Source of the DNA: Candidatus Woesearchaeota archaeon
GTDB taxonomy: Archaea > Nanobdellota > Nanobdellia > Pacearchaeales > GW2011-AR1
Direction of reading: 5' to 3'
NCBI GenBank assembly: GCA_964465795.1
Contig: CAYXLD010000001.1
Coordinates: 5,127-69,126 of the forward strand
Length of the DNA stretch: 64,000 bases
Shown here: in pieces, positions 1 through 64,000 of the stretch
Layout of the letters: every line of letters begins with the position of its first letter
Numbering within the stretch: position 1 is the stretch's first letter
Translations under genes and position numbers: made by a program
The notes under the pieces: model-generated
Databases searched by the model: none
Seen by the model: only the letters and a program-made list of their open reading frames with translations
What the model was told of the DNA's origin: nothing

Positions 1-194
1 TCTCCAGTAATCTGCCAGCTTTCTTGCCCCTGCATAACTATTTTTTGTACACTTGCATTATCAATAACAATCTTTCCTCCGTCTCTCTTATCAATAACCA
101 CTCTAAGCACATCTATCTCTTCCTGCTTAATACCAAGCTGTTTCATCATTTGCTGCATCTTCTTAGGGTCAATTCCACCTAATCCGGGCATCAT
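1..194 (-). CDS. nac: Nascent polypeptide-associated complex alpha subunit (NAC), partial; C-terminus lies outside the window
   Basis: Minus-strand translation from the ATG near 194 reads MMPGLGGIDPKKMQQMMKQLGIKQEEIDVLRVVIDKRDGG..., which matches the conserved archaeal NAC-alpha N-terminus (GG-x-PKKMQQMMKQ-GI). The frame is open to the window edge. Confidence 0.55.
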   Translation of the reverse strand, partial: MMPGLGGIDPKKMQQMMKQLGIKQEEIDVLRVVIDKRDGGKIVIDNASVQKIVMQGQESWQITG

Positions 195-228
195 CTTTAT
201 AAAAAAAAAGAGTATTATATATAGTTTT

Positions 229-396
229 CTAAGAAGCTGGCCATAAGATCTTCAATACTAGAACAAACAAGATTATTAAAACAATAAATCCAACTACTTG
301 AGTGGGGCTTATCATAAACCTGCTTCTATATTCTTCATCATATCTCATCAGCCCTCCAAAAGCTCCGCCAGGCATACTTATTTTGTTGTTAGCCAT
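229..396 (-). CDS. secG: Preprotein translocase subunit Sec61beta (SecG-like), about 55 aa; probable start is the internal ATG at 396 of the track ORF 229..531
   Basis: MANNKISMPGGAFGGLMRYDEEYRSRFMISPTQVVGFIVLIILFVLVLKIL has the archaeal Sec61beta signature (GLMRY-DEE, then a single C-terminal TM helix). The upstream part of the track ORF starts at TTG and looks like a spurious extension. Confidence 0.5.
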   Translation of the reverse strand: MANNKISMPGGAFGGLMRYDEEYRSRFMISPTQVVGFIVLIILFVLVLKILWPAS

Positions 397-487
397 AAAA
401 TAATTAAAAAAACGAACATTAATAAATCTATCTAAAATAGAAGCGGGAACTCCTGTAACTCTCTCTACAAAAGAGCCAATTTGGAAA

Positions 488-961
488 ATGAATAAATTTG
501 AGGTAATAAGAAAGACGGGATATTTAGACAAGAAAGGCAGACAAGCATTAAAGATAATTTTGTCTACAAGAAGATATAATCCGAAGGGCTACAAATTAGA
601 AATAAAAGGCATATTTAACAAAAGAATAGCGATAGTTCATCATAAATTAGGTGGGGTTTGTTTCTTTGATTTTAAAAAGTTAATAGGACTAATAAAAACT
701 AAGTTGGGCAATAATTTTCTTTTAGTTCTCGCAGATGTAAAGAAAAAAGGTAAGCATGAATATTTTAATTATAAAGAGGCCGCTTATTTTTCAGGGTTCA
801 AAGAAAAGGCTTTTAAGGAAATGATAAAAGATGGCAGAATAATTTGGGAATTTAGACTTCACCTCAAATCTGATACTGCTATTAGAGACCACGGCTCTGG
901 TTTTCGTACAGCTAGAAAAAACTTATCTACTATGTACGACAAGGAGATAAAAGTGCTTTAA
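488..961 (+). CDS. Hypothetical 157-aa protein; candidate restriction endonuclease partner of the adjacent methyltransferase
   Basis: Convergent with the MTase gene and overlapping it by 4 nt at the stop codons. Contains a possible PD-(D/E)xK-like arrangement (FFD ... 19 aa ... DVK). No recognisable family. Confidence 0.3.
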   Translation: MNKFEVIRKTGYLDKKGRQALKIILSTRRYNPKGYKLEIKGIFNKRIAIVHHKLGGVCFFDFKKLIGLIKTKLGNNFLLVLADVKKKGKHEYFNYKEAAYFSGFKEKAFKEMIKDGRIIWEFRLHLKSDTAIRDHGSGFRTARKNLSTMYDKEIKVL

Positions 962-2205
962 TTCTTTTGTAAAACAAAAATAAATTCATTACACATTGTT
1001 GTTACTTTTTCACCAACTTTATTGCTAGGGGAGTTCAGTTTTGGCATTCTCTTATTGGGTATTGCTCTTTCGTGAGTTGTTATACATCTGTAATCTCCTC
1101 TTGCCCTAAATATCTCCGACATTATTTTATCGGTCGATATGTTAATCCCCTTTACTGTTCTGTTTCCAACGACAAAACAAACATATCCATTTTTAGCCAT
1201 AACTCTATCCAATTGTATAACACATTTATCAAAATCTTCATAGAAGCTTAAGGCTTCCATGGCTCTTTTTTTATCTATCTCTCCTATCTTTTTTATTATT
1301 CCTTTTAGCGTGGGAGAGTTTATCTTAACATCTAGCTCTTTGCTAGCTTTACCGCCCAATAACTTATTGTCTAAATTAGCAACATCTTCATAGCCTAGCC
1401 ACTGCAAGGCTAGTCTTGAGAACTGCCCATAGGCTACAGTCGTCTTACTGTCGCCATAAGGCGGACTAGTAACAATCAAGTCTATACTTTCTGGATTTAA
1501 AGGCAACTCATTCATAGAACTATAATTTTTAGGAATTGTTTTTGTTTTCTGTCTTACTTTTAGATATTGTTTCATACCCTTTATATTTCTTAAAGCTATT
1601 TTTTCAAATTCGGCTAGAACATAAGGATTATGTTTCTTTAGTCTATCTTCTGGTATCCTATAAAGTTTGAACTCTCCGTTCCGGGTGTTTGATACGTTCC
1701 TGATTGTTTCAGAAAAAGCAACCCAAAAGAAATCCCTTGCGTCTTTATCTTCAATATTATTAATTGCTGTTTTTATCATAGCCAATTGCTCTATAACTTT
1801 TGGTTTGAACCAAAATTCTATATTTTTAAATTTAGGAATTTCTTTATAACCATTAGAATTAATTATTTTAGATAGTTCTTTATCTAAAAATCCTGTGTTG
1901 AGTGGTGTTGTTTTTACTTTAGATATTAAAAATGCCAGAGGGTTTAAATCAAATCCATAAGCTTCTTTTATATAGTTGGTCAAAGACGCTTCTACTAAAG
2001 AAGTTCCGCTCCCCATAAACGGGTCTAAAAGAGTCTTAGCTTCTTTCCCGTACAGGTAAATAAGCCTTCTAGCTATCTGCGGTATCATCATTGCTAGATA
2101 AGTATGCATTCCGTGAGTATATTCTTTAGTGTCTGCTTTCTTGAAGTCCCAATTAATAAACTCGCTTTGCTCTTTTTGTATCATAGATATATTGAGATGG
2201 GCCAT
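958..2205 (-). CDS. DNA methyltransferase (N6-adenine or N4-cytosine, amino-methyltransferase class)
   Basis: SAM-binding motif I DPFMGSGTS near the N-terminus and catalytic motif IV TSPPYGD about 140 aa downstream. Its start ATG lies 3 nt after the TAA of the upstream transposase remnant. Confidence 0.8.
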   Translation of the reverse strand: MAHLNISMIQKEQSEFINWDFKKADTKEYTHGMHTYLAMMIPQIARRLIYLYGKEAKTLLDPFMGSGTSLVEASLTNYIKEAYGFDLNPLAFLISKVKTTPLNTGFLDKELSKIINSNGYKEIPKFKNIEFWFKPKVIEQLAMIKTAINNIEDKDARDFFWVAFSETIRNVSNTRNGEFKLYRIPEDRLKKHNPYVLAEFEKIALRNIKGMKQYLKVRQKTKTIPKNYSSMNELPLNPESIDLIVTSPPYGDSKTTVAYGQFSRLALQWLGYEDVANLDNKLLGGKASKELDVKINSPTLKGIIKKIGEIDKKRAMEALSFYEDFDKCVIQLDRVMAKNGYVCFVVGNRTVKGINISTDKIMSEIFRARGDYRCITTHERAIPNKRMPKLNSPSNKVGEKVTTMCNEFIFVLQKN

Positions 2206-2208
2206 CTT

Positions 2209-3074
2209 TTAATTGTTTATGGTGGCTAATTTAATTAGTCCCAACCACTTATTCTCTCCTAAAGACAGATTAACTTCTGCTCTTTCGCAAAGCACACCAT
2301 CTATTGTTGTATGTGCCTCAATAAAGTTATGCTGGATTGTTATGGCTAACATCATGATAGGAGCAGACCATAAAGCTTTCAATCCTCTAAAGTCATCTAC
2401 TCTGTCTTTGATTTTCATAAAGACTGCTTCTATTCTGTAATTGTGTATCTTTGTCTTATGAACGTTCTGTATTTTATGTTCTATTGTTGTGCCCACTATT
2501 TTATTAGAATAAAATAATCTTTTGAATGCTTTAGGATAAAAATGTCTCCATCTGTCTGAATAAACTTGGGCTTTCCCTTACTGATAGCTTTCTTTAGAAA
2601 CTCAATGGCTTGTGTCGGATTACCAGATAAGCTATAATGTACTCCTGTAATTAGCCTCGTATCCCAATCAAGACAGCACCAAAATCTATCATTCCTGCCT
2701 TCGCAGTCTATCATTGTTTCATCAGCATAAAAACTATCTCCCAAGTTATAGCCCAACCTCTCAACAAACTTACCAACCTTCAAAGCATACCTTCTAACCC
2801 AGTCCAAAATAGTCATATGGGTAACTTTCATCCCTAAGTGCCTGCATAATTGGTTTTTCATTTTCCTGCTTGAAAGGTTCGAGATATACATATCAATGGA
2901 CATAGTAATTATTTTAGGATTGTGTCTCATTCTGTAAAATCCCAAATCTTCTGTGAATAATCTCTTGCAATCTTTACAGTAGTGTTTTTGTATTTTGCCT
3001 CTATATTCTGTTTGTCTAAATCCTTTTTTGAAAGTGTTGGTGCTTTTACAGTGCTTACATTTTATTTCTTTCAT
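2209..3074 (-). pseudogene. IS6-family transposase, split into two ORFs (2496..3074 N-terminal and DDE part; 2209..2496 C-terminal part) by a frameshift at ~2496
   Basis: N-terminal CxxC...CxxC zinc ribbon, then ADETMIDCEGRNDRFWCCLDWDTRLITG (the IS6 DETY..G....AID..G block). The downstream ORF carries the IS6 C-terminal signature (IEAVFMKIKDR ... FRGL ... H..IEAH). It is homologous to the second IS6 copy at 48.9-49.9 kb. No clear terminal IR was found at the 3' end. Confidence 0.6.
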
Positions 3075-3128
3075 AGAATACTTAGGTGCCCGAACTATAT
3101 AAACATTTCGGTGCCCTAAGATATAAGT
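3075..3128 (-). promoter_or_regulatory. Promoter/operator of the transposase: GGGCACCGA-N16 (contains TTTATATAG TATA box)-GGGCACCTAA, about 8 nt upstream of the ATG (minus-strand reading)
   Basis: Plus-strand ttaggtgccc(3082-3091)-gaactatataaacatt-tcggtgccc(3108-3116). The same architecture recurs at 3311-3345. Confidence 0.5.
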
Positions 3129-3302
3129 TTATTCTTTCTCATCTTTATCCTCTTCAATTAGAATTTTATTATTTTTAGTAGTTATTTTTAGTTCTTTATT
3201 TATTAGCCCAGAATCTTCGGCTACTTTCTTCGGCAAAGGAGCCCGATATTTGTAATATTCAGTATCTCTTACTTTTTTATCAAAAACTTTTATTATTTTC
3301 AT
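3129..3302 (-). CDS. Small (57-aa) AbrB/SpoVT-like putative DNA-binding protein; not in the ORF track because it is <60 aa
   Basis: MKIIKVFDKKVRDTEYYKYRAPLPKKVAEDSGLINKELKITTKNNKILIEEDKDEKE. Its YRAPLPKKVAE..G..INKELKI...NNKILI resembles the swapped-hairpin AbrB/MazE pattern (RVTIPKEIRE.LGI.EGD.L.I...DGKIIL). It sits between two copies of the GGGCACC operator. Confidence 0.4.
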   Translation of the reverse strand: MKIIKVFDKKVRDTEYYKYRAPLPKKVAEDSGLINKELKITTKNNKILIEEDKDEKE

Positions 3303-3303
3303 A

Positions 3304-3350
3304 GAAGAAATTAGGTGCCCTATATATTTAAGCGTGTCGGTGCCCGAGCA
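3304..3350 (-). promoter_or_regulatory. Second copy of the GGGCACC-N16(TATA)-GGGCACC operator/promoter, upstream of the 57-aa AbrB-like gene
   Basis: Plus-strand ttaggtgccc(3311-3320)-tatatatttaagcgtg-tcggtgccc(3337-3345). The minus-strand spacer contains TTAAATATATA. Confidence 0.5.
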
Positions 3351-3358
3351 AAGAAATT

Positions 3359-3607
3359 CTAAAATAGATTATTCTTACCAATATAACAACTCTTACAAAG
3401 TTTTTCTTTATTAAAGCTCTGCAAATATCTATCTTTCCTGTAATAAATTATATCTCCATGGAGTATTACTTTCTTACATTTGGTGCAAGTATGCTTTACC
3501 CTTGCTTTATGCCGAGATAATTGAATAATCGAATACTTACTCATTCCATCCTTAGAACTTAATGTTTGATTGTGGTTGAACCCACCAATAAACCATGGCT
3601 CTTTCAT
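3359..3607 (-). CDS. Small zinc-ribbon protein (C-x2-C ... C-x2-C), hypothetical
   Basis: HTCTKCKK ... CKSCY four-cysteine motif. The start may be the internal MSKYSII. Confidence 0.3.
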   Translation of the reverse strand: MKEPWFIGGFNHNQTLSSKDGMSKYSIIQLSRHKARVKHTCTKCKKVILHGDIIYYRKDRYLQSFNKEKLCKSCYIGKNNLF

Positions 3608-3881
3608 GTTTCTTACAACGAGCTTTCCCTAATTGCACCATTTTCCTTAAACATCTATCAATCCTAGCATAAAGAGCGGATTGTCCATCTTTCCATTTTG
3701 AAAAAGATTTATTCTCTATATCCTTTTGATTAACACCAAAAGTTTTTACCATAATCCATGCAATTGTATAAGCATTTTCAGGGTCATTTTTTAGAGTTTC
3801 CTCTACCTTAGTCGCAGTATCTTCGTTTACAAGTTCTCTTATAGGTATAGTTTTTTTCATTCTTATTCTTCCCCCTTTCAA
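3552..3881 (-). CDS. Hypothetical protein, possibly DNA-binding (basic C-terminus)
   Basis: ORF only. Basic region KSFSKWKDGQSALYARIDRCLRKMVQLGKARCKKHER. Part of the small island. Confidence 0.3.
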   Translation of the reverse strand: MKGGRIRMKKTIPIRELVNEDTATKVEETLKNDPENAYTIAWIMVKTFGVNQKDIENKSFSKWKDGQSALYARIDRCLRKMVQLGKARCKKHERAMVYWWVQPQSNIKF

Positions 3882-4068
3882 TTTTTAAAATTACTGTTAT
3901 AACCATATAAACCACGTAGTATGAGTAGTATATAAACTTTGCTATAATAAACTATATAAGAATTTAATCAAGGGGTGTCGTTAAGTTTACAGCTCACTAA
4001 AATAAAGAGTGAAATTTAAAAAATCTAAATATTATTACCCTTCTTTCTAAATATATTGATTACTCTTT

Positions 4069-4689
4069 TTAAATTTGTTCATCTAGCCTCTTCATCAGTC
4101 TCTTCTTATCTCTTCCATGAACATCTTTTCCCCAAAAAACAAAAGTCCTATTTATCCTGCTCCAGTATTTTCTAGGAGCGATGTTCATTAATTTCATTTC
4201 TGTCTGGTGTGGTGTTCTTGTCTTAACTAATCCTAGCACATTTGCAATTCTATGGACATGAGTATCAACAGTAATAGCTTGTTTATTATGCCGTTCTGTT
4301 AAAACAAGATTAGTAGTCTTCCTTCCAACGCCAGGAATTTTAATCAACTCTTCTACTGAATCAGGAATCTTTTCTCTAAAATCTCCTAAAAGCATTCTTG
4401 CAGCTTCAATAACATGCCTTGCCTTTGTCCTGTTATAATTCAGACTATTAAAAATTTTTAAAATATCTGAATATTTTGCCTTAGACAACTTATTCAAACT
4501 ATCATATTCCTTAAACAATTCCTCAGCAATAGGAATTGTAGTCTCATCTCTGGATTGAGCGGACATTATTGTTGCTATAAGTAATTTCCAATCTCTATCC
4601 CATCCCTCTCCAGCCAGCCTTTTTTCAGATTTTCCATATTTTCTCTCCGCTTTTCTGAAAATCCTCAAAAATTCCTCTTTCTTTCCCAT
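4069..4689 (-). CDS. nth: HhH-GPD base-excision DNA glycosylase (endonuclease III-like, without the C-terminal 4Fe-4S cysteine cluster)
   Basis: Helix-hairpin-helix IPGVGRKTTNLVL with the catalytic Lys, and the catalytic Asp in VDTHVHRI. No C-x6-C-x2-C-x5-C motif. Confidence 0.7.
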   Translation of the reverse strand: MGKKEEFLRIFRKAERKYGKSEKRLAGEGWDRDWKLLIATIMSAQSRDETTIPIAEELFKEYDSLNKLSKAKYSDILKIFNSLNYNRTKARHVIEAARMLLGDFREKIPDSVEELIKIPGVGRKTTNLVLTERHNKQAITVDTHVHRIANVLGLVKTRTPHQTEMKLMNIAPRKYWSRINRTFVFWGKDVHGRDKKRLMKRLDEQI

Positions 4690-4768
4690 TCTTCCACCAT
4701 ATTAAAAGATAATAATAAAAATTATTTAATTCTTATACTTATCTAGTTTCTACAAAACTTTTATAAAA

Positions 4769-5149
4769 TCAATAAGGTGATTTTACTTTTAATTCTTTAA
4801 TATTTTTAAAATCATTAATATTTCTTGTTAAAAGTTCTGCGTTATTAATTAAAGAAGTGGCTGCAATAATTGCATCAGGAACATCTAATCCATAAGTCCT
4901 GGATAAATCTCCTGCTTTCAATGCAGTCTGATTATCAATATCTATTTTATTAAAACTGTTAAGCATTCCTAAAACAATATTTTTCACTTCTTTATCTTCA
5001 CAGCTCTTTCCAGAAATTAATTCAGTTTCTGTAATAGCAGAAAAAAGAATATCCTTTCTCTCATCTTTTGAAATAGATTTAAAAAAAGCAACAGAAGGTC
5101 CATATTGCCGCAAAAAATCTACAAATATACTTGAGTCAATAACTACCAT
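4769..5149 (-). CDS. vapC: PIN-domain ribonuclease, VapC-like toxin (start taken at the second Met, MVVIDSS)
   Basis: N-terminal V(I/V)DSSI(F)VD acidic PIN motif. Paired with the upstream small AbrB-type gene, which it overlaps. Confidence 0.6.
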   Translation of the reverse strand: MVVIDSSIFVDFLRQYGPSVAFFKSISKDERKDILFSAITETELISGKSCEDKEVKNIVLGMLNSFNKIDIDNQTALKAGDLSRTYGLDVPDAIIAATSLINNAELLTRNINDFKNIKELKVKSPY

Positions 5150-5394
5150 TCTAACCTTTTTTGTCTCTTTCTCCATCCTTTTCTAATTCTTTTCTGATAT
5201 TCTAATCCTGTCTCCTTCATATCTTTCCAAATACCTGCGGCAGCCATAACAGGATCTTCCTTTGGTTTGGTAAGTAGAACTTTATCTCCGTCTACAATAA
5301 ACATTACTTCCTCTCCCTCTTTCACCCTTATTACTTTTCTTATATCCTTAGGCAATGTAATTTGATAATTCCTAGTTATTTTTGAAATTCCCAT
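5143..5394 (-). CDS. vapB: AbrB/MazE-type antitoxin (VapB-like)
   Basis: MGISKITRNYQITLPKDIRKVIRVKEGEEVMFIVDGDKVLLTK is a swapped-hairpin SpoVT/AbrB signature. Lies immediately upstream of the PIN gene. Confidence 0.6.
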   Translation of the reverse strand: MGISKITRNYQITLPKDIRKVIRVKEGEEVMFIVDGDKVLLTKPKEDPVMAAAGIWKDMKETGLEYQKRIRKGWRKRQKRLEW

Positions 5395-5508
5395 TTTTAA
5401 TTATATTATCTAGTTAATATTTCTAGTAATTTCTACTATTTAAATCTTGTTATTTTTATTTTAAAAAAGCGTGCTAATCTTTTTAATCCTTCCCAACCTA
5501 TATAGTAT

Positions 5509-7842
5509 ATGTCTGAATTAAACATAAAAGAAATGGAATCACAAATTCTAAAGTTCTGGGAAAAAGAAAAAATCTACAAATTTAATCTTAACAGCAAAAA
5601 ACAAATTTTCTCAATAGACATTCCTCCGCCAACAATTTCAGGAAATATGCATATTGGGCACTCATTTTCATATTCACAGCAGGATTTTATTGCAAGATTC
5701 AAAAGAATGTCAGGCTTTAATGTCTTTTACCCATTTGGCACAGATGACAACGGTCTTCCAACAGAAAAATTAGTTGAAAAAATAAATAATGTGAAATCAA
5801 AATCAATGTCAAGACAGGATTTTATTGCCTTGTGTTTAAAAACATTAAAAGTGATAACTCCAGACTTCATTCAAGACTGGAAAAATCTTGGAATTTCATG
5901 CGATTACGATTTATATTACTCAACGATAGATGAAAAATCACAAAAAATTTCGCAAAGCTCTTTCATAGAGCTATACAAAAAAGGCTATGTCTATAAGGAA
6001 AAATTTCCAACCATCTATTGTCCAGAATGCCAGACTCCTGTTGCACAGGCAGAGTTGGAAGATAAGCAAAAGAGTACCTTTTTTGCTACATTGAAATTCA
6101 AGTCGAATAATAAAGATTTGCCAATAGCAACAACAAGACCAGAATTATTAGGGGCCTGCGTTTCTGTTTTCATAAATCCACAAGACAAAAGATACAAAAA
6201 TCTCATTGGAAAAAAAGCTAAAGTCCCGCTATTTAATCATGAAGTTCCAATTATTGCAGATAAATCAGCTGATACAGAAAAAGGAACAGGAGTTCTAATG
6301 GTATGCTCTTATGGGGACAAGTATGATGTTGAAGCCATAAAGCGCCATAAATTAACTCCAAGAATAATCCTAAATAAAGAAGGAAAATTAACAATTTCAC
6401 AATATCAAAATCTCTCAATAAAAGAAGCGAGGAAAAGAATCCTGGAAGATCTAAAGAAAGATGATCTGATTATTGAACAGAAAACGATTGAACATAATGT
6501 AAATATGCATGACAAATGCGGAACAGAAATAGAATTCCTTCAGACAGAACAATGGTTTATTAAAATCTTAGATAAAAAACAAAAATTAATTGAGCAAGGT
6601 AAAAAAATATCTTGGTTTCCCCAGCATATGTTCAAGCGCTATGAAAACTGGATTCATGGTTTAGAGTGGGATTGGAGCATTTCAAGAGAAAGGCATTTCG
6701 GAATTCCTATTCCTGTTTGGATATGTGAAAAATGCCATGAAGTTATCTTGCCAAAGGAATCTGAACTACCAATTGACCCTTTAAAAATTAAAAAGGTCTG
6801 CCCAGAATGCAGATCCCAGGCATTGCCAGAAACTAGCGTTTTAGACACATGGGCAACCTCGTCTTTAACGCCTCAAATTGCCTCATCTCTAGTTAACAAT
6901 AAAATAAAAATTCCATATAATCTCAGGCCTCAAGGCCATGATATAATAAGAACCTGGGCATTTTATACAATAGTAAAGTCATTATTGCACAAAAACAAGA
7001 TTCCTTGGAAGGAAATAGCCATTTCAGGTTTTGTTACTCTTGAAGGCGAAAAAATGTCTAAATCAAAGGGAAATGTAATTTCTCCACAGAATATAATGGA
7101 TAATTATAGTTCAGATGCATTAAGATATTGGGCGTCAACATCTAAACTTGGTGAAGATTTAGGTTATCAAGAAAAAGACATTATTACAGGAAAAAAATTC
7201 ATAACTAAAATCATCAATGCAACAAAATTTGCATTTATGAATCTTAAATATCAAAAAGAACAACCAAAATTAATAGAAACAGATCGTTTATTTCTAGCAC
7301 AATTAAATAATATTATCAATTCCATAACACGGGCTTTTGAAGAATACAATTATTCAAAGTCAAAATTAGAAACAGACTCCTTCTTTTGGAAAAAATTCGC
7401 AGATAACTATTTAGAGATTATAAAAAATCGTGTGTACAACGGAACAGAAGTAGAAAAATCTTCCGCATTCTACACTATCTACAACTCGCTATTAACAATT
7501 CTAAAACTTTATGCCCCAATAACTCCTTTCATAACTGAACATCTCTATCAAGAATACTTTAAAAAATATGAAAAAACATCTTCAATCCATATCTCGCAAT
7601 GGCCAGCCCCCATAAAGATAAGACAAAATAAAAATGATAGTCAAATCTGGCAAACTCTAATAGAAACAATCTCAAAAGTCCGTCAAGCAAAAACAGAAGC
7701 GAAAAAATCAGTTAAAGTGGAAATTATTCTCACAATACCGAAGGAAGGTATATGCACTTTAGAAAATGTCCTTCAAGACCTTAAAGCAGTTACAAATTCA
7801 AAAGAATTAAAAGAGGGCAATTTTAATGTTGAATTTATTTAA
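5509..7842 (+). CDS. valS: Class I aminoacyl-tRNA synthetase, most likely valine--tRNA ligase
   Basis: HIGH motif (PPPTISGNMHIGH) and KMSKS motif (KMSKSKGNVISP). A zinc-finger-containing insertion (WICEKCHEV ... CPECRS). The PPPT..G..H.GH pattern is typical of ValRS, but 777 aa is on the short side. Confidence 0.6.
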   Translation: MSELNIKEMESQILKFWEKEKIYKFNLNSKKQIFSIDIPPPTISGNMHIGHSFSYSQQDFIARFKRMSGFNVFYPFGTDDNGLPTEKLVEKINNVKSKSMSRQDFIALCLKTLKVITPDFIQDWKNLGISCDYDLYYSTIDEKSQKISQSSFIELYKKGYVYKEKFPTIYCPECQTPVAQAELEDKQKSTFFATLKFKSNNKDLPIATTRPELLGACVSVFINPQDKRYKNLIGKKAKVPLFNHEVPIIADKSADTEKGTGVLMVCSYGDKYDVEAIKRHKLTPRIILNKEGKLTISQYQNLSIKEARKRILEDLKKDDLIIEQKTIEHNVNMHDKCGTEIEFLQTEQWFIKILDKKQKLIEQGKKISWFPQHMFKRYENWIHGLEWDWSISRERHFGIPIPVWICEKCHEVILPKESELPIDPLKIKKVCPECRSQALPETSVLDTWATSSLTPQIASSLVNNKIKIPYNLRPQGHDIIRTWAFYTIVKSLLHKNKIPWKEIAISGFVTLEGEKMSKSKGNVISPQNIMDNYSSDALRYWASTSKLGEDLGYQEKDIITGKKFITKIINATKFAFMNLKYQKEQPKLIETDRLFLAQLNNIINSITRAFEEYNYSKSKLETDSFFWKKFADNYLEIIKNRVYNGTEVEKSSAFYTIYNSLLTILKLYAPITPFITEHLYQEYFKKYEKTSSIHISQWPAPIKIRQNKNDSQIWQTLIETISKVRQAKTEAKKSVKVEIILTIPKEGICTLENVLQDLKAVTNSKELKEGNFNVEFI

Positions 7843-7909
7843 ATAATTCTAAAGTAACTCTGCAAACTAATATCCTAACCTTTATTAACCATCCTTCATC
7901 ATTTCAAAT

Positions 7910-9013
7910 ATGGCTGAAATTACCCAAAAACAAAAACAGGAGCTTGAAGAATTAATAGATATAGTGGGCAGTATCCGCGGAAGGCATACAGAGTTAGTAA
8001 CTGTATATGTGCCTGCAGGATTCAACCTTTCAATAATAACAAAACAGCTAGAAGCTGAAAAATCAACTGCGGCAAATATAAAGTCTAAAGCAACAAGAAC
8101 CGCTGTTGAAGATTCCTTGGAAAGAATAATTAGAGAGCTAAAAAGTTATAAACAAAATACAAAAAATGGACTTGCAATTTTTTGCGGAAATATCTCGGAG
8201 AAAGAGGGGGTTCAAGATATAAAATTATGGGTCTACGAGCCTCCAAGACAATTAAATGTAAGGCTCTACAGATGCGACCAGATTTTTATTATAGATACAT
8301 TAAAAGAGCTATTAGAAGCTAGCGAAACTTATGGTCTTGTTGTAATGGACAGGCAGGAAGCAACAATAGGCTTTCTAGAAGGAAAGCAAATTAAAGTATT
8401 AAGGCATTTAACATCAGGTGTCCCTGGAAAAGTGCGTGCCGGGGGGCAATCTTCACAGCGTTTTGCTAGAATTACAGAAGGGCTAGCAAAAGAATTTTTC
8501 AGAAGAGTCGCAGATGCTATGAAAGATATCTTCTTCAATATGCCAAAACTAAAGGGCATCTTAATAGGCGGCCCTATGCCGACAAAAGAAGATTTTCTAA
8601 AAGAAGGCGATCTTGTTACAGCATTAAAAAATAAAGTAATAGCTATAAAAGATTTAGGTTATACAGACGAACACGGTTTAGAATTATTAGTAGAACAGTC
8701 TCAGCAAGATATCGCAGAACAGGAATTAATTAAAGAAAAAAATATCCTGACAAAATTCTTTGAAACATTGGGGAAGCATAGAGAAAAGGCAGCTTATGGT
8801 ATTGAAAAGGTTAAGCTAGCTATTGAAAGGGGCGCAGTAGAAATTCTCCTTATATCAAAAAAATTTCCAAAGAAATCAGCAGAAGAGCTGGAAAAAGCAG
8901 CCAATAATATTGGTTCTGAAGTAATTATAATATCTACAGAAAATCAAGACGGCGAACAATTTTACAATCTTACAAAGGGTGTTGGCGCCATCCTTCGTTT
9001 TCCTATAGAGTAA
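7910..9013 (+). CDS. prf1: Peptide chain release factor aRF1
   Basis: Universal GGQ motif in RAGGQSSQRFARI. Length and overall layout match archaeal aRF1/eRF1. Confidence 0.85.
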   Translation: MAEITQKQKQELEELIDIVGSIRGRHTELVTVYVPAGFNLSIITKQLEAEKSTAANIKSKATRTAVEDSLERIIRELKSYKQNTKNGLAIFCGNISEKEGVQDIKLWVYEPPRQLNVRLYRCDQIFIIDTLKELLEASETYGLVVMDRQEATIGFLEGKQIKVLRHLTSGVPGKVRAGGQSSQRFARITEGLAKEFFRRVADAMKDIFFNMPKLKGILIGGPMPTKEDFLKEGDLVTALKNKVIAIKDLGYTDEHGLELLVEQSQQDIAEQELIKEKNILTKFFETLGKHREKAAYGIEKVKLAIERGAVEILLISKKFPKKSAEELEKAANNIGSEVIIISTENQDGEQFYNLTKGVGAILRFPIE

Positions 9014-9067
9014 AAAATAAATATTCCATTGTAAAAATCTTTAAAACTAAAAAATACTAGGTAATTT

Positions 9068-9640
9068 ATGCCTAATTTAAAAAGAGGGTTAGAATCTCTT
9101 TTAATTGCATCAATATTATACTTAAACAGCTGCAATGTAGTAGCTAGAATTACAGAAAAAAATGAGGATTTAAAAACAAGAAACCTAGGATTTGATCCAT
9201 GTCACATTAACTCATGCGGCCCAAAGGCCCTCCACGATTTGTTTAAAGAATATAGTATAAAAAAAGAGCCAAAGGATATAAGCAAAGAAATTTTAAAAAA
9301 TAACTCAATAGGAAGCATTGCTAGGAATATCTTGGCAATTATTGATAATGAAGCTATGATGATAACTTGGCCTTGGGAGATTAAAGAAATATTGGAAAAA
9401 AATATTAATAGTAATATGTATGTAATATCAGTCAAATCAGGAAATAATCAATCGTTAGAATATAACTTAAAAAACTCCTCAATATACAATAAAGGAATTA
9501 TTCTAGTAAAAGACAAATCTTCCATTTTTTCATACCACTATATCTCTCTAAATTCTGGTGTAAATCTAATAAACTACTACGGAAAAAATACTGAAATTTG
9601 TAAGATATTCTATGTTGAATCGACAAAATCTGATAAATAA
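9068..9640 (+). CDS. Hypothetical secreted or lipoprotein-like protein; possible papain-like cysteine peptidase
   Basis: N-terminal hydrophobic segment ending LYLNSC (lipobox-like). Cys in NSCGPKALHDL resembles the Cys-Gly of C39/papain-like peptidases. Weak. Confidence 0.3.
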   Translation: MPNLKRGLESLLIASILYLNSCNVVARITEKNEDLKTRNLGFDPCHINSCGPKALHDLFKEYSIKKEPKDISKEILKNNSIGSIARNILAIIDNEAMMITWPWEIKEILEKNINSNMYVISVKSGNNQSLEYNLKNSSIYNKGIILVKDKSSIFSYHYISLNSGVNLINYYGKNTEICKIFYVESTKSDK

Positions 9641-9742
9641 CCTCTAAAACTGGAATATCTCTATTAGGCATTGTACTAAATTAGAAATCAACAAAGACAT
9701 AATAACAATAAACAATTTAAATACATTATCTCTTAAAAATAA

Positions 9743-11755
9743 ATGGAGAAAAAGAAGAAGAGGGATGAACTTATCTTAGAGGCGAAAAGCTTCTTTAATT
9801 CATATAAAAAAAATATTGTAGATACCGCGAGAGAAGGAGAAAGAGTAGTTAAAATAAAATTCACAGACTTATCAAAATTTTCTCCTGAACTGGCAGATAA
9901 TTTAATAGATAATCCTGAAGAAACCCTAGAGCTTATAGAATCTGCTCTAGAAGAATCTGAATATCTTAAAAACCCTAGAATAAGAATATTAGACTTGCCA
10001 TTAACTTCAAATATTAAAATAAGAAATATAAGAGCAAAACACCTTGATCAATTTATTGTCATAGAAGGAATTGTAAAACAGGCCTCTGATGTCAGACCTC
10101 AGGTTGTTAATGCCCGATTTGAGTGCCCTAGCTGTGGCGCAATACTTTCGGTTTTGCAGGTAGATAGAAAATTTAGAGAGCCTTCAAGATGTTCATGCCA
10201 ATGGAAAGGAGCTTTCAAACTCCTATCAAAAGAAATGGTGGACGTTCAAAGATTAGTTATAGAAGAATCGCCGGATTCTTTAGAGGGGGGAGAACAGCCA
10301 AGAAGAATTAATGTCTTTTTGAAAGAAGATCTAGTTGATCCAAAAATGGAGGAGCGTACAACTCCTGGAAGTAAAGTAAAAATTAATGGAGTTCTAAAAG
10401 AAATTCCAGTTCCTCTTCCTACTGGGATCTCTACTAGATTTGATATTGCATTGGAGGCAAATAATCTTATCCCGCAAGAAGAGTCATTTGAAGACTTAAA
10501 CATTTCAGAGGACGATATAAAAGAAATTTTAGAGTTAGCAGCAGATCCAGGAGTTTTTAAAAAACTAGCCCAAAGCATCGCACCGAGCATCTATGGATTT
10601 GAAAAGATAAAAGAAGCAATACTGTTGCAAATATTTAGCGGAGTAAAGAAAATAAAATCCGATGGCGGATCAACTAGGGGAGATATACATATTTTACTAG
10701 TAGGCGACCCAGGAGTAGCCAAATCAGTGATGCTAAAATTTATTTCAACTATTGGTCCTAAAGGAAGGTACGTTTCAGGAAAAGCAGCAACAGCAGCAGG
10801 CTTAACAGCTGCTGTTGTAAAAGATGAATTCCTCAAGGGCTGGTCTCTAGAAGCAGGTGCAATGGTTTTAAGCAATAAAGGCATTGTCTGCATTGATGAA
10901 ATAGAAAAAATGAATGAGCATGACAGATCTACAATGCATGAATCCATGGAACAACAGTCAATAACAATAGCCAAAGCAAATATTCATGCTACATTAAAAG
11001 CAGAAACAACTGTTCTTGCTGCAGGAAACCCTAAACTAGGTCGTTTTGATCCATATACCCCCATTCCGCAACAAATAGACATCTCTCCAGCTTTACTGTC
11101 AAGATTTGATGTAATATTTATAATAAGAGACTTGCCTAATAAAGTTCAGGATGAAGCAGTAGCCTCTCATGTCTTAGAAGAACATAAGCAAGAAGTAATT
11201 AGAGATATTATACCTCCAAAATTAATGCGAAAATATATTGCCTATGCCAAGCAAAAAGTGAAGCCGAAATTAACAGACGAAGCAATTGAAGAAATCAAAA
11301 ATTTCTATGTAAAACTAAGAAACCAATCAGTAAAATCAGATTCTGACATAAAGCCAATTCCGATAACAGCCAGGCAATTAGAAGGAATAATAAGGCTTGC
11401 CGAAGCAAATGCAAAATTACATCTAAATAAAAAAGTAACAGTAAAAGACGCAAAAATTGCAATAGATTTATTAAAAACATCATTATCGCAGGTAGGATAC
11501 GATGAAGAAGCTCAAATATTCGACATTGACAAAATTACAACTGGAATAACCTCTTCAAAAAGAGGAAAAATAATACTTGTCAAAGAAGCTATTTCTAGAT
11601 TAGAGTCTCAGTTGGGAAAATTAATACCTATAGAAGAATTAGAAAAGTCACTGACAGACAAAATTTCTAAAATTGAATTAGAAGAAGCAATAGAGCAGCT
11701 ATCAAAAATTGGAGACATCTTCAAGCCAAAAAATGGATATATTCAAAAAATATAG
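9743..11755 (+). CDS. mcm: MCM replicative helicase
   Basis: Walker A GDPGVAKS, Walker B CIDEIEKM, arginine finger SRFDVIFI, and a zinc-finger CxxC...C N-terminal domain. 670 aa. Confidence 0.9.
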   Translation: MEKKKKRDELILEAKSFFNSYKKNIVDTAREGERVVKIKFTDLSKFSPELADNLIDNPEETLELIESALEESEYLKNPRIRILDLPLTSNIKIRNIRAKHLDQFIVIEGIVKQASDVRPQVVNARFECPSCGAILSVLQVDRKFREPSRCSCQWKGAFKLLSKEMVDVQRLVIEESPDSLEGGEQPRRINVFLKEDLVDPKMEERTTPGSKVKINGVLKEIPVPLPTGISTRFDIALEANNLIPQEESFEDLNISEDDIKEILELAADPGVFKKLAQSIAPSIYGFEKIKEAILLQIFSGVKKIKSDGGSTRGDIHILLVGDPGVAKSVMLKFISTIGPKGRYVSGKAATAAGLTAAVVKDEFLKGWSLEAGAMVLSNKGIVCIDEIEKMNEHDRSTMHESMEQQSITIAKANIHATLKAETTVLAAGNPKLGRFDPYTPIPQQIDISPALLSRFDVIFIIRDLPNKVQDEAVASHVLEEHKQEVIRDIIPPKLMRKYIAYAKQKVKPKLTDEAIEEIKNFYVKLRNQSVKSDSDIKPIPITARQLEGIIRLAEANAKLHLNKKVTVKDAKIAIDLLKTSLSQVGYDEEAQIFDIDKITTGITSSKRGKIILVKEAISRLESQLGKLIPIEELEKSLTDKISKIELEEAIEQLSKIGDIFKPKNGYIQKI

Positions 11756-11850
11756 ATATTAATATTCACCACTAATCAATCAATTTTTAAAAATAAATCA
11801 TTTCATTCTATTAAACAAAAACATTTAAAGTCTTAATTCCAAGTCACAAT

Positions 11851-12516
11851 ATGGCTGAAAATCAAAAAGAGGAAATAGTCTCACAATCAGTCACATCAAA
11901 TATAAATGCTGAGCAATTCAAAAGACATATTGCATTTAAATACAGAATTGGAAGCATTTTATCAGGCAAACCTATACTAGAAAATGAGAAGTTAAAATAT
12001 CTTGATATAAATAATAAAAATGTTTTAAGAATTAACATAATCGCCAATGTTGTAGATAAATTTCTTCAAGAAGGCGAAAAAAGATATGGCTCAATAACAT
12101 TGGATGACGCAACAGGGCAAATTAGAATGAAAGCATTCGGTGAAGAAGTGGAGAAATTTTCCAATCTTAATCAAGGCGACAGTATCTTATTAATTGGCTT
12201 GCTAAGACATTGGAAAGATGAAATTTATGTTTCTCCAGAAATAATAAAGAAAAAAGACCCTGCCTTTCTTTTAATCAGAAAACTTGAACTAGAAGCAGAA
12301 GAGCCAAAGTCAATTGATAAAAATATTCTTCTTCAACTGAAGGATAAAATCATGCAGACAGTAAAAGAAGAAGAAAAAAACAACGGGGTAGAAATTGAAA
12401 AATTAATACTTGATCTAAAAGAATCCCCAGATATAATAAACCAAGAAATTAAAAAATTACTGGAAGACGGCAAAGTCTATGAGCCTCGCCCGGGGAAATT
12501 AAGGTATTTAGGATAA
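11851..12516 (+). CDS. OB-fold plus C-terminal winged-helix protein, RPA32-like (putative ssDNA-binding protein)
   Basis: Central region VLRINIIANVVDKF..GSITLDDATGQIRMKAFGEEVEKF looks like an OB/tRNA_anti fold. C-terminus IKKLLEDGKVYEPRPGKLRYLG is winged-helix-like. Sits directly downstream of mcm. Confidence 0.35.
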   Translation: MAENQKEEIVSQSVTSNINAEQFKRHIAFKYRIGSILSGKPILENEKLKYLDINNKNVLRINIIANVVDKFLQEGEKRYGSITLDDATGQIRMKAFGEEVEKFSNLNQGDSILLIGLLRHWKDEIYVSPEIIKKKDPAFLLIRKLELEAEEPKSIDKNILLQLKDKIMQTVKEEEKNNGVEIEKLILDLKESPDIINQEIKKLLEDGKVYEPRPGKLRYLG

Positions 12517-13008
12517 TTTTTTGCACAGATAATTTAAATAAACATGTCTTTTCTCTTTAACTTCTGATGTATGAATAATATTAAAATTTCTTTCTAAACC
12601 CTTTCTAAGCTCTTCATAGTTATAAAGAGAAAAAAATCTTTTTTTTCCAAAATATCTTTCATCATTAATCCATCCTTCAAAATCTCCTTCCTTCATACCA
12701 ATATAAAAAATGCCTTCTTCTTTTATTAATTCAGTTATTTCATCTAAAACCAAATAAAAATTTAATTTAGGCATATATAATAAAAAAGTATATGCCCAAA
12801 TTCCATGAAAAGATTCTTTATCAAAAGCTAAATTTTCTACGTCCATAATAATAGCATCCAATCTTTTATTTTTGCACAATTCTACCATCTTTAAAGAAAT
12901 ATCAATACATTTTGGTTTCAAACCTTTATTTTTAAAAAATAAAGCGTCTCTACCCGTTCCACATCCAATATCTAAAACACGTTCGCCTCTCAAATTTGCA
13001 ATAAACAA
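12508..13008 (-). CDS. Class I SAM-dependent methyltransferase
   Basis: VLDIGCGTGRDALFF glycine-rich SAM-binding motif. Confidence 0.65.
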   Translation of the reverse strand: MFIANLRGERVLDIGCGTGRDALFFKNKGLKPKCIDISLKMVELCKNKRLDAIIMDVENLAFDKESFHGIWAYTFLLYMPKLNFYLVLDEITELIKEEGIFYIGMKEGDFEGWINDERYFGKKRFFSLYNYEELRKGLERNFNIIHTSEVKEKRHVYLNYLCKKLS

Positions 13009-13255
13009 TTTAGCATCGTCTAAAATATAATCAACTAAATAATTCTCCTTCTACTCGCATATTTTTCAGCATTTTCGTTATAAAATCTCTTTATATCTTC
13101 TTTATAAAACATATAAAATACAAAAAATCTCTATTATATTAAGATTACTATATTAAAAATCATTAACAGCATAGCTTGTAGCCTGCCATTCTTCAACACA
13201 AAAAAGCCAGTCAATAATTCCTTCTCTCTTGTTCTCCACAACACGATTAAAATGT

Positions 13256-13636
13256 TTATATATGGTATAATTCATGCCCCAAACCTTGCCTATTTCTGAC
13301 GCTGCCTAAACCTATTTTAAAACCGTTCTCCAAAGATCCTTCGGCATTAGCTATGTATTCAGCAGAATTGAGAAATTCCAAGTCAATTTTTAAATTCTCC
13401 AGACCCAGTTTTTTCTTTTCTATTTCCAGATCCATTCTAGCCTCCTCAATAGAAATGTATTTCTTATCACTGTCTAAAATTAAATTATTTCTTATTCCAT
13501 TAATGCATCCTGGAATTTCAAATAAAAAATAACAAACTGCTCCCTGATAAAATAATTTAAACAGCTTATCAATTCTGCTCTCTTTATAATCTAAAGACAA
13601 ACCGTACTTTCTTTCAAAGTCTTCAGCATAATTCAT
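13256..13636 (-). CDS. Hypothetical protein ending in an HELYH (HExxH) motif; possibly continues in another frame into a 49-aa ORF (~13128..13275)
   Basis: C-terminal ...GLGHELYHI* with a second ORF (MNYTIYKHFNRVVENKREGIIDWLFCVEEWQAT...) overlapping the end. Possible frameshifted metallopeptidase-like gene. Confidence 0.3.
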   Translation of the reverse strand: MNYAEDFERKYGLSLDYKESRIDKLFKLFYQGAVCYFLFEIPGCINGIRNNLILDSDKKYISIEEARMDLEIEKKKLGLENLKIDLEFLNSAEYIANAEGSLENGFKIGLGSVRNRQGLGHELYHI

Positions 13637-13666
13637 TAAATCACATAAAATTCAAACTAGTTAAAT

Positions 13667-14260
13667 CTATTTCCTAATACCCAACTTTTGCCATAAATTT
13701 TTCTTATTGGGTCTATTGAGCCTCAAAGCAAACCATACTATAATTATTAAAGCAGCCAATAGAAGCAAAAATCTCCAAATACTGCTAAAATTTCTCCAAT
13801 TTATCACAGCACCCCAGAATATAGCCCATATTCCGCTTCCTATTAAAGCGCTTCCAACAGGCTCTGTGCTTAGCAAACTATATCCAACGATTAAAGTAAT
13901 AATACCCATTATTACTGCGATAACAAACACAACTTTAGCATGCGCCTTATCAGCCTCTTCAAAATCTCTCTGGCAATAATCGCATGCTTTTACAGATACA
14001 TAGCATCCTTTATCATCATAATCATATATTGGATTCCCCTTTTCAGCATAGCATTTAGATTCAGCATCTCTCAACTCTTGAGAATAATTACAGCTTTCAC
14101 CAGCAGGCAAAGTTTTAGGATAATAAGCCTCGAACCTTCCAGCAGTGCAAAAATCATCATATTGCGGTGAAGGATAAAATGCTTCAATTCCCTGCCATAA
14201 TACCAAAGCATAGACTATAACAATCCCAATTCCAAGAACAATATTCTTAAACTTTATCAT
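13667..14260 (-). CDS. Membrane protein with a cysteine-rich extracytoplasmic loop
   Basis: N-terminal TM, a loop with 8 Cys (CTAGR...CNYSQ...CYAEKG...CYVSVKACDYCQRD), then 3 C-terminal TM helices. Confidence 0.45.
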   Translation of the reverse strand: MIKFKNIVLGIGIVIVYALVLWQGIEAFYPSPQYDDFCTAGRFEAYYPKTLPAGESCNYSQELRDAESKCYAEKGNPIYDYDDKGCYVSVKACDYCQRDFEEADKAHAKVVFVIAVIMGIITLIVGYSLLSTEPVGSALIGSGIWAIFWGAVINWRNFSSIWRFLLLLAALIIIVWFALRLNRPNKKNLWQKLGIRK

Positions 14261-14308
14261 AGAAAAATAAATAAGCTAATGTATTTAAATCCTTCTTTGA
14301 CTTCAAAT

Positions 14309-14659
14309 TTAATCTGAATTTTCTCCAAGAATGTAAAGATTCCATCTTCCAAAACTCCCCGCTATCCAATCAGATTCATTTTTCCAAGATATAAAGTCAT
14401 CTAATCTATCTGGAACTTCATCTAAAGCTATTTTTCTTATATTGCCAACAGAGCAATCTATTGGATAAATCGCCTCTGCAAAATCCCTATAAGAAAAATT
14501 ACAGTCTGCCCCTAATAGCTATCTCAATTGTGCCCTATATCTTATGATTTCATCGAGCACTACTCCAAAAGCCCCAGAATTAGATTCATGCCAAGAATCG
14601 CTAATTTCACGCATTACTTTTAGAGTATTTTCTCTAGGATTTAAAATACTCCCCGTCAT
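14309..14659 (-). pseudogene. 116-codon ORF interrupted by an in-frame TAG (plus positions 14519-14521); hypothetical
   Basis: Hand translation: MTGSILNPRENTLKVMREISDSWHESNSGAFGVVLDEIIRYRAQLR*LLGADCNFSYRDFAEAIYPIDCSVGNIRKIALDEVPDRLDDFISWKNESDWIAGSFGRWNLYILGENSD. TAG is used as a genuine stop elsewhere in this window (mcm ends in TAG). Confidence 0.3.
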
Positions 14660-14912
14660 ACAATGATGATTGCATGCATTTCCCGCAGTTTAATGTTTAA
14701 TTGGAACCCATTCTCTCCCTTCTTTAAAATCATATTTATCTTTAACAGCCAAAACCAAACTAGGCAATTTTTCTTTTGGAAGATAAAAATATTGATTTTC
14801 TTCGAAGTCTTTCATGAAATAACAAATTATCTTTATATTAAAAATATTTGTATAAATTATCATATAAATCGTTCTCCAACATCTTTTTAAACTTCTCTCA
14901 TCTAAAAATTCA

Positions 14913-15323
14913 ATGGAAAGTTACGAAGAACTTTTAAAAAAGGCGTATCAAAAGGTAAAGGTAGTCAGTAAAAACTCAGAAAGGTTTGAAATTCCAAAAG
15001 TCCAAGGTCAGGTTGCAGGTAAAAATACAATAATCACAAATATCTCCCAGATTTCTTCCTATATAAGGCGTCCTTTGGATCAACTAGCAAAATTCCTCCA
15101 AAAAGAGTTGGCTGCTGCAGGAAAAATAGAAAACGACCGTTTAATATTAAACACAAAATTAAATTCACAAAAAGTAAATGAAAAAATTGAATTATACACA
15201 AAAGAATTTGTTATCTGTCCGGTTTGCACAAAGCCAGACACAGAAATAATATCTGAAAAAGGAATTAAGTTTAAACACTGCCTTGCTTGCGGCGCGAAAT
15301 CCCCGGTCAAATATGGTCTATAA
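14913..15323 (+). CDS. eif2b: Translation initiation factor aIF-2 beta subunit
   Basis: C-terminal C4 zinc ribbon CPVCTKPDT...CLACGA and a conserved N-terminal helix; about 136 aa. Confidence 0.75.
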   Translation: MESYEELLKKAYQKVKVVSKNSERFEIPKVQGQVAGKNTIITNISQISSYIRRPLDQLAKFLQKELAAAGKIENDRLILNTKLNSQKVNEKIELYTKEFVICPVCTKPDTEIISEKGIKFKHCLACGAKSPVKYGL

Positions 15324-15368
15324 AAAGTTGGTTGTTGAACTCATCAAAAACCGCAGGAGATTTTAATA

Positions 15369-15665
15369 ATGTATATAAAAATACATAGATCCTATAGAAA
15401 CGTTGTGGCTTTGTGCGATGCTGATTTAACAGGCAAAATATTTGAAGAAGGAAAAAGAATATTAAATTGCAGAGAGAATTTCTATAAAGACAGAAAAATA
15501 ACGAAAGAAGAAGCAATAAAAATCCTAAAAAAGGAATCAGATGAAGACGCTACTTTCAACATCATAGGAAAAAAATCAATTCAAGCAACTATAGAAGCAG
15601 GAATAATAACAAAAAAAGATGTAGCAATGATTGATAACGTTCCTTTTGCATTGATCTTATTATAA
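15369..15665 (+). CDS. Conserved archaeal small protein (DUF424-like)
   Basis: MYIKIHRSYRNVVALCDADLTGKIF resembles the DUF424 N-terminus (KVHR....V.A.CDE.LLGK.F). Confidence 0.35.
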   Translation: MYIKIHRSYRNVVALCDADLTGKIFEEGKRILNCRENFYKDRKITKEEAIKILKKESDEDATFNIIGKKSIQATIEAGIITKKDVAMIDNVPFALILL

Positions 15666-15870
15666 GATAATTTTTTATATCAGCCCGCTTTAATAGAAGT
15701 ATAGTAGAAATCGATAAGATATTATAGAACAAAGAAAAAGTCCTTTGGCAAGGAAAACCAAAAACAAATCCAGGCTATAACAGCGATTACAATCCCTATT
15801 AATAAACCTCCTCTTCTATCTAGATAAAACAAAACCAAACTTTAAAAAACATCGATTTTCTAGATATTAT

Positions 15871-16356
15871 ATGCAAACAATAATTTTTGATAAAACATCA
15901 GAAGTTAGAAAGAATAAAGCCCTCTTAGAAGAAAAGCTTAATATAAATATGAAAATCATTAGGAGAAAAGTAATCTTTGAAGGGCCTTCATTAGAAGAAT
16001 ATGAAGCTTCACTAGTTTTGGATGCGATAAATATCGGATTTTCAGCAAAAAAGGCACTCTCTTTGAAAGAAGAATCAAAAATATTCAGAGTCCTAAATAT
16101 AAAAAATATAACAAGGAAAAAAAATCTAGAGGAGGTAAGAGCGCGCGTTATTGGATCAAAAGGAAAAACAAAAAGAACACTTGAAAATATTTCTAATTGT
16201 GAAATAGTCATTAAAGGGAATGAAATGGGCATAATCGGAGAGGCAGAATCAATAGAAAACACAATTACAGGAATATCTAATCTAATCCGCGGCACAAAAG
16301 AAGCAAATACGTACCGCTATTTGGAAAAGATTAATAGAAAAAGAAAGTTGAAATAA
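15871..16356 (+). CDS. KH-domain RNA-binding protein (Pno1/Dim2-like)
   Basis: Two KH-like segments with G-x-x-G loops (VIGSKGKTKRTLE... and IIGEAESIENTITGI). Confidence 0.65.
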   Translation: MQTIIFDKTSEVRKNKALLEEKLNINMKIIRRKVIFEGPSLEEYEASLVLDAINIGFSAKKALSLKEESKIFRVLNIKNITRKKNLEEVRARVIGSKGKTKRTLENISNCEIVIKGNEMGIIGEAESIENTITGISNLIRGTKEANTYRYLEKINRKRKLK

Positions 16357-16411
16357 TTCAATTAACAATTAACAACAACGTTTATAAAACCCTTTTATCT
16401 TCCATTTCTAA

Positions 16412-16506
16412 GACCTCGTAGCTCAGCTGGTAGAGCACATGGCTGTTAAAATAAATTAAAAATTACAGCAACCATGGGGTCGGAGGTTCGAGTCCTCCCG
16501 AGGTCG
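16412..16506 (+). tRNA. tRNA-Asn (anticodon GTT) with a ~22-nt intron at the canonical 37/38 position
   Basis: Acceptor GACCTCG/CGAGGTC plus discriminator G. D-arm GCTC-AGCTGGTA-GAGC. Anticodon stem CATGG/CCATG with loop CTGTTAA, where GTT is at 16445-16447. Intron ~16449-16470. T-arm GGAGG-TTCGAGT-CCTCC. CCA is not encoded. Confidence 0.7.
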
Positions 16507-16520
16507 TTACATTAAAAGGT

Positions 16521-16727
16521 TCAAATTATCCATGCTAAAATTCCTGCAATAATTAAAATGATAATTAGTAAAATAATGAAAAACTTCTTTCTCTTTTCTC
16601 TATCTTTCCTGTCATAATATTCTTCATAACCCTTATCTATATCTTCTCTTTGTTCTTTGTTCAATTTTGATTTTTCAGCTTTTGAATAATCAAAGCTCAT
16701 CATTCCGCCAGTATTTACTCTCTCCAT
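16521..16727 (-). CDS. Small C-terminally TM-anchored protein
   Basis: Highly charged N-terminus, then FFIILLIIILIIAGILAWII. Confidence 0.3.
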   Translation of the reverse strand: MERVNTGGMMSFDYSKAEKSKLNKEQREDIDKGYEEYYDRKDREKRKKFFIILLIIILIIAGILAWII

Positions 16728-16764
16728 AGTTATATTTCATAATAAAAAATGTTTATAAATATTT

Positions 16765-17583
16765 CTAAACTTTCTTCCTATCCAAATACCCTTTAATCAA
16801 AGATTCAAAGAAACTAACACTTTCCTCCCAAATAATAATCAATTCCTTAGGATTTTTATAAAGATTATCAAATACATTAAAATAGTCATATAATCTCTTT
16901 ATCTCCATTAATGGTTCTAAATCAATCTCAAGAAAAACATTTGCTAATTCCTCTAAAGCAGAAAATCTACTTTTTCTAACAGTTCTATCCATCAAATGCA
17001 AAACTTGCTTAGAACCTCTACTTACAGCATTCAAGCTTTTACTAAATTTCTCCAAAAATCTCAGATAATTATTCTGCTTATCATATTCAGAAAAAAATAA
17101 TCCTATTCTAGATTTTCTCAAATTAAATCTTAAAGGATCTTGATCTGAAAATCTAGGAAGTTGAAAATTAAAGCTAGACCTAAAATCTTTTCCTACAACA
17201 ACCTCTCCCTCACTATCGAAATACTCCTTAAAATTAGGTTGATAAGTATTGAATGTTCCCTCTTGCATTGTTCTTAAATCACTAACAGTCACTTGAAAAG
17301 GAACTGTATTGCCTTTTTTTGCTTCCACAAAAACACTATATGTCCTATTCAAAATTTCTTTATCAATAACAATCTCTCCAGGCAAAATAAGCAACGCATC
17401 AATATCACTTCTACCAAATTTACAATCTTGTCTTACATATGACCTATATATCATTAAGCTAATTCCCTCTTCATTCAAATCTTCTAATCCAGAGCTAAAT
17501 CTATTTAAAAATGAGGTATAATCTCTCCTAGAAGGTCTTTTTTCATCATATCCCAATACAATATGGGGCCATAATCTCAACAT
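16765..17583 (-). CDS. Nucleotidyltransferase-domain protein (start taken at the internal Met so it does not overlap mnmA)
   Basis: G(R)SDIDALLIL resembles the minimal nucleotidyltransferase [GS]-x-D-h-D motif. Otherwise unrecognised. Confidence 0.35.
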   Translation of the reverse strand: MLRLWPHIVLGYDEKRPSRRDYTSFLNRFSSGLEDLNEEGISLMIYRSYVRQDCKFGRSDIDALLILPGEIVIDKEILNRTYSVFVEAKKGNTVPFQVTVSDLRTMQEGTFNTYQPNFKEYFDSEGEVVVGKDFRSSFNFQLPRFSDQDPLRFNLRKSRIGLFFSEYDKQNNYLRFLEKFSKSLNAVSRGSKQVLHLMDRTVRKSRFSALEELANVFLEIDLEPLMEIKRLYDYFNVFDNLYKNPKELIIIWEESVSFFESLIKGYLDRKKV

Positions 17584-17611
17584 TTTTAAACATTCTATCA
17601 GTCGAATAAAT

Positions 17612-18712
17612 ATGAAAATGAAAAATCCTAAAGCAAAACAAAAAACAGTACTTTTAGGCTTGTCAGGAGGAGTAGATTCAAGCATAGCCGCGTTTCTTCT
17701 AAAAAAACAGGGCTACAAAGTTATAGGGGCATTCATGAAAAATTTCTCCGATGCAAAAAACCCCTATACAGGAGAATGCAGTTATCTAGAAGACAAAAAA
17801 ACGGCGCAGAAAATAGCAGTCATTCTAAATATTCCACTCATTTTTATAGATTCAGAAAAAGAATACAAATCAAAAGTAATTCAACCAATGCATGACTCCT
17901 ACGCAAAAGGGTTAACTCCAAACCCTGACATTCTTTGTAATAAATTAATAAAATTTCCAATCCTTTGGAAAAAAGCCGAGGAATTAAAAGCAGATTATAT
18001 AGCAACAGGCCATTATGCCAGAATTAAAAAAACAAAGACAGGATATCAACTTCTAGCAGGAAAAGACAAATCAAAAGACCAGTCATATTTCCTTTCTGAA
18101 CTCTCACAAAATGATTTATCTCATACACTATTCCCAGTAGGAAATCTAAAAAAATCACAAGTTAGAGAAATTGCAAGAAAAAACAAGTTCCCAAACTGGG
18201 ATAAAAAAAGCACTTCAGGAATCTGTTTCGTAGGAAAAGTTAATATGAAATCATTTCTAGAAAATAAGATCCCTAATAAAATAGGGGAAATCATAGATAT
18301 AAAAAATAATATAATAGGTAAGCATCCAGGAATACAATATTTTACAATAGGGCAAAGAATAGGTGAAAGAATAGGAATGCAAATAATAAAAAAAATAAAC
18401 GAAAAACTCTACATAGCAAAAAAGAACATAAGAAATAACACAATCATAGCGGTTCCAAAAAATTCCGCGATGTTAAAGAAGCAAAAAATAAAATTGAAAA
18501 ATCTGCATCAAATAAATCCAAATGAAAAAATTCCGAGATTATTAAAAGCAAGAATAAGGCATCTCGGTAAATTAAATAATGGTAGGCTAATTAAAAAAAA
18601 CAAGGCATATTATTTCCAATTTTATAAACCTCAAGAGCAGATCGCAGAAGGCCAGTATGTTGCTCTCTATAAAAGAAATAAATTAATGGCGGGTGGCGAA
18701 ATAATAACATAG
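17612..18712 (+). CDS. mnmA: tRNA-specific 2-thiouridylase MnmA
   Basis: PP-loop LLGLSGGVDSSIAAFLL at the N-terminus, about 366 aa, and the AFMKNF...C pattern. Confidence 0.7.
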   Translation: MKMKNPKAKQKTVLLGLSGGVDSSIAAFLLKKQGYKVIGAFMKNFSDAKNPYTGECSYLEDKKTAQKIAVILNIPLIFIDSEKEYKSKVIQPMHDSYAKGLTPNPDILCNKLIKFPILWKKAEELKADYIATGHYARIKKTKTGYQLLAGKDKSKDQSYFLSELSQNDLSHTLFPVGNLKKSQVREIARKNKFPNWDKKSTSGICFVGKVNMKSFLENKIPNKIGEIIDIKNNIIGKHPGIQYFTIGQRIGERIGMQIIKKINEKLYIAKKNIRNNTIIAVPKNSAMLKKQKIKLKNLHQINPNEKIPRLLKARIRHLGKLNNGRLIKKNKAYYFQFYKPQEQIAEGQYVALYKRNKLMAGGEIIT

Positions 18713-18742
18713 ATTTTTATATTCTCCTCTCCTGATATAAAA

Positions 18743-19327
18743 ATGGAATTTGACTCTGTAATAAGAAAAAGAAAGTCTGTAAGGAATTTTGCAAAAAAAA
18801 AGGTGGGCTGGAAAGTTGCATTAGACGCTATTGAAGCAGCAAACCAATCTCCATTTGCAGGCAATCATAATAATCTAAAATTTCTTATTATAGAAAATGC
18901 AGAAAAAATAAAAAAAATTGCAAAAATAGCAGATCAGCCATGGATTGCTGAATCAAGTCTTTTAATATTGGTCTGCTCGGACGATACGCATTTAGAAAAC
19001 CTTTATGGTGAGCGAGGCAGAGTTTATTCAAGGCAACAGGCCGGGGCAGCTACCCAAATAATCCTATTAAAACTCGTTGATTTAGGGCTATCAGCCTGCT
19101 GGGTAGGATCATATTCAGATGAACTTTTAAAAGAATCCTTGGAAATCCCCCAGCATATACAAATAGAAGCAATAATTCCAATTGGCTATGAAGATAAAAA
19201 AACTGAAAGTAAAAAACAAAGAAAGAAATCTCTAGAAAACGTAGTTTACTGGGAATCCTGGGAAAATAGCAAACGCCCTAATTTTCTTACAGAATCCACA
19301 GATCTCCCTCCAAAAGAAGAGATTTAA
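18743..19327 (+). CDS. Nitroreductase-family protein
   Basis: N-terminal R-x-S-x-R-x-F motif (RKRKSVRNF), about 190 aa. Confidence 0.6.
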   Translation: MEFDSVIRKRKSVRNFAKKKVGWKVALDAIEAANQSPFAGNHNNLKFLIIENAEKIKKIAKIADQPWIAESSLLILVCSDDTHLENLYGERGRVYSRQQAGAATQIILLKLVDLGLSACWVGSYSDELLKESLEIPQHIQIEAIIPIGYEDKKTESKKQRKKSLENVVYWESWENSKRPNFLTESTDLPPKEEI

Positions 19328-19377
19328 TATTACTAAATAATAGTAACAATAGAAAAGTTTATAAACTCTAATTTTTA

Positions 19378-19689
19378 ATGAATCTTATACCAAAGAAAGA
19401 AAAAGAAAAATATGCTCTTAGTAAGTATATTACCAATTTTCCTAAAATGGAAGACATTATTGACTATTCAAAAATTCTAGATATAGGCCCATGGAAAATA
19501 CCAACGCCTACACTTCAAAAAACAATTCAAAAACCTAAGAAGCCTAAAATAAAACATTCTTCAGATAAAGATAGAAGAGAATATATTTTACGGCCTTTAG
19601 ATGAAGTAATTCTAAATCCGCAATTATTAGACGATATAATTGTAATTAGTTCTATCAGTATCAACAAACCTTCTGCCAGAATCATTTGA
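19378..19689 (+). CDS. Hypothetical protein; may be the 5' part of a gene continued by 19757..20107 after a frameshift
   Basis: The downstream ORF's frame is open back to ~19646 and overlaps this ORF's end. Confidence 0.25.
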   Translation: MNLIPKKEKEKYALSKYITNFPKMEDIIDYSKILDIGPWKIPTPTLQKTIQKPKKPKIKHSSDKDRREYILRPLDEVILNPQLLDDIIVISSISINKPSARII

Positions 19690-19756
19690 AGACGCATTAA
19701 CAAGAGAAGGGAGATTAACAAGCTTCCTAATAGATTATCCGCAGAAAGAAGAAAGA

Positions 19757-20107
19757 ATGAGGCTTTGGCAGCATTTTATTAAGAAATACGATCTTTCAAG
19801 TAATCTTGCCCAAGAACATTTATATGCTTTAGCTGAACAAACTCCAGCAGAACAAGGGGCTTTTGTTGAAGAATTCTGTAGAAACTATAGGGGATACATT
19901 AGAGCAAAATTACTTAGAGAAAAAGGATATTCAACTTTATTAGATGCTCTAAGAGCAGGAACAGATATATCAGACTTACAAATAAACAAAGCAATTACTC
20001 CAGAATTATTGCTAGAAGATGTAAGACAAGTCCTCTACAAAAAATCAGAAAGAAATGGAGTGAAGGAAAAATCTCCTTCGTTTATAGGTTTCAAAAAACA
20101 AGATTAA
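19757..20107 (+). CDS. Hypothetical protein
   Basis: ORF only. Confidence 0.3.
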   Translation: MRLWQHFIKKYDLSSNLAQEHLYALAEQTPAEQGAFVEEFCRNYRGYIRAKLLREKGYSTLLDALRAGTDISDLQINKAITPELLLEDVRQVLYKKSERNGVKEKSPSFIGFKKQD

Positions 20108-20134
20108 AAAAATAAAAAAGAAGAAAAACAATCT

Positions 20135-20566
20135 CTAAATTTTCTTCATAAAAAATATTTGATTTTTAGTTTTATTAAATCCATATCTAACAAACCCATT
20201 TCTCTCATAAAAAGAGATCGCTCCTTTCATTTGAGGAGTAGTAGAGAGAATTATCTTTTTATATCCCTCTTTTCTAGAAAAAGTTTGAACCTTATTATAA
20301 AGACTTTGAGCTAGTCCAATTCCTCTATAAGATTTAGTTATGTACATTTTTTTAAGTCTTGCAACCTTGCCCCTTTGCTTTATAATGCCCACACATCCAA
20401 TTATCTGATCTTCCTCTTCAGCAACATATAAAACGCCCTTATCTCTAAAAAATCCACTTTCTAATCCAACTTTTTTAGGTTTAACCTTGAATATTTCAAT
20501 TAAAATATCCTCAATTAATCTAATAAGCTTAATTCTATCCTCTGCTTCAAATTTTCTTATAGTCAT
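20135..20566 (-). CDS. GNAT-family N-acetyltransferase
   Basis: Acetyl-CoA-binding motif A, Q/R-x-x-G-x-G/A (RGIGLAQSL), in a ~143-aa protein. Confidence 0.7.
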   Translation of the reverse strand: MTIRKFEAEDRIKLIRLIEDILIEIFKVKPKKVGLESGFFRDKGVLYVAEEEDQIIGCVGIIKQRGKVARLKKMYITKSYRGIGLAQSLYNKVQTFSRKEGYKKIILSTTPQMKGAISFYERNGFVRYGFNKTKNQIFFMKKI

Positions 20567-20650
20567 ATTAAAAAATACAAAACAAACATATTAAACTTAT
20601 CTAAAAGAAAAATAAAAAAGAAGAAAAAAACAAACCTTCTTTAAAGAAAA

Positions 20651-21730
20651 TTAATTATAAAACTCTATGCCTAAGTCGGACATTTGAGGTTTTGTGGAAA
20701 TTGCTCTCTCCTCTGCGTGCCTGCCAAGAACATAAGGCGATTTCACACCTGTCATAATAGTAATAACTCGCACTTTATTGGCAAATTCTCTATTAACACG
20801 TGCTCCTATAATTACTGTAGCATCGACGCTTATATTTTCAGTGACTAATTCTCCAACTCCTGCGAACTCTTCTAATTTAAAATCCGGTCCGCAAGTAATA
20901 TGAATCAACGCTCCTGTAGCTCCTTTATAATCTACATCTAAAAGAGGATGTGTCAATGCCTGTCGCACTGCCTCATCAACTCTAGCAGTAGTATCGCTTT
21001 CACCAACGCCAATAACTGCAACATCGCCGTTCTTCATAATTGCAGATACGTCCGCATAATCTAAGTTAATCAATGATGGCAAAGTAATTGTCTCCACAAT
21101 ACCTTTAATCATTGTACTTACTAATTCGTTCGCAACTGCAAAAGCTTGCTCCATAGGCAAATTTCCTGCGATATCAACTAACCTATTATTATCAATCAAT
21201 ATAGCTGTATCAACAACTTCAGTTAGTTCTTGCAATCCAAATTCCGCTTTTTCCTGCCTGGCTTTTTCACAGTCAAATGGCATAGTAGCAACTGCAATTA
21301 CAACTGCTCCAGATTCTTTAGCCAATTGTGCAATAACTGGAGCAGCCCCTGTTCCAGTTCCTCCGCCCAAGCCAACATTAATAAATACCATATCAGCTCC
21401 ACTGGCGGACCTTTTCAATTCAGAAAGAGACTCTTTAGCAGCCTCTCTTCCTCTTTGCGGAAACCCTCCGCAACCAAGTCCTCTTGTTAATTCTTTACCT
21501 ATTAGAATTTTTTCATCTGATTTTGTAATGCTCAAATGAAGTGCGTCAGTATTTACTCCATAGATAGTTGCTCCATTTATCCCCTTGTTAAATAACCATG
21601 TAACAGCATTGCATCCTGCGCCTCCAACACCAAAAACCTTTATATTGGCTTTTCCAGCACGTAATTCGTCAAAATTAATGCTGTGTGTTTCCGCATGTTG
21701 CAAAGCCTCTTTTGCAAAATCTAGTACCAT
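20651..21730 (-). CDS. ftsZ: Cell division GTPase FtsZ
   Basis: Tubulin signature GLGGGTGTGAAPVIAQ, and GVGGAGCNAV near the N-terminus. Confidence 0.9.
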   Translation of the reverse strand: MVLDFAKEALQHAETHSINFDELRAGKANIKVFGVGGAGCNAVTWLFNKGINGATIYGVNTDALHLSITKSDEKILIGKELTRGLGCGGFPQRGREAAKESLSELKRSASGADMVFINVGLGGGTGTGAAPVIAQLAKESGAVVIAVATMPFDCEKARQEKAEFGLQELTEVVDTAILIDNNRLVDIAGNLPMEQAFAVANELVSTMIKGIVETITLPSLINLDYADVSAIMKNGDVAVIGVGESDTTARVDEAVRQALTHPLLDVDYKGATGALIHITCGPDFKLEEFAGVGELVTENISVDATVIIGARVNREFANKVRVITIMTGVKSPYVLGRHAEERAISTKPQMSDLGIEFYN

Positions 21731-22208
21731 TTCAGAACCCTCCTTTCAACTTTTAATATAACCATTAAAAATATTAAATGAACTACTTTAAATATTTGAC
21801 TATTCTAGAATGTATAACAAAAAAGACAATTCTTAGATATACATATAATTCAAAATATTAATTATTTGCTCCAAACTTCCCATATTCTGCTTTATTTTTA
21901 TCCTTAAAATAAAATTTTATAGCAAAAATAGGTTCAACATAATAATTTCTCTCAAGATCATTAGGATCAAAAACGTAACATTCTTTAATTTCATAATTTC
22001 TAAAATTTCTATCTAAACTAAAGCAGCATCCAGAACAAAAAATTACAAATCCTACCAAAGCGCCCTCTAATGTTTTCCTCATTATATTACAACAGCAACA
22101 AATTTATTAAATCTTCTCTTTGTTTATCTAATCCTAGCTAAAAACCGATTATAATTGCATTATTTATTATATTTTCATAGATCATAAACAATTAAAAAAA
22201 CAATATAT

Positions 22209-22886
22209 TCAAACTTTATCTAAAATCTCCGCACGGATACCATTCTCACTGCATAAATTAACAAACTTTTTTGCATCTTCTATAGTTCCTGCAACACCTG
22301 CGCCGTAATGCATTGGTATCGCCAAGTGGGGCTTAAGCATCTGAACAACTTCAAAAGCCTCATTAGCGTCCATCACGTATTTACCGGAAACAGGAAGAAG
22401 AACAACGAATTCGTTGCCATGTTTTCCATAACCAGTTAACTTTTCCATCTCAGGAATTTTATCGCTATCTCCAGCATGATAAACAATTACATTGTTAATT
22501 TTAATCAGATATCCTAGCCAGCCCTCGTTTTTCGGGTGAAATTCCTTATTAATATTATATGCAGAAACTGCCTCGATCTTCACATCTCCAAAATCAAGTT
22601 TATCCCATGTTTCAATTATCTGCATTTCAACTCCTTCAATCTTAGTTATCTTGCTCTGACAATCAGGAGAAACCACTATTACAGTTCCCTTTTTAGCTAA
22701 TTTAGTAATATCCTTTATGCTGCAATGATCATAGTGGCTATGTGTAATCAAAATATAATCTGCTTTTCCAACTGCATCTGATACATTATAAGGGTCTATA
22801 ACAATTCTTTTTCCATTTCCATTAGATATTGAAAAACCAGAATGCCCCAAAAACTCGAGTTTTATATCGCTAATTTCCATATACAC
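22209..22886 (-). CDS. MBL-fold metallo-hydrolase
   Basis: ILITHSHYDH (HxHxDH) motif. Confidence 0.7.
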   Translation of the reverse strand: MYMEISDIKLEFLGHSGFSISNGNGKRIVIDPYNVSDAVGKADYILITHSHYDHCSIKDITKLAKKGTVIVVSPDCQSKITKIEGVEMQIIETWDKLDFGDVKIEAVSAYNINKEFHPKNEGWLGYLIKINNVIVYHAGDSDKIPEMEKLTGYGKHGNEFVVLLPVSGKYVMDANEAFEVVQMLKPHLAIPMHYGAGVAGTIEDAKKFVNLCSENGIRAEILDKV

Positions 22887-22931
22887 TTCTACAAATCAAA
22901 ACTTTTAAAGTTAATTATACTATGTTTTCCT

Positions 22932-23141
22932 CTAAAATCGACGCAGATGGTTTAATAGTATATCGCGCAGTAAGAATCTTTTAATCCCTTCATTTCCAGA
23001 AGGCTTTTTCGGAATCACCCATGACTTAGCAACCTCTTTCCATTCAAATCTCAAATCTCGATGCAATCTCAAAGCATGATGTTTATGTATTGCACACTTT
23101 AATCTTTTACTTTTATCATATAATAAATATTCAATATCCAA
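22932..23141 (-). CDS. 69-aa fragment resembling the LigD-type 3'-phosphoesterase domain
   Basis: KHHALRLHRDLRFEW resembles the conserved QKHHA..LHYDFRLE motif of the LigD phosphoesterase. Far too short to be functional. Confidence 0.3.
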   Translation of the reverse strand: MDIEYLLYDKSKRLKCAIHKHHALRLHRDLRFEWKEVAKSWVIPKKPSGNEGIKRFLLRDILLNHLRRF

Positions 23142-23523
23142 TTACTTCAATATCCTTAATTCTCCCAAAATGCCTGATGTTTCTTGTAATTATCTTGCCA
23201 ATATTATGAGTTAAACACATTCCAGCGATTAAACAATCCGATTCTTCGATAATTAATCCTTTATCACTCAACCCCAAAAATAAAGAACTAGCCTTCTTAA
23301 CAGAATTCTTATCAATACTAATTAAAGTTAAATCATCAAACAGTTTTTCATAAAAATTAAGTTCCTCATGGTATTTTTTATCTTTAGGATTTAAACCAAA
23401 AAATATTTCCTGATAGTTTATAATTGTAGTAGCGAAATCTCCTTTAATATTTTTAAGTAAATTTTGCAAATTAGCATCTTTTTTATAAATATCTATCAAA
23501 GCAGTTGTATCTAGTATTATCAT
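23131..23523 (-). CDS. vapC: PIN-domain protein, VapC-like toxin
   Basis: MIILDTTALIDIY is the acidic N-terminal motif of PIN, with a conserved downstream D. Paired with the upstream 84-aa gene. Confidence 0.6.
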   Translation of the reverse strand: MIILDTTALIDIYKKDANLQNLLKNIKGDFATTIINYQEIFFGLNPKDKKYHEELNFYEKLFDDLTLISIDKNSVKKASSLFLGLSDKGLIIEESDCLIAGMCLTHNIGKIITRNIRHFGRIKDIEVIGY

Positions 23524-23535
23524 ATTCTCCTATTT

Positions 23536-23790
23536 CTATCTCATGTATTTTCTAATCTCTTTAATTTTCTTATTAAAAGAATCCTTAAATGATTTAATCC
23601 TTTTTTCCTTCTCTTTCCAATCTATTCCAGTTAAGTCTCTTTCTTCCTCAAAAAGTGCTAATATTCTTCCATTATTACTTTTCCTTTCTTTAAATTCTAA
23701 AATAACATCAGAAAAACTTTTATCTTGATTCTTTAAAGACATCAAGAACTCATATGCTTCCTTTCTCAATGAAATATTAATGCTTGCCAT
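23536..23790 (-). CDS. vapB: Putative antitoxin (VapB-like) of the adjacent PIN toxin
   Basis: Small gene 12 nt upstream of and co-directional with the PIN gene. Confidence 0.45.
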   Translation of the reverse strand: MASINISLRKEAYEFLMSLKNQDKSFSDVILEFKERKSNNGRILALFEEERDLTGIDWKEKEKRIKSFKDSFNKKIKEIRKYMR

Positions 23791-23990
23791 ATGTACTTAT
23801 ATTAGCACTCATATTAAAACTTTTCTGTTCAGCTTTTGATTTGTTTTATCCCAAAATAAGGTTACCTCGATAACACAATTAAGTTCTAGAAAACAGCTAG
23901 AACTAATAAAAAAACTAAACATAAAGAAAATAACTTTCCAATTTTTTCTTTAACTTATTATTTAATATAAAGCAATATAACATTTTATCA

Positions 23991-25469
23991 TCACAATTTC
24001 TCAATCTCTCTAGCAATACCTAACATCTTCCCCTCTTCTCCTTTGGCGCACATAACCTGCATACCAACTGGGATTTCATCTACCTTTCCAGCAGGAATTG
24101 AAAGAGCGCAAATTTCTGCCAAATTTGCAGGAATAGTCAAAGCATCTGCAGCATAAACTTCTTCAGGCTTCATTTTAGCTCCCTCTCCTATTTTCCATGG
24201 CAGCATGGGAAAAGCAGGCATAATTAAACAATCAATATTCTTCAAAACTTCCTCAAATTCTCTTTTAATAGTCTCTTTAACATGAAGTGCTTTCCTATAA
24301 TGAGCTCCTCTATATTCTGCCTTAGTAATCTCGCTTCCTCCTAAAATCCTTCTCAAAACCTCCTTCCCGCAATTATCTTCTATCTTCTTGCCATATTTTC
24401 TCCCGTCAAATCTCCTCGTTGCAGAAAAAAATTCAACATATACCAAAGGATAATAAGTTTGAACAGCCAAATCAATATGCCTGATCTCAACTTCCTTAAA
24501 ATCCCACTTCAATCTATTCTTCATAAATTCAACTTTCTTACTTATTAAACTCTTTATTTTCTCGTCAACTCCTTTAACATTAACAATTCCCACATTTAAT
24601 TTCCCAACTTTTTTTAATTCTATTTTTCCTGCTTCAAATGTTGAAGTATCTCTTTCATCTTTACCTTTAATAACATCAAGAACAAGAGCAGCATCTTCGC
24701 AACTCTTTGCGAAAACTCCTATCTGATCCAAGCTCATACTCAAATCAATCAATCCATATCTAGAAACCCTGCCATAAGACGGCTTTACTCCTATTATTCC
24801 ACAATGAGAGGCAGGATTTCTTATGCTTCCTCCTGTATCGCTTCCAAGAGAAATATCACAAAATCCAGCTGCAACAGCAGCCGCACTTCCACTGCTAGAT
24901 CCTCCGGCAATTCTTTCTTTTGCCGAAGGATTTATAGTTGCCCCAAAAGCACTATTCTCTCCGCTTGATCCTGATCCAAATTCATCCATATTTGTCATTC
25001 CAATAATTAATCCATCTTCTTTTCTAATCTTATCAATAACAGTAGCATCATAAGGTGCGCAGTAATTTTCTAAAGTTTTAGAAGCGCAATTGCAAATCAT
25101 TCCTTTAACATTGATATTACTCTTAACAGCAATAACTTTCCCATAAAGTCTTCCTTTTTTTTGTTTGTTATCAATTATTCTAGCTTCATTAATCGCATTC
25201 TCATTCAAATGCAAAAATGCATTAATTTCGCCATCCTCTCTTTTTATCTTATCTAAATAATATCTAATTTTTCTCTCTAAAACTTTTTCTTTTTTATTTT
25301 CAGTTTTATCAGATCTTCTATAATCAGACAAAAATTCTTCCGCCTTCTTTTCACTTTCATTTATTAATTTAACTATTCTTTTTTCTCGCTTTTTTATTAA
25401 ATCTTCTGCTTTCTCCTCTGCTATTCCGATACTTTTTATTATTTCTTTTTTTATTTTATCTGCTCTCAT
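23991..25469 (-). CDS. gatA: Glutamyl/aspartyl-tRNA amidotransferase subunit A
   Basis: Amidase signature GGSSGGSAAAVAAG, and a Ser-cisSer-Lys triad context (K...S-x-S...GGS). Confidence 0.85.
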   Translation of the reverse strand: MRADKIKKEIIKSIGIAEEKAEDLIKKREKRIVKLINESEKKAEEFLSDYRRSDKTENKKEKVLERKIRYYLDKIKREDGEINAFLHLNENAINEARIIDNKQKKGRLYGKVIAVKSNINVKGMICNCASKTLENYCAPYDATVIDKIRKEDGLIIGMTNMDEFGSGSSGENSAFGATINPSAKERIAGGSSSGSAAAVAAGFCDISLGSDTGGSIRNPASHCGIIGVKPSYGRVSRYGLIDLSMSLDQIGVFAKSCEDAALVLDVIKGKDERDTSTFEAGKIELKKVGKLNVGIVNVKGVDEKIKSLISKKVEFMKNRLKWDFKEVEIRHIDLAVQTYYPLVYVEFFSATRRFDGRKYGKKIEDNCGKEVLRRILGGSEITKAEYRGAHYRKALHVKETIKREFEEVLKNIDCLIMPAFPMLPWKIGEGAKMKPEEVYAADALTIPANLAEICALSIPAGKVDEIPVGMQVMCAKGEEGKMLGIAREIEKL

Positions 25470-25519
25470 AGAAAAACTAAAAAGCTAAACTTTATAAACT
25501 ATACCAAAACAAAAATCGT

Positions 25520-25909
25520 ATGAGAAAAGAGAGCATAGAGGAAACACTTGAATTAAATATACAATTTGATAAAAAAACAAACCTGGTGCCAGCCATAGCC
25601 CAAGATTATAGAACAAAAGAGATATATATGCAAGGATATGTAAACCAGCTAGCGTTGGATGAAGCTGTAAAAACAGGATATGCAACTTTCTGGAGTAGAA
25701 AAAGAAAAGAACTTTGGACAAAAGGAAAAACTTCCGGAGACTTGCTAAAAATAATTGAAATAAGAATTGACTGTGACCAAGATTCTATTATTTATTTAAT
25801 TAAAAGTCTCGGGCATGGAACATGCCATACAAAAAATGCCGAGGGAAAAACAAGAAAATCTTGTTTTTATAGAAGAATTGTCAATGGAAAACTAGAATTC
25901 ATAGAATAA
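25520..25909 (+). CDS. hisI: Phosphoribosyl-AMP cyclohydrolase (HisI-like)
   Basis: TGYATFWSRKRKELWTKGKTSG....I.CDQDSI.Y.....G..CHT, the HisI zinc/Mg cysteine-aspartate motif. Confidence 0.55.
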   Translation: MRKESIEETLELNIQFDKKTNLVPAIAQDYRTKEIYMQGYVNQLALDEAVKTGYATFWSRKRKELWTKGKTSGDLLKIIEIRIDCDQDSIIYLIKSLGHGTCHTKNAEGKTRKSCFYRRIVNGKLEFIE

Positions 25910-25975
25910 TCAAAAAATATTTCTTTTAGGATAAAAAAGAAAAATCCTTTTAAATAATGATACGTACCATATAAA

Positions 25976-26266
25976 GTGGAAAAAACCAGATTAATGCTTA
26001 AAATAGAAGATAAAATAGGTGAAAGAATTGAAGATTATCTTTTAAGAAAATATAATCATAGGCATATCTCTGGAAAAAAGCTTGCAAGAGAGCTTGAAAT
26101 AAGGAGTAAAACATTTTATAAATGGCTTAAATTCTGCAATATCCAAGTCAGAACTCTTGAGGATTATATTATAAAATCTCCTAAAAGGCCCCCTAAAAGG
26201 GTATTGGACTATTACTATAATTTTCTTAGAAAACCTGTAGAAGAAAACCAAGCAGAAAGAAATTAA
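25976..26266 (+). CDS. Small hypothetical protein, possible HTH
   Basis: ORF only; basic, helix-rich. Confidence 0.25.
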   Translation: MEKTRLMLKIEDKIGERIEDYLLRKYNHRHISGKKLARELEIRSKTFYKWLKFCNIQVRTLEDYIIKSPKRPPKRVLDYYYNFLRKPVEENQAERN

Positions 26267-26285
26267 GAATATTATAGAGAGAAGC

Positions 26286-26603
26286 ATGAATAGAGAAAAA
26301 ATAGCGGGTCTTTATGGTGTGCATCCAAAAACAGCAGGCATATGGCTAAGAAAAGTAAGGCTAAGCAAACTTTATCCTAGTATTTATGATAGTAAGCAAT
26401 TAAGAAAAAAGAAGCTTAATGAACTTCTAGCTAAAGCAAAAAAGTCTCCCAATGAACTTTTCCAGAGAGATTTTAAAAATAACAAGCAGGAAAATGGCAG
26501 ATCATACTATGGCATATTAACATGGTATTTATCAAGATTGGGTTATAATTTCTCGCAAGCTAGAGAACATTTTATTAATGAATTTTTTAAAGAGAGCCAA
26601 TAA
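26286..26603 (+). CDS. Small hypothetical HTH-like protein
   Basis: EKIAGLYGVHPKTAGIWLRK looks like an HTH motif. Confidence 0.3.
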   Translation: MNREKIAGLYGVHPKTAGIWLRKVRLSKLYPSIYDSKQLRKKKLNELLAKAKKSPNELFQRDFKNNKQENGRSYYGILTWYLSRLGYNFSQAREHFINEFFKESQ

Positions 26604-26605
26604 AA

Positions 26606-27301
26606 TTACCACTCAACTTTCTTAATCGGCCTTCTAACATAAACAATTTCCTGCAATTCATAAAACTCCATGCTATTTTCCAAGTTATCAGAAAAATATC
26701 TCAATTGATAATCTTTATCTATTTTAGGGTCAAAAATTTCAATAGTCATCTCTTTTGTTTTGCCATGATCAATTAAAACATAATGTGCATCAACACTAAA
26801 CTCAACTCCATCAACCCTTAACTTATCTCCTTTTTTTAACTTTCCTACTGGCTTGGATGCCTTAATCTCAATTTTATCAATAACGGCATCTTCTCCAATT
26901 ATAACATTCTTTAATTTCTTAACTTCTTCCTCTGCATTCCCAATATCAATGTCAAGCTCTTTTTCATTTTCACCGCCCGCAATATCAGCTTCATCTGAAC
27001 CATCTTCATTATTATTTCCTTTCTCTAGTGGCTTTTTTCTATGCTTCCTATTGTCTTTTATATTTTTATTTTTCCCTCTGCTTCTTTTACTGCCAGTCTC
27101 TTTCAATAACTCTCTAATCTTCTTATCCCCTAAGTTAACTAGCGCCTCAATCTTCTTTTCAGCTTTAAGAATATTTCCTTTCGCATCTTCAATTGAAAAT
27201 CCAAGAGATTTCAGTATATAATTCAACTCTTCCTCGCTAAGTTCTTCTAAGTCTCTTAATAATTCCTTGTCTAGTTTAATTTTTTTTACTTTTGCCGCCA
27301 T
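26606..27301 (-). CDS. Hypothetical acidic protein
   Basis: ORF only. Acidic low-complexity centre; the N-terminal helical region is SAP/Rho-N-like. Confidence 0.3.
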   Translation of the reverse strand: MAAKVKKIKLDKELLRDLEELSEEELNYILKSLGFSIEDAKGNILKAEKKIEALVNLGDKKIRELLKETGSKRSRGKNKNIKDNRKHRKKPLEKGNNNEDGSDEADIAGGENEKELDIDIGNAEEEVKKLKNVIIGEDAVIDKIEIKASKPVGKLKKGDKLRVDGVEFSVDAHYVLIDHGKTKEMTIEIFDPKIDKDYQLRYFSDNLENSMEFYELQEIVYVRRPIKKVEW

Positions 27302-27641
27302 TTTTTTGTTTCCGAAATTATACAGTCGTCATCTCTTTTTGGTGCATTTTCAAACATGATATTCCTAAATTCAATATTACAGCCCTGCCCTTTAAATTCA
27401 TTCCTATATGCAATTTTAGTATCTTTAATTATCTTTGCATCTTTAACAGCCTCTAATGATTTAACAAAGTTATTCAGTATAACTTTTACATAGTTCCCTA
27501 TCTTTTCCTTTACACTTAACATCAACAATGAAAAATTTCTATATTAATAAATTTAATTATTCAGTAAAAATCAGTGAAAAACCTAAAAACATAGCCAAAG
27601 AAATCGAAAGATTTTAAAACTTCACTACTAAATCTATTAAA

Positions 27642-28073
27642 ATGCTAAAACCAAGAGAAAAATTTAATAGATTATTAAAAAAGCATAAAGAATATGACAG
27701 TGAGGCATATAGCTATATCTACGAAGTATTGGATTATACAGAAAAAAATATAGCTAAAAAAAGCAAATCCGAGCAAGTTAGTGCTAGAGAATTAACTGAG
27801 GGATTTAAATCATATACGATAAACAAATTCGGCTGTCTTGCTAGAACAGTCTTAAATGAATGGGGAGTGAAAACTACAAACGATATAGGCAATATTGTTT
27901 TTTACCTTATAGAGTTTGATCTGATGGCAAAACAGAAATCAGACAAAATAGAAGATTTTTATGAGGTCTATAACTTTAATCATGCTTTTAACATAAAGCC
28001 AAAAATTCTATATGATTATGAAGCAAAAGAATGGTTAGTTTCATACTCTGAAAAAATAAATTCGAATAATTAA
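27642..28073 (+). CDS. Hypothetical protein
   Basis: ORF only. Confidence 0.3.
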   Translation: MLKPREKFNRLLKKHKEYDSEAYSYIYEVLDYTEKNIAKKSKSEQVSARELTEGFKSYTINKFGCLARTVLNEWGVKTTNDIGNIVFYLIEFDLMAKQKSDKIEDFYEVYNFNHAFNIKPKILYDYEAKEWLVSYSEKINSNN

Positions 28074-29386
28074 GGCGTTAATCGTTCTCTGTCTCTAGGG
28101 AACATTGTTCCTTCTCTAATATTCTCTTCTCCGCAAATCAATATAGTCAATCTCTCAAGACCTATGCTCCAGCCGCTATGTGGGGGCGCACCATACCTAA
28201 AGCTATTTATGTAATCCTCAAAATTCTTGGGGTTTAAATCCTTGCTCTTTAACTTATCAATCAATAAATCAGGAATATGAATTCTCTGTCCGCCTGACGA
28301 TATTTCAAGACCTCTGTAAATAGCATCGAATCCTTCAGAATATTTTGCATTTTTATTTCCATCTTTAGGCATAATATAAAATGGCTTTAAAGAACAAGGC
28401 CATGAATGTACAAAAATAATAGTATCCGGATAAAGCTCCCCTAATTTCTTTTCAGCTTCAGGGGGCAAATCATCCTCAAAAACTATTTTAATGCCTTTTT
28501 TTTTCAGCAAATCTATTGTTTCATCATAACTAATGTATTTCGAACCAGGTATTTTCAGCTTTAATTTAAGTAATTCTATCTCTTTTTTGTTCTTATATAT
28601 AACCCGCTTTACAATATCCTTAACAGCTTCTTCCAAATGTTTCATTATGTCCATCTGCCCAAGAAAAGCAGCTTCAATATCCATTTGTCTAATTTCATTA
28701 ATATGTCTTATAGTATTATGTTTTTCAGCCCTCCAAACAGGGGTGATCATAAATGTCTTTTCCATTGAACAAGCAATCATCTGTTTATATAACTGGGGGC
28801 TTTGAGCCAAAAAACCTTTTTTTTCAAAATATTTAACTTCAAACAAATCAGTGCCTCCTTCAGATGCAGCCCCAATAATGCAAGGAGGCTGCATTTCAAT
28901 AAAACCTTTATTAAAAAAATGTTCTCTAAAAGCTTCTGAAATAGTCCCCTGTATTCTAAATATTGCTTGTGTTTTTTTTCTATGAAAATCTAGAAATCTA
29001 TAATCTAATCTTTTCGGCAGCTCTGTTTTTGAAAAATCAGAAACATCTATGGGCAATGGGTGCTCCGCCTTATTCAGCAAATGAATCTCCAAGGGAAGTA
29101 TCTCTCTCCCTCCAGGGGCCTTACTGCTCTTCTTAATAATTCCTTTAACAACAACTACGCTTTCTCTTGGAATATTCGCCATTGATTTAAATACATCCTC
29201 ATTGGTTTCTCCTTTTATTCCAGTAACCTGAATCTCACCGCTAAAATCTCTCAAAACAATAAATCTTATCTTGCCTAAAGCGCGGTCATCATAAACCCAA
29301 CCAGCTATTGTAACATTTTTACCTTCATCTTTTATATTAACATTAGAAACGTATTTTCTTTCTTTGTTTAGTTTTGATAGATCCAT
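28070..29386 (-). CDS. aspS: Aspartyl-tRNA synthetase (archaeal type, probably non-discriminating)
   Basis: N-terminal OB anticodon-binding domain. Class II motifs: motif 2 FRIQGTISEAFREHFFNKGFIEMQPP, and GGTDLFEV...QSPQLYKQ. 438 aa. No AsnRS is present in the window, but GatA/GatB are. Confidence 0.8.
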   Translation of the reverse strand: MDLSKLNKERKYVSNVNIKDEGKNVTIAGWVYDDRALGKIRFIVLRDFSGEIQVTGIKGETNEDVFKSMANIPRESVVVVKGIIKKSSKAPGGREILPLEIHLLNKAEHPLPIDVSDFSKTELPKRLDYRFLDFHRKKTQAIFRIQGTISEAFREHFFNKGFIEMQPPCIIGAASEGGTDLFEVKYFEKKGFLAQSPQLYKQMIACSMEKTFMITPVWRAEKHNTIRHINEIRQMDIEAAFLGQMDIMKHLEEAVKDIVKRVIYKNKKEIELLKLKLKIPGSKYISYDETIDLLKKKGIKIVFEDDLPPEAEKKLGELYPDTIIFVHSWPCSLKPFYIMPKDGNKNAKYSEGFDAIYRGLEISSGGQRIHIPDLLIDKLKSKDLNPKNFEDYINSFRYGAPPHSGWSIGLERLTILICGEENIREGTMFPRDRERLTP

Positions 29387-29455
29387 GAAACATCAAGAAA
29401 ACTGGCATTCTTAAAAGTTGCGGTTAAGGGCAACTTTTAAGCTTGAGAGCTTAGC

Positions 29456-29596
29456 CCTCATTGCTTAATCTTTTTGATTCTCAATCATTTCTTTAATCTT
29501 TTTTAAATCATGACCTTCTATATCCAAATGAAATGCTTCATGAGAAATCATTATTTCTACTAAAGGTTTTAACAATTTATAAGCGTAATAAACCAT
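29456..29596 (-). CDS. 46-aa small ORF immediately downstream of the HEPN-like gene
   Basis: MVYYAYKLLKPLVEIMISHEAFHLDIEGHDLKKIKEMIENQKD, starting 4 nt after the upstream gene's stop. Confidence 0.25.
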
Positions 29597-29599
29597 ACT

Positions 29600-30022
29600 T
29601 CAATCTCTCAATTCTTCTGGATTTTTTGTACCATGGAACAAATTATTTCTAACTGTATAAACAAATTCAATTAAATTTGGCCAATCCTGAATATTATTAA
29701 TAGCTATTTTAATTAATTTTCCATTATTCTTGCTAATATTTTGTAAGGGCTCTTTCTGTAATTCTCTAATTATACTTTCAAGAGAAACAATTATTTCACG
29801 ATCCATTTTAATAAAATTAAAATAAGTCTCTTTAATTTTATCTGCCTTCTTTAATGAATCTATAGCCTCTCTATCTGTTTTAGAATTGACAAAAAACTTT
29901 TTTCTTAATGATGCATTAAAAGCTAAATAAAGAAAAATAAATTTAGAAAAATAATCTTCTTCGGTTGATTTTTTATACCAAGAAAGTATTAATTGGTTGT
30001 AATCGGGTTGTTTAACTCCCAC
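29600..30022 (-). CDS. HEPN-like protein (C-terminal R-x4-H motif)
   Basis: C-terminal VRNNLFHGTK has the R-x4-H placement typical of HEPN/DUF86-HepT-like RNase toxins; otherwise alpha-helical. Flanked by two tiny ORFs. Confidence 0.35.
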   Translation of the reverse strand: MGVKQPDYNQLILSWYKKSTEEDYFSKFIFLYLAFNASLRKKFFVNSKTDREAIDSLKKADKIKETYFNFIKMDREIIVSLESIIRELQKEPLQNISKNNGKLIKIAINNIQDWPNLIEFVYTVRNNLFHGTKNPEELRD

Positions 30023-30030
30023 TTTTATCG

Positions 30031-30168
30031 CCCCTCACACCAATCACAACTCTTTTGCGGACATTCCGAATTTAACAGCCTTATTGCTTTATCAAGCAAG
30101 GGATTAATTAACTCGTGTCTTGCTTTCTTTTCAGGATCATTAAGATAGTCATTTTCTCCCATATTAAA
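30031..30168 (-). CDS. 45-aa cysteine-containing small ORF upstream of the HEPN-like gene
   Basis: MGENDYLNDPEKKARHELINPLLDKAIRLLNSECPQKSCDWCEGR, by hand translation. Confidence 0.2.
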
Positions 30169-30384
30169 CACACGATTACTCTTTTTAAAAATCTATATAT
30201 TTATAGAATTTATTCATATTTGCAGATGCAAATTGATCTACAATCTCCTTTAGCTTAATTTTCGCTTGTTCTTTGTCTATCATATTTCTTCAAAACTTTT
30301 TAATAAAACTTCTGATATTTATAGACTTTATTATATTGATAAAACATAACCTTTATCAATATGTTTTTTTTAGGATTGATATTT

Positions 30385-31620
30385 ATGGCTGAGTCGCCTA
30401 TTGAATTTAAAATTATTGCAAGGGATAAGAAGTCTAGAGCTAGGGCTGGAGTGATAAAGACTAAGCATGGTAATATAGAGACTCCCTATCTAATTCCAGT
30501 TGCAACAAAAGGCAGTATAAAGTCTCTAACTTCAAAAGATATAAAGAAAATAAATCCACAGGCACTCTTAACAAACACATACCATCTCCATCTAAATCCA
30601 GGAGATAATAAAATTAAAAATCTTGGTGGCTTGCACAAATTTATAAAATTCAATAAGCCTATTTTTACAGATTCAGGCGGTTTCCAAGCCTTTTCTCTAG
30701 GGATTGGTTCAGAGATCGGAGTGAAAAAGATAGGATTCTTCCCAGGAGAAAGAACGCCCTCTCCAAGAGGAAACAATAACGCCAGGATAACTAAAAGAGG
30801 AGTAATGTTCAAATCAATTTATCCGCCGTATAAGGAGCATTTTATAGGCCCAAAAGAATCAATGCAAATACAATCAAATCTCGGCGCAGATATCATAATG
30901 GCATTTGATGAATGCACTTCCTCATCTTCAAATAAGTCTTATATAGAAAAATCAATGCATCGCTCTCATAACTGGGAGAAGCAATCATTAAAATATAAAA
31001 ATAAAGATCAGGCCCTTTATGGAATAATTCATGGTGGTTGGTTTAAAGATTTAAGAAAAGAATCAGCGAAATATATCAGTTCTCTTCCATTTGACGGTAT
31101 TGCCATTGGAGGCTCACTAGGAAAAACAAAAGAAGACATGCATAAAATTCTAGGATGGATTTTTCCTCATTTAGATGACCGTCCAAGGCATATGCTTGGA
31201 ATAGGCTGGGTGGATGACTTGTTTTGCTGTGTTGAACAAGGCATTGACACGTTCGATTGTGTTGAAATGACAAGGATCGCAAGACATGGCAACTTATATA
31301 TCTCGCCAAAAGCAGGAGGAGAAATAAAAAATAAGTTCAGAATAAACATACAAAAATCCATATACAAAAAAGACAAAAAATCTATTGATCCTAATTGCCG
31401 ATGCCCAACATGTAAAAAATATTCCAGATCAGATATAAGAAAAATCTACAAAAAAATGACTAAAGAAAAAGAAAATAAAAAAATAAAGGACCTATACGGC
31501 AAATTAGCAACAATTCATAACATCCATTTCATGTTAGATTTAACATCTAAAATCAGGCAGTCTATCATGAAGGGCAATAATAATTTTCAAAAATTGAAAG
31601 ATTATTGGCTAGGGAATTAG
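30385..31620 (+). CDS. tgt: tRNA-guanine transglycosylase (queuine/archaeosine TGT family)
   Basis: TKHGNIETPYLIPVATKG, the catalytic FTDSGGFQ, and the zinc site CRCPTCKKY...H. The start is taken at the second Met (MAESPIEF). Confidence 0.8.
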   Translation: MAESPIEFKIIARDKKSRARAGVIKTKHGNIETPYLIPVATKGSIKSLTSKDIKKINPQALLTNTYHLHLNPGDNKIKNLGGLHKFIKFNKPIFTDSGGFQAFSLGIGSEIGVKKIGFFPGERTPSPRGNNNARITKRGVMFKSIYPPYKEHFIGPKESMQIQSNLGADIIMAFDECTSSSSNKSYIEKSMHRSHNWEKQSLKYKNKDQALYGIIHGGWFKDLRKESAKYISSLPFDGIAIGGSLGKTKEDMHKILGWIFPHLDDRPRHMLGIGWVDDLFCCVEQGIDTFDCVEMTRIARHGNLYISPKAGGEIKNKFRINIQKSIYKKDKKSIDPNCRCPTCKKYSRSDIRKIYKKMTKEKENKKIKDLYGKLATIHNIHFMLDLTSKIRQSIMKGNNNFQKLKDYWLGN

Positions 31621-31621
31621 C

Positions 31622-32014
31622 TCACCAAACTTCAATTTTAACATCGATATCATTAAAATCTTTTTTATCTCTTGTTATAAGAACTAGCTCATTTGTCTTT
31701 GCAATACAAGCAATCATTAAATCAAATTCCTTAGTTTGTTTTCCAATTTTGCTTAATCTTGCATACTCTTTTCCAAATGATTTACAAGAGTCGATATCGA
31801 GACCTAAAACTCTTACAGAATCTAAGAAATAATAAATAATGCTGAGTTCTTTCTCAGATTTAGAGGATAAAAAAGCCCCCTTGAATAATTCACATAAACT
31901 TATGCACGTTATTGACAGATTATTATATAGGCTAATATTTTGAATTTTTTCAATAATACTTTTATTCCCTCTTAAAAAATCAACTACGATGTTTGTGTCT
32001 AAGCAATACATCAA
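31622..32014 (-). CDS. vapC: PIN-domain protein, VapC-like toxin
   Basis: MMYCLDTNIVVDFLRGN is the PIN N-terminal motif. Overlaps the upstream small gene by 4 nt. Confidence 0.6.
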   Translation of the reverse strand: MMYCLDTNIVVDFLRGNKSIIEKIQNISLYNNLSITCISLCELFKGAFLSSKSEKELSIIYYFLDSVRVLGLDIDSCKSFGKEYARLSKIGKQTKEFDLMIACIAKTNELVLITRDKKDFNDIDVKIEVW

Positions 32015-32241
32015 AATTTAACCTCTCTCAGTTTAGCTTTTTTCCTGTCTTCATATATCTTTCTTTTAATTTTTTCCCATTCTTCTGCATTATCGGAAAA
32101 AGCTCCTGCAAAATCCATAATATCTTTCTTCTTTTTTTTCTCTTCAACAAGATCAATTACAGTATCTGAAAAAGATCTTTCTCTCTTTAAAGCTTTTAAT
32201 CTCTCATATGCTTCATTTGATAAAGATATTACCTTAACCAT
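32011..32241 (-). CDS. vapB: VapB-like antitoxin (start taken at the internal ATG at 32241, giving MVKVISLSNEAYERLK...)
   Basis: The longer track ORF (to 32334) would translate the (GCATAC)n microsatellite as CVCVCVC. The internal ATG sits ~24 nt downstream of a TTTATATAT TATA box. Confidence 0.5.
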   Translation of the reverse strand: MVKVISLSNEAYERLKALKRERSFSDTVIDLVEEKKKKKDIMDFAGAFSDNAEEWEKIKRKIYEDRKKAKLREVKF

Positions 32242-32265
32242 GCATACGCATACGCATACGCATAT
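32242..32265. repeat. Hexanucleotide microsatellite (GCATAC)x3 plus an imperfect fourth unit, in the vapB promoter/5' region
   Basis: Plus strand: tgcatacgcatacgcatacgcatat. Confidence 0.8.
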
Positions 32266-32340
32266 ATAAACTTTTCTATTAAAATTGAAAGATCTAGTTT
32301 TGAATGATCGAGTCTCAATTAACTCTACATACAAATAATA

Positions 32341-33795
32341 TTACTTTACTGCTCTATTAAGAATCTCCATGGCTTTCCTCTTATCAATCTTATTCCCAAA
32401 TTTTCCTATAACAAGCCCCATATAAGCATTCGCCTTTAATCCTGGTTTTTCTTTAACAATCTTAAGAACCTCTTCTTCCAATTCATCATCCTCTAATTTT
32501 TCAATCTTCAAAGCATCCTCAATCTTCTTGCCTTCAACAACATTCCATAAAATTCCCTTAACGTCTCCTTCACTTATCTTTCCATCTCTCACATTCTCCA
32601 AAACGCGCTCTAAAACTCTCTCGTTCAAAATTTCCTTAATATCAAAAAAACTCTTTCCTTTTCTAGAAGCAAACTCCTGTCTCCATAAAACAGCCATTTT
32701 AGCAACTAAATTAGAGTTTTTATTAAAAACATTCAGCAAAACTTCAAATTCCTCTAAGTTCTCCCCACTATCCAAAACTAAATTAATCATCTCTTCGCTT
32801 AACCCTTTTTTTCTTAATTCATCTCTAATCTCTTGCCTTAATTTTGGCAATTCTTTCTTAAGTCTATTAATTCTCTCTCTGCCTATCTTCAGCAAGATTA
32901 AATCAGTCTCGGGATACATTCTCGCTCCTCCAGGCAATGGCCTCAAAAATTCAGTCGTGGCATCTTCTTTTGCATTTCTAACTTCTCCGTCTCTCTTTTT
33001 TTTCTTCAGATTGTCTAATTGTCTGCCTATCTCTAATTCAACAGTCTTAACCATAATTCTCGGATCTTGAAACCCTTTTATTTCAACCCTATCATGCCCT
33101 TTAATAGAAATATTTAAATCCTGTCTAATAGTTCCTATCCCTCTTTTAACTTTACAAGCTCTCAATATCTCGCCTAGTTTCAAAGCGCACTCTTTAATTT
33201 GTTCAGCTGTCTTCAAATCCGCTTTTGTTGAAATCTCAACTAAAGGTATGCCTAATCTATCTAATCTAAAAACAACTTCCTTCCCTTTTTTATCGCTCAT
33301 CAATCTAGCAGCATCCTCCTCCAAAGCAACTGTTGCTATTCTAACTTTCCCAAAACTTAGCTCTAGACAACCATCATGGGCAATCAAAACAGTTCTCTGA
33401 AAACCGCTCGTGTTACTCCCATCAACAACTGTCTTTCTCATTATCTGCATAATTGGATAAATCTCGCAATTCAAAAGCAAGGCAATTTTCAAAACCTCAT
33501 CCAAAGCACTATCATCTAAGTCATGTGGCGGCTCCTCATCTAATTCAAGCAAGCAAGTTGTATCATTATACCCCTGATAAACAAATTCCTTTTTTAATGA
33601 GGCTTCATATTCCACAGCAACATCAACTTCTCCAGTCTCACCGGCAATAGCATGCAATTTTCTTCTTACAACAAAATCAGGATCTTCGCTCCTTAAAAAA
33701 GCAGGGCATCTGCAGAATAATTTTCCGCCAGTATCTAACTGCTGATGAATTTCTAGACCAGCCTTAACCCCTAACTTTTCATAATCAACTATCAT
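32341..33795 (-). CDS. gatE: Glutamyl-tRNA(Gln) amidotransferase subunit E (GatE, short form)
   Basis: N-terminus MIVDYEKLGVKAGLEIHQQLDTGGKLFCRC matches GatE; C-terminal GatB/YqeY-like helical domain. GatD is encoded nearby. 484 aa is short for GatE, so the GatB/GatE assignment is tentative. Confidence 0.55.
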   Translation of the reverse strand: MIVDYEKLGVKAGLEIHQQLDTGGKLFCRCPAFLRSEDPDFVVRRKLHAIAGETGEVDVAVEYEASLKKEFVYQGYNDTTCLLELDEEPPHDLDDSALDEVLKIALLLNCEIYPIMQIMRKTVVDGSNTSGFQRTVLIAHDGCLELSFGKVRIATVALEEDAARLMSDKKGKEVVFRLDRLGIPLVEISTKADLKTAEQIKECALKLGEILRACKVKRGIGTIRQDLNISIKGHDRVEIKGFQDPRIMVKTVELEIGRQLDNLKKKKRDGEVRNAKEDATTEFLRPLPGGARMYPETDLILLKIGRERINRLKKELPKLRQEIRDELRKKGLSEEMINLVLDSGENLEEFEVLLNVFNKNSNLVAKMAVLWRQEFASRKGKSFFDIKEILNERVLERVLENVRDGKISEGDVKGILWNVVEGKKIEDALKIEKLEDDELEEEVLKIVKEKPGLKANAYMGLVIGKFGNKIDKRKAMEILNRAVK

Positions 33796-33831
33796 CTAAC
33801 TTTAAAAAAGTTGGAGTTATTAAAATTATCT

Positions 33832-34626
33832 CTAAACCAATAAATCAGCTTTCCTAAATGCCTCTCTTTTACTGTCTAAATTTTGTGCCAAATATCCCTG
33901 CACAGCATTCAATTCATCGTTTGTTAACAAACTCTTAGCAATAGCATACCCTCCATTAGGGTTTAGTAGAGGAATAAAGCTCTCTGGAATATTCCTTGCA
34001 AACTCTCCAAGATTAATTATCTCGCCATTGGCATTTCTAAGATTATCTTTCTCCAATCTACGGATTAACTTTTTCCTATCTTTATCAGAAACTAGCTCTT
34101 TTTTTCCAATAATTTGTTTTAATAATCCTTCATTAGCACAAGCAAATCCCCAACAGCCTAAATCAATATAAGATGCCCTTCCTTCTTTGTATAGGATATT
34201 GTTTCTAGTTCCGTAATCTCTTAAAAGTAGACTATCAAGATAAATTTTTTCAGATTCTACTATAGTGTTCAATTCTCTATCTATAGCTGCACTTGAAGGG
34301 TTTGGCTCTAATTTAGAAACAAAATAATATTTCTTGCCAGAATGATCTTTTTCATCGTGTAAATTACTAAAACTAACTTTTCCATCATTAATCAAAACAA
34401 AACAATCAGGCGTTACTAGTCCAAACTCTCTGGCTTTTAAAGAAGCCAAAACCTCTAGAACAGGCTGGTGCTCTGCTTTAAACGGAATTCCTCTAGGCAA
34501 TGACTCCCCAAAACAATACTTAAAATATCCATCCAATATCCTGCTTCCCTTGCTATCACGAATAGTGCAAAATCCTCCTGGATTAGATCCTTTCTTATCG
34601 CTTAATACATCTACTTTAACTTTCAT
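33832..34626 (-). CDS. Hypothetical protein, possibly an atypical (HipA-like?) kinase fold
   Basis: ORF only. DYGTRNNILYKEG loosely resembles a kinase catalytic loop. Confidence 0.2.
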   Translation of the reverse strand: MKVKVDVLSDKKGSNPGGFCTIRDSKGSRILDGYFKYCFGESLPRGIPFKAEHQPVLEVLASLKAREFGLVTPDCFVLINDGKVSFSNLHDEKDHSGKKYYFVSKLEPNPSSAAIDRELNTIVESEKIYLDSLLLRDYGTRNNILYKEGRASYIDLGCWGFACANEGLLKQIIGKKELVSDKDRKKLIRRLEKDNLRNANGEIINLGEFARNIPESFIPLLNPNGGYAIAKSLLTNDELNAVQGYLAQNLDSKREAFRKADLLV

Positions 34627-34725
34627 ATCTAATCAAAACCAAATGCCCTTTTAAACCTTTGTATTTAATACTCCTAAGAAGTTACAACAATAACTAATTA
34701 GTACCGTAAGCCTTTTAACATATAA

Positions 34726-35133
34726 ATGCCTTTAATTAACATGGAGAAAAGAGGCTTGCTTAATAATAAGAATCATCCAAGTATAACACATAAAAGAACT
34801 CTTGGGGAGATATCAGCAGATATATTAACAAAATATATGGGTTCATGGATGTTTATTTTAATTTTTCTATTCTTTCTTCTTTCATGGATATCATTAAATA
34901 GCATATGGCTGATTTTTGGAGAAGCCTGGGATAAAAAACCATTCATTATGCTGAACCTTATTCTCTCATGTCTTGCAGCTCTTCAAGCTCCAATAATTTT
35001 AATGACTCAAAATAGGCAATCTGAAAAAGATAGAATTCGTTCAGAATATGATTACGCAGTTAATAGAAAAGCAGAGCATGAAATAAAGCAAGTTAAAAGG
35101 CAGTTAGACAAAATAGAAAGAAAATTGAGATGA
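34726..35133 (+). CDS. DUF1003-family membrane protein
   Basis: LTKYMGSWMFILIFLFFLLSWISLN ... PFIMLNLILSCLAALQAPIILMTQNRQSEKDRIRSEYDYAVNRKAEHEI closely follows the DUF1003 consensus. Confidence 0.55.
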   Translation: MPLINMEKRGLLNNKNHPSITHKRTLGEISADILTKYMGSWMFILIFLFFLLSWISLNSIWLIFGEAWDKKPFIMLNLILSCLAALQAPIILMTQNRQSEKDRIRSEYDYAVNRKAEHEIKQVKRQLDKIERKLR

Positions 35134-35199
35134 AATTTTGGTAAAGAAAGCAAATATTCAATCTTATTTGAATTTTTCCATTGCATTTCCATAATAAAT

Positions 35200-36471
35200 C
35201 TAGACTCTCAATCTTTTATTCAACTCTCCAGCAAAATTCTCAAGCATTTTTTCCTTAACTTTTCCAATCCAACCACGATGCCCTAAAACCCAGCCCAATT
35301 TAACAAAGGCCGTCTCACTTAAAATATCTTCTAAAAAGATAACTCCAGCATCAACTAATTCACGGCCATTGCTATAAACAAGAGGATCTAATCTTCCATT
35401 TATCGTTTGTGCTGTGGCACAAACAATAAATCCATTCCTAATATGTTTCTTCAAATTAGGAATCCAATTGTACCCTACTTCACTAACAGGCAAATGCCCT
35501 AATCCAGCTGCTTCTACAACAATCCCCTTATATTTCAATGCATAAAAATCCAATATAGAAGAATCCTGCTCAGGATAAAACTTGATTAAAGCAATCTTAT
35601 CATTAAAATTCACATCAAGCTCGGTTTTTCTTTTTTCATCTCTCCTATTATAAGATCTAAAAAATTCAACTCTGTCTGTCCAAACTTTAGCAATAGGAGA
35701 ATCATTAATAACTTTAAAAGCATCTCTTCTAGAACTATGCATTTTCCTTGTTTTAGTTCCGGGCATAGCATAACAATAATCATCGTTAATTGTTGCATGC
35801 CCAACAATCATAACCTCTGTACAATCACTTATAGCCATTCTAGCAGCGCATTGTAAATTCAAGTTAGCATCACTTGAAGCCCTGTCAATGCTTCTCTGGC
35901 TATAAGTCAACACAACAGGTTTATTCAAATCCCTCAAAAAGAAAGACAGGGCCGCCGCAGTATATCCTAAAAAATCAGTTCCGTGTGTAACAATAACTCC
36001 TTCTATCTCTTTGTCATCAAGCATTTTCTTTACGCTCTCTCCAATTTTAATCCAATGTTCGCTTGCCATAGATTCAGAAGCAATCATAAATGGCACTTCA
36101 ATTCGTTTAACATTAACCATATCAAATAATTCAGGATAAAACTTAGTAAACTCTTCAACACTAGTCAAGGGCTTAACTCCACCTGTCCTCGAATCCAATT
36201 TAGAAGCAATAGTTCCCCCTGTAACAACCAATCCAATATTCTTCAATCCCTCTTTTTGTTTAAACTCTATTTTCTTTTCATTTTCTTCTTTAAATCTCCT
36301 TAAAACTTTCCCTCCAAGAATATTTTCTTTAGGAATTCCAATATTATATCCAGACTCCAATTTCACTAGCATAATACTGCTATCGCTGCTTTCCAGAAAT
36401 CTCCCTCTAATTTCATCTTTAGCCAATCTAATTTCAACATAATCTCCAGGATTAAAGTTTAGTTCTACCAT
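35200..36471 (-). CDS. gatD: Glutamyl-tRNA(Gln) amidotransferase subunit D (asparaginase-like)
   Basis: Asparaginase N-terminal motif VVTGGTIASKLDSRTGG, and HGTDFLGYTAAALSF. The start is taken at the internal Met (MVELNF...) so it does not overlap proS. Confidence 0.75.
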   Translation of the reverse strand: MVELNFNPGDYVEIRLAKDEIRGRFLESSDSSIMLVKLESGYNIGIPKENILGGKVLRRFKEENEKKIEFKQKEGLKNIGLVVTGGTIASKLDSRTGGVKPLTSVEEFTKFYPELFDMVNVKRIEVPFMIASESMASEHWIKIGESVKKMLDDKEIEGVIVTHGTDFLGYTAAALSFFLRDLNKPVVLTYSQRSIDRASSDANLNLQCAARMAISDCTEVMIVGHATINDDYCYAMPGTKTRKMHSSRRDAFKVINDSPIAKVWTDRVEFFRSYNRRDEKRKTELDVNFNDKIALIKFYPEQDSSILDFYALKYKGIVVEAAGLGHLPVSEVGYNWIPNLKKHIRNGFIVCATAQTINGRLDPLVYSNGRELVDAGVIFLEDILSETAFVKLGWVLGHRGWIGKVKEKMLENFAGELNKRLRV

Positions 36472-36505
36472 AAAATTTAAAGTTTTAACAGTTATAAAAA
36501 CCTTG

Positions 36506-37966
36506 CTAATAACTCTTCGCCACATAAACAACTTTAGCTGCTTTTCTTCCGCAAATAACACAGTTTCCTTTGGCATTTTCTTCGTTTAAAGAAGTCCCTC
36601 TAACACTTGCCCCTATTTCTTTTTCAATGAATTCGCCGCATTTAGTTCCATCCTTATTAGTAGAACAAAAATTACATCTGGCAATTACACCTTGTTTAAT
36701 GGCTTTTTTCATTTCATCTTTTGTTTTAGCATTTTTTATTCTTCCTTCAAAAACTTTGTCAGCCTGATCTTTCAGGTTTCTTCCAGACTCAGAAGCAATC
36801 TTGTTAATATGTTCAATAATTTTCTTGTCATCAATTAAATCTTTCTTATTCAAGTCCCTCCTAAAAATAGTAATTTTCTTTTTCTCTAAATCTTTTAATC
36901 CTATATCAATTCTAACAGGCACGCCTTTCATCTCCCAATAATTAAATTTTTCTCCAGCACTTTTCTCGCTTGCATCTACTTCAACAGAAGCAAATTTTTC
37001 AATATCTTTCTTTAATTTTTCAGCTTTATCAATCAATTTTTCATCATTGCTGATAGGTACAATTGCTACTTGTAAAGGGGCTATTTCCCAAGGGAACCTT
37101 AGACCTTTATCATCTCCATGTGTAATAACAACACTTGCAAATATCCTTGATATTGCAGGCCCATAACAAGTAATCCATCCATATTTTTCCTTTCCTTCTT
37201 TATCCTTGAATTTTACATTAAAACCCCTGGAAAATGTCTGTGACAAAAGATGAGTTGAGGGCTGTTGTACAACTCTTCCATCTGGGTTTAAAACGTCTGC
37301 CGCAAAAGTTCTATATGCTCCTGGAAACTTATCCCATTCAGGCCTTTCAAAAAAGATAAAAGGTAAACCAAAAATATCATGTAAAACATCTTTTGTTGTT
37401 TCCGTATCTTCATGAACTTGCTTCATCGCATCTTCTTCAGTTTCATGTACACAGTGCGTCTCAATCCAATGAAACTCTCTGCTTCTCAAGAAAGGTCTTG
37501 TAGCTTTAGTTTCATATCTAAAAACATTCGATCTCTGATAAGTTTTAAAAGGAAGGTCCTTATAACTTCTTATCCAAAGATTAAACATTTGATAAAATGC
37601 AGTTTCGGATGTAGGTCTTAATGCTAGTCTTTCATCAAGCTTTTTATCCCCTGCTTCAGTAACCCAAAAAACCTCTGGAACAAATCCAACGATATGGTCA
37701 CTTTCTTTTTTTAAATTACTTTCAGGAATTAAAGTGGGAAAGAAATAGGGCTTGTGTCCTTTTTTTTGCAAGACTCTTTCCATATAATAATACATTTTTT
37801 CCATAGCTAAAACACTCCAAGGCTGAAAAACCAGAAAGCCCTTTACATTATATCTCAAATCAGCCAATTCGGCCTTTTGCACAATTTGAGTATACCACTC
37901 TGAAAAGTTATCTTCCTTTTTTACAGTCAATCCCTTAGTATTTTCCTTTTCTTTTCCCATATACAA
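36506..37966 (-). CDS. proS: Prolyl-tRNA synthetase, archaeal/eukaryotic type
   Basis: Class II core with a C-terminal zinc-binding domain (CNFCSTNKDGTKCGEF...CVICGRKAAK). N-terminus NFSEWYTQIVQKAELADLRYNVKGFLVFQPW is typical of archaeal ProRS. Confidence 0.85.
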   Translation of the reverse strand: MYMGKEKENTKGLTVKKEDNFSEWYTQIVQKAELADLRYNVKGFLVFQPWSVLAMEKMYYYMERVLQKKGHKPYFFPTLIPESNLKKESDHIVGFVPEVFWVTEAGDKKLDERLALRPTSETAFYQMFNLWIRSYKDLPFKTYQRSNVFRYETKATRPFLRSREFHWIETHCVHETEEDAMKQVHEDTETTKDVLHDIFGLPFIFFERPEWDKFPGAYRTFAADVLNPDGRVVQQPSTHLLSQTFSRGFNVKFKDKEGKEKYGWITCYGPAISRIFASVVITHGDDKGLRFPWEIAPLQVAIVPISNDEKLIDKAEKLKKDIEKFASVEVDASEKSAGEKFNYWEMKGVPVRIDIGLKDLEKKKITIFRRDLNKKDLIDDKKIIEHINKIASESGRNLKDQADKVFEGRIKNAKTKDEMKKAIKQGVIARCNFCSTNKDGTKCGEFIEKEIGASVRGTSLNEENAKGNCVICGRKAAKVVYVAKSY

Positions 37967-38061
37967 TCTAACAACTCCTATTTCTTAAATCTTATCATTG
38001 GCTACTTCCATAAAATATAAATAAATCTTCTCATAAAAAACAATATGCTTCAAATAAAATA

Positions 38062-38672
38062 TTGCACAAAAAAAGCAGAAAAAAATATTATTCTAAAGCA
38101 CCATCTAATAATAGTTATCAAAGAATTTATTTAGAAAAATATAACATAATTATGTTAATAGATGGCCATGAAGAATTAAAACAGCCCCTATTGCAGAAAA
38201 ATTTAGAATCTGTTGTAGAAAATACATTAAATAAAAATATTTACAGTCCAAAATCTAAAAAAGATTCAAAAATAATTTCTCTAGAAGACAAACTAAAAGA
38301 AATAAGGCCTAAGGTTTCTCCATTAGAAAATTATCATCCTGAAGAAAAAGAAGAAGATATTACATACTATCTTGAATTTTTAAAATATAAGGAAAAATTA
38401 AATGCAAAAGAATCTCTCAATAGAGGCTCAAAAAGCGGCGCATCAGTGTTTATGTTCCTCAATCATCACTGCCATCAGGTCCAGGGTATAAAGTTCTTGG
38501 CATGTACGTCCCCTCAACACATACAATATATATCTCAAAAGATCTGCCAGAATATCAAAAGCAATTTGTATATCATCATGAAGTTGCCCATGCTCTAGGT
38601 ATAAAAAATGAGGCAATGGCTAATAGCTACGCTATCCAGCAAGTCGGCTATAATTTGCGAAGAGCAACTTAA
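38062..38672 (+). pseudogene. Frameshifted gene: the N-terminal 178-aa ORF (38062..38598) continues in another frame (~38424..38672) into an HExxH-containing C-terminus
   Basis: The alternate frame reads ...VYVPQSSLPSGPGYKVLGMYVPSTHTIYISKDLPEYQKQFVYHHEVAHALGIKNEAMANSYAIQQVGYNLRRAT*. This looks like the end of a small Zn-metallopeptidase-like protein. Confidence 0.3.
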
Positions 38673-38679
38673 ATTAAAA

Positions 38680-38751
38680 TGGGCCTACGAGGAATTGAAC
38701 CTCGATTGCCCGGTCCGAAGCCGGGAAGTCTATCCATTAACTTATAAGCCC
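38680..38751 (-). tRNA. tRNA-Arg (anticodon TCG)
   Basis: Minus strand reads GGGCTTA-TA-AGTT-AATGGATA-GACT-T-CCCGG-CTTCGGA-CCGGG-CAAT-CGAGG-TTCAATT-CCTCG-TAGGCCC-A, a good cloverleaf with a 7-bp acceptor stem and GTTCAATTC T-loop. Confidence 0.7.
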
Positions 38752-38795
38752 ATAAAAAGAATTAAATAATTCGCCTTTTTAATCTTATTGAAAAA

Positions 38796-39923
38796 ATGAC
38801 AAAAACAATTCTGGCAATATCAATTATATTAGGCACAATGATAGGGGCAGGGATCTATGGTATTCCTTATATCGTAATGAAATCAGGCCTTATAATAGGC
38901 ATAGCCCAAATAATATTAATTGCTCTTATCATTGCAATAACAACTCTGTATCTTGGCGAGATCACATTAAGAACTAAAGGAAATCATCATCTTGTAGGAT
39001 ATGCAGAAAAATATCTTGGCAGTAAAGGAAAAATCCTTATGACTATTTCAATTATTTTTGGAATATATTCTGCTGTACTCGCATATCTTATTGGAATAAG
39101 CGAATCACTTAGCTTCCTAATTTATAATAATCCTCATCATTCGCTAAAGTTGGGAATTTTCTTCTGGTTATTAATGTCTATCTTTTCATATAGTGGAATA
39201 AAAGCTCTAAAAAATGGAGAATTCATCGGGGTATCGACAGTCTTGATTTTTATAATTTCAATATCTGCATTTTTTGCGAATAAAATAGATTTTGATAATC
39301 TAATATATAGCAACAATTTAAACCAATTAAATGTTTTAATGCCTTTTGGAGTTATTCTTTTTGCATTCCTAAGTTATTCAATCATTCCAGAAGTAAAAAA
39401 TATTCTGGGAGATTATAAAAAGAATATGAAAAAATCAATAATATTTGCAGTTATAATAGCCGCGTTAATTTATATTTTATTTGCAATTATCGTTATAGGC
39501 CTCCAAGGTACAAATACGCCTAAAATAGCAACTCTCTCTTTAGGAAAACCTTTTATTCTTTTAGGAATTATAACCATGTTTAATGCATATCTCGCTCTTT
39601 CAATATCCTTAATAGATACCTTAAATCTAGATTTTAATCAGACAAAGTTCAAATCTTGGATCTTAACAATTTTTATGCCATTAATCCTATTTATTATTTT
39701 ATCCTTTACAAATTCAAAGGATTTTACTAAAGTAATTGGTTTAGGTGGAGTCATCTCCGGAGGTTTAATATCTATACTTATTTTAAATATTGTTGATAGA
39801 GCAAAAATTTTAGGAAACAGGCATCCAGAGTATTCTATTTCTACATCTAAAATACTAAATTATATTTTAATATTAATATTTATTTTAGGAACAATTTTAG
39901 AAATAACTAGTTTCTTCCAATAA
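38796..39923 (+). CDS. APC-superfamily amino acid permease
   Basis: About 12 predicted TM helices. The N-terminal GTMIGAGIYGIPY motif is typical of amino-acid/polyamine transporters. Confidence 0.6.
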   Translation: MTKTILAISIILGTMIGAGIYGIPYIVMKSGLIIGIAQIILIALIIAITTLYLGEITLRTKGNHHLVGYAEKYLGSKGKILMTISIIFGIYSAVLAYLIGISESLSFLIYNNPHHSLKLGIFFWLLMSIFSYSGIKALKNGEFIGVSTVLIFIISISAFFANKIDFDNLIYSNNLNQLNVLMPFGVILFAFLSYSIIPEVKNILGDYKKNMKKSIIFAVIIAALIYILFAIIVIGLQGTNTPKIATLSLGKPFILLGIITMFNAYLALSISLIDTLNLDFNQTKFKSWILTIFMPLILFIILSFTNSKDFTKVIGLGGVISGGLISILILNIVDRAKILGNRHPEYSISTSKILNYILILIFILGTILEITSFFQ

Positions 39924-40191
39924 TTCTAGTTAGATTGCCTTTTTTTATAACAAATATGGCCCATGACACAATTATAATAAATGATAAAACTGCAGCCAAT
40001 ATTGAAGAAACGAAAATACTTACTACATTGCTACTTACTGTTCCAGGGGGCGAGGATAAAAGTACATCTCCAAAATTAGATTGAATTCCTTGTCCGACAT
40101 TAAAAAAAACTAATTTAAATAAGCTATAAAATGAAAAAAATAATCCGACAAGCACTATCAAAACTAAAAACAAAACAATAAATGAGTTCAT
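39907..40191 (-). CDS. Small membrane protein
   Basis: Two or three hydrophobic helices; ORF only. Confidence 0.3.
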   Translation of the reverse strand: MNSFIVLFLVLIVLVGLFFSFYSLFKLVFFNVGQGIQSNFGDVLLSSPPGTVSSNVVSIFVSSILAAVLSFIIIVSWAIFVIKKGNLTRIIGRN

Positions 40192-41570
40192 TTTAATATC
40201 TCCTTCAATATTTCTCGAGCAATAATAAAATCAGCTCTTCTATTTGTTTTTTTCATTATTTCTCCCATCAAATAATTAAATGCATTCTGCTCACCTTTCT
40301 TGTAGTCTCCTACAACTTTCGGATTCTGTTTAATAACCTCTCTGGCAACTCTTTCAACCTCCCTTTTATCTGATAGCTTGGCCTCTTTCTCAACTAAAGA
40401 TCTAACAGAAAAACTCTTCGGAAAGAACTGCTTTAAAAGTTGTTTTCCCTTTAAAACGCTGATCTTTCCATTTTTAACATTTTCCAGTAATTCAACAAAA
40501 TGCTCAATTTTGATATCAAACTTATCTAAACTAGTCTTATTATCATTTAATAATCTAAACAATTCTACTGTGATCCATGGCAAAGCAAATTTTGCGTCTA
40601 TTTTTTCAGCAACTTTCTCAAAAAATTCAGCTACATCAATATGTTGTACAAGAACTTCTGCATCAGTACTCCCGATTTTAAACTTATTTATTATTCTAAA
40701 AAGTTTCTTTTCAGGATTTTCAGGTAATTTTTTTCTAATAATATTGATCATTTTGTCATCTAAAGCTATATCCTGTAAATCTGGGTCAGAAATAAACCTA
40801 TAGTCCTCTGCATCTTCTTTTCCTCGCATTCTGAAAGTTTTTCCCTTGGCATCATCATACCTTCGCGTTTCTCGCTCACTGCCTTCTCTTTCCTGTCTAT
40901 CCAATTCATAATCGATTGCTTTTCTTATATTTTCCAGTGAATTCAAATTCTTTATCTCGACTCTTTCAGTCTTATTAGGAATACTTACATTGACATCGAC
41001 TTTTATTCCAGCGTTTCCATCTACAGATTTTAAGTAGGATAAATTATGTAGCAAAATTCTAAGCCAGCTGATAACTTCTCCAGAACTAGTAAAAGCCGGC
41101 GCAGTAATTATTTCAACCAAAGGTAATCCAGATCTATTATAATCAACACATCCTGTATTTGGGTCCCATGAAGCAGGATCTTCTTCAAGGTGCATACTCC
41201 ATATTTCAATTCCATAAAATTTCCCATCAATTCCAATTCCTTTTACATTTCCTGAAATAGTATTTTGGTATCCTTTAGGCAAGTCAGGCCAATCGTAATG
41301 TTTTCTCTGCCATACTAAGTTTTTATTTATTTCGCATCCCAACATTAAACCAATTCTTATCGCTTGTTTAATAGCCTCTAAATTAGGCAACATTGGTTTT
41401 GCACCAGGCTGCCCCGTGCAAATTGGGCAGATATAAATATTAGGTTTTAGCCCTTTTTCTCTTGACGCGATACATTCGCAGAATAACTTCTCTCTCGTCA
41501 CAAGATAAGTATGAACTTCAAGTCCAATCATTCCTTTGATAAGTTTTTGCATTTCCTGCTCTTGAATCAT
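40188..41570 (-). CDS. gatB: Aspartyl/glutamyl-tRNA amidotransferase subunit B
   Basis: N-terminus IGLEVHTYLVTREKLFCEC matches the GatB IGLE.H.QL.T.TKLFC pattern; C-terminal YqeY-like domain. gatA is present. The assignment versus GatE is tentative. Confidence 0.6.
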   Translation of the reverse strand: MIQEQEMQKLIKGMIGLEVHTYLVTREKLFCECIASREKGLKPNIYICPICTGQPGAKPMLPNLEAIKQAIRIGLMLGCEINKNLVWQRKHYDWPDLPKGYQNTISGNVKGIGIDGKFYGIEIWSMHLEEDPASWDPNTGCVDYNRSGLPLVEIITAPAFTSSGEVISWLRILLHNLSYLKSVDGNAGIKVDVNVSIPNKTERVEIKNLNSLENIRKAIDYELDRQEREGSERETRRYDDAKGKTFRMRGKEDAEDYRFISDPDLQDIALDDKMINIIRKKLPENPEKKLFRIINKFKIGSTDAEVLVQHIDVAEFFEKVAEKIDAKFALPWITVELFRLLNDNKTSLDKFDIKIEHFVELLENVKNGKISVLKGKQLLKQFFPKSFSVRSLVEKEAKLSDKREVERVAREVIKQNPKVVGDYKKGEQNAFNYLMGEIMKKTNRRADFIIAREILKEILK

Positions 41571-41803
41571 CTTTTAAATAATAAATACTCTTATAAAAAT
41601 CTATCTAAACTAATATTAAATCAAAAAATCCTTGCGGTTTTCTTCAAAAATTCTCGACATAATTAAATTATTGTGCTGGTTTCAATTTCAGCAAACAAGC
41701 ACATTTAAATACCCTAAAATTCACATTATTTAAATTAATAATGTTGCGTATAGAAATAGCGGTCAAAAGACCAATCTATTTCTTTATAATAAACTTTACT
41801 AAA

Positions 41804-43165
41804 ATGGAAAGCTTTAGGAAATTAGGCTTAAGCGAAAATATATTAAAAGTCATAAAGGAAGCGAATTTTGAAAAACCTAGTGAGATACAGGAAAAATCAA
41901 TACCTTTAGTACTGCAAGGAAAAGACGTAATAGGAAAAAGTGCCACTGGTTCTGGAAAAACTCTTGCATTCGGTTCTGGTATAATTGAAAAGGTAGAGAA
42001 AAATAAAGGCGTTCAGGCCCTTGTTTTAACTCCAACAAGAGAATTAGCAGAACAGGTAACTCAAAACATAAGGAAATTCGCAAGAAATTATAATATCAAT
42101 ATTCTTGACGTATATGGGGGGGTATCAATAAATAATCAAATTCATAGAATAAAAAGTGCAGAAGTTATTGTAGGAACACCGGGAAGAATATTAGATCATC
42201 TTCAAAAAAGAACTTTAAACCTGCAAAATTTATCTATTTTGGTGTTAGACGAAGCAGATAGAATGTCTGATATGGGTTTTCTCCCAGACGTTGAAAAAAT
42301 AATTAAATCCTGCCCAAAAAACAGGCAGACATTACTATTTTCAGCTACAATATCTGCAGACGTAAACTACATCGCAGAAAATTATATGCATTCTCCAGAA
42401 TATATTTCAGTCAAATCTTACATAGAGCCTGAAAAATTAAAGCAGACTTATTACGATATTTCTCAGCATTCCAAATTTTCTCTTCTAGCGCACCTATTAA
42501 AAGCAGATAAATCAAACCTAGTCATGGTATTTTGCAATACAAGAAGAACAGCTGATTTAATTGCAAGAAACTTGCAAAGGATAGGGCTAAAAGCAACCGC
42601 CATTCATGGTGGAAGAACCCAAAATAAAAGAAACGATATTATGGAGCAATTTCATAAAGGGGAAATACACATACTGGTCTGTACAGATGTTGCTGCCCGC
42701 GGTTTAGACATAAAAAACGTCACTCATATTTACAACTACGACATACCTAAAAGCAGCACAGATTACATTCATAGAATAGGCAGAACAGCAAGGGCAGGAA
42801 ACGAAGGAGAAGCTATCAGCCTAATCACAGATAAAGATTATCAAGATTTTAATAAAATAGTTTCAGATAGGGCTATCTCAATAATTGCTAAGGAATTGCC
42901 TAATTTTGAGAGTATTCAATTTCAGCTTCCAGAAAAAAGCTTCCATAGGCAAGCTCATAGGAGCAGATTCTCGAGGGGGAGGCCAAATTTCTCAAGTAAT
43001 TATAATAGTAGAGAAAAATTTAACAGAAATAAAAATGAAAGAAAACCATTTAGAGACAGAGGAAGATTCTCTCAGAATAGAAATGAAAGAAGATATGGAA
43101 AAAGAAATGAGGATCAAGGAAAAAAATATGGCTCAAGACATAGAAGTTTCTCAAGGAGATATTAG
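41804..43165 (+). CDS. DEAD-box ATP-dependent RNA helicase with a basic R/G/S-rich C-terminal tail
   Basis: Q-motif (FEKPSEIQ), motif I AKSATGSGKT, motif Ia PTRELA, DEAD (VLDEADRM), SAT, HRIGRTAR. The start is taken at MESFRKLGL. Confidence 0.85.
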   Translation: MESFRKLGLSENILKVIKEANFEKPSEIQEKSIPLVLQGKDVIGKSATGSGKTLAFGSGIIEKVEKNKGVQALVLTPTRELAEQVTQNIRKFARNYNINILDVYGGVSINNQIHRIKSAEVIVGTPGRILDHLQKRTLNLQNLSILVLDEADRMSDMGFLPDVEKIIKSCPKNRQTLLFSATISADVNYIAENYMHSPEYISVKSYIEPEKLKQTYYDISQHSKFSLLAHLLKADKSNLVMVFCNTRRTADLIARNLQRIGLKATAIHGGRTQNKRNDIMEQFHKGEIHILVCTDVAARGLDIKNVTHIYNYDIPKSSTDYIHRIGRTARAGNEGEAISLITDKDYQDFNKIVSDRAISIIAKELPNFESIQFQLPEKSFHRQAHRSRFSRGRPNFSSNYNSREKFNRNKNERKPFRDRGRFSQNRNERRYGKRNEDQGKKYGSRHRSFSRRY

Positions 43166-43314
43166 AATATTATAAAATTAAATATCAAAATCATATAAAG
43201 CAGGCAAATTTATGATTCTGGAAAAACAAAGCTTAAAAATATCTCTTCAATCAGATAATTTCTCGCAGCTTTGCTCAAAGTTATGCGAGAAAGAAATAGT
43301 AAAAGAGGACCTTT

Positions 43315-43629
43315 TTATAGATTAAAAAATGTCTTATTTAAATAATCCTCATTCCTTCTAATTGTTTCAAAATGTTCTTTAGAAAACAATCCCTTATATC
43401 TCTCATTTTTTGAATAAACCTCTTTAGAGAATTCATAACCATCTCTGCATATATCGCATGATTTAATATGCTTATAAATCTCTAATATAAATTCTCTATT
43501 CCCTGTGTTAGTTGATGCACATTCAACTACTGCCAAACCAGAAACATAAAGCAAAATATCCAAGCCTGAAATTTTAGAACATACTTTGTTTCTTTCATCA
43601 TTATTCAGTTCGTCAATTATTTTTTCCAT
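43315..43629 (-). CDS. Hypothetical small Cys-containing protein
   Basis: ORF only; start taken at MEKIIDEL. Overlaps the 3' end of dys by ~17 nt. Confidence 0.3.
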   Translation of the reverse strand: MEKIIDELNNDERNKVCSKISGLDILLYVSGLAVVECASTNTGNREFILEIYKHIKSCDICRDGYEFSKEVYSKNERYKGLFSKEHFETIRRNEDYLNKTFFNL

Positions 43630-44629
43630 TTTTCTCCTTAGCAAAACTCCTTGCAACCAAAATAGGAAATAATATAGTGGCATCTCCAAAAACTTTGACA
43701 CTTTTTGCATCACCTTTAATTTTTCCCCAAGAAACAGCCTCATCAGGCATTGCGCCGGAATCACTTCCGTCATATTCCATAGAACTATTAATATAAACGC
43801 TATAATCGCATCCGTTTCTTAGCATATTAGAATTGAGTATTGAATGCTTGACAACTCCAGAACCCAATATAATGACGCCTGATTTTTTCAATCCAATCGT
43901 AGTATTATTCAATCTTTTCACATCTTCAACTAAGTCTATCTTAAAATTCTCATTGCTTAATGAGAAAAAATAAATGTTATCTCCTAAAGCTCCATCTGTC
44001 AGTGCAGGGCAGAAAATTCTTATTTTATTCTTCCAAGCCCAATAACAAATACTCTTTTCATCATTAATCCTCTCTCCAATTTTCCATATCAAATCATTGC
44101 CGCAAATAATTTCTTCTGTCCTTTTCTGTTCTTCATAAATTTCTTTCAATAATGGCTGCATAAATTTCTCAAACTCAATATATCTATTGTTGGGCGCGAA
44201 TATATTTCCTATCCTATTGATTCCCTTCTCTCTCAATTCTTTTCCATCAGCTCTAAAGTCTCCTAAAATAAAATCTCCAAAGCATTTGATAATATCTTCT
44301 TCAATACCGCCGCAAGTCGTAACAATTGCATCAATTTTCTTATTCTCAACTAAATATCTAAAAATATCTCTCAATCCAGAGCTAACCATATTTGAAGTAT
44401 ACCCTAGAAATATAAACGCCTTTTCTTTAATCATACTATTGGCGATATCTATTGCTTTAGACAAATACGAAGCCTGAAATCCGCTAGATGCAAAACTCTC
44501 AATAATTTTATTATAATCAACTCCCTTATTAAAGTCATATCCTTTAATTGCAGCCCCTTCAATCTCTTCGCTTTTTCTAAATAAATTTCTTCTTGCAATT
44601 TCTTCAATTTTCCTATTTTCATTTTCCAT
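43613..44629 (-). CDS. dys: Deoxyhypusine synthase
   Basis: N-terminal YDFNKGVDYNKII and the central GGIEEDIIKC, LGSGVVKHSILNSN motifs are characteristic of DHS. 338 aa. Confidence 0.75.
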   Translation of the reverse strand: MENENRKIEEIARRNLFRKSEEIEGAAIKGYDFNKGVDYNKIIESFASSGFQASYLSKAIDIANSMIKEKAFIFLGYTSNMVSSGLRDIFRYLVENKKIDAIVTTCGGIEEDIIKCFGDFILGDFRADGKELREKGINRIGNIFAPNNRYIEFEKFMQPLLKEIYEEQKRTEEIICGNDLIWKIGERINDEKSICYWAWKNKIRIFCPALTDGALGDNIYFFSLSNENFKIDLVEDVKRLNNTTIGLKKSGVIILGSGVVKHSILNSNMLRNGCDYSVYINSSMEYDGSDSGAMPDEAVSWGKIKGDAKSVKVFGDATILFPILVARSFAKEKNGKNN

Positions 44630-44677
44630 AGAAAAAAACCCTTTTCTTGGTATATAAATCTTTATTTTGATTTAAAC

Positions 44678-45721
44678 CTAGCCCCCGCCAAATCTTCTCT
44701 TGCGTTGCCCGTATTCCTTAATAGCTTTATGTAATTCCCAGATTCCAAATTCAGGAAAATAAGCTTGGGAAAAATAAAGCTCAGCATAAACAGATTGAAA
44801 AGGCATAAACCCGCTAATTCTTTGCTCTCCAGATGTTCTAATAATTAAATCAGGATCAGGAATGTCTTTTGTATCTAAATACCTTGAAAATTCTTCCTCT
44901 TCAATCTTTCTAATTCCATCTTTTAACATTTTACTCACTGCCCTTAATATTTCATCTCTACCACCGTAATCTAAGCATAATAAAACCTCGAAATTATTGT
45001 ATTTTTCTGTCTCTTTCTCCAGCTCTTGCAAAGATTTAATTAAATTTCTTGGCAGTCTATCTTTTCTGCCTATATGTCTAAACCTTATCTCATTTTCCTT
45101 CGCAAATTTCATAAACCTTTTTACTCCTCCCAGCAACATATCAAAAATAGCTCTTTTCTCTTCATCGCTCCTTTTCCAGTTTTCAGTAGAGAATCCCCAG
45201 ATTGAGATATATTTAACTCCGATATTTTTTGCTTCCTTTAATAATGATTCAATATTGCTATAGCTCCCTGATTTATAATGCCCGAAATGAGATTCTAGCC
45301 CTCTAAATTTAGCCCATCTTCTATTTCCATCAGGAATTATTGCAACATGTTGAGGAATGCTCGTGAATTTTCCATTTTCTGCCGAATATCCAAAAATTCC
45401 TTTCAAAAGCCTAAATATACTCTTCAACTTATCAATAAAAAAATTTCCCTCTCTAACAATTTTGAAATCATTTGATGCTCTGTCAATATTGCTCCAAGAT
45501 ACATCTATATCCTCTACTTTTGACAATCCCGGGCTGGTTTTTATCCAATCTATCATCCTATTAATTTCCTTTCTATCTCCCTGTGCAACAATTAAAACTC
45601 CTCCATCAGGCAGATTAATAACGCTGCCTTTCAATCCTAAGTCCCCTGCATACTTCTTTACTTGCTTTCTGAAATGTATTCCCTGTAATCTTCCCTTAGC
45701 TTCAATTCTTGCTTCCTTCAT
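44678..45721 (-). CDS. uppS: Fusion protein: N-terminal acylphosphatase domain plus C-terminal cis-prenyltransferase (undecaprenyl-diphosphate synthase-like)
   Basis: Residues 1-90 carry acylphosphatase signatures (EAKGRLQGIHFR...GSVINLPDGGVLIVAQG). The rest carries UppS motifs (HVAIIPDGNRRWA, GFSTENWKR, IRTSGEQRISGF). Confidence 0.75.
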   Translation of the reverse strand: MKEARIEAKGRLQGIHFRKQVKKYAGDLGLKGSVINLPDGGVLIVAQGDRKEINRMIDWIKTSPGLSKVEDIDVSWSNIDRASNDFKIVREGNFFIDKLKSIFRLLKGIFGYSAENGKFTSIPQHVAIIPDGNRRWAKFRGLESHFGHYKSGSYSNIESLLKEAKNIGVKYISIWGFSTENWKRSDEEKRAIFDMLLGGVKRFMKFAKENEIRFRHIGRKDRLPRNLIKSLQELEKETEKYNNFEVLLCLDYGGRDEILRAVSKMLKDGIRKIEEEEFSRYLDTKDIPDPDLIIRTSGEQRISGFMPFQSVYAELYFSQAYFPEFGIWELHKAIKEYGQRKRRFGGG

Positions 45722-46772
45722 TATTTGCCTCCAGAATTAATTCATCTTTAAATCTCTCTAAATCATTGCTCTGTATCCGTGCTCCAACAGCATCTTCATG
45801 GCCTCCGCCACTAGCATTCTCAAATTTCTTTAAAACTTTTTCCAAAATATTTTTAACATTTTTCCCCCTTAAAGAAACATTAGACACCTCTCCTTTCTTA
45901 TAAGCAACAGCAACATATTTTTTAGGATATAAATATGAAAGCTCATTCGCAATATCTGCACTAATGCTTAATTCTCCACTATACTGAAAAAATAAAAGTT
46001 TGCCCTTTGCATTCTTTATTGCTATTTCAAGTAAAGAATCATATTTTTTCCTTATTTCCCTATATTTCTTCCTAAAAGAATAATTTTCCTTAACTTCCAA
46101 AAATATTTCATCAGGTCCTTTGCAGGAAATCAAGAAATTTTGCAAATGAACAATATTACTAGTGCTGTCTTTCAGCCCAAAATTTAAGGCCAGAGCAATT
46201 TTCCCTATTTCTGTTCTGTAATATGCATCGAAGGGTTCAACTACTTTTCCCCAGAATTCACTATACCCTGCTCCAAATTCTTCCGCATAATCCGGCATAT
46301 AATGATCAGCAATACATCCAATAATTCCAAGCCATAAGTCTTCTTTCCTTCCGCAAAGTTTCATGCACCAATAACTAACTGGCTCCTCACTCCTGTTCTT
46401 TTCTGAATTCTTTGTAGGATTATAAACAAAAAAATTCTTCAGACCATTAGCAAAATCATCTCCACTAACGTCGTGATGATCAATCCATACAATAGGCAGT
46501 CCCAATCTATCTATTTCCTCAATAAATTCTCTGGAAACAACAGGCTTATCCAAAACAAAAACATAATCTGCTTTCAACTCACTTGCTTTTCTCGCATATT
46601 GCTTATTTAAATCAGGAAAACTTCTTACAGCCACACCTCTCCCTCGTCCCAAATACCTTCTTAAAATCAAAAAACTGCATAATCCATCGCAATCATTGTC
46701 ATAATAAAAAATAGGATTTTGCGCGCTCTCAAGATGCTCTTTCAATTCATTCATCTGTTTTTCAGTCAGCAT
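45702..46772 (-). CDS. DHH-DHHA1 phosphoesterase (NrnA/RecJ-like)
   Basis: DHH motif (IVWIDHHDV) and DHHA1 GGGHEDAVGA motif. Confidence 0.7.
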   Translation of the reverse strand: MLTEKQMNELKEHLESAQNPIFYYDNDCDGLCSFLILRRYLGRGRGVAVRSFPDLNKQYARKASELKADYVFVLDKPVVSREFIEEIDRLGLPIVWIDHHDVSGDDFANGLKNFFVYNPTKNSEKNRSEEPVSYWCMKLCGRKEDLWLGIIGCIADHYMPDYAEEFGAGYSEFWGKVVEPFDAYYRTEIGKIALALNFGLKDSTSNIVHLQNFLISCKGPDEIFLEVKENYSFRKKYREIRKKYDSLLEIAIKNAKGKLLFFQYSGELSISADIANELSYLYPKKYVAVAYKKGEVSNVSLRGKNVKNILEKVLKKFENASGGGHEDAVGARIQSNDLERFKDELILEANNEGSKN

Positions 46773-46814
46773 ATAAAATCAAAAAAACACGCTATTTAAA
46801 CTTGCTGAAAGATT

Positions 46815-48913
46815 CTAATTTAAGCAAGAAAGTTCGTCTTCTGTAGAGTCAGCGCCTTCTTCAGGGTAAGGTACAGGAGGAGAATTTCCCCCTTTGAAAA
46901 GATGATTGAGTAAATAAACAGAGTCAGTTAAACTAACGCCTCCTGAATCATCAACATCTGCCGCGTCTAAACACATTGGCTCTTCTCCACCTTGGAATAG
47001 ATAGCTCAATATTCCAACGGCATCAGATATATCAATTTTATTATCTCTATTTAAATCTCCTCTAATAAATTTCTTAATTTCAGTACAAACATCAGTTTCA
47101 ATATAAATTTCTCCATAAACCTGTTCATCAGGATAATTAATAAAGGCGGTTTTCTGGTCAGAATCAATGGAGTCTATTGTAACAATAGTGCCATATATAT
47201 CTGCCTCTTTTGTCTTTGTACTTTCACTAGCCAGTGCAATAGCGCCCCATTCTTTATCATTACTCCAAGTTCTAATAACTTCATTAATTCCTATTCCATC
47301 ATCTCCAGAATTTCCAGGCTCTAAAGTAACAATCAGGCCGTTAAGTATATCTTTATTATCTTTTTCTTCAAAAATTACTAATGAAGGATAGATAATCTCT
47401 GCTGTATTTTTAGAATTAGTCAAATAAACCTCTATTTTATCTTTGGTGCCGCTGCCTTTTATCTTATAATTAAATTCTGCAATTTTAACAGAAACAAAAC
47501 TATTTTTATCAAGAATATTTATTTTATTAGATACCACGCCACTAATAACATCCCATGAACCTCTGCCATTGTCTTTAAATGTAATAAAGGTATAGCCATC
47601 TCCATCAGGAAATCTAAGATCAGCCAATTTATTTCCGCCGCCATTCCAATTATTAAGATCAATAATCATTGGTTTATACAATGCAACTTGAGCCCCTTTG
47701 TTGCTTTTTATAGTAGGATATATTATAGCGCTTCCTAACCCTATGCTATCAGGATAATTTATTCTAATACTATTGCCATCATCAGATGAAATGCCCTCAT
47801 AACTTACTATATAGTCTTTTCCACCAACGCTGACAGTGCTCAATCCTTCAGCAGTAATTCTTGCATCAATAGTATCTCCTGAGAAAACATTTATAAATTC
47901 TATATTATCATTTGCAGTGCCCATTTGATTCGTTATTGCAGAAACTTTCAAAAGTCTGCCATTATCATCATTACCTATAATAACTAATTCATTTCTCAAA
48001 ATCTTTTCATTTTCAAAAACATGAATTTTTTTTCCATCCAGAGTTTCTAAATCAATAGCATTTCCAGGTTTAACCATAGCTCACTGGAACGCTTTTTCAT
48101 ATCCTTCGTAATCTTTCATTCTTAAAATCATTAGGCTATCTCCATTATTTCTAATAACAAAATCTTCTCTTAAAGAAGTATCATCTTCACCTATGTTTAA
48201 TCTTTTAAAATCAATTCGGAAAGTGCCGAATACAGGATCAATAAAAACATTCCTTGCCGGCGGGAATGTTAAAGTAAGAGCATCTTCATCCGAATCAGGC
48301 GCAATTATACTAAGTACTATTTTTGTGGTTGCAATCGGACCTCCTTCGATCATCACAGATGTACCCTCAATAAATCCTTCATCGATACCTTTCAAAACTC
48401 CTCCGCCATTATTATAAAAAAATAGAGGGATATTATCTTCACCAAGTAAAACAATTCTTTCATTATTAGTTAATGGTGAAATGCTGAATTTTTTTCCAAA
48501 TATTTTGATATCCTTTCCTGTAGATTTTGTAAAGTCAACAGCCCTGCTAAAGGTAATAGAAACCTTATAAAAGTAGTTATTTTCTACAGTGCTCAATCTC
48601 AATCCAAAACTAGGGCCATCAGAACTTGTAGGTTGTTTAGCAAAAATAATTTTAGGATAAGAACCAATTTCTATACCTTGAACATATTCTGCTGCAACAT
48701 TCCCAAAAAAACTGCCTTTTTTTAAAAGAGCAGGCAATTCATTACTATTAATGATGGATTTGACGCTATTCAACGGTTCATTTAAATAAATTTTATTGGC
48801 TGCGGCAAATAAAGGCGTTACCTCTCCAGTACATACGGCCTGTGCAAAAACTCCACTAATAAAAAATATTCCTATTAATCCAGAGAAAAAATAATATAAG
48901 CCCTCTTTTCATA
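46815..48913 (-). pseudogene. Dockerin-domain secreted protein. The body is the two track ORFs 48081..48773 and 46815..48077, separated by an in-frame TGA at 48081-48083. The N-terminal signal peptide lies in other frames.
   Basis: C-terminal tandem dockerin repeats DLNRDNKIDISDAVGILSYL and DVDDSGGVSLTDSVYLLNHL. The ATG at 48913 gives MKRGL..., then a signal-peptide-like ...LIGIFFISGVFAQ in a second frame, then the main frame. Frame switches coincide with an A6 run (48887-48892) and a CCC run (48839-48841). Confidence 0.5.
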
Positions 48914-48956
48914 ATCTAAAAAAGGAAATTTCATATATATATCTTTCTAATTTTAG

Positions 48957-49950
48957 ATACAGTAAACTTATAGTCAATTATGCTTAGCTACATAAGCTAT
49001 AAGTTCTAGTAGTTTATTCCTTCCAAGATCAAGTTTTATCTCCGCCATTTCTGCTGGTGTTTTATCTTTCAATTCTTGATGTGGATTTACAAAATTGTTC
49101 ATGATTCTTTGCAAATTCATAAATGATTTTGCATATTCAAAACTCTTGAATTCTCCTCTCCTTGCATTCATTCTGTCTTTCAATTTTCCATTATATCTTT
49201 CAATTGGATTGTTATTATGTTTCAATCCATATTTTTTACATGCAATTGGAACACCAAATTATAGTTTAGCAACTCTGTAAAAAAGATTATTAAATGCATT
49301 TCTGTAATTTTCAAAACCATCTGAAACAAAAATTATTCTTTTATCTATTTTCATAAATTTCTTTATGTAATATCTTGCAAGCATTTGATTATAGCAAGTT
49401 TCTTTTATCTGGGAAAGAAACTTAATGCAGTTTTCTTCATCTATTTTATCGACGAATAAATGAGCAGTTACAAACTTTGTTTTGCTGTCAATACAATTTA
49501 GGTCAAAACAATCTTCTCCATCAACCTTGACATATTTTTCATCGTAATGCTGTCTTCCTTTTAGTTTTGGCTCTAGTAGATTTATCTGATTTTAAAAAAA
49601 AGGAATATTTTTTTATCCATCGACTAATTGTTCTTTTAGTCACTTTTATTCCATCATGCTGCCACAAATGGTCTTTCACATCAAACAAGGACAACCCTTC
49701 GTTGTGCAAGGATATTGCACGTGCAATATCCTTTTTATTATATCTCATTTTTTTGAATCCATCTTCTTCCACAAACCATGTTCCACAATCATTGCATAAA
49801 TATTTTTGCTTATCTCCAGTTTTGTTCTTTCTAAAACCCTCTTTCATCACGTTTTTGTTTTTACACTTAGAACATCTCAATTCCATGATACTCCTCCCAA
49901 AAAAGGAGGTTTATCAACTATATAAGCCTGACGATAAGTATACTATATCC
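48957..49950 (-). mobile_element. IS6-family insertion sequence (~994 bp) with imperfect 22-bp terminal inverted repeats, an 8-bp target-site duplication TAATTTTA, and a decayed transposase
   Basis: IR at 48957-48978 (gatacagtaaacttatagtcaa) matches the reverse complement of 49928-49949 (gatatagtatacttatcgtcag) at 18/22 positions. Direct repeats taatttta lie at 48949-48956 and 49951-49958. The transposase shows the N-terminal Zn-ribbon/HTH ORF (49539..49886), the DDE region HYDEKYVKVDGEDCFDLNCIDSKTKF in a +1 frame, and the C-terminal NNPIERYNGKLKDR ORF (48974..49225). Confidence 0.7.
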
Positions 49951-49955
49951 TAATT

Positions 49956-52304
49956 TTAATAAATCACACCGCCATAATCATCTTCATAAGGCAACTCAAT
50001 CTTCCCTAGTTCTCGCAAATCATCCAAATAATTAGCCTTAATTTTCGCCATCGATAGAGTATATAAAATATCACCAATGTATAAACTTCTCTGAACTTGA
50101 TTCTTATAGTCATAATAAGGATTATGATTTATTCCCCCTGGTAATGAATCAATCATCTCATTACTCCAAATATTTTCATAATTTTCATGATAAGATTTCG
50201 TGGCTGTTTCAGGGGCGTACAATTCTGTATTATTGCTCTCCCATTTATCCTCCCAAATCTTAGTCCATGTCTCTCCACTATATCCCGCTCTCTTTGCCCC
50301 TATCAGCTCTTCAGAAGCAGGTCCATACTTTTTTATATCATCAAAATGAGTTATCTGTCCTTTAACTTTAATATAATCTTCTTTTATATCGAAAACATAT
50401 GCTCCCTGCCAGACAGTTTCTCCATAAGCCAATTCAGGTCTCTCATGGTTTTGGGAATTTATTTTAGCCAAAGAAATAGGCAATACAAGCAAATTCCTTT
50501 TTTTATCAAATAAAAATGCTTTATGGTCATATAATGCATTACTATCTGTTCCTCTGTCTCCAATAATGATCTTGGCGCTTTCCTTAGGATTTGCCACATC
50601 CCTAACATCAAATATAGCAATCTTCAGCCCTTGATTAATAACAAAATCTCTGGTAGAATCAGAAACCTCTAAAGTATCTTTTCCTATCCCTATAATATGA
50701 TTCTCGTCATAAGCGTGCAAGTAATCAGAATACCCTGGAATCTTCAAATATCCTAAAACTTTAGGTTCTTGAACATCAGACAAATCAATCACATAAAAAG
50801 GATCAATATTCTTAAAAGTCACTAAATAAGCTCTGTCTCCAATAAATCTTGCAGAATAAATTCTCTCTCCAGGAGCCAAATCTTCAACTTTGCCAATAAC
50901 TTCCAAATTATCATTTAATATATAAACATTATTTTTGCTATTTTCGCTCCAAAATTCCCCAGAAGTCGTGGCTATTCTAAAATATCTATTATTCTCATCC
51001 ATAAAAAATTGATTTAGAACAGTTCCTTTAACTTCTCCTTCGGTCAAGTATTCAATTTCCTCTTCATCAACTCTAATCTTATGAATAACAGTCTTCTCTC
51101 TTTGTTCCCTCAATTCTCTTATAAAATAATTCATGCCTTCATATAATCTCTCATCAAAATTAGATTTAGCCTCCCCACCCAAAGAGCCGGAATAATCAAG
51201 AATAACTTTATTTATTTTGCTGTTCTTTTCATGAAAAGAATCTTTGGAATTTAATACATTTTCTATCTTTATTTTTTCATCAGCTGGAACAATAGGCAAA
51301 ACAACCTGCTCAATCATATCTTCAAAATAATCTCTTTCATTCAAAAATTTAGTGTAAGTCAGATAAATATTTTCACTAGATACATATAAGTTATTGCTCG
51401 CTCCAGTCAAATAAACTTTGCTATTGACCTTTCCATTTTTTATATTTATCGAATTTATAGTATTAAATGTATATCCATAATCCCAATAATCAAAATAATA
51501 AAGATCGTTTATAGCCAATCTTTCTTCAGCACCATTTATTTTTAGCATAGGCATTATAGGATTATCATTATTAACATATTTAGAGCCAATAATATAAACA
51601 TAATCTCCAATCATCCTGGAGTTTATATATTGGCCTTCGATGCTAATTTCTTTATCTAATTTAGGCTTAGTTCTATCACTTATATCATAAATATAAGCAT
51701 AAATGATAGATTCTCCGCCATAATAAGGAGGGAATATTGCTATATCAACAGCAGCTTCTTGTAATTTTGTTTCCTGATCTGAATTTATTGTTTCATATCC
51801 TTGGGCAAAAACAATAAGTCTATCTTCATTAACAAATATTCCCAATAAACTTTTATCCACAAATTCAACTTTACTAATAATTCTCATATCAGAAGCAGGG
51901 AGAGCATTAACAATAACAATCTTATTACCTGCAATATCATAAATGTAATTTCCGTCATTTTTAACTAAATCTGCTTCATCAACTCCTTCCACTTGAACAT
52001 TAGTTTGAGAATAGTCGCTTGCTTTTGCTCCAGACCCTGATTCAGCAGTAATACTTGCCCCATCTCTTTGAAGAAAACTTCTATCTATTGAAGGCAGTGC
52101 TCTTTGTGCAATCTCAAAATTCCCTAAATCCTGGCTCTCTTTCAAAAATTCCTTCAATTCAAAATAAGAATTAAAACTCCTAATTTTATTATTATAAACA
52201 ATTTCATCGCTAGTTTTTGAGTCAAAAACCGATATTGCTATCATAACTAAAACAAAAATTAATAAAACTGCAACAATGCCTATGTTCTTTGTTTCATCTT
52301 TCAT
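49956..52304 (-). CDS. Secreted/anchored beta-propeller-domain protein
   Basis: N-terminal TM or signal segment, then repeated beta-strand-rich motifs (QVEGVDEADLVKNDGNYIY, YVYIIGS, GDRAYLVTF...). Resembles the 'beta propeller domain' secreted-protein family. Its stop codon lies inside the IS target-site duplication. Confidence 0.45.
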   Translation of the reverse strand: MKDETKNIGIVAVLLIFVLVMIAISVFDSKTSDEIVYNNKIRSFNSYFELKEFLKESQDLGNFEIAQRALPSIDRSFLQRDGASITAESGSGAKASDYSQTNVQVEGVDEADLVKNDGNYIYDIAGNKIVIVNALPASDMRIISKVEFVDKSLLGIFVNEDRLIVFAQGYETINSDQETKLQEAAVDIAIFPPYYGGESIIYAYIYDISDRTKPKLDKEISIEGQYINSRMIGDYVYIIGSKYVNNDNPIMPMLKINGAEERLAINDLYYFDYWDYGYTFNTINSINIKNGKVNSKVYLTGASNNLYVSSENIYLTYTKFLNERDYFEDMIEQVVLPIVPADEKIKIENVLNSKDSFHEKNSKINKVILDYSGSLGGEAKSNFDERLYEGMNYFIRELREQREKTVIHKIRVDEEEIEYLTEGEVKGTVLNQFFMDENNRYFRIATTSGEFWSENSKNNVYILNDNLEVIGKVEDLAPGERIYSARFIGDRAYLVTFKNIDPFYVIDLSDVQEPKVLGYLKIPGYSDYLHAYDENHIIGIGKDTLEVSDSTRDFVINQGLKIAIFDVRDVANPKESAKIIIGDRGTDSNALYDHKAFLFDKKRNLLVLPISLAKINSQNHERPELAYGETVWQGAYVFDIKEDYIKVKGQITHFDDIKKYGPASEELIGAKRAGYSGETWTKIWEDKWESNNTELYAPETATKSYHENYENIWSNEMIDSLPGGINHNPYYDYKNQVQRSLYIGDILYTLSMAKIKANYLDDLRELGKIELPYEDDYGGVIY

Positions 52305-52382
52305 TTTAATTAAAAAATCTCCTTATATTTAAATAATTCTTTAAGTTCAATCCTCTTTGAACAATATCTAGTTTTCCAATAA

Positions 52383-52967
52383 TCATCTTTTCCTCCAGAA
52401 GTTTAATATTAAAAAAACCAGCAGTGCGAATAATGCTCCGGCAAAAAACAAAAGCCAAACGTTTTGAGCTATAACCATTATGCTATCATTAACTCCTGCA
52501 TCAGCCGCCAAAAAAGAGCTGGCTTCAGCAGATTTTTCCATAGCTAAACCTCTTACCATCTGCTCTCCGCCAACTACATCTGCTGCTTTCTCTAATTTAC
52601 TATCAGTCCATATCTTTATCCCAAAAGCAATCGCTCCAGATATCAAAACACTAGGTATAATTCCCCTCATCATCCTTCTGGGAGAAATAACTATTTTCTT
52701 ATTTGAAATTCTATATTTATAAATTCTTTTCCCTTTAATACTCCATAAAAATCTCTTTGTTTTATCTATCAGCCCAGATTCCTCAAGTTTTCTTATATTA
52801 TACTCAATAGTATTAAGAGGAAGTTTTAAATTATTTGAAATCTCGCTCTCGCTTAATTCGCTATTGCTTAACAATCCCAATATTTTCTTGGCAGTTTTAT
52901 TCGAAATTACATCAGCAATCTTCCCTGTTCTTGGGTCATCTAAATCAATCATTATCGAATTTGACAT
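52383..52967 (-). CDS. Membrane-anchored winged-helix (ArsR-like) transcriptional regulator
   Basis: N-terminal HTH (LSESEISNNLKLPLNTIEYNIRKLEESGLIDK), then two TM helices (IIPSVLISGAIAFGI...; LFFAGALFALLVFLILNFW). Immediately upstream of the beta-propeller gene. Confidence 0.5.
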   Translation of the reverse strand: MSNSIMIDLDDPRTGKIADVISNKTAKKILGLLSNSELSESEISNNLKLPLNTIEYNIRKLEESGLIDKTKRFLWSIKGKRIYKYRISNKKIVISPRRMMRGIIPSVLISGAIAFGIKIWTDSKLEKAADVVGGEQMVRGLAMEKSAEASSFLAADAGVNDSIMVIAQNVWLLFFAGALFALLVFLILNFWRKR

Positions 52968-53090
52968 AATAAATAAAATATTCCCGGCTTTTTAAATCCA
53001 GTTAAAACTTCAAATATCTTTGAATCTAAAAAAATAAAATATATTATAAAAAACAATTATGCTTAAAAGCTAACAACTATAATTCCTCTA

Positions 53091-53930
53091 ATGAAAAAGC
53101 GAGTGATATTAATGGCAGGTTTTACTTTTCTTGCCTGCTTATTAACGCAGGTATCCGCATTAAATGCTGATTTTGCAATATACACTGGTTCAGGCACTTG
53201 GGAGCATAGTGTATCCGCATTTGAAAATTTTTTGGAGTGGAAAAATTTAACTTATGAGGAAATAAATTCATGGAATTTAAATCACAATTCTCTCATTGGA
53301 AATTACAAAGCAATTTTCTTTCCTGGAGGTTGGGCATATAATTATAAAAAGTCTATACATTCTTCAGGCAATCAAAACATTAGAGACTTTATTTCATCAG
53401 GAGGAGCATATATAGGAATGAGTGCAGGCGCTTATTTCGCTTGTGATAATGTTCGCTGGGAAAATCAAGACTACCCTTATTATTTAAACCTGTTTCATGG
53501 AGATTGTATAGGCCCTATTGAAGAGATCGCTCCTTGGCCAAATTATGTGATGACAACAATGTCAATAAACAAAAATCATGAAGCAAATATTTATGAGCCC
53601 ATGGCTGAAGATTTTCTATATTATGGAGAGCCGTATTTCATCCCCTATCAAAATCAGGAAATGCAGATACTGGCATCTTGGAATGTAATATCAAATCCAG
53701 CAGCAGATAAAGCTCCTGGAATCATAGGTTTTAACTATGGGCAGGGAAGAGTCCTGCTAATTGGTCCTCATCCTGAAATCGAAGAAGATTCTGATAGAGA
53801 TGGAAATAATTTTGGCGAAGAATTAAATGATAATGGTTCAGACTGGCCATTTCTTTGGACAGCAGTTGATTGGCTATTAAAAAAATCTATCTCGCGGCCG
53901 CCTGAATTTCCACAGGGACAGCCCCCATAA
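53091..53930 (+). CDS. Secreted protein with a class-I glutamine-amidotransferase-like/BPL_N-like fold (hypothetical)
   Basis: Signal peptide MKKRVILMAGFTFLACLLTQVSALNA. GGWAYN...GGAYIGMSAGAYFACD is reminiscent of GATase1-like hydrolases. Confidence 0.35.
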   Translation: MKKRVILMAGFTFLACLLTQVSALNADFAIYTGSGTWEHSVSAFENFLEWKNLTYEEINSWNLNHNSLIGNYKAIFFPGGWAYNYKKSIHSSGNQNIRDFISSGGAYIGMSAGAYFACDNVRWENQDYPYYLNLFHGDCIGPIEEIAPWPNYVMTTMSINKNHEANIYEPMAEDFLYYGEPYFIPYQNQEMQILASWNVISNPAADKAPGIIGFNYGQGRVLLIGPHPEIEEDSDRDGNNFGEELNDNGSDWPFLWTAVDWLLKKSISRPPEFPQGQPP

Positions 53931-54700
53931 TAAACGATACTATTGCACCAATAATTCATTCTTTTTCAGACTCCCCTGATCCTCTAACAGCAGGAGCAAT
54001 CCTAACAATAAAAGCCAATATTACAGACAATATTGCAATCAACACAGTAAAAGTTAATATCTTAGATATCTTCTACCAAATGTCATTAGAACGGGACCAA
54101 TCTGCAACAATCTTATTCGATAATTTCGAATCAGGTTCTCTATCTGGCTGGACAACTTCAGCAGTATCAGGCGGACAAAAATGGACTGCATCTACAACTA
54201 ATCCTTTCCAAGGTTCATGGCATGCCCAGTCTCAACCTCGCTCAACTTCTGAACCAGCATCAACCTTAGAAAAAACAATCCCAACAACAAACTATCAAGG
54301 CATATCAATAAAATACACCAGAAAACTAATTGGCCTAGACGCAGCAGATGAATTCAAAGCAAAATGGTTTGATGGAATAAAATGGAATATTCTAGAACAA
54401 ACAGGGTCAAATTCAGCTAATGACGCCCCATACATACAAAAGTCATTCTCTCTGCCCCAAACAGCAAACAATAATCCAAATTTCAAAATAAAATTTGAAT
54501 GCACAGCAGGAGCAGTATCAGAATATTGCAGAATAGATAATGTAAATATTTCTGCCTCAAGTTCCCCAACAGGACTCTACATATACAAATTTAACACATC
54601 CAATTTAATAAATGACACTTATGCCTACACAATCTACGCCGAAGATACATCAAGTAACCAGCCAGCCCCGCAAGGTGGAGATTTTACGATAATTCTATAG
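53906..54700 (+). pseudogene. Start-less, rearranged fragment of a giant-surface-protein paralog: an Ig-like repeat fragment, then a copy of the conserved N-terminal domain, then another repeat fragment
   Basis: The frame is open from 53906 (after a TGA) with no Met until 54080. Reads ...DTIAPIIHSFSDSPDPLTAGAILTIKANITDNIAINTVKVNI..., then FDNFESGSLSGWTTSAVSGGQKWTASTTNPFQGSWHAQSQP...FECTAGAVSEYCRIDNV (same domain as aa 25-175 of the 1892-aa protein), then ...YIYKFNTSNLINDTYAYTIYAEDTSSN. Confidence 0.45.
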
Positions 54701-54727
54701 AAAAAATTATTTATTAAATTTAATGAA

Positions 54728-54994
54728 TTAAACTTTTGATTCCAATCCGAAAAAAGAACTTTCTTTCAATTTCTTAAATTCTAAAATATCTCTAAAATAG
54801 AAATCATTATCTACACTATGATTTTCTTCTAAAAATGGATCTACCTCATCTAATGAAATTCCCATACAATTAATCTCAGTAACATATCCGCTAGTTTCTC
54901 TTTGTTTCTTAAGAAAAAATGTTTGATATTTAATCAAAACATAATCTCCTAATCGAACATTATATAATAAATCTTTCAGTTTATCTTCATCCAT
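54728..54994 (-). CDS. Hypothetical 88-aa protein
   Basis: ORF only. Confidence 0.25.
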   Translation of the reverse strand: MDEDKLKDLLYNVRLGDYVLIKYQTFFLKKQRETSGYVTEINCMGISLDEVDPFLEENHSVDNDFYFRDILEFKKLKESSFFGLESKV

Positions 54995-55144
54995 ATTTTA
55001 CAAAATATAAAGGACTATATAAATTTTTATGTAATAAGTTCTCATAAATAGCAACCTATATAAATCCAAATTCTTTAAAATACTTATTAAGCATTGATGT
55101 ATATCATTAACGCTAAGCATTAATGCACAAAATAAAAGAGGAAA

Positions 55145-55357
55145 ATGAAAAAAACTAAAAAAGAGCTAGTCACTAATCTGTTAAAAAAAGACAATCAAGG
55201 GTTAACAATAATAGAAATCTCAAAAATATTAAAAATCTCTAGAAACACAGTTGCGGTTGCACTAGCCGAATTAAAAGGTGCTAATCTAATAAGAATAAGG
55301 CCAATTGGGAAAGCAAAATTACATTACTGGCTCAAAGAGAAGGAGATTAAAAAATGA
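55145..55357 (+). CDS. Small winged-helix transcriptional regulator (ArsR/MarR-like), overlapping the start of the giant surface-protein gene by 4 nt
   Basis: LTIIEISKILKISRNTVAVALAELKGANLIRIRPIGKAKLHYWL is an HTH plus wing. Its stop overlaps the downstream ATG (ATGA). Confidence 0.55.
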   Translation: MKKTKKELVTNLLKKDNQGLTIIEISKILKISRNTVAVALAELKGANLIRIRPIGKAKLHYWLKEKEIKK

Positions 55358-58300
55358 AAAAACAAATTACAATTGTTCTTCTTTTCCTATTTTTAATAAA
55401 TTTAGCTTCTGCAATAACAATATTCTCAGATGATTTTGAATCAGGAAATTTAAACGCATGGAATAAAACAAATGTAGCTGGAGCAAGAAATTGGACAGCC
55501 AATCAAACAAACCCCTTTCAAGGCTCATGGCATGCGCAATCCCAGCCAGAAAGCACAACAGAACCAGCAAGCGTTCTATCAATAAATATAAGCACATCGA
55601 ATTACCAAGATATAAGCATATTTTATTATCGTAGGCTTGTAGGCATTGATGCAGGGGATGAATTTCAGATGGAATGGTTTAATGGTACAACATGGGAAAT
55701 CTTAGAATCAACAGGAAGCTCATCAGCAAACAATGCAGTATATTTAGCAAGAAACTTTAATCTCTCATCTGTTGCAAACAATAATCAATATTTTCAAATA
55801 AAATTTGAATGTACAGCAGGAGCAACTTCAGAATACTGCAGAGTTGATAATGTAATAATAACAGGCAGCTCAATCCAAGATACTACTCTTCCAACAGTAA
55901 ACATAATTGCTCCAAGAAATAATACCATAACAACCTCAGCAATAAATAGCTTCAATGCTACATTTTCAGATAATATAGCCTTAATCAATACAACATACTA
56001 TTTATGGAATTCTACAAATTCTCTAATAAATATCACTGCTATAACGCTATCTGGCTTAGATGGAAGCATAAATTTAACAATAACATTCCCTTACGAGGAT
56101 AAGTTCACATGGAATTATTTAGCGGCAGATACTTCAAATAATTTCGCATATAATTTAACAAACTTCACAATTCTTTACGATGCAACACTGCCCTCAATAA
56201 ACTACACCATCCCAACTCAACAGTCAGGCACTATAAAAAATTCCAACTTCATAGAAATAAATATCACTGCGTCAGATTTATACTTGCAAGCACTAACAAT
56301 TCGTCTATTCAACTCAACAAAAGATCAAGTAAGAACAAACACCTCTACTAATTCCCCTTTCTATATAAACTATCTAAATCTTCAAGACGGGCTATATTTC
56401 TACAATTCATCAGCAAATGATACTGCAGGAAATACAAAAAATTTAGGAACAAGAAATATAACTATAGATACAACCCCTCCTTCAATAACAATATTAACAG
56501 AATCGCCACTAGATCCAACAACCTACTTTCAAAATAATATATATCAATTCAACGCAACAATAACAGACTTAACTCAAATACAATCAGTGAAATTAGAATT
56601 CAATGGAACAAATTACACGGCAGCAAATCCAGCAGGGAATACATATAACGTCTCTATTTCTAATCTCCCAGCTGGAGTTTTCAACTATAGATGGTTCGCA
56701 AACGATTCAGCAGGCAACACAAACAATTCAGAAACAGGCCCATATACGATAAACAAAGCTCAATCCCAGCTCAATCTTACATTAAACAATACTGAAGGAA
56801 ATATTACAATAATAGCCAGCACATCAATCATTCTAAACGGAACTCTAATCAGAGGTGACTCTCCAACTATTCTAAAATTATATAAAAACAGCACTCTAAT
56901 AAATGAAGGTCTTTCTCCGCTATATAATTTAACAAACTTCACAATTCAAGGATTATATAATATAACTATAATTTATACATCTAGCCAAAACTACACGGAG
57001 AATTCAAAAACCTATTATGTAAATGTAACATCTCAGCCAGATATAACTTCTCCTTACTTTACAGCAACTCCGGCTAATACAACAATAAATTACACTCAGG
57101 GCTTCCAAGTCAATTTTGAAGCATCAGATAATATAGCCATAGACAGTTTCTCAATCAATTGGACAACTAATTTCGAAATAAATAAAACAGGTTCTTTAAA
57201 AAACACAACAAAACTCTCTGCAGGAGCATATCTGATAAATGTATCTATCAATGATACCTCGGATAATAAAAATTCAACAATATATCAGGTTATTGTAAAT
57301 AAAATACCAAGCCAGGTAAATACCTTCCTAAACCATTCAAGATTAAATATAACAATACTGCAAAACACGGCAATATATCTAAACAGTACTCTTATTACTG
57401 GAGAAGGAATAATAAAATTATATAAGAATAACTCTTTAATAAATCAAGGGCAATCTCAGTTATCAAACCTAACCAATTTCACAACAATAGGCACATTTAA
57501 TATAACAACTATCTATGAAGAAACACAAAATTATTCATCAAATTTTGAGGCTTTTTACATTAAAGTTACGCAAACTCTAGATAACATCTCTCCATATTTC
57601 ACAGCAATTCCAGCAGACACAACAACAAGCTATCCTAACAATTTCGGAGTGGATTTTGATGCATCAGACAATAATGCAGTAGACAATTTCAGAATAAACT
57701 GGACAGATACATTCCAGATAAATCAATCTGGCTTTTTAAATAATACAAAGAATCTTGGAACAGGTTTCTATTTAATAAATATAACTATAAATGACACATC
57801 AAACAATTTAAACTCGACAATCTACTCTGTTAATATAACTCAAAATAATACATATGTTATATCAATATCTCTCTCGCCAGCATCATCAGTAATATATCCA
57901 ACGCAAACAACAACTGCAGGGAATAGCTGTCCTCAAGAACTATCATGTACTCTTTTCAGAAACAACATCTCAATAACAAATCCAGAAATAAAAACTCTGG
58001 GAGCAGAAACATACCATTACTTATACAACACAACAGGAAATACTAATTACTCCTCCAAAACAATAAGCTCATTGCTAATAATAAATCAAAACACAAGCTC
58101 CAACATTTCTTTATTTCTAAATAATACCCAAAACAATATAACAATAATAAATGGAACAAGTATCGATATTAACACTTCTTTGATTATAGGAACGGGTCAG
58201 ATAGAACTATATAAAAACAATACTCTGATTAATATAGGAAATTCATCCTTGCATAACTTAACATTGTTCAACACAATAAACTCATTCAATATAACTGCAA

Positions 58301-61032
58301 TTTATAGAGGGAATGAAAACCACACTTCTGCAACAAAAACATTCTACGTAAATGTAATCCAAATTCCAGACACAACTTTCCCTCTAGTTTCAATCATTCA
58401 ACCACAAAACATTTCTTATAACACTCTTCCCCTGCAATTAAACTACTCTGTCTCAGATAATAATCTCCAATCGTGCTGGTATTCAATAAACAATGGAATA
58501 ACAAATACCTCAATTACATGTGGAAGTAACATATCTTCTCTCTCAAGCAATCAGAACTCAAACATATGGACAATCTATGCAAATGACAGTGCAGGAAATA
58601 TAAATTCTTCATCAGTTACATTCTTCGTAGACTCAATAATCCCCCTAATCTCATTCACAAATCCAACAAAACAAAACAACAGTATTTTATCTCAAAGCTC
58701 AATATTCATAAACACCTCAATAAATGAAACAAATTTCGCAAACATCACATTCTCTCTGTATAATATAACTTCATTAGTAAATATGACAATATTTGCTTCC
58801 CAGATTCTATCAATAAATTTTACGTCCTTGCAAGATGGAGTATATTTCTACAACGTAACAATCAAAGACACATTAAATAATCAAAATACAACAGAAACAA
58901 GAACAATAACTTTAGATAAAACAGCTCCTTCTATATTTATAATAAGTCCGCAAAATATAACATATTTTAACACAACGATTTTAATTAATATATCAAGCAA
59001 TGGAAATATAGTCTGGTTTTTCAACACAACAGCTAATGAAACTTACATCTCGCCAGTCTATAGAACATTAGACGGTTCAAACACTATTATAGCTTACACA
59101 AATGATTCTCTGGGAAATATTAATTCAACATCAATAACCTTCTATGCAACTGAAATAAATTTAAACTGTGAAATAGGCGGCCCGTATCAGCAAGGAGCAT
59201 TAGTCCTAGTACAAGGCAATTTATCAAATAAAACAACTCCTCTAACTAATCAGGAAATAAATCTAACGATATACAAAAATAATCTTGCAAACACTTCAAA
59301 AATATTATCAACCTCAAACGATGGCAGTTTTGAAACATCCATAACAAATTTATCAATCGGGAATTATATACTAAATGCTACAACTTCATACCTGCAATCT
59401 AACAAATCGTGTATTGATAACTTTCAAATAGGCTCGCAGGCATCATTAATAATCTATAAAATAGCCTCTGTTCACAACACGACTAATGACACAATTTATT
59501 ATAATATAACATTAAAAATAATAAATAGCGGCGGTGCTGATGCAACAAACACAAACATTACTGACTCTGATTCAGAATCTTCCCCATATGTAATTGGAAC
59601 GCTATCTCCATCTTCAAGCTATCAAATCAGCTATCTAAAAAACTTTTCAAGGCAATCTTCAACATTTTATTATCTAACTTCAGCAGCAGCGCTAAGTATA
59701 GATTCATACTCAAACTCTTTAATAACAGCAAATTCTACACAAATAAACCTAACGGTCCCAGCAACACAAATCGGGAAGCAAATAATAATAACAAAAAATA
59801 TTTTATACATTACAGAAACATCCCTGAATGTCACGTACAATGTGTCTTCAACTCTTTATAATTCAGGGGATGAAGACTTATCAAGTATAAATTATATAGA
59901 TACTGACATTTCAAGTGTAGCCAGTCAGTTAAATCTTACAAAAGCTAATTCAAAACAATTCGAAAATACACTACTAATTTCAAAGGCAGCATCAAATATA
60001 AACCATGAATTTGCTTTAGGTACAGCAACAATAGACTCTTTAAACTTTTATTCGAACCGCCCGAAGATTAACATTCCTGGCTATGGCGGTCCAGCAGATA
60101 TTATAGTTTATGCTCCTTCATCGATTCAAGCATCAGCATCATTTGACGCGGCAATAGAAATAAAAAATGTAAATCCAGATATTGGGCAGGACTTCCCGAT
60201 AAATTATTGGATAACTAATAATGATGAAACGCAAAATTTTTCATCAGGCCAAAAAACAATTTATGTTGGGGCCAATAGCTTAGTTAATACAACAATAATG
60301 CAAACCTCTCCATCGGCAATTGGCATATATAAACTAAAAGCACTTGCAATATGGGCGGGAGGTTCAGCATCTGCTTTTGAAAGCTTTGATGTAGTTTCTA
60401 AAATAATAATAGAAGAACCTCAAGAGTCCTCATCTCAATCAAGAAGCAGTTCAACAACAGACTCTTCAGTAAAAATTCCTTCAGAAAAAAATGAAAGCAA
60501 ACCTTCTGAAAAACAGGAAGCAGAAGCTGAAATAAAAGAAATAATCTGCAATCCCCCATATATAAGGCATGGTTCAGAATGTTGCCTAGATCAAAACAAC
60601 AATGGCATTTGCGACGAAGATGAAAAGAAAGACTTCAAAGAAGCTCCAAAATCCGATATATTGGCCTCCATTACAGGATTTATAGTCAATAATATTACAA
60701 ATATCGAAATAGTAAACAAGATAATAATACCAATTATATTAATAATTATTATAATTCTAATAACATTATACATAATAAAAAGAATAAAGAAAAAACCAAA
60801 AGACAAAAAGAGGCTAAAAACACTAATAAACCTAAAGGTTTATACATCAGACGGAATAGAGATTGGCAAAGTAGAAGAAATATTCATAAAAGACCATAAA
60901 ATACACAGCATAAAGATAAAACTCCATAAGAAAAAGAAATTTAAAGCCAAAGGAATTATAATATCCTATAAAGCTGTTGAAGCAGTTAAAGATATAATAA
61001 TTATAAAAAGCAATATAATAGAAAGAATTTAA
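55354..61032 (+). CDS. Giant (1892-aa) cell-surface protein: signal peptide, conserved ~150-aa N-terminal domain, more than a dozen Ig-like repeats rich in N-glycosylation sequons, Cys-containing stalk, single TM anchor (~60715-60777), cytoplasmic PRC-barrel-like tail (~60796-61029)
   Basis: MKKQITIVLLFLFLINLASA signal. N-domain FSDDFESGNLNAW...WHAQSQP...FECTAGATSEYCRVDNV. Repeats begin with D-x-T-x-P-S/L-I (DTTLPTVNI, DATLPSINY, DTTPPSITI, DKTAPSIFI, DSIIPLISF). Very many N-x-S/T sequons. TM IIIPIILIIIIILITLYII, then KRIKKK. Tail LKVYTSDGIEIGKVEEIFIKD...GIIISYKAVEAVKDIIII is PRC-barrel-like. Confidence 0.8.
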   Translation: MKKQITIVLLFLFLINLASAITIFSDDFESGNLNAWNKTNVAGARNWTANQTNPFQGSWHAQSQPESTTEPASVLSINISTSNYQDISIFYYRRLVGIDAGDEFQMEWFNGTTWEILESTGSSSANNAVYLARNFNLSSVANNNQYFQIKFECTAGATSEYCRVDNVIITGSSIQDTTLPTVNIIAPRNNTITTSAINSFNATFSDNIALINTTYYLWNSTNSLINITAITLSGLDGSINLTITFPYEDKFTWNYLAADTSNNFAYNLTNFTILYDATLPSINYTIPTQQSGTIKNSNFIEINITASDLYLQALTIRLFNSTKDQVRTNTSTNSPFYINYLNLQDGLYFYNSSANDTAGNTKNLGTRNITIDTTPPSITILTESPLDPTTYFQNNIYQFNATITDLTQIQSVKLEFNGTNYTAANPAGNTYNVSISNLPAGVFNYRWFANDSAGNTNNSETGPYTINKAQSQLNLTLNNTEGNITIIASTSIILNGTLIRGDSPTILKLYKNSTLINEGLSPLYNLTNFTIQGLYNITIIYTSSQNYTENSKTYYVNVTSQPDITSPYFTATPANTTINYTQGFQVNFEASDNIAIDSFSINWTTNFEINKTGSLKNTTKLSAGAYLINVSINDTSDNKNSTIYQVIVNKIPSQVNTFLNHSRLNITILQNTAIYLNSTLITGEGIIKLYKNNSLINQGQSQLSNLTNFTTIGTFNITTIYEETQNYSSNFEAFYIKVTQTLDNISPYFTAIPADTTTSYPNNFGVDFDASDNNAVDNFRINWTDTFQINQSGFLNNTKNLGTGFYLINITINDTSNNLNSTIYSVNITQNNTYVISISLSPASSVIYPTQTTTAGNSCPQELSCTLFRNNISITNPEIKTLGAETYHYLYNTTGNTNYSSKTISSLLIINQNTSSNISLFLNNTQNNITIINGTSIDINTSLIIGTGQIELYKNNTLINIGNSSLHNLTLFNTINSFNITAIYRGNENHTSATKTFYVNVIQIPDTTFPLVSIIQPQNISYNTLPLQLNYSVSDNNLQSCWYSINNGITNTSITCGSNISSLSSNQNSNIWTIYANDSAGNINSSSVTFFVDSIIPLISFTNPTKQNNSILSQSSIFINTSINETNFANITFSLYNITSLVNMTIFASQILSINFTSLQDGVYFYNVTIKDTLNNQNTTETRTITLDKTAPSIFIISPQNITYFNTTILINISSNGNIVWFFNTTANETYISPVYRTLDGSNTIIAYTNDSLGNINSTSITFYATEINLNCEIGGPYQQGALVLVQGNLSNKTTPLTNQEINLTIYKNNLANTSKILSTSNDGSFETSITNLSIGNYILNATTSYLQSNKSCIDNFQIGSQASLIIYKIASVHNTTNDTIYYNITLKIINSGGADATNTNITDSDSESSPYVIGTLSPSSSYQISYLKNFSRQSSTFYYLTSAAALSIDSYSNSLITANSTQINLTVPATQIGKQIIITKNILYITETSLNVTYNVSSTLYNSGDEDLSSINYIDTDISSVASQLNLTKANSKQFENTLLISKAASNINHEFALGTATIDSLNFYSNRPKINIPGYGGPADIIVYAPSSIQASASFDAAIEIKNVNPDIGQDFPINYWITNNDETQNFSSGQKTIYVGANSLVNTTIMQTSPSAIGIYKLKALAIWAGGSASAFESFDVVSKIIIEEPQESSSQSRSSSTTDSSVKIPSEKNESKPSEKQEAEAEIKEIICNPPYIRHGSECCLDQNNNGICDEDEKKDFKEAPKSDILASITGFIVNNITNIEIVNKIIIPIILIIIIILITLYIIKRIKKKPKDKKRLKTLINLKVYTSDGIEIGKVEEIFIKDHKIHSIKIKLHKKKKFKAKGIIISYKAVEAVKDIIIIKSNIIERI
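58590..58918 (+). repeat. 329-bp block, identical as far as I can read, to 62078-62406 in the downstream paralog
   Basis: tgcaggaaatataaattcttcatcagttacattcttcgtagactcaataatccccctaatctc...caataactttagata is present in both genes in the same codon phase. Flanking sequence is clearly diverged. Confidence 0.75.
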
Positions 61033-61034
61033 AA

Positions 61035-64000
61035 ATGGTAAAAAAAGAGGTAAATTTGTTGATTCTCTCAACTATAATTGTAATTATCTTTATTGTCTCA
61101 GTAAATGCTGCGACAATCTTTACAGATGGCTTTGAATCAGGTAGTTTATCAGGTTGGACATTAACCACAGGTACTAATATGAACAATTGGACAGCGTCTA
61201 CAGTAAACCCAAATAGCGGAAGCTGGCATGCTCAATCACAACCACAAGGATTAAACTTGCCACCAAGCACGATGAATCGCACGATAAGCACTGCAGGATA
61301 TCAAAATATTAATTTCAGTTACTATCATCAATTAGTAGGAATTGATCCTGGAGATGAATTCACAGTTGCCTGGTTTGATGGCATAGGATGGATTACTGTT
61401 GAAACAACTGGCTCCAATGCTTCAGATGAATCTTCTTATTCTTTAAAAAGTTTTCTTCTACCAAGTTCTGCTGACAATAATCTAAATTTTAAAATAAAAT
61501 TTGAATGTACAGCAGGAGCAGTTAGTGAATTCTGCAGAGTTGACGAAATTTCGATTACAGGAGATGTTATAGACACTACTCCCCCAATCGTAACCATTAA
61601 TTTCCCAGCAAACAACGCATTCTACAAGTCAACACTAAATTTCAACGTTTCTTTAAATGAAAATGGCTCTACAATCTACTCTTTAAATGGCGGAATAAGC
61701 AATAAAACGATGCTATATACCACTGACAATCTAAGCCCCTTTGGAACATTATTTAATCATACTAATAATTCAATTGCAGATGGCACTTACACTTTTCAAG
61801 TTTATGCAAACGACACAAATGGAAATAAAAACTATACAACGACAACACAATTTACATACGATACAATTAATCCATTGCTAAAGATAATTCAACCTCAAAA
61901 TACTACTTACAATACAGATTCCTTACAAATAAATTTCACAGTTTCAGACGTTAATCTAAATTCATGCTGGTACACTAATAACAATGGGCAGACAAACACA
62001 ACCTTATCAAACTGTCAAAACGCCTCTTATTCAGCACAGCAAGGCTCAACAACTCTTCTTTTATACGCTAATGATTCTGCAGGAAATATAAATTCTTCAT
62101 CAGTTACATTCTTCGTAGACTCAATAATCCCCCTAATCTCATTCACAAATCCAACAAAACAAAACAACAGTATTTTATCTCAAAGCTCAATATTCATAAA
62201 CACCTCAATAAATGAAACAAATTTCGCAAACATCACATTCTCTCTGTATAATATAACTTCATTAGTAAATATGACAATATTTGCTTCCCAGATTCTATCA
62301 ATAAATTTTACGTCCTTGCAAGATGGAGTATATTTCTACAACGTAACAATCAAAGACACATTAAATAATCAAAATACAACAGAAACAAGAACAATAACTT
62401 TAGATACAACAGCCCCATCCTTAAACCTAACAATACCAAAAAACATCTCTTACAATAGTATTCAAACAGAATTAAATTATACAATATCAGATACTAATCT
62501 CCAATCATGCTGGTATACAACAAATGGTGGAACAACTAATACTTCAATAATATGCGGAAATAACATATCTTCTCTCTCAAGCAGTCAAGGCTCAAATACA
62601 TGGATAATTTATGCAAATGACAGTGCAGGTAATGCTAATTCCCCTTCTGTAACATTTTTCGTGGATTCTATCATTCCATCTTTATCTATCATAACACCGA
62701 CAGAAGGCTCAACATTTGGAACAAACACAAGTCTAGCACTAAACTTCACAGTTTCAGATACTAATCTCCAGTCTTGCTGGTATAACATAGATAATTCAAA
62801 CAACATAACTATCCAAAATTGTTTGAACACAACATTCAATACATCTGCTAGCGAGCATACTCTATTCTTATATGCAAATGACAGCTTAAACAATGAAAGA
62901 AAAGCAAATGTAAGTTTCACTGTATCAATCGGAGCACCTACTATAACGCAATCTTCTCCTATAAACATATATCTAAATTCTTCTCAAACAACATTTTATT
63001 ACACTGCAACAGATGTGGATCTTAATGCATGTGAAATTTGGGGAAATTTCACAGGCCAATATTTATTAAATCAAACAAATTCCACATTAATTTCAGGCCA
63101 GCAAAGTCAATTTAACATAAGCCTTTCAGATAACGGTTATATATGGGCAATAAAATGCAACGATACTTTAGGAAATTCAGCCATAACAGGCAATAAAACC
63201 TTCTCGATAGATACAATATATCCAAAAATAACCTTATCGGAGCCTTCAGGCACAAAAACTTCTAGAAACAATATACCAATTACATTTACAACTTCAGACA
63301 ATAACATACAATCTTGTTGGTATAACTTATATAGGGGGCTAAACTTAGAGATAGCTAATACAACTATAAGCTGTTCACAATCATCATTTTTTAATACAAC
63401 TGTTGATGCCTCTTTCACATTGAATTTTTATGTAAATGATTCTGCTAATAATATAAACACATCATTAATATCATTTAATGTCGATACATCATCCCCTTCA
63501 AACGGGGGCGGTTCAGGAGGGGGAGGATCATCAGGGGGAGGCGGAATATCTGCAAAAGGAAAAAATGAAACTTTTTCTTTAGAGATAAAATTGCTAGAAA
63601 CTATTGCAATAAAAAGAGGGACTAATATATCGCTGAATTTAGAAGTAACAAACAAAGATAAAAAATTCGCTAATAATTGTAGAATAATCCTAAATAGTCC
63701 TCTAAAAAATTATGCCATAAATTCAGAAATTAAAGGATTAAGCCCTGGGGAAAAATTCATCTTTAATATTTTTATCAATATTCCGCTTAACTCTGAAATA
63801 GGCAAATTTAATTCAGAAATATCAGTAAAATGTGAAGAAGGATCAAAATCAATAAATCATGATATTTTTGTTTATAGAAATAGCTTCGAAGCAAGACTAT
63901 TAAATTATGAAAGAGAAACCGATAGGTTAAAAATTACATATGTGCTTGAGGAATTCTCACAAAAAGATCATGATATTCAGCTCAATTATAAGCTTACTGA
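61035..64000 (+). CDS. Second giant surface protein (tandem paralog), 5' part only; runs off the window
   Basis: MVKKEVNLLILSTIIVIIFIVSVNAATIFTDGFESGSLSGWTLTTG...WHAQSQP...FECTAGAVSEFCRVDEI, then DTTPPIVTINFP... repeats, and a Gly-rich linker (SSPSNGGGSGGGGSSGGGGIS at ~63480-63545). No stop seen before 64000. Confidence 0.7.
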   Translation, partial: MVKKEVNLLILSTIIVIIFIVSVNAATIFTDGFESGSLSGWTLTTGTNMNNWTASTVNPNSGSWHAQSQPQGLNLPPSTMNRTISTAGYQNINFSYYHQLVGIDPGDEFTVAWFDGIGWITVETTGSNASDESSYSLKSFLLPSSADNNLNFKIKFECTAGAVSEFCRVDEISITGDVIDTTPPIVTINFPANNAFYKSTLNFNVSLNENGSTIYSLNGGISNKTMLYTTDNLSPFGTLFNHTNNSIADGTYTFQVYANDTNGNKNYTTTTQFTYDTINPLLKIIQPQNTTYNTDSLQINFTVSDVNLNSCWYTNNNGQTNTTLSNCQNASYSAQQGSTTLLLYANDSAGNINSSSVTFFVDSIIPLISFTNPTKQNNSILSQSSIFINTSINETNFANITFSLYNITSLVNMTIFASQILSINFTSLQDGVYFYNVTIKDTLNNQNTTETRTITLDTTAPSLNLTIPKNISYNSIQTELNYTISDTNLQSCWYTTNGGTTNTSIICGNNISSLSSSQGSNTWIIYANDSAGNANSPSVTFFVDSIIPSLSIITPTEGSTFGTNTSLALNFTVSDTNLQSCWYNIDNSNNITIQNCLNTTFNTSASEHTLFLYANDSLNNERKANVSFTVSIGAPTITQSSPINIYLNSSQTTFYYTATDVDLNACEIWGNFTGQYLLNQTNSTLISGQQSQFNISLSDNGYIWAIKCNDTLGNSAITGNKTFSIDTIYPKITLSEPSGTKTSRNNIPITFTTSDNNIQSCWYNLYRGLNLEIANTTISCSQSSFFNTTVDASFTLNFYVNDSANNINTSLISFNVDTSSPSNGGGSGGGGSSGGGGISAKGKNETFSLEIKLLETIAIKRGTNISLNLEVTNKDKKFANNCRIILNSPLKNYAINSEIKGLSPGEKFIFNIFINIPLNSEIGKFNSEISVKCEEGSKSINHDIFVYRNSFEARLLNYERETDRLKITYVLEEFSQKDHDIQLNYKLT
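62078..62406 (+). repeat. Second copy of the 329-bp block shared between the tandem surface-protein paralogs
   Basis: See 58590-58918. Confidence 0.75.

What the first reader, a model, noticed from the sequence alone, without database searches (positions are those of the whole stretch)
44678..45721. Acylphosphatase fused to a cis-prenyltransferase (UppS-like)
One ORF encodes a canonical ~90-aa acylphosphatase domain followed without interruption by a UppS-type prenyl-diphosphate synthase. I am not aware of this as a standard architecture. An acylphosphatase could act on the diphosphate product or a carrier-lipid intermediate, which is relevant to the S-layer and N-glycosylation machinery these cells need for their giant glycoproteins.
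Basis: partly seen in the sequence, partly recalled or inferred. Interest (0 to 1): 0.5.

Follow-up and report, generated by a model that had tools for sequence, protein, structure and literature searches.

The report
Acylphosphatase fused to carrier-lipid synthase UppS
A small phosphate-cleaving enzyme domain is genuinely fused to the enzyme that makes the cell's sugar-carrier lipid; the pairing recurs, fused or as neighbouring genes, in tiny archaea and tiny bacteria, so the extra domain may be the unidentified enzyme that activates newly made carrier lipid inside the cell.

Summary
Window 44678-45721 (minus strand) is one 347-aa ORF with a full acylphosphatase (AcP) domain (aa 5-88), a conserved amphipathic helix (aa 92-114) and a full UppS-type cis-prenyltransferase (aa 123-347).

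It is not an assembly artefact. All of the 120 best database clusters, down to 51% identity, have both domains.

The AcP catalytic Arg18 and Asn36 and all UppS catalytic motifs are invariant.

The fusion occurs in Nanoarchaeota (Woese-/Pacearchaeota) and also in genuine CPR bacteria. In related genomes the same AcP+helix is a separate ~112-aa gene directly upstream of UppS (8 of 8 loci). Two helix-less AcPs from Woesearchaeota genomes are not near UppS.

So this is a fusion of a conserved two-gene pair and is tied to carrier-lipid synthesis in general. No N-glycosylation or S-layer link appears in the window context.

The most likely function, which is inferred and untested, is that the AcP module handles the diphosphate end of nascent polyprenyl-PP at the cytoplasmic membrane face, possibly making polyprenyl-P. 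That step has no known enzyme.

The searchable literature does not describe this pairing. I rate it a new variant of known kinds, of moderate to high interest.

The parts
44678..45721 (-). Whole gene: 347-aa AcP-helix-UppS fusion protein (stop codon 44678-44680)
   Evidence: ORF list and sequence. Two Pfam domains. 100% identical database protein P0001 on 3 contigs.
45458..45721 (-). Acylphosphatase domain, aa 1-88 (beta-alpha-beta-beta-alpha-beta fold)
   Evidence: PF00708 E 4.8e-20, full profile. AF2 pLDDT 81-95 with the expected strand/helix order. Best solved relatives are archaeal and bacterial acylphosphatases 8jfs, 2w4d/1v3z and 2bjd, E about 1e-13.
45668..45694 (-). AcP phosphate-binding loop G10-R-L-Q-G-I-H-F-R18 (catalytic Arg18)
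   Evidence: G10, G14 and R18 are invariant, and R11, V12 and Q13 are at least 90% conserved, in 40 fused homologues. G10, Q13 and R18 are also invariant when standalone proteins are included.
45614..45616 (-). Codon of Asn36, the catalytic Asn of the G-x-V-x-N-x-x-D-G motif
   Evidence: N36, G32 and G40 are invariant in the fused and standalone families.
45380..45448 (-). Conserved amphipathic cationic helix, aa 92-114 (consensus N-F-x-x-D-K-A-K-S-x-x-N-L-G-K-x-L). It is the C-terminal extension of the AcP module.
   Evidence: D97 and L105 are conserved in 39 of 40 fused homologues; mean hydrophobic moment 0.53, mean hydrophobicity 0.11, net charge +2.3. It is predicted helical but undocked, with pLDDT 46-50 in the fusion model and 49-59 in the standalone model. 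Standalone ~112-aa AcPs end right after it.
45356..45379 (-). Short variable connector, aa 115-122, corresponding to the former stop codon and intergenic spacer of split operons
   Evidence: These alignment columns are mostly gaps or variable. Junction comparison with split loci.
44681..45355 (-). UppS-type cis-prenyltransferase domain, aa 123-347
   Evidence: PF01255 E 4.3e-69 and TIGR00055 above its cut-off. Best solved relative is S. aureus UppS 3wyi/4h8e, E 9e-50. Foldseek gives TM 0.86-0.89 normalised to target for UppS and other cis-prenyltransferases. pLDDT is mostly 82-97.
45314..45331 (-). UppS catalytic motif D131-G-N-R-R-W136
   Evidence: I129 to A137 are invariant. Other invariant residues include G147-H148, W175, F177, S178, N181, W182, R184, D251-Y-G-G254, R295, T296, E299, R301, S303, G304, E314, R340, R342 and G345.
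45702..46772 (-). Upstream DHH/DHHA1 phosphoesterase gene whose end overlaps the fusion's start by 20 nt. It is a conserved syntenic partner in Nanoarchaeota; whether it belongs to the module is unknown.
   Evidence: Pfam DHH and DHHA1, with only weak RecJ-like NCBIfam hits. The same DHH then AcP then UppS order is seen in L020, L081, L084-L087 and L018.
43613..44629 (-). Downstream deoxyhypusine synthase gene. It is context only and marks the conserved synteny shared with split-gene relatives.
   Evidence: PF01916 E 1e-114. The order DHH, AcP, UppS, DS is seen in L081, L084 and L085.

Best explanation
This is a genuine bifunctional protein. It arose by fusing a conserved two-gene pair: a specialised acylphosphatase with a C-terminal amphipathic helix, and a bacterial-type UppS.

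Shown here. Both domains are complete and keep every catalytic residue. The helix is part of the AcP module. The pair is found either fused or as adjacent, often overlapping, genes in Nanoarchaeota (Woese-/Pacearchaeota) and in several CPR bacterial lineages.

Inferred from established family knowledge. The UppS domain condenses isopentenyl-PP onto an allylic primer to give a long polyprenyl diphosphate, which partitions into the inner leaflet of the membrane.

Inferred and untested. The AcP module is held at the membrane or at UppS by its cationic amphipathic helix. It uses its Arg18 phosphate loop and Asn36 to bind the terminal phosphate of the nascent polyprenyl-PP and most likely hydrolyses it. 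This would yield the active carrier polyprenyl-P directly on the cytoplasmic face. All known C55-PP phosphatases (BacA, PAP2) act only on the outer face, so this step has no known enzyme. Physical coupling to UppS would also explain how such a phosphatase avoids destroying the soluble primers FPP and GGPP.

Confidence by tier. The fusion is real and conserved: about 0.98. The AcP module is a functional partner of UppS: about 0.85. It acts as a polyprenyl-PP phosphatase: about 0.35.
For: Domains and motifs.

Conservation of the fusion: 120 of the 120 best clusters carry both domains, and intact fused ORFs were re-derived from genome DNA.

Bacterial hosts were checked by context. L012 (WS6 OLB20, 744-kb contig) has Pth, Dtd, L21 and FtsW/RodA next door. 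L019 lies beside atpB/F/H/A. L007 lies beside Pth.

Fission and adjacency. The standalone AcP+helix gene (about 110-115 aa) is directly upstream of UppS in L020, L081, L082, L083, L084, L085, L086 and L087, with overlaps of 4-20 nt or gaps of 24-206 nt. Helix-less AcPs are also adjacent to UppS in L021, L022 and L024.

Controls. Two canonical 89-aa Woesearchaeota AcPs are not near UppS.

Subfamily identity. About 50 representative clusters at 50% identity are AcP+helix only, and about 30 are fused, counting 9 truncated at contig ends.

Helix properties.

Operon partners from carrier-lipid metabolism. A trans-prenyl synthase follows UppS in L083. DedA/VTT and PAP2 genes abut the fusion in L017.

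The pathway gap is documented. PMC4641660 says the enzyme dephosphorylating de novo C55-PP is unidentified and would need high specificity. PMC12826051 calls the restriction of Und-PP dephosphorylation to the outer leaflet an open question.
Against: No enzymology exists for this protein.

Acylphosphatases are known as hydrolases of carboxyl-phosphate anhydrides. Activity on phosphoanhydrides (NDP/NTP) is reported only as a weak side reaction; I recall this from memory and could not confirm it in the library.

By sequence the AcP domain is indistinguishable from canonical AcPs at the active site, so nothing marks a changed substrate.

The current flip-flop model needs no cytoplasmic phosphatase.

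A PAP2 phosphatase co-occurs next to the fusion in L017, so the AcP is not a simple replacement for it.

Many CPR and DPANN UppS loci have no AcP within 6 kb, so the function is dispensable or is replaced in those lineages.

The AF2 monomer models do not dock the helix or fix the relative orientation of the domains (pTM 0.64).
Confidence: 0.4

Rival explanations
1. The AcP+helix module is a non-hydrolytic or regulatory accessory subunit. It binds a phosphate or diphosphate ligand (product, primer, PPi or Pi) and anchors, orients or regulates UppS at the membrane. This would be loosely analogous to the accessory subunit (NgBR/Nus1) of eukaryotic cis-prenyltransferases.
For: The helix is conserved in specific residues (D97, K100, S101, N104, L105, G106, K107), not only in hydrophobicity. 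That pattern suits a defined protein contact. The helix is undocked in both monomer models, as expected if it needs a partner. The module persists as a separate polypeptide next to UppS.
Against: The complete AcP catalytic set (Arg18 loop and Asn36) is invariant across fused and split forms at about 30-50% identity. That is more than simple binding would need. The UppS domain has its own C-terminal RxG motif (RRFGG) and all the motifs of homodimeric bacterial enzymes, so no accessory subunit is required for catalysis.
Confidence: 0.25
2. It is an ordinary acylphosphatase acting on soluble acyl phosphates (acetyl-P, carbamoyl-P, 1,3-bisphosphoglycerate). Its fusion to or adjacency with UppS reflects co-expression or genome compaction in reduced genomes, not shared chemistry.
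For: The active site is canonical. In WWE3-like loci the AcP gene lies divergently next to DeoC-like and phosphoglycerate kinase genes, and the PGK substrate 1,3-BPG is a classical AcP substrate. CPR and DPANN genomes are compact, with many overlapping genes.
Against: The linkage holds in two domains of life and across 30-50% sequence divergence, and in different surrounding contexts. It is specific to the helix-bearing subfamily, whereas two helix-less AcPs from Woesearchaeota genomes sit elsewhere. Repeated fusion and fission of the same pair is the classic signature of functional coupling.
Confidence: 0.15
3. The AcP module hydrolyses a lipidic acyl phosphate at the membrane, for example the fatty acyl-phosphate intermediates of the bacterial PlsX/PlsY pathway. 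The helix would serve as an in-plane membrane anchor.
For: The helix is amphipathic and cationic, which suits interfacial binding. Acyl-phosphates are true AcP-type substrates. In bacteria uppS often sits in lipid-synthesis operons; this last point is from memory.
Against: It does not explain the specific, conserved pairing with UppS. It also does not explain presence in Nanoarchaeota, whose archaeal lipids are not made through acyl-phosphate. No plsX or plsY was seen in any examined locus.
Confidence: 0.05
4. The fusion is an artefact: a sequencing or assembly error joined two adjacent genes.
For: Split versions of the same pair exist in relatives, with gaps as small as 24 nt or overlaps, so a single error could in principle fuse them.
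Against: All 120 best clusters from independent assemblies are fused, with a conserved connector. The identical protein is on 3 contigs. Fused ORFs are intact in 18 independent genome loci.
Confidence: 0.01

Closest known systems
Bacterial undecaprenyl diphosphate synthase (UppS; e.g. S. aureus 3wyi/4h8e, E. coli 1jp3)
   Same: aa 123-347 match over the full length (E 9e-50, about 38% identity, TM 0.86-0.88 normalised to target). All catalytic and substrate-binding motifs are present, as is the C-terminal RxG motif of homodimeric enzymes.
   Different: It carries about 120 extra N-terminal residues (AcP plus helix) that no characterised UppS has. It is encoded in an archaeon, yet it groups with bacterial rather than other archaeal UppS.
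Stand-alone acylphosphatases (EC 3.6.1.7; e.g. Pyrococcus horikoshii 1w2i/2w4d, Sulfolobus solfataricus 2bjd)
   Same: Same ~90-aa fold, the same phosphate-binding loop with catalytic Arg, and the same catalytic Asn.
   Different: It has a conserved C-terminal amphipathic helix and an obligatory genomic partnership with UppS. Two canonical helix-less AcPs from Woesearchaeota genomes are not linked to UppS.
N-terminal acylphosphatase domain of the hydrogenase maturation factor HypF (3vth, 4g9i)
   Same: It is a precedent for an AcP domain fused to the N-terminus of a larger enzyme and used on a pathway-specific phosphorylated substrate (carbamoyl phosphate; from memory). There is weak sequence similarity (E about 1e-4).
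   Different: The partner domains are entirely different: HypF has Zn fingers plus YrdC and Kae1-like domains, and none of these is found here. HypF has no helix of this kind.
C55-PP phosphatases BacA/UppP and PAP2 (PgpB, YbjG, BcrC)
   Same: The proposed reaction, polyprenyl-PP to polyprenyl-P, would be the same.
   Different: Those are polytopic membrane proteins with active sites on the outer face. This is a soluble or peripheral cytoplasmic domain with unrelated fold and chemistry, and it gives no Pfam match to PF02673 or PF01569. A PAP2 gene co-exists beside the fusion in L017.
Heteromeric eukaryotic cis-prenyltransferase (DHDDS + NgBR/Nus1)
   Same: The concept of a cis-prenyltransferase working with a second, membrane-associating polypeptide. 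Here the partner is either separate (split operons) or fused.
   Different: NgBR is itself a degenerate cis-prenyltransferase fold that supplies the RxG motif. Here UppS has its own RxG motif and the partner is an AcP fold.

Membership tests
Acylphosphatase (Pfam PF00708, EC 3.6.1.7) | Profile match above the curated threshold over the whole ~85-aa domain | tested here: met
   72.1 bits against a cut-off of 22.5, profile 2-85/85.
Acylphosphatase (Pfam PF00708, EC 3.6.1.7) | Phosphate-binding loop V-x-G-x-V-Q-G-V-x-F-R with the catalytic Arg | tested here: met
   A8-K-G-R-L-Q-G-I-H-F-R18 (Ala replaces the leading Val; L12 and I15 are conservative). G10, G14 and R18 are invariant in 40 homologues.
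Acylphosphatase (Pfam PF00708, EC 3.6.1.7) | Catalytic Asn in the G-x-V-x-N-x-x-D-G motif | tested here: met
   G32-S-V-I-N36-L-P-D-G40. G32, N36 and G40 are invariant.
Acylphosphatase (Pfam PF00708, EC 3.6.1.7) | Beta-alpha-beta-beta-alpha-beta ferredoxin-like fold of about 90 aa | tested here: met
   The AF2 model has E2-11, H15-27, E31-36, E42-48, H50-61, E68-78 and E86-88 with pLDDT 81-95. The standalone model has the same order.
Acylphosphatase (Pfam PF00708, EC 3.6.1.7) | NCBIfam acylphosphatase equivalog score cut-offs | tested here: not met
   The best model, PRK14433, scores 69.3 bits against a cut-off of 100, and all 25 AcP models shown are below their cut-offs. These are narrow, lineage-specific models, so the result shows divergence rather than non-membership of the superfamily.
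Acylphosphatase (Pfam PF00708, EC 3.6.1.7) | Hydrolysis of carboxyl-phosphate bonds | not testable with these tools
   Needs an enzyme assay.
UppS / cis-prenyltransferase (PF01255, TIGR00055) | Profile matches above curated thresholds over the full domain | tested here: met
   PF01255 scores 232.8 bits against a cut-off of 27, profile 1-219/219. TIGR00055 scores 205.7 bits against a cut-off of 109.55. The narrow PRK equivalog models are below their cut-offs.
UppS / cis-prenyltransferase (PF01255, TIGR00055) | Catalytic Asp and Arg in the D-G-N-x-R-W motif, and the substrate-binding His, Ser/Asn/Trp/Arg, Arg/Arg/Ser and Glu residues (E. coli D26, R30, H43, S71, N74, W75, R77, R194, R200, S202, E213; numbering from memory) | tested here: met
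   D131, R134/R135, H148, S178, N181, W182, R184, R295, R301, S303 and E314 are all invariant in 40 homologues.
UppS / cis-prenyltransferase (PF01255, TIGR00055) | C-terminal RxG motif of homodimeric enzymes | tested here: met
   R342-R-F-G345. R340, R342 and G345 are invariant.
UppS / cis-prenyltransferase (PF01255, TIGR00055) | Fold identical to solved UppS structures | tested here: met
   Foldseek TM 0.86-0.89 normalised to target, rmsd about 2 A over about 230 columns.
UppS / cis-prenyltransferase (PF01255, TIGR00055) | Product chain length (C55 or other) and homodimer formation | not tested
   Would need an assay or multimer modelling.
HypF-type AcP fusion | AcP domain followed by Zn-finger, YrdC-like and Kae1-like carbamoyltransferase domains | tested here: not met
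   Only PF00708 and PF01255 were found. HypF chains match only weakly and only in the AcP domain.
Known polyprenyl-PP phosphatases (BacA/UppP PF02673; PAP2 PF01569) | Polytopic membrane protein with the family's signature motifs | tested here: not met
   No Pfam match. There is no hydrophobic segment, only an amphipathic helix with mean hydrophobicity 0.11. The protein may work like these enzymes but is not a member of either family.

The most novel reading that the evidence does not exclude
The helix-bearing acylphosphatase is the long-postulated cytoplasmic-face polyprenyl-diphosphate phosphatase. Fused or coupled to UppS, it would give a direct route from IPP to the active carrier lipid polyprenyl-P, without the flip-out, dephosphorylate, flip-back cycle. 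The module has been passed horizontally between CPR bacteria and DPANN archaea, the two great radiations of ultra-small episymbionts. It may form a three-gene unit with the upstream DHH phosphoesterase.
Probability: 0.3. Interest if true: 0.8.

Novelty: new variant of a known kind. Interest (0 to 1): 0.6.

Why it matters
Every cell that builds a wall, S-layer glycan or N-glycan needs polyprenyl phosphate, yet UppS makes the inactive diphosphate. All known bacterial phosphatases for that diphosphate face outward. How newly made carrier is activated is described as an open question in both the reviews and the primary literature (PMC4641660, PMC12826051).

A soluble phosphohydrolase domain that evolution has repeatedly welded to UppS is a concrete and easily testable candidate for that missing step. 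If it is not the phosphatase, it is a new kind of UppS partner.

The pattern also adds a clear case of a bacterial-type lipid-carrier gene module shared between CPR bacteria and Nanoarchaeota. It defines a recognisable AcP subfamily (AcP plus C-terminal helix), currently annotated only as 'acylphosphatase' or hidden inside 'polyprenyl diphosphate synthase'.

Tried and rejected
- Assembly artefact: rejected.
- Link to a glycosylation or S-layer gene cluster: I scanned 49 window ORFs with Pfam and found only housekeeping genes plus surface proteins. There was no AglB, glycosyltransferase, PAP2 or BacA.
- A search of AFDB for the two-domain fold, to get UniProt taxonomy, was not possible because the library was unavailable.
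- The PDB sequence and fold searches found no chain covering both domains or the helix.
- Literature searches for acylphosphatase with cis-prenyltransferase, undecaprenyl or prenyl gave nothing relevant. A search for the reported NTPase/NDPase side activity of acylphosphatase did not retrieve the paper I recall, so that point rests on memory.
- Archaeal N-glycosylation reviews that I opened say nothing on the dephosphorylation step.
- I looked for a docked position of the helix in two AF2 monomer models. It is helical but of low confidence in both, so nothing could be learned about domain orientation.
- I tested whether the DHH genes upstream in DPANN and in CPR-labelled L018 are close orthologues. 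They are not (E 0.13), and NCBIfam gives only weak RecJ-like hits.
- I hoped for phyletic complementarity with PAP2/BacA.
- The NJ tree gives only moderate support (56 of 100) for monophyly of the fused clade, so the direction of horizontal transfer stays open.
Full report
**1. Observation**

The window holds one uninterrupted 347-aa ORF at 44678-45721 on the minus strand.

- Pfam finds a complete Acylphosphatase domain at aa 5-88 (E 4.8e-20) and a complete Prenyltransf/UppS domain at aa 129-345 (E 4.3e-69).
- NCBIfam TIGR00055 (uppS) is passed at 205.7 bits against a cut-off of 109.55.
- The narrow PRK equivalog models for both domains are below their cut-offs. This shows divergence from the model organisms, not absence of the domains.

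The window is archaeal. It carries MCM, eRF1, aIF2-beta, GatDE and an intron-containing tRNA.

**2. The fusion is real and under selection**

A search of 5.8 billion proteins returned 7,730 relatives. All of the 120 best clusters (100% down to 51% identity, 339-371 aa, from NCBI, JGI, ENA and Logan) carry both PF00708 and PF01255.

In an alignment of 40 of them, the following are invariant:

- the AcP phosphate loop (G10, G14, catalytic R18) and the catalytic N36;
- every UppS hallmark: I129-A137 (IPDGNRRWA), H148, W175, F177, S178, N181, W182, R184, D251-G254, R295, T296, E299, R301, S303, G304, E314 and the C-terminal R342..G345.

An assembly artefact is excluded.

**3. The 'junction' is a conserved element**

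Residues 92-114 form a predicted helix with consensus N-F-x-x-D-K-A-K-S-x-x-N-L-G-K-x-L.

- D97 and L105 are conserved in 39 of 40 sequences.
- The mean hydrophobic moment is 0.53, the mean hydrophobicity 0.11 and the net charge +2.3.

In the AF2 model of the fusion (mean pLDDT 82.7), both domains are confident but the helix has pLDDT 46-50 and pTM is only 0.64. The helix is therefore not packed against either domain in a monomer.

**4. The helix belongs to the acylphosphatase, and the pair also exists as two genes**

I searched 1.84 billion representatives with a profile of aa 1-140. Among the best 150, about 30 clusters at 50% identity are fused proteins (22 full-length, 9 truncated at contig ends). 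Roughly 50 clusters are ~105-125-aa proteins that consist of the AcP plus the same helix and then stop.

Their genes lie directly upstream of UppS in every locus I could resolve:

- Nanoarchaeota and Pacearchaeota loci L020, L081, L084, L085, L086 and L087, in the order DHH then AcP then UppS, several followed further downstream by deoxyhypusine synthase. This is the same synteny as the window.
- WWE3-like CPR loci L082 and L083. In L083 a trans-prenyl synthase follows UppS.

The junctions are overlaps of 4-20 nt or gaps of 24-206 nt.

As controls, two canonical 89-aa AcPs from Woesearchaeota genomes sit elsewhere, next to an alpha/beta hydrolase.

Helix-less AcPs are nevertheless adjacent to UppS in three bacterial loci: L021 (Parcubacteria, 16-nt gap), L022, and L024 (convergent).

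The standalone model again shows a confident AcP core (pLDDT 85-95) and an undocked helix (pLDDT 49-59).

**5. Distribution and evolution**

It found intact fused ORFs in:

- MAGs labelled Woese-, Pace- and Nanoarchaeota;
- Dojkabacteria/WS6 (L007, L012, L015);
- Paceibacterota (L019);
- contigs labelled Saccharibacteria (L017, L018).

The bacterial nature of L012, L019 and L007 is confirmed by their neighbours: Pth, Dtd, L21, FtsW/RodA and an F-type ATP synthase.

Many other CPR lineages (Moran-, Roizman- and Gracilibacteria, and most Saccharibacteria) and DPANN lineages (Micrarchaeota, Altiarchaeota) have UppS with no AcP within 6 kb. The module is therefore lineage-restricted.

In an NJ tree of 66 UppS domains, all fused genes plus the split DPANN genes form one clade (56 of 100 bootstraps). 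That clade nests among bacterial sequences. Archaeal monophyly was recovered in none of 100 replicates.

Identity of the window's UppS domain to other groups:

| Group | Identity |
|---|---|
| CPR fused enzymes | 47-52% |
| Other archaeal UppS | 36-46% |

This suggests inter-domain transfer of the module, but the support is moderate and the direction is unresolved. Split forms nested among fused ones suggest that fusion or fission happened more than once.

**6. What it most likely does**

Shown: this is a catalytically intact AcP subfamily with an amphipathic helix, tied genomically to UppS in two domains of life.

Established knowledge: UppS makes polyprenyl diphosphate at the cytoplasmic face, and the carrier is active only as the monophosphate. 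All known C55-PP phosphatases (BacA, PAP2) have outward-facing active sites. The enzyme for de novo C55-PP is therefore either 'another non-identified enzyme' on the cytoplasmic side, which would have to be very specific to spare FPP, or none at all under the flip-flop model (PMC4641660; PMC12826051).

In Euryarchaeota, N-glycans are built on dolichol monophosphate (abstract of PMC4476749). If the same holds here, which I did not test, activation of newly made carrier would be the main diphosphatase step these cells need.

Inference: the AcP module binds and probably cleaves the terminal phosphate of nascent polyprenyl-PP. The helix would hold it at the membrane or on UppS, and the physical coupling would provide the required specificity.

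Supporting context:

- a trans-prenyl synthase in the operon in L083;
- DedA/VTT and PAP2 genes abutting the fusion in L017;
- a DUF218-AcP-helix protein, P0178. DUF218 proteins such as ElyC have been linked to Und-P metabolism, but that link is from memory.

I put the phosphatase mechanism at about 0.35 and a functional partnership of some kind at about 0.85.

**7. Points against, and rivals**

- AcPs are specialists for carboxyl-phosphate anhydrides, and the active site here is canonical, so nothing signals a new substrate.
- PAP2 co-occurs with the fusion in L017.
- The flip-flop model needs no such enzyme.

The rivals are:

- a ligand-binding regulatory or anchoring subunit (0.25);
- a generic AcP fused for co-expression (0.15). 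The divergent PGK neighbour in WWE3 loci is a small point in its favour;
- a lipid acyl-phosphate hydrolase (0.05);
- an artefact (0.01).

**8. Comparison with what is known**

Each domain is a clear member of its family (see the membership tests). The combination is not described in the searchable literature and has no structural precedent.

The nearest conceptual precedent is the AcP domain at the N-terminus of HypF. The nearest functional analogues, if the hypothesis holds, are BacA and PAP2, to which the protein is unrelated.

**Verdict**

This is a real, conserved, unreported variant architecture. It yields a strong, testable functional hypothesis about an open question in carrier-lipid biology. 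Interest 0.6; novelty: new variant of a known kind.

Noticed in passing
window 45702-46772 (-); L020, L081, L084-L087; L018 119-1138: A DHH/DHHA1 phosphoesterase gene lies immediately upstream of the AcP(-)UppS unit in every Nanoarchaeota/Pacearchaeota locus, overlapping it by 4-20 nt. The same arrangement occurs in the CPR-labelled contig L018, although the two DHH proteins are barely similar (BLASTP E 0.13). NCBIfam gives only weak RecJ-like hits. It may be a third member of the module or only inherited synteny.
   Followed up: partly
L017 4146-6427: The AcP-UppS fusion is followed convergently by a VTT/DedA-family gene (5220-5864) and a PAP2 phosphatase gene (5891-6427). Together they form a compact carrier-lipid synthesis and recycling cluster. 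A VTT-domain gene also lies about 3 kb downstream of the AcP-UppS pair in L082 and L083.
   Followed up: partly
protein P0178 (302 aa, from the representative library): A second fusion partner for the helix-bearing AcP: an N-terminal DUF218 (ElyC/SanA/YdcF-type) domain followed by AcP and the helix. P0188 and P0210 each contain two acylphosphatase domains.
   Followed up: partly
L020 6328-6470, L085 3334-3359, L086 2729-2934: Split operons share an intergenic motif just upstream of the UppS start codon. L020 and L086 have TTCTAAAACTTTAAAAA[G/C]CG(C)TTTTTCATT; L085 has only the core AAAAAGCGTTTTTTCATT. It resembles an archaeal TATA/BRE element, so UppS may have its own promoter there.
   Followed up: no
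L061 and L075 (CPR UppS ORFs of at least 417 and 640 codons between stops): Some Patescibacteria UppS genes carry a C-terminal, helix-rich extension of about 170 aa that is unrelated to AcP. This is another unexplored UppS architecture. Thermoproteota UppS have a Trp/Tyr-rich N-terminal extension.
   Followed up: no
window 16412-16506 (+): Rfam finds a 95-nt tRNA (60.5 bits) that ARAGORN missed. Its length suggests an intron-containing archaeal tRNA.
   Followed up: no
window 4769-5176, 23131-23523, 31622-32014 (all -): Three PIN-domain (VapC-like toxin) genes are scattered through a 64-kb housekeeping region. PIN and MazE pairs also flank the AcP-UppS pair in L082, L083 and L086.
   Followed up: no
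window 488-2205: An MvaI/BcnI-type restriction endonuclease ORF (157 aa, matching only the C-terminal two-thirds of the profile) lies next to an N4/N6 DNA methylase. A possible DDE transposase remnant lies at 2496-3074.
   Followed up: no
window 46815-48077, 49956-52304, 55354-61032: Surface-protein genes: a dockerin-domain protein, a 782-aa Beta_propel protein that is syntenic with the DHH-AcP-UppS block in relatives, and a 1892-aa protein with Big_13 and a C-terminal PRC-barrel. None is linked to a glycosylation gene in the window.
   Followed up: partly
window 23991-25469, 32341-33795, 35200-36576, 40188-41570: Parts of both archaeal amidotransferase systems appear to be present: GatD (asparaginase-type) plus a GatE-like protein, and also GatA (amidase) plus GatB.
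   Followed up: no
L014 (labelled Woesearchaeota) in the UppS tree: Its fused UppS groups with the Dojkabacteria/WS6 fused genes rather than with the other archaeal fused genes. This points either to a mis-binned contig or to a further transfer event.
   Followed up: no

Follow-up and report, generated by a model that had tools for sequence, protein, structure and literature searches.

The DNA analysed here, referred to as the window, is a stretch of 64,000 nucleotides in which a genuine insertion sequence of 994 bp occupies positions 48956 to 49949, with its transposase gene on the minus strand and with inverted repeats and a 9-bp target-site duplication as its bounds. It is compared below with 147 related loci, mainly DPANN-archaeal MAG contigs together with metagenome contigs, and the element length in these relatives ranges from 982 to 1021 bp. 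The terminal inverted repeats are 22 bp long and imperfect, with 18 of 22 positions matching, just as an earlier sequence-only reading of this DNA had described them. The one at the transposase 3' end is GATACAGTAAACTTATAGTCAA (48956 to 48977, plus strand) and contains the ORF B stop codon TGA (48976-48974), and it is matched by the reverse complement of 49928 to 49949, the repeat at the transposase 5' end, which is GATATAGTATACTTATCGTCAG on the minus strand. A search with a degenerate 21-mer of the repeat, allowing up to 3 mismatches, finds 2 matches in the 64 kb, namely both ends of the element, where shuffled sequence is expected to give 0.02, and it finds no further copies or solo ends in the window. 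Relatives keep the tip motif GATAYNGT.

A TATA-box-like sequence of the archaeal kind, TTATATAG, is found on the minus strand at 49918 to 49925, 25-32 nt from the tip, and a TTTATATA-like box directly follows the inverted repeat at an equal position in nearly all relatives. We regard it as the putative transposase promoter. Between this box and the coding region there is a hairpin, CCTCC-N7-GGAGG (49893 to 49909, minus strand), in which the Shine-Dalgarno sequence GGAGG (49897-49893) is paired with an upstream anti-Shine-Dalgarno sequence (49909-49905) with a minimum free energy of -9.5 kcal/mol. Of 65 unique relatives, 56 have the Shine-Dalgarno sequence paired, as compared with about 60% of shuffles, and the hairpin may have a function.

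Target site and insertion

Directly adjoining both tips is a perfect direct repeat, CTAATTTTA, with its left copy at 48947 to 48955 and its right copy at 49950 to 49958. The sequence-only reading had recognized this repeat, giving it as 8 bp with the left copy at 48949-48956, and had taken the length as a hallmark of IS6. The 8-mer in question, TAATTTTA, is at 48948-48955, one position to the left, and the repeat is 9 bp. That reading also asked how common the 8-mer is, and it is indeed not rare, with 8 plus-strand copies and 12 of the complement in the window where about 10 are expected per strand; identity of a 9-mer at the two fixed tip positions has a chance probability of about 3e-5. Among the 62 copies for which both flanks are available, the duplication is 9 bp in 24 perfect cases, this copy included, and in 3 more with one mismatch, with no instance of 8 bp or of any other length. 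In 24 of the 24 perfect cases n=9 is the sole matching length, and n=8 gives 2-8 mismatches per copy. The argument from 8 bp as the IS6 hallmark therefore fails, since the length is 9 bp here and in all relatives that have a duplication, so that a feature used to define IS6 is lacking, and on those 62 copies a duplication of 8 bp is rejected.

The duplication is absent in the other 35 of the 62. Such copies could come from replicative or recombinational events, or from chimeric metagenome assemblies. One pair of loci, L095 and L096, has swapped flanks in the arrangement X-IS-Y and Y-IS-X, and this pair and the duplication-less copies together give a hint, and only a hint, of cointegrate-type (replicative) transposition, with assembly chimeras as the other way to account for them.

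As for the neighbors, the right-hand copy of the duplication holds the stop codon TAA (49958-49956) of a beta-propeller gene of 782 aa on the minus strand, in agreement with the earlier placement of that stop inside the duplicated target. The element is thus in an intergenic gap, directly where the upstream gene ends, as had been proposed. The distance of about 36 nt given for the next ATG was near the mark, that ATG (48912-48910) being separated by 34 nt from the duplication and by 43 nt from the element end. What had been called a dockerin gene is not a gene of its own, and is instead the 3' portion of one S-layer-like gene that is itself broken twice. We looked for an empty site in several ways. 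Looking up the flanking genes by exact protein match brought up no contigs other than ones identical to the window, and a degenerate search of JGI metagenomes with the last 10 codons of the beta-propeller gene plus its stop gave no match. The closest homologue, at 70% identity, has the beta-propeller gene followed directly by a DHH gene, and cannot serve as an empty site because the S-layer-like gene is also missing there. With no empty site found, it is from the duplication alone that we infer the insertion, and the pre-insertion junction with a single target copy would read ...CATATATATATCTTTCTAATTTTAATAAATCACACC...

Transposase and family relationships

The coding capacity of the element is divided between 2 reading frames of the minus strand. 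ORF A (49539 to 49886) is intact and encodes 115 aa with a CxxC...CxxC zinc finger and a helix-turn-helix (HTH), ending in its own frame at a TGA (49541-49539). ORF B (48974 to 49591) is in the +1 frame relative to ORF A, with 205 codons plus stop, and encodes the DDE catalytic domain. The catalytic residues D17 (49543-49541), D91 (49321-49319) and E131 (49201-49199) are all present, as is K138. ORF B matches Pfam PF13610 at 39.3 bits, against a gathering score of 27, and nearly all close homologues carry the same domain. The best-scoring NCBIfam model is IS6 (NF033587) with 76.4 bits and E = 2.3e-21, under its 125-bit cut-off, and identity to IS6 transposases is about 25%. Plasmid tblastn matches over the DDE region are all annotated as IS6 family, and there is one tblastn match to an annotated IS1 transposase. 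The IS6-type homology claimed in the earlier reading is borne out by the PF13610 match and by these plasmid annotations. No solved structure is identifiable as a relative by sequence.

The N-terminal part has a different set of matches. ORF A is aligned with the NCBIfam IS1/IS1595 zinc-binding domain at E = 1.5e-4, and the N-terminal 160 residues have a weak match to NCBIfam IS1 (E = 3.5e-7), that model (NF033558) scoring 30.4 bits against a cut-off of 100 and spanning residues 5-161 only. There is no Pfam IS1 domain at E <= 0.01. The closest relatives of ORF A are stand-alone proteins of 92-131 aa, more distant ones are often single ORFs of 280-400 aa, and a single-ORF Clostridium IS6 transposase aligns across the zinc finger, the HTH and the DDE domain. 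The end of that Clostridium element, ATCTGTTAAGTTA, resembles the end consensus of the present clade, GATACTGTCAACTTA. Judged by these sequence relationships, the clade is a DPANN-archaeal one distantly related to the IS6 family. A literature search on this clade, on 9-bp IS6 duplications and on DPANN IS6 elements found nothing relevant in the literature covered, and the IS6-like variant to which the element belongs is apparently undescribed.

This copy is disabled by a premature TAA at 49259 to 49261, ORF B codon 111, located between the second Asp and the Glu. Relatives read ...AKLQFGVP... with Gln at the lesion position, so CAA became TAA here, and the TAA is present in independent assemblies of 2 sequencing runs. 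The sequence-only reading considered the copy probably immobile on account of at least two frameshifts. The immobility stands, in that no full transposase can be made, and the cause is the nonsense codon. Because that codon precedes the catalytic Glu, the copy cannot mobilize itself, and at most it might be moved by transposase from another copy; both ends, the promoter-like box, ORF A and the shift site are all retained. Of frameshifts there is only one, a +1 change at 49601-49589. A second one was considered and rejected, as ORF B aligns in one frame over its 205 codons.

Conservation of the frame change

The frame change takes place in the motif TTTTTTTTAAAAT (49589 to 49601, minus strand), which is read as TTT TTT TTA AAA TCA in the 0 frame and as AAT CAG in the +1 frame. 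The sequence-only reading had it as decay, and the relatives say that it is not. The frames of ORF A and ORF B differ in 113 of 115 copies, and in 109 of 115 ORF B is in the +1 frame at the same place inside the sequence TTTTTTAAAAT. Those 11 consecutive nucleotides are invariant in 99 unique copies, third codon positions included, among copies whose amino-acid identity is just 50-80%. The codon TTA, for example, makes up 35% of the Leu codons elsewhere in these ORFs, and at the motif it is essentially invariant. Of 106 copies, 95 keep both ORFs intact, and the two ORFs are under purifying selection, with dN/dS of about 0.21 for ORF A and about 0.16 for ORF B, and with synonymous sites near saturation. 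In 81 of 105 copies ORF B has no ATG, GTG or TTG ahead of the first catalytic Asp, and where the first start codon does occur its position is scattered.

The codon in the 0-frame A site also departs from ordinary usage. It is TCC in 44% of copies, as compared with 4% of Ser codons elsewhere, and a stop in another 25%, with exactly AAA-TAG or AAA-TAA in 29 of 115. The length of the T-run varies from 6 to 8 among relatives, with the frame relation upheld across many studies and assemblers, and a naturally fused relative is without the motif. A homopolymer error of sequencing or assembly was rejected, the sequence being identical in Logan assemblies of three runs and the frame relation being kept in relatives. 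An alternative genetic code was also rejected, since TAA, TAG and TGA each terminate long ORFs in the window.

Probable frameshifting and its alternatives

The frame change is most likely a programmed +1 ribosomal frameshift at AAA-U, often AAA-UAG, because the frame change, the motif and both intact ORFs are conserved and because a start for ORF B is usually missing. A single mRNA would be made from the TATA-box promoter just within the left inverted repeat. Standard decoding of it would yield ORF A as a zinc-finger/HTH protein of about 100-115 aa, which by analogy with IS1 InsA is probably a regulator that binds the element ends. A fraction of the ribosomes would move +1 at UUU-UUA-AAA-U, and the likeliest route would be for peptidyl-tRNA-Lys to slip from AAA to AAU with a stop (UAG/UAA) or UCC, a rare Ser codon, in the A site. 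ORF A and the DDE domain encoded by ORF B would thereby be joined in a transposase of about 303 aa. The element itself would have inserted in the 43 nt that separate the beta-propeller gene from its neighbor, duplicating 9 bp (TAAAATTAG on the gene strand). Overall, we think it quite probable that the locus holds an IS6-related DPANN insertion sequence with a 9-bp duplication and a +1 ribosomal shift, in a copy disabled by a nonsense codon.

Some details of the shift site fit less well. The A-site codon in this copy, UCA, is a common Ser codon (30% of Ser codons), a poor fit to a pause at a hungry codon. Re-pairing from AAA to AAU leaves a wobble mismatch. No conserved RNA structure was found flanking the site, and the lack of one as a stimulator also counts against.

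Transcriptional slippage would reach the same fusion by another path, with RNA polymerase stuttering on the T7-8/A4 tract so that the joined protein is encoded by an mRNA lacking one nucleotide. The motif is a long homopolymer tract, IS elements do use slippage on runs of 7-9 A, as in IS1447 (PMC6211511), and a variant in 2 relatives, with T8 followed by GAG and no TAA, could be fused by the loss of one U. In the standard motif, however, the changes in U number that reach the ORF B frame put the UAA after the run in frame. That same UAA, falling in the target frame, is the reason that neither slippage on the T-run nor a -2 shift there was accepted, and 2 DNA variants with one T fewer indeed read ...F-TAA. 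By sequence reasoning only the A4 run would be workable, and it is short and needs a mismatch at the U/A boundary. We consider slippage unlikely. A reading in which nothing is recoded, with ORF A and ORF B made as separate proteins that cooperate in trans and ORF B translated by re-initiation or coupling, is in keeping with gene callers, which for almost all close relatives report nothing but ORF B, and the termination of ORF A at the motif in about 25% of copies would suit termination-reinitiation. It is nonetheless improbable given how often an ORF B start ahead of the first Asp is missing, and how scattered the starts are. Zinc finger, HTH and DDE domain are on one chain in all fused homologues, as they are in the relatives from IS6 and IS1, and the conservation of the motif at the nucleotide level is far beyond what coding needs.

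A further alternative extends the sequence-only reading to the whole family, which would be dead, with every copy a fossil that inherited the frame change as an ancient inactivating mutation. It takes its support from the nonsense codon in this copy, and we regard it as very improbable, because dead copies would neither spread nor remain open. The relatives have mostly intact ORFs at a dN/dS of about 0.2 with near-saturated synonymous sites, perfect 9-bp duplications at some two dozen independent insertions spread over many different genomes, and conserved ends and promoter. The idea of a canonical IS6 member with an 8-bp duplication and a ninth base matching by chance has in its favor that TAATTTTA is within the repeat and that the IS6 homology is real. 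It is hardly credible against perfect duplications that fit n=9 only, tips of GA and not GG, two ORFs, and an NCBIfam IS6 score under the cut-off.

Comparing the preferred reading, a +1 ribosomal shift in an IS6-related element, with known systems begins with IS6 itself (IS26) and its zinc-finger Clostridial clade h (PMC7986276). The likenesses are a homologous PF13610 DDE domain with the D, D, E and K/R pattern, directly preceded by an HTH, a CxxC zinc finger at the N-terminus, which clade h also has, terminal repeats that are short and have CTGT at their core, and a transposase gene that fills the element with the promoter at the left end. The many duplication-less copies and the one swapped-flank pair would also fit cointegrate-type events. 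The differences are the low identity and sub-threshold NCBIfam score given above, the two ORFs with a conserved +1 frame change as opposed to a single ORF, a duplication of 9 bp as opposed to 8 bp, and a length of about 1.0 kb as opposed to 0.7-0.89 kb in most members, or 1.23-1.46 kb in clade h (PMC7986276). IS6 ends have GG tips with cTGTt and caaa motifs over 15-20 bp (PMC7986276); the present clade consensus has the CTGT core with GA tips, and this copy reads GATAYAGTA. The hosts here are DPANN archaea, and the archaeal clades listed for IS6 are from Halobacteria, Thermococcales, Methanococcales and Sulfolobales, with none from DPANN, and within IS6 a frameshift is noted for ISRle39a/b and ISEnfa1 only, with unclear relevance (PMC7986276).

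The resemblance to IS1 is in the layout, where an ORF A would be joined by frameshifting to an ORF B with the DDE domain, and in the 9-bp duplication, here in a 1-kb element. IS1 is 768 bp, its InsA has a zinc finger and HTH and is extended by frameshifting to InsAB', and its duplication is usually 9 bp and sometimes 8 bp. The IS1 shift is -1 at A AAA AAC, in contrast to the probable +1 shift at UUA AAA U in this clade, and the catalytic domain here matches IS6/IS240 instead. It is possible, with a plausibility that we would put just short of even, that the clade is an undescribed DPANN group between IS6 (catalytic domain, ends) and IS1 (two ORFs, 9-bp duplication) whose transposase depends on a programmed +1 shift at UUU-UUA-AAA-U(AG/AA/CC). 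The IS3 family and its IS1447 subgroup have a transposase of a different family and make duplications of 3-4 bp. They too have overlapping frames that give a regulator (ORF A) and a transposase (ORF AB), through -1 ribosomal frameshifting in IS3 and polymerase slippage on A9 in IS1447, both unlike the +1 change here (PMC6211511).

Like the +1 sites of Euplotes and of bacterial prfB, this site has a P-site codon able to re-pair one base ahead, with a stop or a slow codon after it. The prfB site is CUU-UGA. The classical Euplotes site is AAA-TAR, and there as here a short linear motif is the sole conserved feature (PMC4759687). The present site differs from both in that the A site of most copies holds Ser (UCC or UCA) and not a stop, in the invariant U-run before the site, and in the archaeal host. 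For archaea, a 2021 review lists a single experimentally shown -1 event, with a +1 event no more than suggested for a haloarchaeal virus (PMC8211752).

If the clade is indeed such a group between IS6 and IS1 with a programmed +1 shift, its motif would be the first +1 recoding signal of cellular archaea to be widespread and comparatively well supported, of a kind similar to the Euplotes "shifty stop". The 9-bp duplication and the two ORFs show that IS6-type transposases are not bound to the 8-bp, single-ORF pattern that defines the family. Annotation pipelines and readers will call such elements "frameshifted pseudogenes" or give no more than a 200-aa "DDE integrase", as is the case in almost all database entries, and the split would be their functional state. 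DPANN archaea are not easily cultured, which is why it is notable that more than 100 diverged copies with one 11-nt +1 motif make a ready comparative and reporter system, with usable natural variants in the stop or Ser codon of the A site, in the T-run and in the fused relatives. For this genome the result is an ordinary one, a single dead IS copy in an intergenic gap.

The transposase frame change and its conservation

The transposase of the window element is encoded on the minus strand in 2 parts. [quoted passage not shown] Alignment to a 340-aa single-ORF IS6 transposase from Clostridium botulinum spans zinc finger, HTH, and DDE, and places the frame change in the HTH-DDE linker. The sole lesion of ORF B is a premature TAA, in frame, at 49261-49259, between the codons for the second Asp and the Glu. 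Since every relative has Gln at this position (...AKLQFGVP...), the codon is a CAA that mutated to TAA. The sequence-only reading had counted at least two frameshifts and called the copy probably immobile for that reason; in fact the frame changes once, a nonsense codon follows, and ORF B has no second frameshift, but the copy is indeed non-autonomous because the catalytic Glu cannot be made. It retains both ends, the promoter, the Shine-Dalgarno (SD) hairpin, ORF A, and the shift motif. Wherever they overlap the window, Logan assemblies from three different runs match it at 100% identity; two of them span the nonsense codon and the third the shift motif, so neither is an assembly artefact. 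Logan contigs from ERR4904391 and ERR3478686 both stop at 49473, and the adjoining contig begins at 49445, inside the IS; the assembly graph therefore branches there, a sign that those samples may contain further, diverged copies of the IS or variants from other strains. The 64-kb window has no second copy or solo end, and the closest database ORF B is only 84% identical.

Relatives came from species-representative genomes (67 loci) and metagenomes (80 loci); nearly all of the genome loci carry labels of Woesearchaeota, Pacearchaeota, Nanoarchaeota, or similar MAGs. Of the 115 copies that have both ORFs, 109 place ORF B in the +1 frame with respect to ORF A, with the junction at the identical residue despite 49-80% identity to the window copy. 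An 11-nt block at the junction, TTTTTTAAAAT, shows no variation among 99 unique sequences, not even at third codon positions, while the third positions flanking it vary freely; elsewhere in the clade ORFs, 35% of Leu residues are encoded by TTA and 78% of Phe residues by TTT. Among 106 copies with the motif, ORF A is intact in 101, ORF B in 100, and both in 95, and dN/dS is ~0.21 in ORF A and ~0.16 in ORF B, where synonymous differences approach saturation in both. In 81 of 105 copies the ORF B frame offers no ATG, GTG, or TTG upstream of the codon for the first catalytic Asp, so ORF B could not be made alone as a complete enzyme. The frame change is a trait of the clade and not decay, and is probably a programmed +1 event conserved across this clade of DPANN insertion sequences.

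The best 120 homologues are nearly all ~200-aa proteins covering ORF B only, with just two or three fused proteins of ~305 aa. When ORF A was compared with 1.8 billion representatives, the closest matches were stand-alone proteins of 92-131 aa, and the more distant matches were often single chains of 280-400 aa. Because of these chains, and because the naturally fused homologue P0009 reads AGC ACC TTG CTG GTT AAG at the junction, with neither T-run nor A-run, the split state looks derived and tied to the motif. One copy at 51% identity (locus L040), on a contig binned as 'uncultured Gammaproteobacteria', has no T-run motif and a different frame relation at its junction; it may be mis-binned or belong to a more distant lineage.

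How the frame may be changed

The 0-frame site is UUU UUA AAA, followed by UCC in 51 copies, UAG in 24, UCA in 19, AAA in 7, and UAA in 5, and the +1 frame at the site reads UU UUU UAA AAU. The target frame opens only past the UAA, so the shift occurs at or after UUA AAA, and both polymerase slippage and a -2 ribosomal shift on the U-run are ruled out. Two loci with one T fewer, L038 and L143, are a direct picture of what U-run slippage would give, namely two ORFs that share one frame with a TAA between them. In loci L013 and L137, the site is T8-GAG, no TAA stands in the +1 frame, and U-run slippage itself would work. A stop codon directly follows AAA in 29 copies, which leaves only AAA itself as the shift window there, and for that reason the best-supported model is that peptidyl-tRNA-Lys would re-pair from AAA to AAU with a stop or the rare UCC in the A site. 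UCC accounts for 4% of the Ser codons in the rest of the clade ORFs and 6% in the genes of the window. The A-site codon of the window copy is UCA, a common codon, which is a weak point for a pause model. Polymerase slippage on the A4 run is a less probable alternative to this ribosomal shift.

In Euplotes, AAA-TAR is the classical +1 site and nothing else is conserved there (PMC4759687), as is also the case outside the short motif of the clade. RNAalifold found no conserved RNA structure from -40 to +80 of the site. The bacterial prfB gene uses the same principle of +1 shift. Speculatively, the invariant U-run may weaken E/P-site pairing, or may be an archaeal oligo-T terminator limiting full-length mRNA. 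On the pattern of IS1 and IS3, the ORF A protein by itself would act as a regulator that binds the element ends. A review of archaeal recoding lists one experimentally shown -1 frameshift and, as a suggestion only, a +1 event in a haloarchaeal virus (PMC8211752).

Element ends, target duplication, and family

The element is 994 bp (48956-49949, genes on the minus strand), bounded by the imperfect inverted repeats GATACAGTAAACTTATAGTCAA (48956-48977) and GATATAGTATACTTATCGTCAG (reverse complement of 49928-49949), whose 18/22 match had already been reported correctly. A degenerate 21-mer of the repeat with up to 3 mismatches finds only the two element ends in the 64-kb window, with 0.02 expected. 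A perfect 9-bp direct repeat, CTAATTTTA, adjoins both tips (48947-48955 and 49950-49958). The target duplication proposed earlier, TAATTTTA, is thus real but one base too short, and its right copy was correctly put at 49951-49958 while the left one belongs one base leftward, at 48948-48955. The accompanying worry about coincidence was justified, since this 8-mer is common in 32% G+C sequence (8 and 12 occurrences on the two strands, ~10 expected per strand) and alone proves nothing; a 9-mer match at two fixed positions has a probability of ~3e-5. The beta-propeller gene (782 aa) upstream, the transposase ORFs, and the downstream gene are all on the minus strand. As the sequence-only reading had it, the beta-propeller stop lies inside the duplicated target, TAA 49958-49956 being the first three bases of TAAAATTAG. 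The nearest downstream ATG, at 48912-48910, is 34 nt past the other duplication copy, close to the ~36 nt given earlier, and TATA-like GATATATATAT lies between them. The insertion is thus in a 43-nt intergenic gap and interrupts neither gene; taken as an insertion, it is unremarkable.

Across the clade, the terminal repeat is ~22 nt, with the consensus GATACTGTCAACTTA... from the tip inward. Both tips and flanks are present for 62 copies. A perfect duplication surrounds 24 of these and one with a single mismatch another 3, always of 9 bp and never of 8 in these 27, and 35 have none; L013 and L055 are two further duplication cases. Loci L095 and L096 have swapped 9-bp flanks (ccagtttag-IS-tgcaaggac and tgcaaggac-IS-ccagtttag), the pattern expected from cointegrates or recombination between copies, and chimeric assembly is possible as the source of this swap and of other missing duplications. 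Loci L090 and L092 have a common left flank and different right flanks.

The conceptual ORF A-ORF B fusion scores 39.3 bits against Pfam DDE_Tnp_IS240 (gathering score 27), and its top NCBIfam model is IS6 at 76 bits, under the cut-off of 125, with weak N-terminal matches to IS1 and the IS1/IS1595 zinc-binding domain. Catalytic-region matches in PLSDB plasmids, at ~25% identity, are all annotated IS6 family and include the Clostridium zinc-finger type, ISCpe7, and IS26; one match, to the N-terminal part, carries an IS1-family annotation. As reviewed, IS6 elements are 700-890 bp long, carry one ORF, duplicate 8 bp of target, and end in 15-20-bp repeats that have GG at the tips and contain cTGTt/caaa motifs; zinc fingers occur in Clostridial clades h and i only, archaeal members in Halobacteria, Thermococcales, Methanococcales, and Sulfolobales, and frameshifts are noted only in ISRle39a/b and ISEnfa1, with unclear relevance (PMC7986276). 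Our clade resembles IS6 in catalytic domain, HTH, clade h zinc finger, and CTGT core, but differs in ORF number, duplication length, tip sequence, size, and a score below the NCBIfam threshold. A zinc-finger ORF A, a frameshift, and a 9-bp duplication in ~1 kb are the organization of IS1. The clade, with its probable frameshift, is laid out in this way but differs in shift direction and catalytic domain. Since the IS6 traits are partly present and the IS1-like organization comes with another shift and catalysis, we file the clade as a variant of the IS6 kind and not a canonical member; the earlier IS6 assignment holds as relatedness, while the hallmark 8-bp duplication is replaced by 9 bp. No earlier description of the clade was found in the literature searched, though one may exist.

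Leader and neighboring genes

Relatives have a TTTATATA box ~23-31 nt from the tip and a GGAGGT SD 6-8 nt ahead of the start codon. In many copies an upstream CCTCC pairs with the SD, and in the window copy this CCTCC...GGAGG hairpin (49893-49909, minus strand, -9.5 kcal/mol) hides the transposase SD. Of 65 unique leaders, 56 have a paired SD, compared with ~60% of shuffles. Because the expected transcription start falls downstream of CCTCC, we infer that the hairpin could silence read-through transcripts from an upstream gene, as in IS10. The window IS is directly downstream of a same-orientation gene.

Sequence-database searches with the flanks found no empty site, the check that the sequence-only reading had proposed. 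The closest related genome (L072, Woesearchaeota MAG CAYHYK01) has a 70% identical beta-propeller protein in the order HTH regulator, beta-propeller, DHH phosphoesterase (5352-9520). There the beta-propeller gene leads directly to the DHH gene, with neither the IS nor the window's downstream gene, whereas in the window (45702-52967) the IS and a broken S-layer-like gene lie between them. A 695-aa dockerin protein of L072 is not homologous to the window's. The downstream gene (46815-48912, minus strand) has S-layer-like homologues of 650-890 aa, each a single protein, and is broken twice, as revealed by comparison with its closest homologue, P0242. An extra G at 48901-48903, after MKRG, separates the signal peptide from the rest. 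The second break, at 48083-48081 between ORFs of 230 and 420 aa, turns TGG into TGA at a position where P0242 has Trp. What had been called a dockerin gene does have a C-terminal dockerin but, given these two breaks in a single gene, is the 3' part of an S-layer-like pseudogene. The IS is directly upstream of this gene's TATA-like box and may have silenced it first. The plus strand of the whole window has strong asymmetry, with 12305 C versus 8148 G (GC skew ~-0.2) and 22810 A versus 20737 T.

Follow-up and report, generated by a model that had tools for sequence, protein, structure and literature searches.

A predicted beta-jelly-roll head domain common to a putative secreted enzyme and two giant surface proteins in a conserved gene module of a Woesearchaeota archaeon

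The galactose-binding-domain-like superfamily of beta-jelly rolls includes carbohydrate-binding modules (CBM4, CBM16, CBM22 and CBM61), MAM domains, reelin subrepeats and the "cleaved adhesin" domains (K1/K2/K3) of gingipains. MAM domains are eukaryotic and have a conserved four-cysteine pattern, those of gingipains are restricted to Bacteroidota, and the reelin subrepeats are EGF-separated units of an animal matrix protein. Recognition modules also sit distally on attaching fibres, as in the mosaic fibre tip domain of Bdellovibrio, Bd2133 (8ok3/8ond), and the CBM-like tips of phage tail fibres. A further point of comparison is provided by the giant surface or adhesin-like proteins known from DPANN archaea and from CPR bacteria, and by Ca2+-stabilised repeat adhesins, which are very large, secreted, repeat-rich and anchored. 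The Woese-/Pace-/Nanoarchaeota-type DPANN archaea are mostly uncultured. Here we examined a window of 64,000 nt from the metagenome-assembled genome of a Candidatus Woesearchaeota archaeon (GCA_964465795.1, CAYXLD010000001.1, 5,127-69,126, forward strand), in which one head domain is common to three neighbouring genes, namely gene A, encoding a predicted secreted enzyme, and genes B and C, encoding giant surface proteins. The giant proteins studied here share this make-up, in a reduced-genome archaeon, and there is a weak Ca_tandemer repeat match (E=0.0022); what differs is that they belong to a defined, conserved module, which puts the head on an enzyme and two fibres and also includes a winged-helix (wHTH) gene and, on the cytoplasmic side, a PRC barrel. 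Our literature searches returned no description of such a module, and the NCBI names of relatives go no further than "PRC-barrel domain-containing" or "Ig-like domain-containing".

An earlier note on this DNA proposed that three loci encode one domain of about 150 amino acids, and tblastn together with alignments bore this out, placing head copy A at 54104..54568, copy B, the modelled copy, at 55411..55884 and copy C at 61104..61574, all on the + strand. When each copy was searched by tblastn against the six-frame window, the three recovered one another with pairwise E-values of 1e-52 to 5e-64 (aligned spans 54107-54562, 55411-55872 and 61104-61562) and amino acid identities of 47-62%; all other matches had E>=0.27, and there is no fourth copy in the 64-kb window. 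At the DNA level the copies are only 72-78% identical, even across the best-conserved 99 nt. Most of the shared motifs that had been listed were recovered, with small corrections, namely NPNSGSWHAQSQP and LPPSTM in copy C, GLD in place of GID in copy A, and FQIKFEC in copy B. The two cysteines reported as invariant, a C-x8-C pair within FECTAGAxSE[FY]C, are so in the three copies and their close subfamily, but are missing from many members of the wider family; the pair is subfamily-specific. Two acidic residues of the head, E10 and D146, show complete or near-complete conservation.

None of the three copies was matched by any Pfam-A or NCBIfam model. The domain has a known fold and is not rare, its family comprising 3,197 clusters at E<=1e-3 (HMMER). 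The predicted structure is a two-sheet jelly-roll beta-sandwich of the expected size (∼130-170 aa) with its N- and C-terminal strands paired, and on this model the head belongs to the galactose-binding-domain-like superfamily, within which it forms a divergent family absent from the catalogues. Of the described relatives, CBM_4_9 (PF02018, covering CBM4, CBM16 and CBM22) shares the N-terminal F-E-x-G-x-x-x-W strand and an accessory position on secreted hydrolases, and the CBM22 of Xyn10C (4xup/4xuo) was the only PDB sequence-profile match near significance (E=2.6e-4 to 3.4e-4 for the family profile against 4xup). However, the 7 of 53 family segments that matched PF02018 all fell below the Pfam threshold (best E=1.4e-4), the window copies had no match to it in the Pfam scan, identity is 8-15%, and the head here is mostly N-terminal on giant anchored proteins. 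A second link leads to Reelin subrepeat B (PF21471, gathering threshold 27 bits), which is exceeded by P0130 (48.1 bits) and by P0133 (28.9 bits); the two belong firmly to the HMMER family of the window copies. Their canonical Asp-box, TTDGGATW in P0130 (consensus S/T-x-D-x-G-x-T-W, a beta-hairpin), aligns with the W-F-[DN]-G-x-x-W of the window copies, whereas these copies themselves give no PF21471 match at E<=1, have at that position a possible Asp-box shorter by 1-2 residues, carry their own C-x8-C pair and, unlike reelin, occur in prokaryotic surface fibres and enzymes. Assignment as a MAM domain was rejected, as no MAM match appeared in any Pfam scan, the head has only two cysteines in another arrangement and the similarity is one of fold only; nor was there a significant sequence match between the head and the gingipain domains. 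The Bd2133 tip gave a weak profile match (E=0.0099 over the C-terminal 58 positions) and phage tail fibres gave Foldseek matches to the head, but this similarity is marginal and partial, and those fibres are trimeric whereas there is no sign of trimerisation here. With its ∼3,200 sequence clusters the head might be entered as a new family in Pfam or among the CBM-type modules, and it ties accessory modules of bacteria and archaea to the fold of the reelin subrepeats.

The module runs gene A, a 70-aa wHTH gene, gene B and gene C, all on the + strand, and we found this arrangement, with or without gene C, as conserved synteny in Woese-/Pace-/Nanoarchaeota genomes; the genomes carrying it are mostly DPANN. 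The A-B-C order recurs in five related loci (L001, L002, L003, L011 and L013), and many others have only A and B or a single gene. The wHTH gene (55145..55357, +), recognised by HTH_24 and TBPIP winged-helix matches, is the regulator that had been noted ahead of the cluster; its stop overlaps the start of gene B by 4 nt (ATGA), and in 12 related loci an orthologue likewise stands immediately ahead of gene B. The product would be co-transcribed with the module and probably regulates it. From the taxonomic labels of related MAGs we infer a DPANN lifestyle, and any host, for this genome. Each of the three heads is closer to its own orthologues in related loci than to its neighbours, and the paralogs are therefore old. 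A module this easily recognised offers a head domain that could be expressed for ligand-binding tests.

The first locus had been read as a separate surface-protein paralog and is in fact the 3' half of a gene for a secreted GATase1/BPL_N-like enzyme, interrupted by a 1-nt frameshift. The 5' part of gene A (53091..53930, +) encodes a signal peptide followed by a class-I glutamine-amidotransferase-like domain (BPL_N), and the frameshift brings it to an early stop at a TAA; the shift lies in a C5 homopolymer (53922..53926, +) having one C fewer than the orthologues. The open frame of the 3' part (53906..54700, +) encodes an Ig-like domain into which the head is inserted, with weak Big_7 (aa 18-43) and Big_13 (aa 177-253) matches on either side, so that the reported N-terminal position after a signal peptide applies to the heads of genes B and C but not to this one; P0009, P0008 and P0047 show the same nested layout. 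Adding one C to the whole gene (53091-54700) yields a protein of 536 aa that aligns collinearly with P0047 (537 aa, 69% identity), its junction ...PQGQPPIINDTIAPIIHSFSDSPDPL matching ...PQGQQPPINDTIPPVIHSLSDTPDPL of L014, and gene A is intact in all related loci, as a stop-to-stop frame of 403-554 aa. This corrects the NCBI annotation of the 3' part, which has only a 206-aa ORF at 54080-54700. The Pfam BPL_N match, the GATase1 fold, a nucleophile elbow (G-x-C/S-x-G, here GMSAGAY) and the HPE motif point to a secreted class-I GATase-like hydrolase with a putative Ser nucleophile. Peptidase S51 (PepE/cyanophycinase) was considered and rejected, since Peptidase_S51 scored 23.0 bits against a cutoff of 23.9 and the PepE model NF003642 scored 26.8 against 156, with the alignment limited to the G-x-S-A-G-A elbow. 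Because of the frameshift the enzyme arm may be inactive in this genome, unless the shift is a sequencing error.

Gene B (55354..61032, +) encodes a predicted type-I membrane glycoprotein of 1892 aa and has the full layout that had been described, from signal peptide and membrane-distal, N-terminal head through Ig-like repeats (Big_13), conserved stalk and Cys cluster to TM segment and cytoplasmic tail. The ectodomain spacer (55885..60546, +) consists of variable Ig-like repeats identified by Big_13 matches, followed by a membrane-proximal stalk of ∼400 aa (aa ∼1290-1700) that is conserved in 9 related loci. The spacer holds 112 N-x-S/T sequons where 53 +/- 6 would be expected, a density of 7.0 per 100 aa (z ∼10 versus shuffles), with no such enrichment in the head (6 versus 3.5). 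Beyond it lie a cluster of four cysteines (C1732, C1743, C1744 and C1753; 60547..60612, +), also conserved in P0039, a TM segment read directly from the sequence (aa ∼1790-1808; 60721..60777, +), a Lys/Arg-rich stretch and a PRC barrel (aa 1818-1886; 60805..61011, +; PF05239, E=1.9e-9, 37.8 bits with the cutoff at 21.2), whose position after the membrane segment places it in the cytoplasm. The same tail is kept in 8 related loci and in P0039, an unusual architecture for a giant adhesin-like protein. Gene C (61035..64000, +) follows after the 2-nt gap that had been noted and repeats the signal peptide, head and Ig-like repeats. The earlier claim of two full-length anchored genes holds for gene B; gene C is cut by the window end ∼130 aa before its anchor, as judged from L001, and only in its orthologues are a TM segment and short basic tail seen. 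Neither it nor gene A has a cytoplasmic domain.

Between genomes, gene B is 67-76% identical over its first 100 aa (most of the head) and 60-66% over the next 100, and parts of the spacer drop to 0-40%. To call the cluster a variable adhesion system is therefore misleading, as synteny is conserved, the paralogs are old and it is the Ig spacer that varies, the head being the most conserved part of gene B, which fits a fixed ligand. On balance we regard it as somewhat probable that the head acts on all three products as a ligand-binding, most likely glycan-binding, targeting module. In its favour count the profile links to CBM22, PF02018 and PF21471, the accessory use of the domain on other secreted proteins, its sharing by an enzyme and two fibres, the distal place of the gene B head, a sequon-rich spacer beside a head that is not enriched, and the synteny of the module. 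Heads A, B and C would recognise one ligand class, the likeliest being a glycan on the envelope of a partner or host cell or in the extracellular matrix; fibres B and C would tether the cell to it, the head of B being held at the tip of a spacer that its sequons suggest is N-glycosylated, and the gene A enzyme would gather on this substrate through its own head. Against attachment, adhesin tips that hosts keep under selection usually diversify, whereas this head is conserved. Some jelly rolls of the superfamily serve in contacts between proteins (MAM, reelin, ephrin receptors) and others have a purely structural role, and the fold is therefore no proof of glycan binding.

Accordingly the head might be a MAM- or reelin-like protein-protein module, homophilic or heterophilic, that joins the three products into one surface complex, and the nearest Pfam link (Reelin_subrepeat-B) and the strong conservation of one head type on three co-encoded proteins speak for this. 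We consider it rather unlikely, as we do its variants in which the secreted enzyme docks onto fibres B and C or the fibres oligomerise with no foreign ligand involved. Against it, the wider family shows the domain promiscuously appended to secreted hydrolases of many unrelated kinds (Peptidase_S8, PETase-like, SASA esterase, polysaccharide lyase, pectate-lyase-like beta-helix, Peptidase_C25 and BPL_N), many of them bacterial, besides Ig/PKD/cadherin arrays and small lipoproteins that have no partner genes, and many loci have only A and B or a single gene.

Archaeal S-layer glycoproteins are typified by a signal peptide, sequon richness and a TM anchor at the C-terminus, and genes B and C might thus be structural envelope glycoproteins whose jelly roll forms an outermost canopy or cap with no specific ligand. 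The extreme sequon enrichment, the anchor and the conserved membrane-proximal stalk agree with this, but it is improbable given that the head also occurs on a soluble enzyme and bacterial hydrolases, that spacer length differs by hundreds of residues between close relatives, and that L014 retains stalk, TM segment and PRC barrel with a different head, which indicates that the tip is a functional part open to exchange and not an element of a lattice. PRC-barrel proteins are implicated in archaeal cell division (CdpB, CdvA). In a more elaborate and decidedly speculative form of the targeting reading, the locus would be a dedicated DPANN host-contact module in which one reelin/CBM-like head sends a secreted Ser-type GATase1 amidohydrolase and two anchored giant fibres to the same partner-envelope structure, with gene B, the main fibre, coupled across the membrane to its PRC barrel; if so, host contact would be linked to the division or cytoskeletal machinery of the symbiont and to the co-transcribed wHTH regulator. 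We think it very improbable that gene B is a receptor whose head senses an extracellular ligand and relays its occupancy to the PRC barrel, to an RHH-like N-terminus in some relatives or to the wHTH protein. The retained barrel, the translational coupling of the wHTH gene to gene B and the in-frame RHH-like segment ahead of the signal/TM segment and head in P0005, P0012, P0017 and P0067 would favour it, but a single-pass protein with a flexible spacer of ∼1,600 aa is a poor transducer, genes A and C lack a cytoplasmic domain, and the RHH fusions may be gene-call artefacts, since a start at an internal Met would leave a perfect signal peptide. Finally, although the source is a metagenome assembly and genes B and C share a 356-nt patch, the idea that the three copies are duplicated or collapsed repeats, or similar by chance, has next to no likelihood and is refuted by cross-genome synteny, given the divergence of the copies, their three-gene order in five other loci with orthologues more alike than paralogs, and the collinearity of gene B with its orthologues on either side of the patch. 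The patch itself, at 58576..58931 in gene B and 62064..62419 in gene C (both +, 97.8% identical), is a gene-conversion tract in the Ig region.

Querying the whole window by tblastn with each copy of the head, the shared ~150-aa domain, returned three loci only (E=1e-52 to 5e-64, 47-62% identity), at 54104-54568 (copy A), 55411-55884 (copy B) and 61104-61574 (copy C), which confirms the claim of the earlier note that three loci encode the same domain. The alignment of the three copies has 68 invariant columns. Invariant residues of the head include E10, W17, W28, G38, P46, D80, D83, W89, G92, W95, E133-A138, C134/C143 and D146. Most of the motifs that had been proposed for the domain were recovered, with small deviations in copy C, and the two cysteines described as invariant are so within the subfamily of the window, but not across the wider family. 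Since even the best stretch between copies shows a DNA identity of only 72-78%, the heads are old paralogs and not assembly duplicates. Assembly duplication, which the note itself had raised as one of two findings that would undo its reading, was further rejected on the basis of synteny across genomes, the identities between orthologues and the collinearity of gene B.

Copy A had been taken for part of a paralogous surface protein. Comparison with related loci instead identifies its site (locus 1) as the 3' half of gene A, a secreted enzyme gene (53091-54700) interrupted by the loss of one nucleotide. At this locus the annotated ORF of 206 aa (P0001) lies in a frame that is open from 53906, and the part before its methionine already codes for the N-terminal half of an Ig-like domain; the annotated ORF before it (P0175, 272 aa, 53091-53930) codes for a secreted protein of the BPL_N / class-I glutamine-amidotransferase-like type (E=1.2e-23). 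P0047, a 537-aa family representative, likewise has BPL_N ahead of the head. The split falls at a C5 homopolymer (53922-53926) that is one base short of the orthologous frame. When one C was added to this run the two ORFs fused into a protein of 536 aa that aligns collinearly with P0047 from end to end (69% identity), and the repaired junction PQGQPPIINDTIAPII agrees with intact orthologues, for example PQGQQPPINDTIPPVI in the related locus L014. Gene A is a single unbroken frame in all 35 related loci whose frame matches the BPL_N-like domain (complete frames of 403-554 aa). The readings of locus 1 as a gene of its own or as a decayed paralog were rejected because of the conservation of both the BPL_N fusion and the nested layout, in which the head lies between the halves of one Ig-like domain, as it does in the family members P0008 and P0009. 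The deletion itself may be a real mutation creating a pseudogene, a homopolymer sequencing error or slippage-based phase variation.

In the alignment of the gene A enzyme family (A7), the nucleophile-elbow residue is Cys in 26 of 35 homologues, including most of those from bacteria, and Ser in the remaining 9, which are the closest relatives of the protein in the window. A His-Pro-Glu motif is kept in 34 of the 35. In homologues from bacteria the place of the head is taken by T9SS sorting, dockerin or PKD domains. The members of this family are predicted to be secreted hydrolases.

Copies B and C lie in tandem giant surface proteins. Gene B (55354-61032, 1892 aa) encodes a signal peptide, the head, Ig-like repeats matching Big_13 (E=2.8e-10), a conserved membrane-proximal stalk of ~400 aa, a four-Cys cluster (aa 1732-1753), a TM segment at about aa 1790-1808 followed by a Lys/Arg-rich stretch, and, at its end, a cytoplasmic PRC-barrel domain (60805-61011; PF05239, 37.8 bits against a cutoff of 21.2). 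PRC barrels have been treated as small division-associated proteins, with no mention of a transmembrane fusion (PMC10120694). The ectodomain spacer of gene B contains 112 N-x-S/T sequons where 53 ± 6 are expected from shuffling, and its head contains 6 against 3.5 expected; for cytoplasmic proteins encoded in the window the density is 0.3-0.8 per 100 aa. A gap of 2 nt separates gene B from the start of gene C, which continues beyond the edge of the window; its orthologues (953-1306 aa as stop-to-stop frames) have a C-terminal TM segment and a short basic tail, without a PRC barrel. A 70-aa winged-helix (wHTH) gene (55145-55357) overlaps the start of gene B by 4 nt, so the regulator said to precede the giants is indeed present. 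For these two proteins, the proposal of a CBM-like head on an anchored giant also held.

The module was compared across 50 related genomic loci. In 24 of them gene B follows gene A, and five (L001, L002, L003, L011 and L013) have the third gene, C. The wHTH gene is present in 12 loci, in 10 of them directly upstream of gene B; the gene B stalk was found in 9 loci and the PRC tail in 8. Heads of A orthologues are 62-79% identical to one another and those of B orthologues 53-80%, whereas comparing A with B heads gives 51-68%; the C heads diverge most (36-80%). These values show that the paralogy predates these lineages. Across genomes, conservation of gene B is highest over its first 100 aa, a stretch that takes in most of the head (67-76%), followed by the stalk and tail, while conservation of the Ig spacer falls to 0-40% with large indels. 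The earlier label of a variable system is therefore wrong, as gene order is kept and the head is the best conserved part of gene B.

Within their otherwise diverged Ig regions, genes B and C share near-identical tracts: 356 nt at 97.8% identity in the window (58576-58931 and 62064-62419), 763 nt at 88% in L001 (6110-6863 and 9636-10392) and 217 nt at 86% in L011 (7397-7613 and 10707-10923). These tracts suggest recurrent gene conversion between the tandem giants. Mis-assembly across the 356-nt patch was rejected, since on either side of it gene B runs collinear with its orthologues. What looks like head swapping was seen in L014, where a 2172-aa giant (1706-8221) preceded by a wHTH gene shares the stalk, the TM segment and the PRC tail with gene B. 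An unrelated N-terminal region replaces the jelly-roll head there, which suggests that heads can be exchanged.

Pfam-A and NCBIfam scans at E<=1 placed no model on the head of any of the three copies, nor did any model from these collections match the head region of ten family representatives. An AlphaFold2 model built from a 27-sequence alignment predicts an all-beta domain of 11 strands (mean pLDDT 95.9), and in a Foldseek comparison with viral models this predicted structure resembled CBM-like parts of tail fibres and tailspikes. The family profile matched CBM22 (4xup) at E=2.6e-4 to 3.4e-4, and 7 of 53 family segments gave a CBM_4_9 match that stayed below threshold. When 1.84 billion representatives were searched exhaustively with HMMER, the family comprised 3,197 clusters at E<=1e-3 (1,165 at E<=1e-10 and 158 at E<=1e-30), so the supposed rarity of the domain is wrong; the 31 proteins returned by a word-indexed homologue search, which gave the appearance of a tiny family, reflect a sensitivity artefact. 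Two strong family members pass the Pfam gathering threshold of Reelin_subrepeat-B, namely P0130 (48.1 bits), which carries three copies of the domain, and P0133 (28.9 bits). In the HMM alignment their canonical Asp-boxes (TTDGGATW, KDGGTTW) fall over the W-F-[DN]-G-x-x-W of the window, although the latter is 1-2 residues shorter. The head is thus a new sequence family of a well-known fold, tied by transitive homology to the reelin subrepeats and, at a greater distance, to CBM_4_9. Searches of the literature on DPANN surface proteins, PRC barrels and adhesins of Woese- and Pacearchaeota turned up no account of the domain or the module, and NCBI names for the relatives are only 'PRC-barrel domain-containing' or 'Ig-like domain-containing'.

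Taking the best 150 representatives together with the earlier homologue matches, 173 proteins carry one to five heads each. The head is N-terminal in 83, internal in 25 and C-terminal in 20, and the other 45 are short proteins or fragments. Non-catalytic partners include Big_13, CARDB, fn3, PKD and cadherin-like arrays; catalytic partners of several unrelated types also occur (among them Peptidase_S8, PETase-like, SASA esterase, polysaccharide lyase, Pel9A-like beta-helix, Peptidase_C25, Metallophos and BPL_N). Judged by this variety, the head behaves as a portable binding module.

The reading that best fits the evidence is that the head would form the ligand-binding tip of two long, glycosylated, anchored fibres (genes B and C) and would also direct a secreted hydrolase (gene A) to its target. 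The putative ligand is most likely a glycan, judging from the nearest neighbours of the head in structure and sequence and from its behaviour as an accessory module. In the main rival reading the head binds protein partners in the manner of MAM or reelin domains. A purely structural S-layer role, or a receptor or signalling role via the PRC tail, is less likely. For DPANN biology this provides a candidate module for attachment that can be tested and whose PRC-barrel tail is unusual. The fold and the general logic of the module hold no surprise; the sequence family and the gene arrangement are new, within known kinds. The observation of three copies thus stands confirmed and its first interpretation is partly supported.

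The G+C content of the window is ~32%, and it encodes archaeal housekeeping proteins, including MCM and GatD/GatE-type proteins. The nearest relatives of the region with genes A to C come from MAGs labelled Nanoarchaeota, Woesearchaeota and Pacearchaeota; judged by these relatives rather than by a phylogeny, the organism is an archaeon and very probably belongs to the DPANN. The Cys-containing subfamily is almost confined to DPANN MAGs. A scan of viral contigs revealed no relatives of this subfamily. A few lipoproteins of Myxococcales/Polyangiaceae have a Cys-containing head with 44-50% identity to the DPANN copies, which may result from inter-domain gene transfer. These lipoproteins (L036 9563-10456, L038 and P0018-P0021) combine a Gly-rich linker with the head, and their neighbours are other Gly-linker lipoproteins.

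Upstream of gene A, on the minus strand, lie genes for a secreted Beta_propel (PF09826) protein (49956-52304) and for an HTH protein of the ArsR/Lrs14-like kind that carries a TM segment at its C-terminus (52383-52967); the same pair precedes gene A in L010. The extra ~440 nt separating gene A from the wHTH gene contain an 88-aa ORF (54728-54994, minus strand) that matches nothing in Pfam or NCBIfam and for which none of the 50 related loci has a relative. A 420-aa protein with a Dockerin_1 match (46815-48077, minus strand, E=5e-6) is also encoded in this archaeal genome. A 95-nt tRNA at 16412-16506 matched Rfam with 60.5 bits and is probably an intron-containing archaeal tRNA; the intron probably explains why ARAGORN gave no match. 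In the metagenomic relatives P0005, P0012, P0017 and P0067, a ~45-aa ribbon-helix-helix-like segment (MxKKKVTLS...YxxFxKYC...) lies in frame before the signal/TM segment and head. It is either a DNA-binding fusion tethered to the membrane or a regulator gene located upstream that lacks a stop codon.
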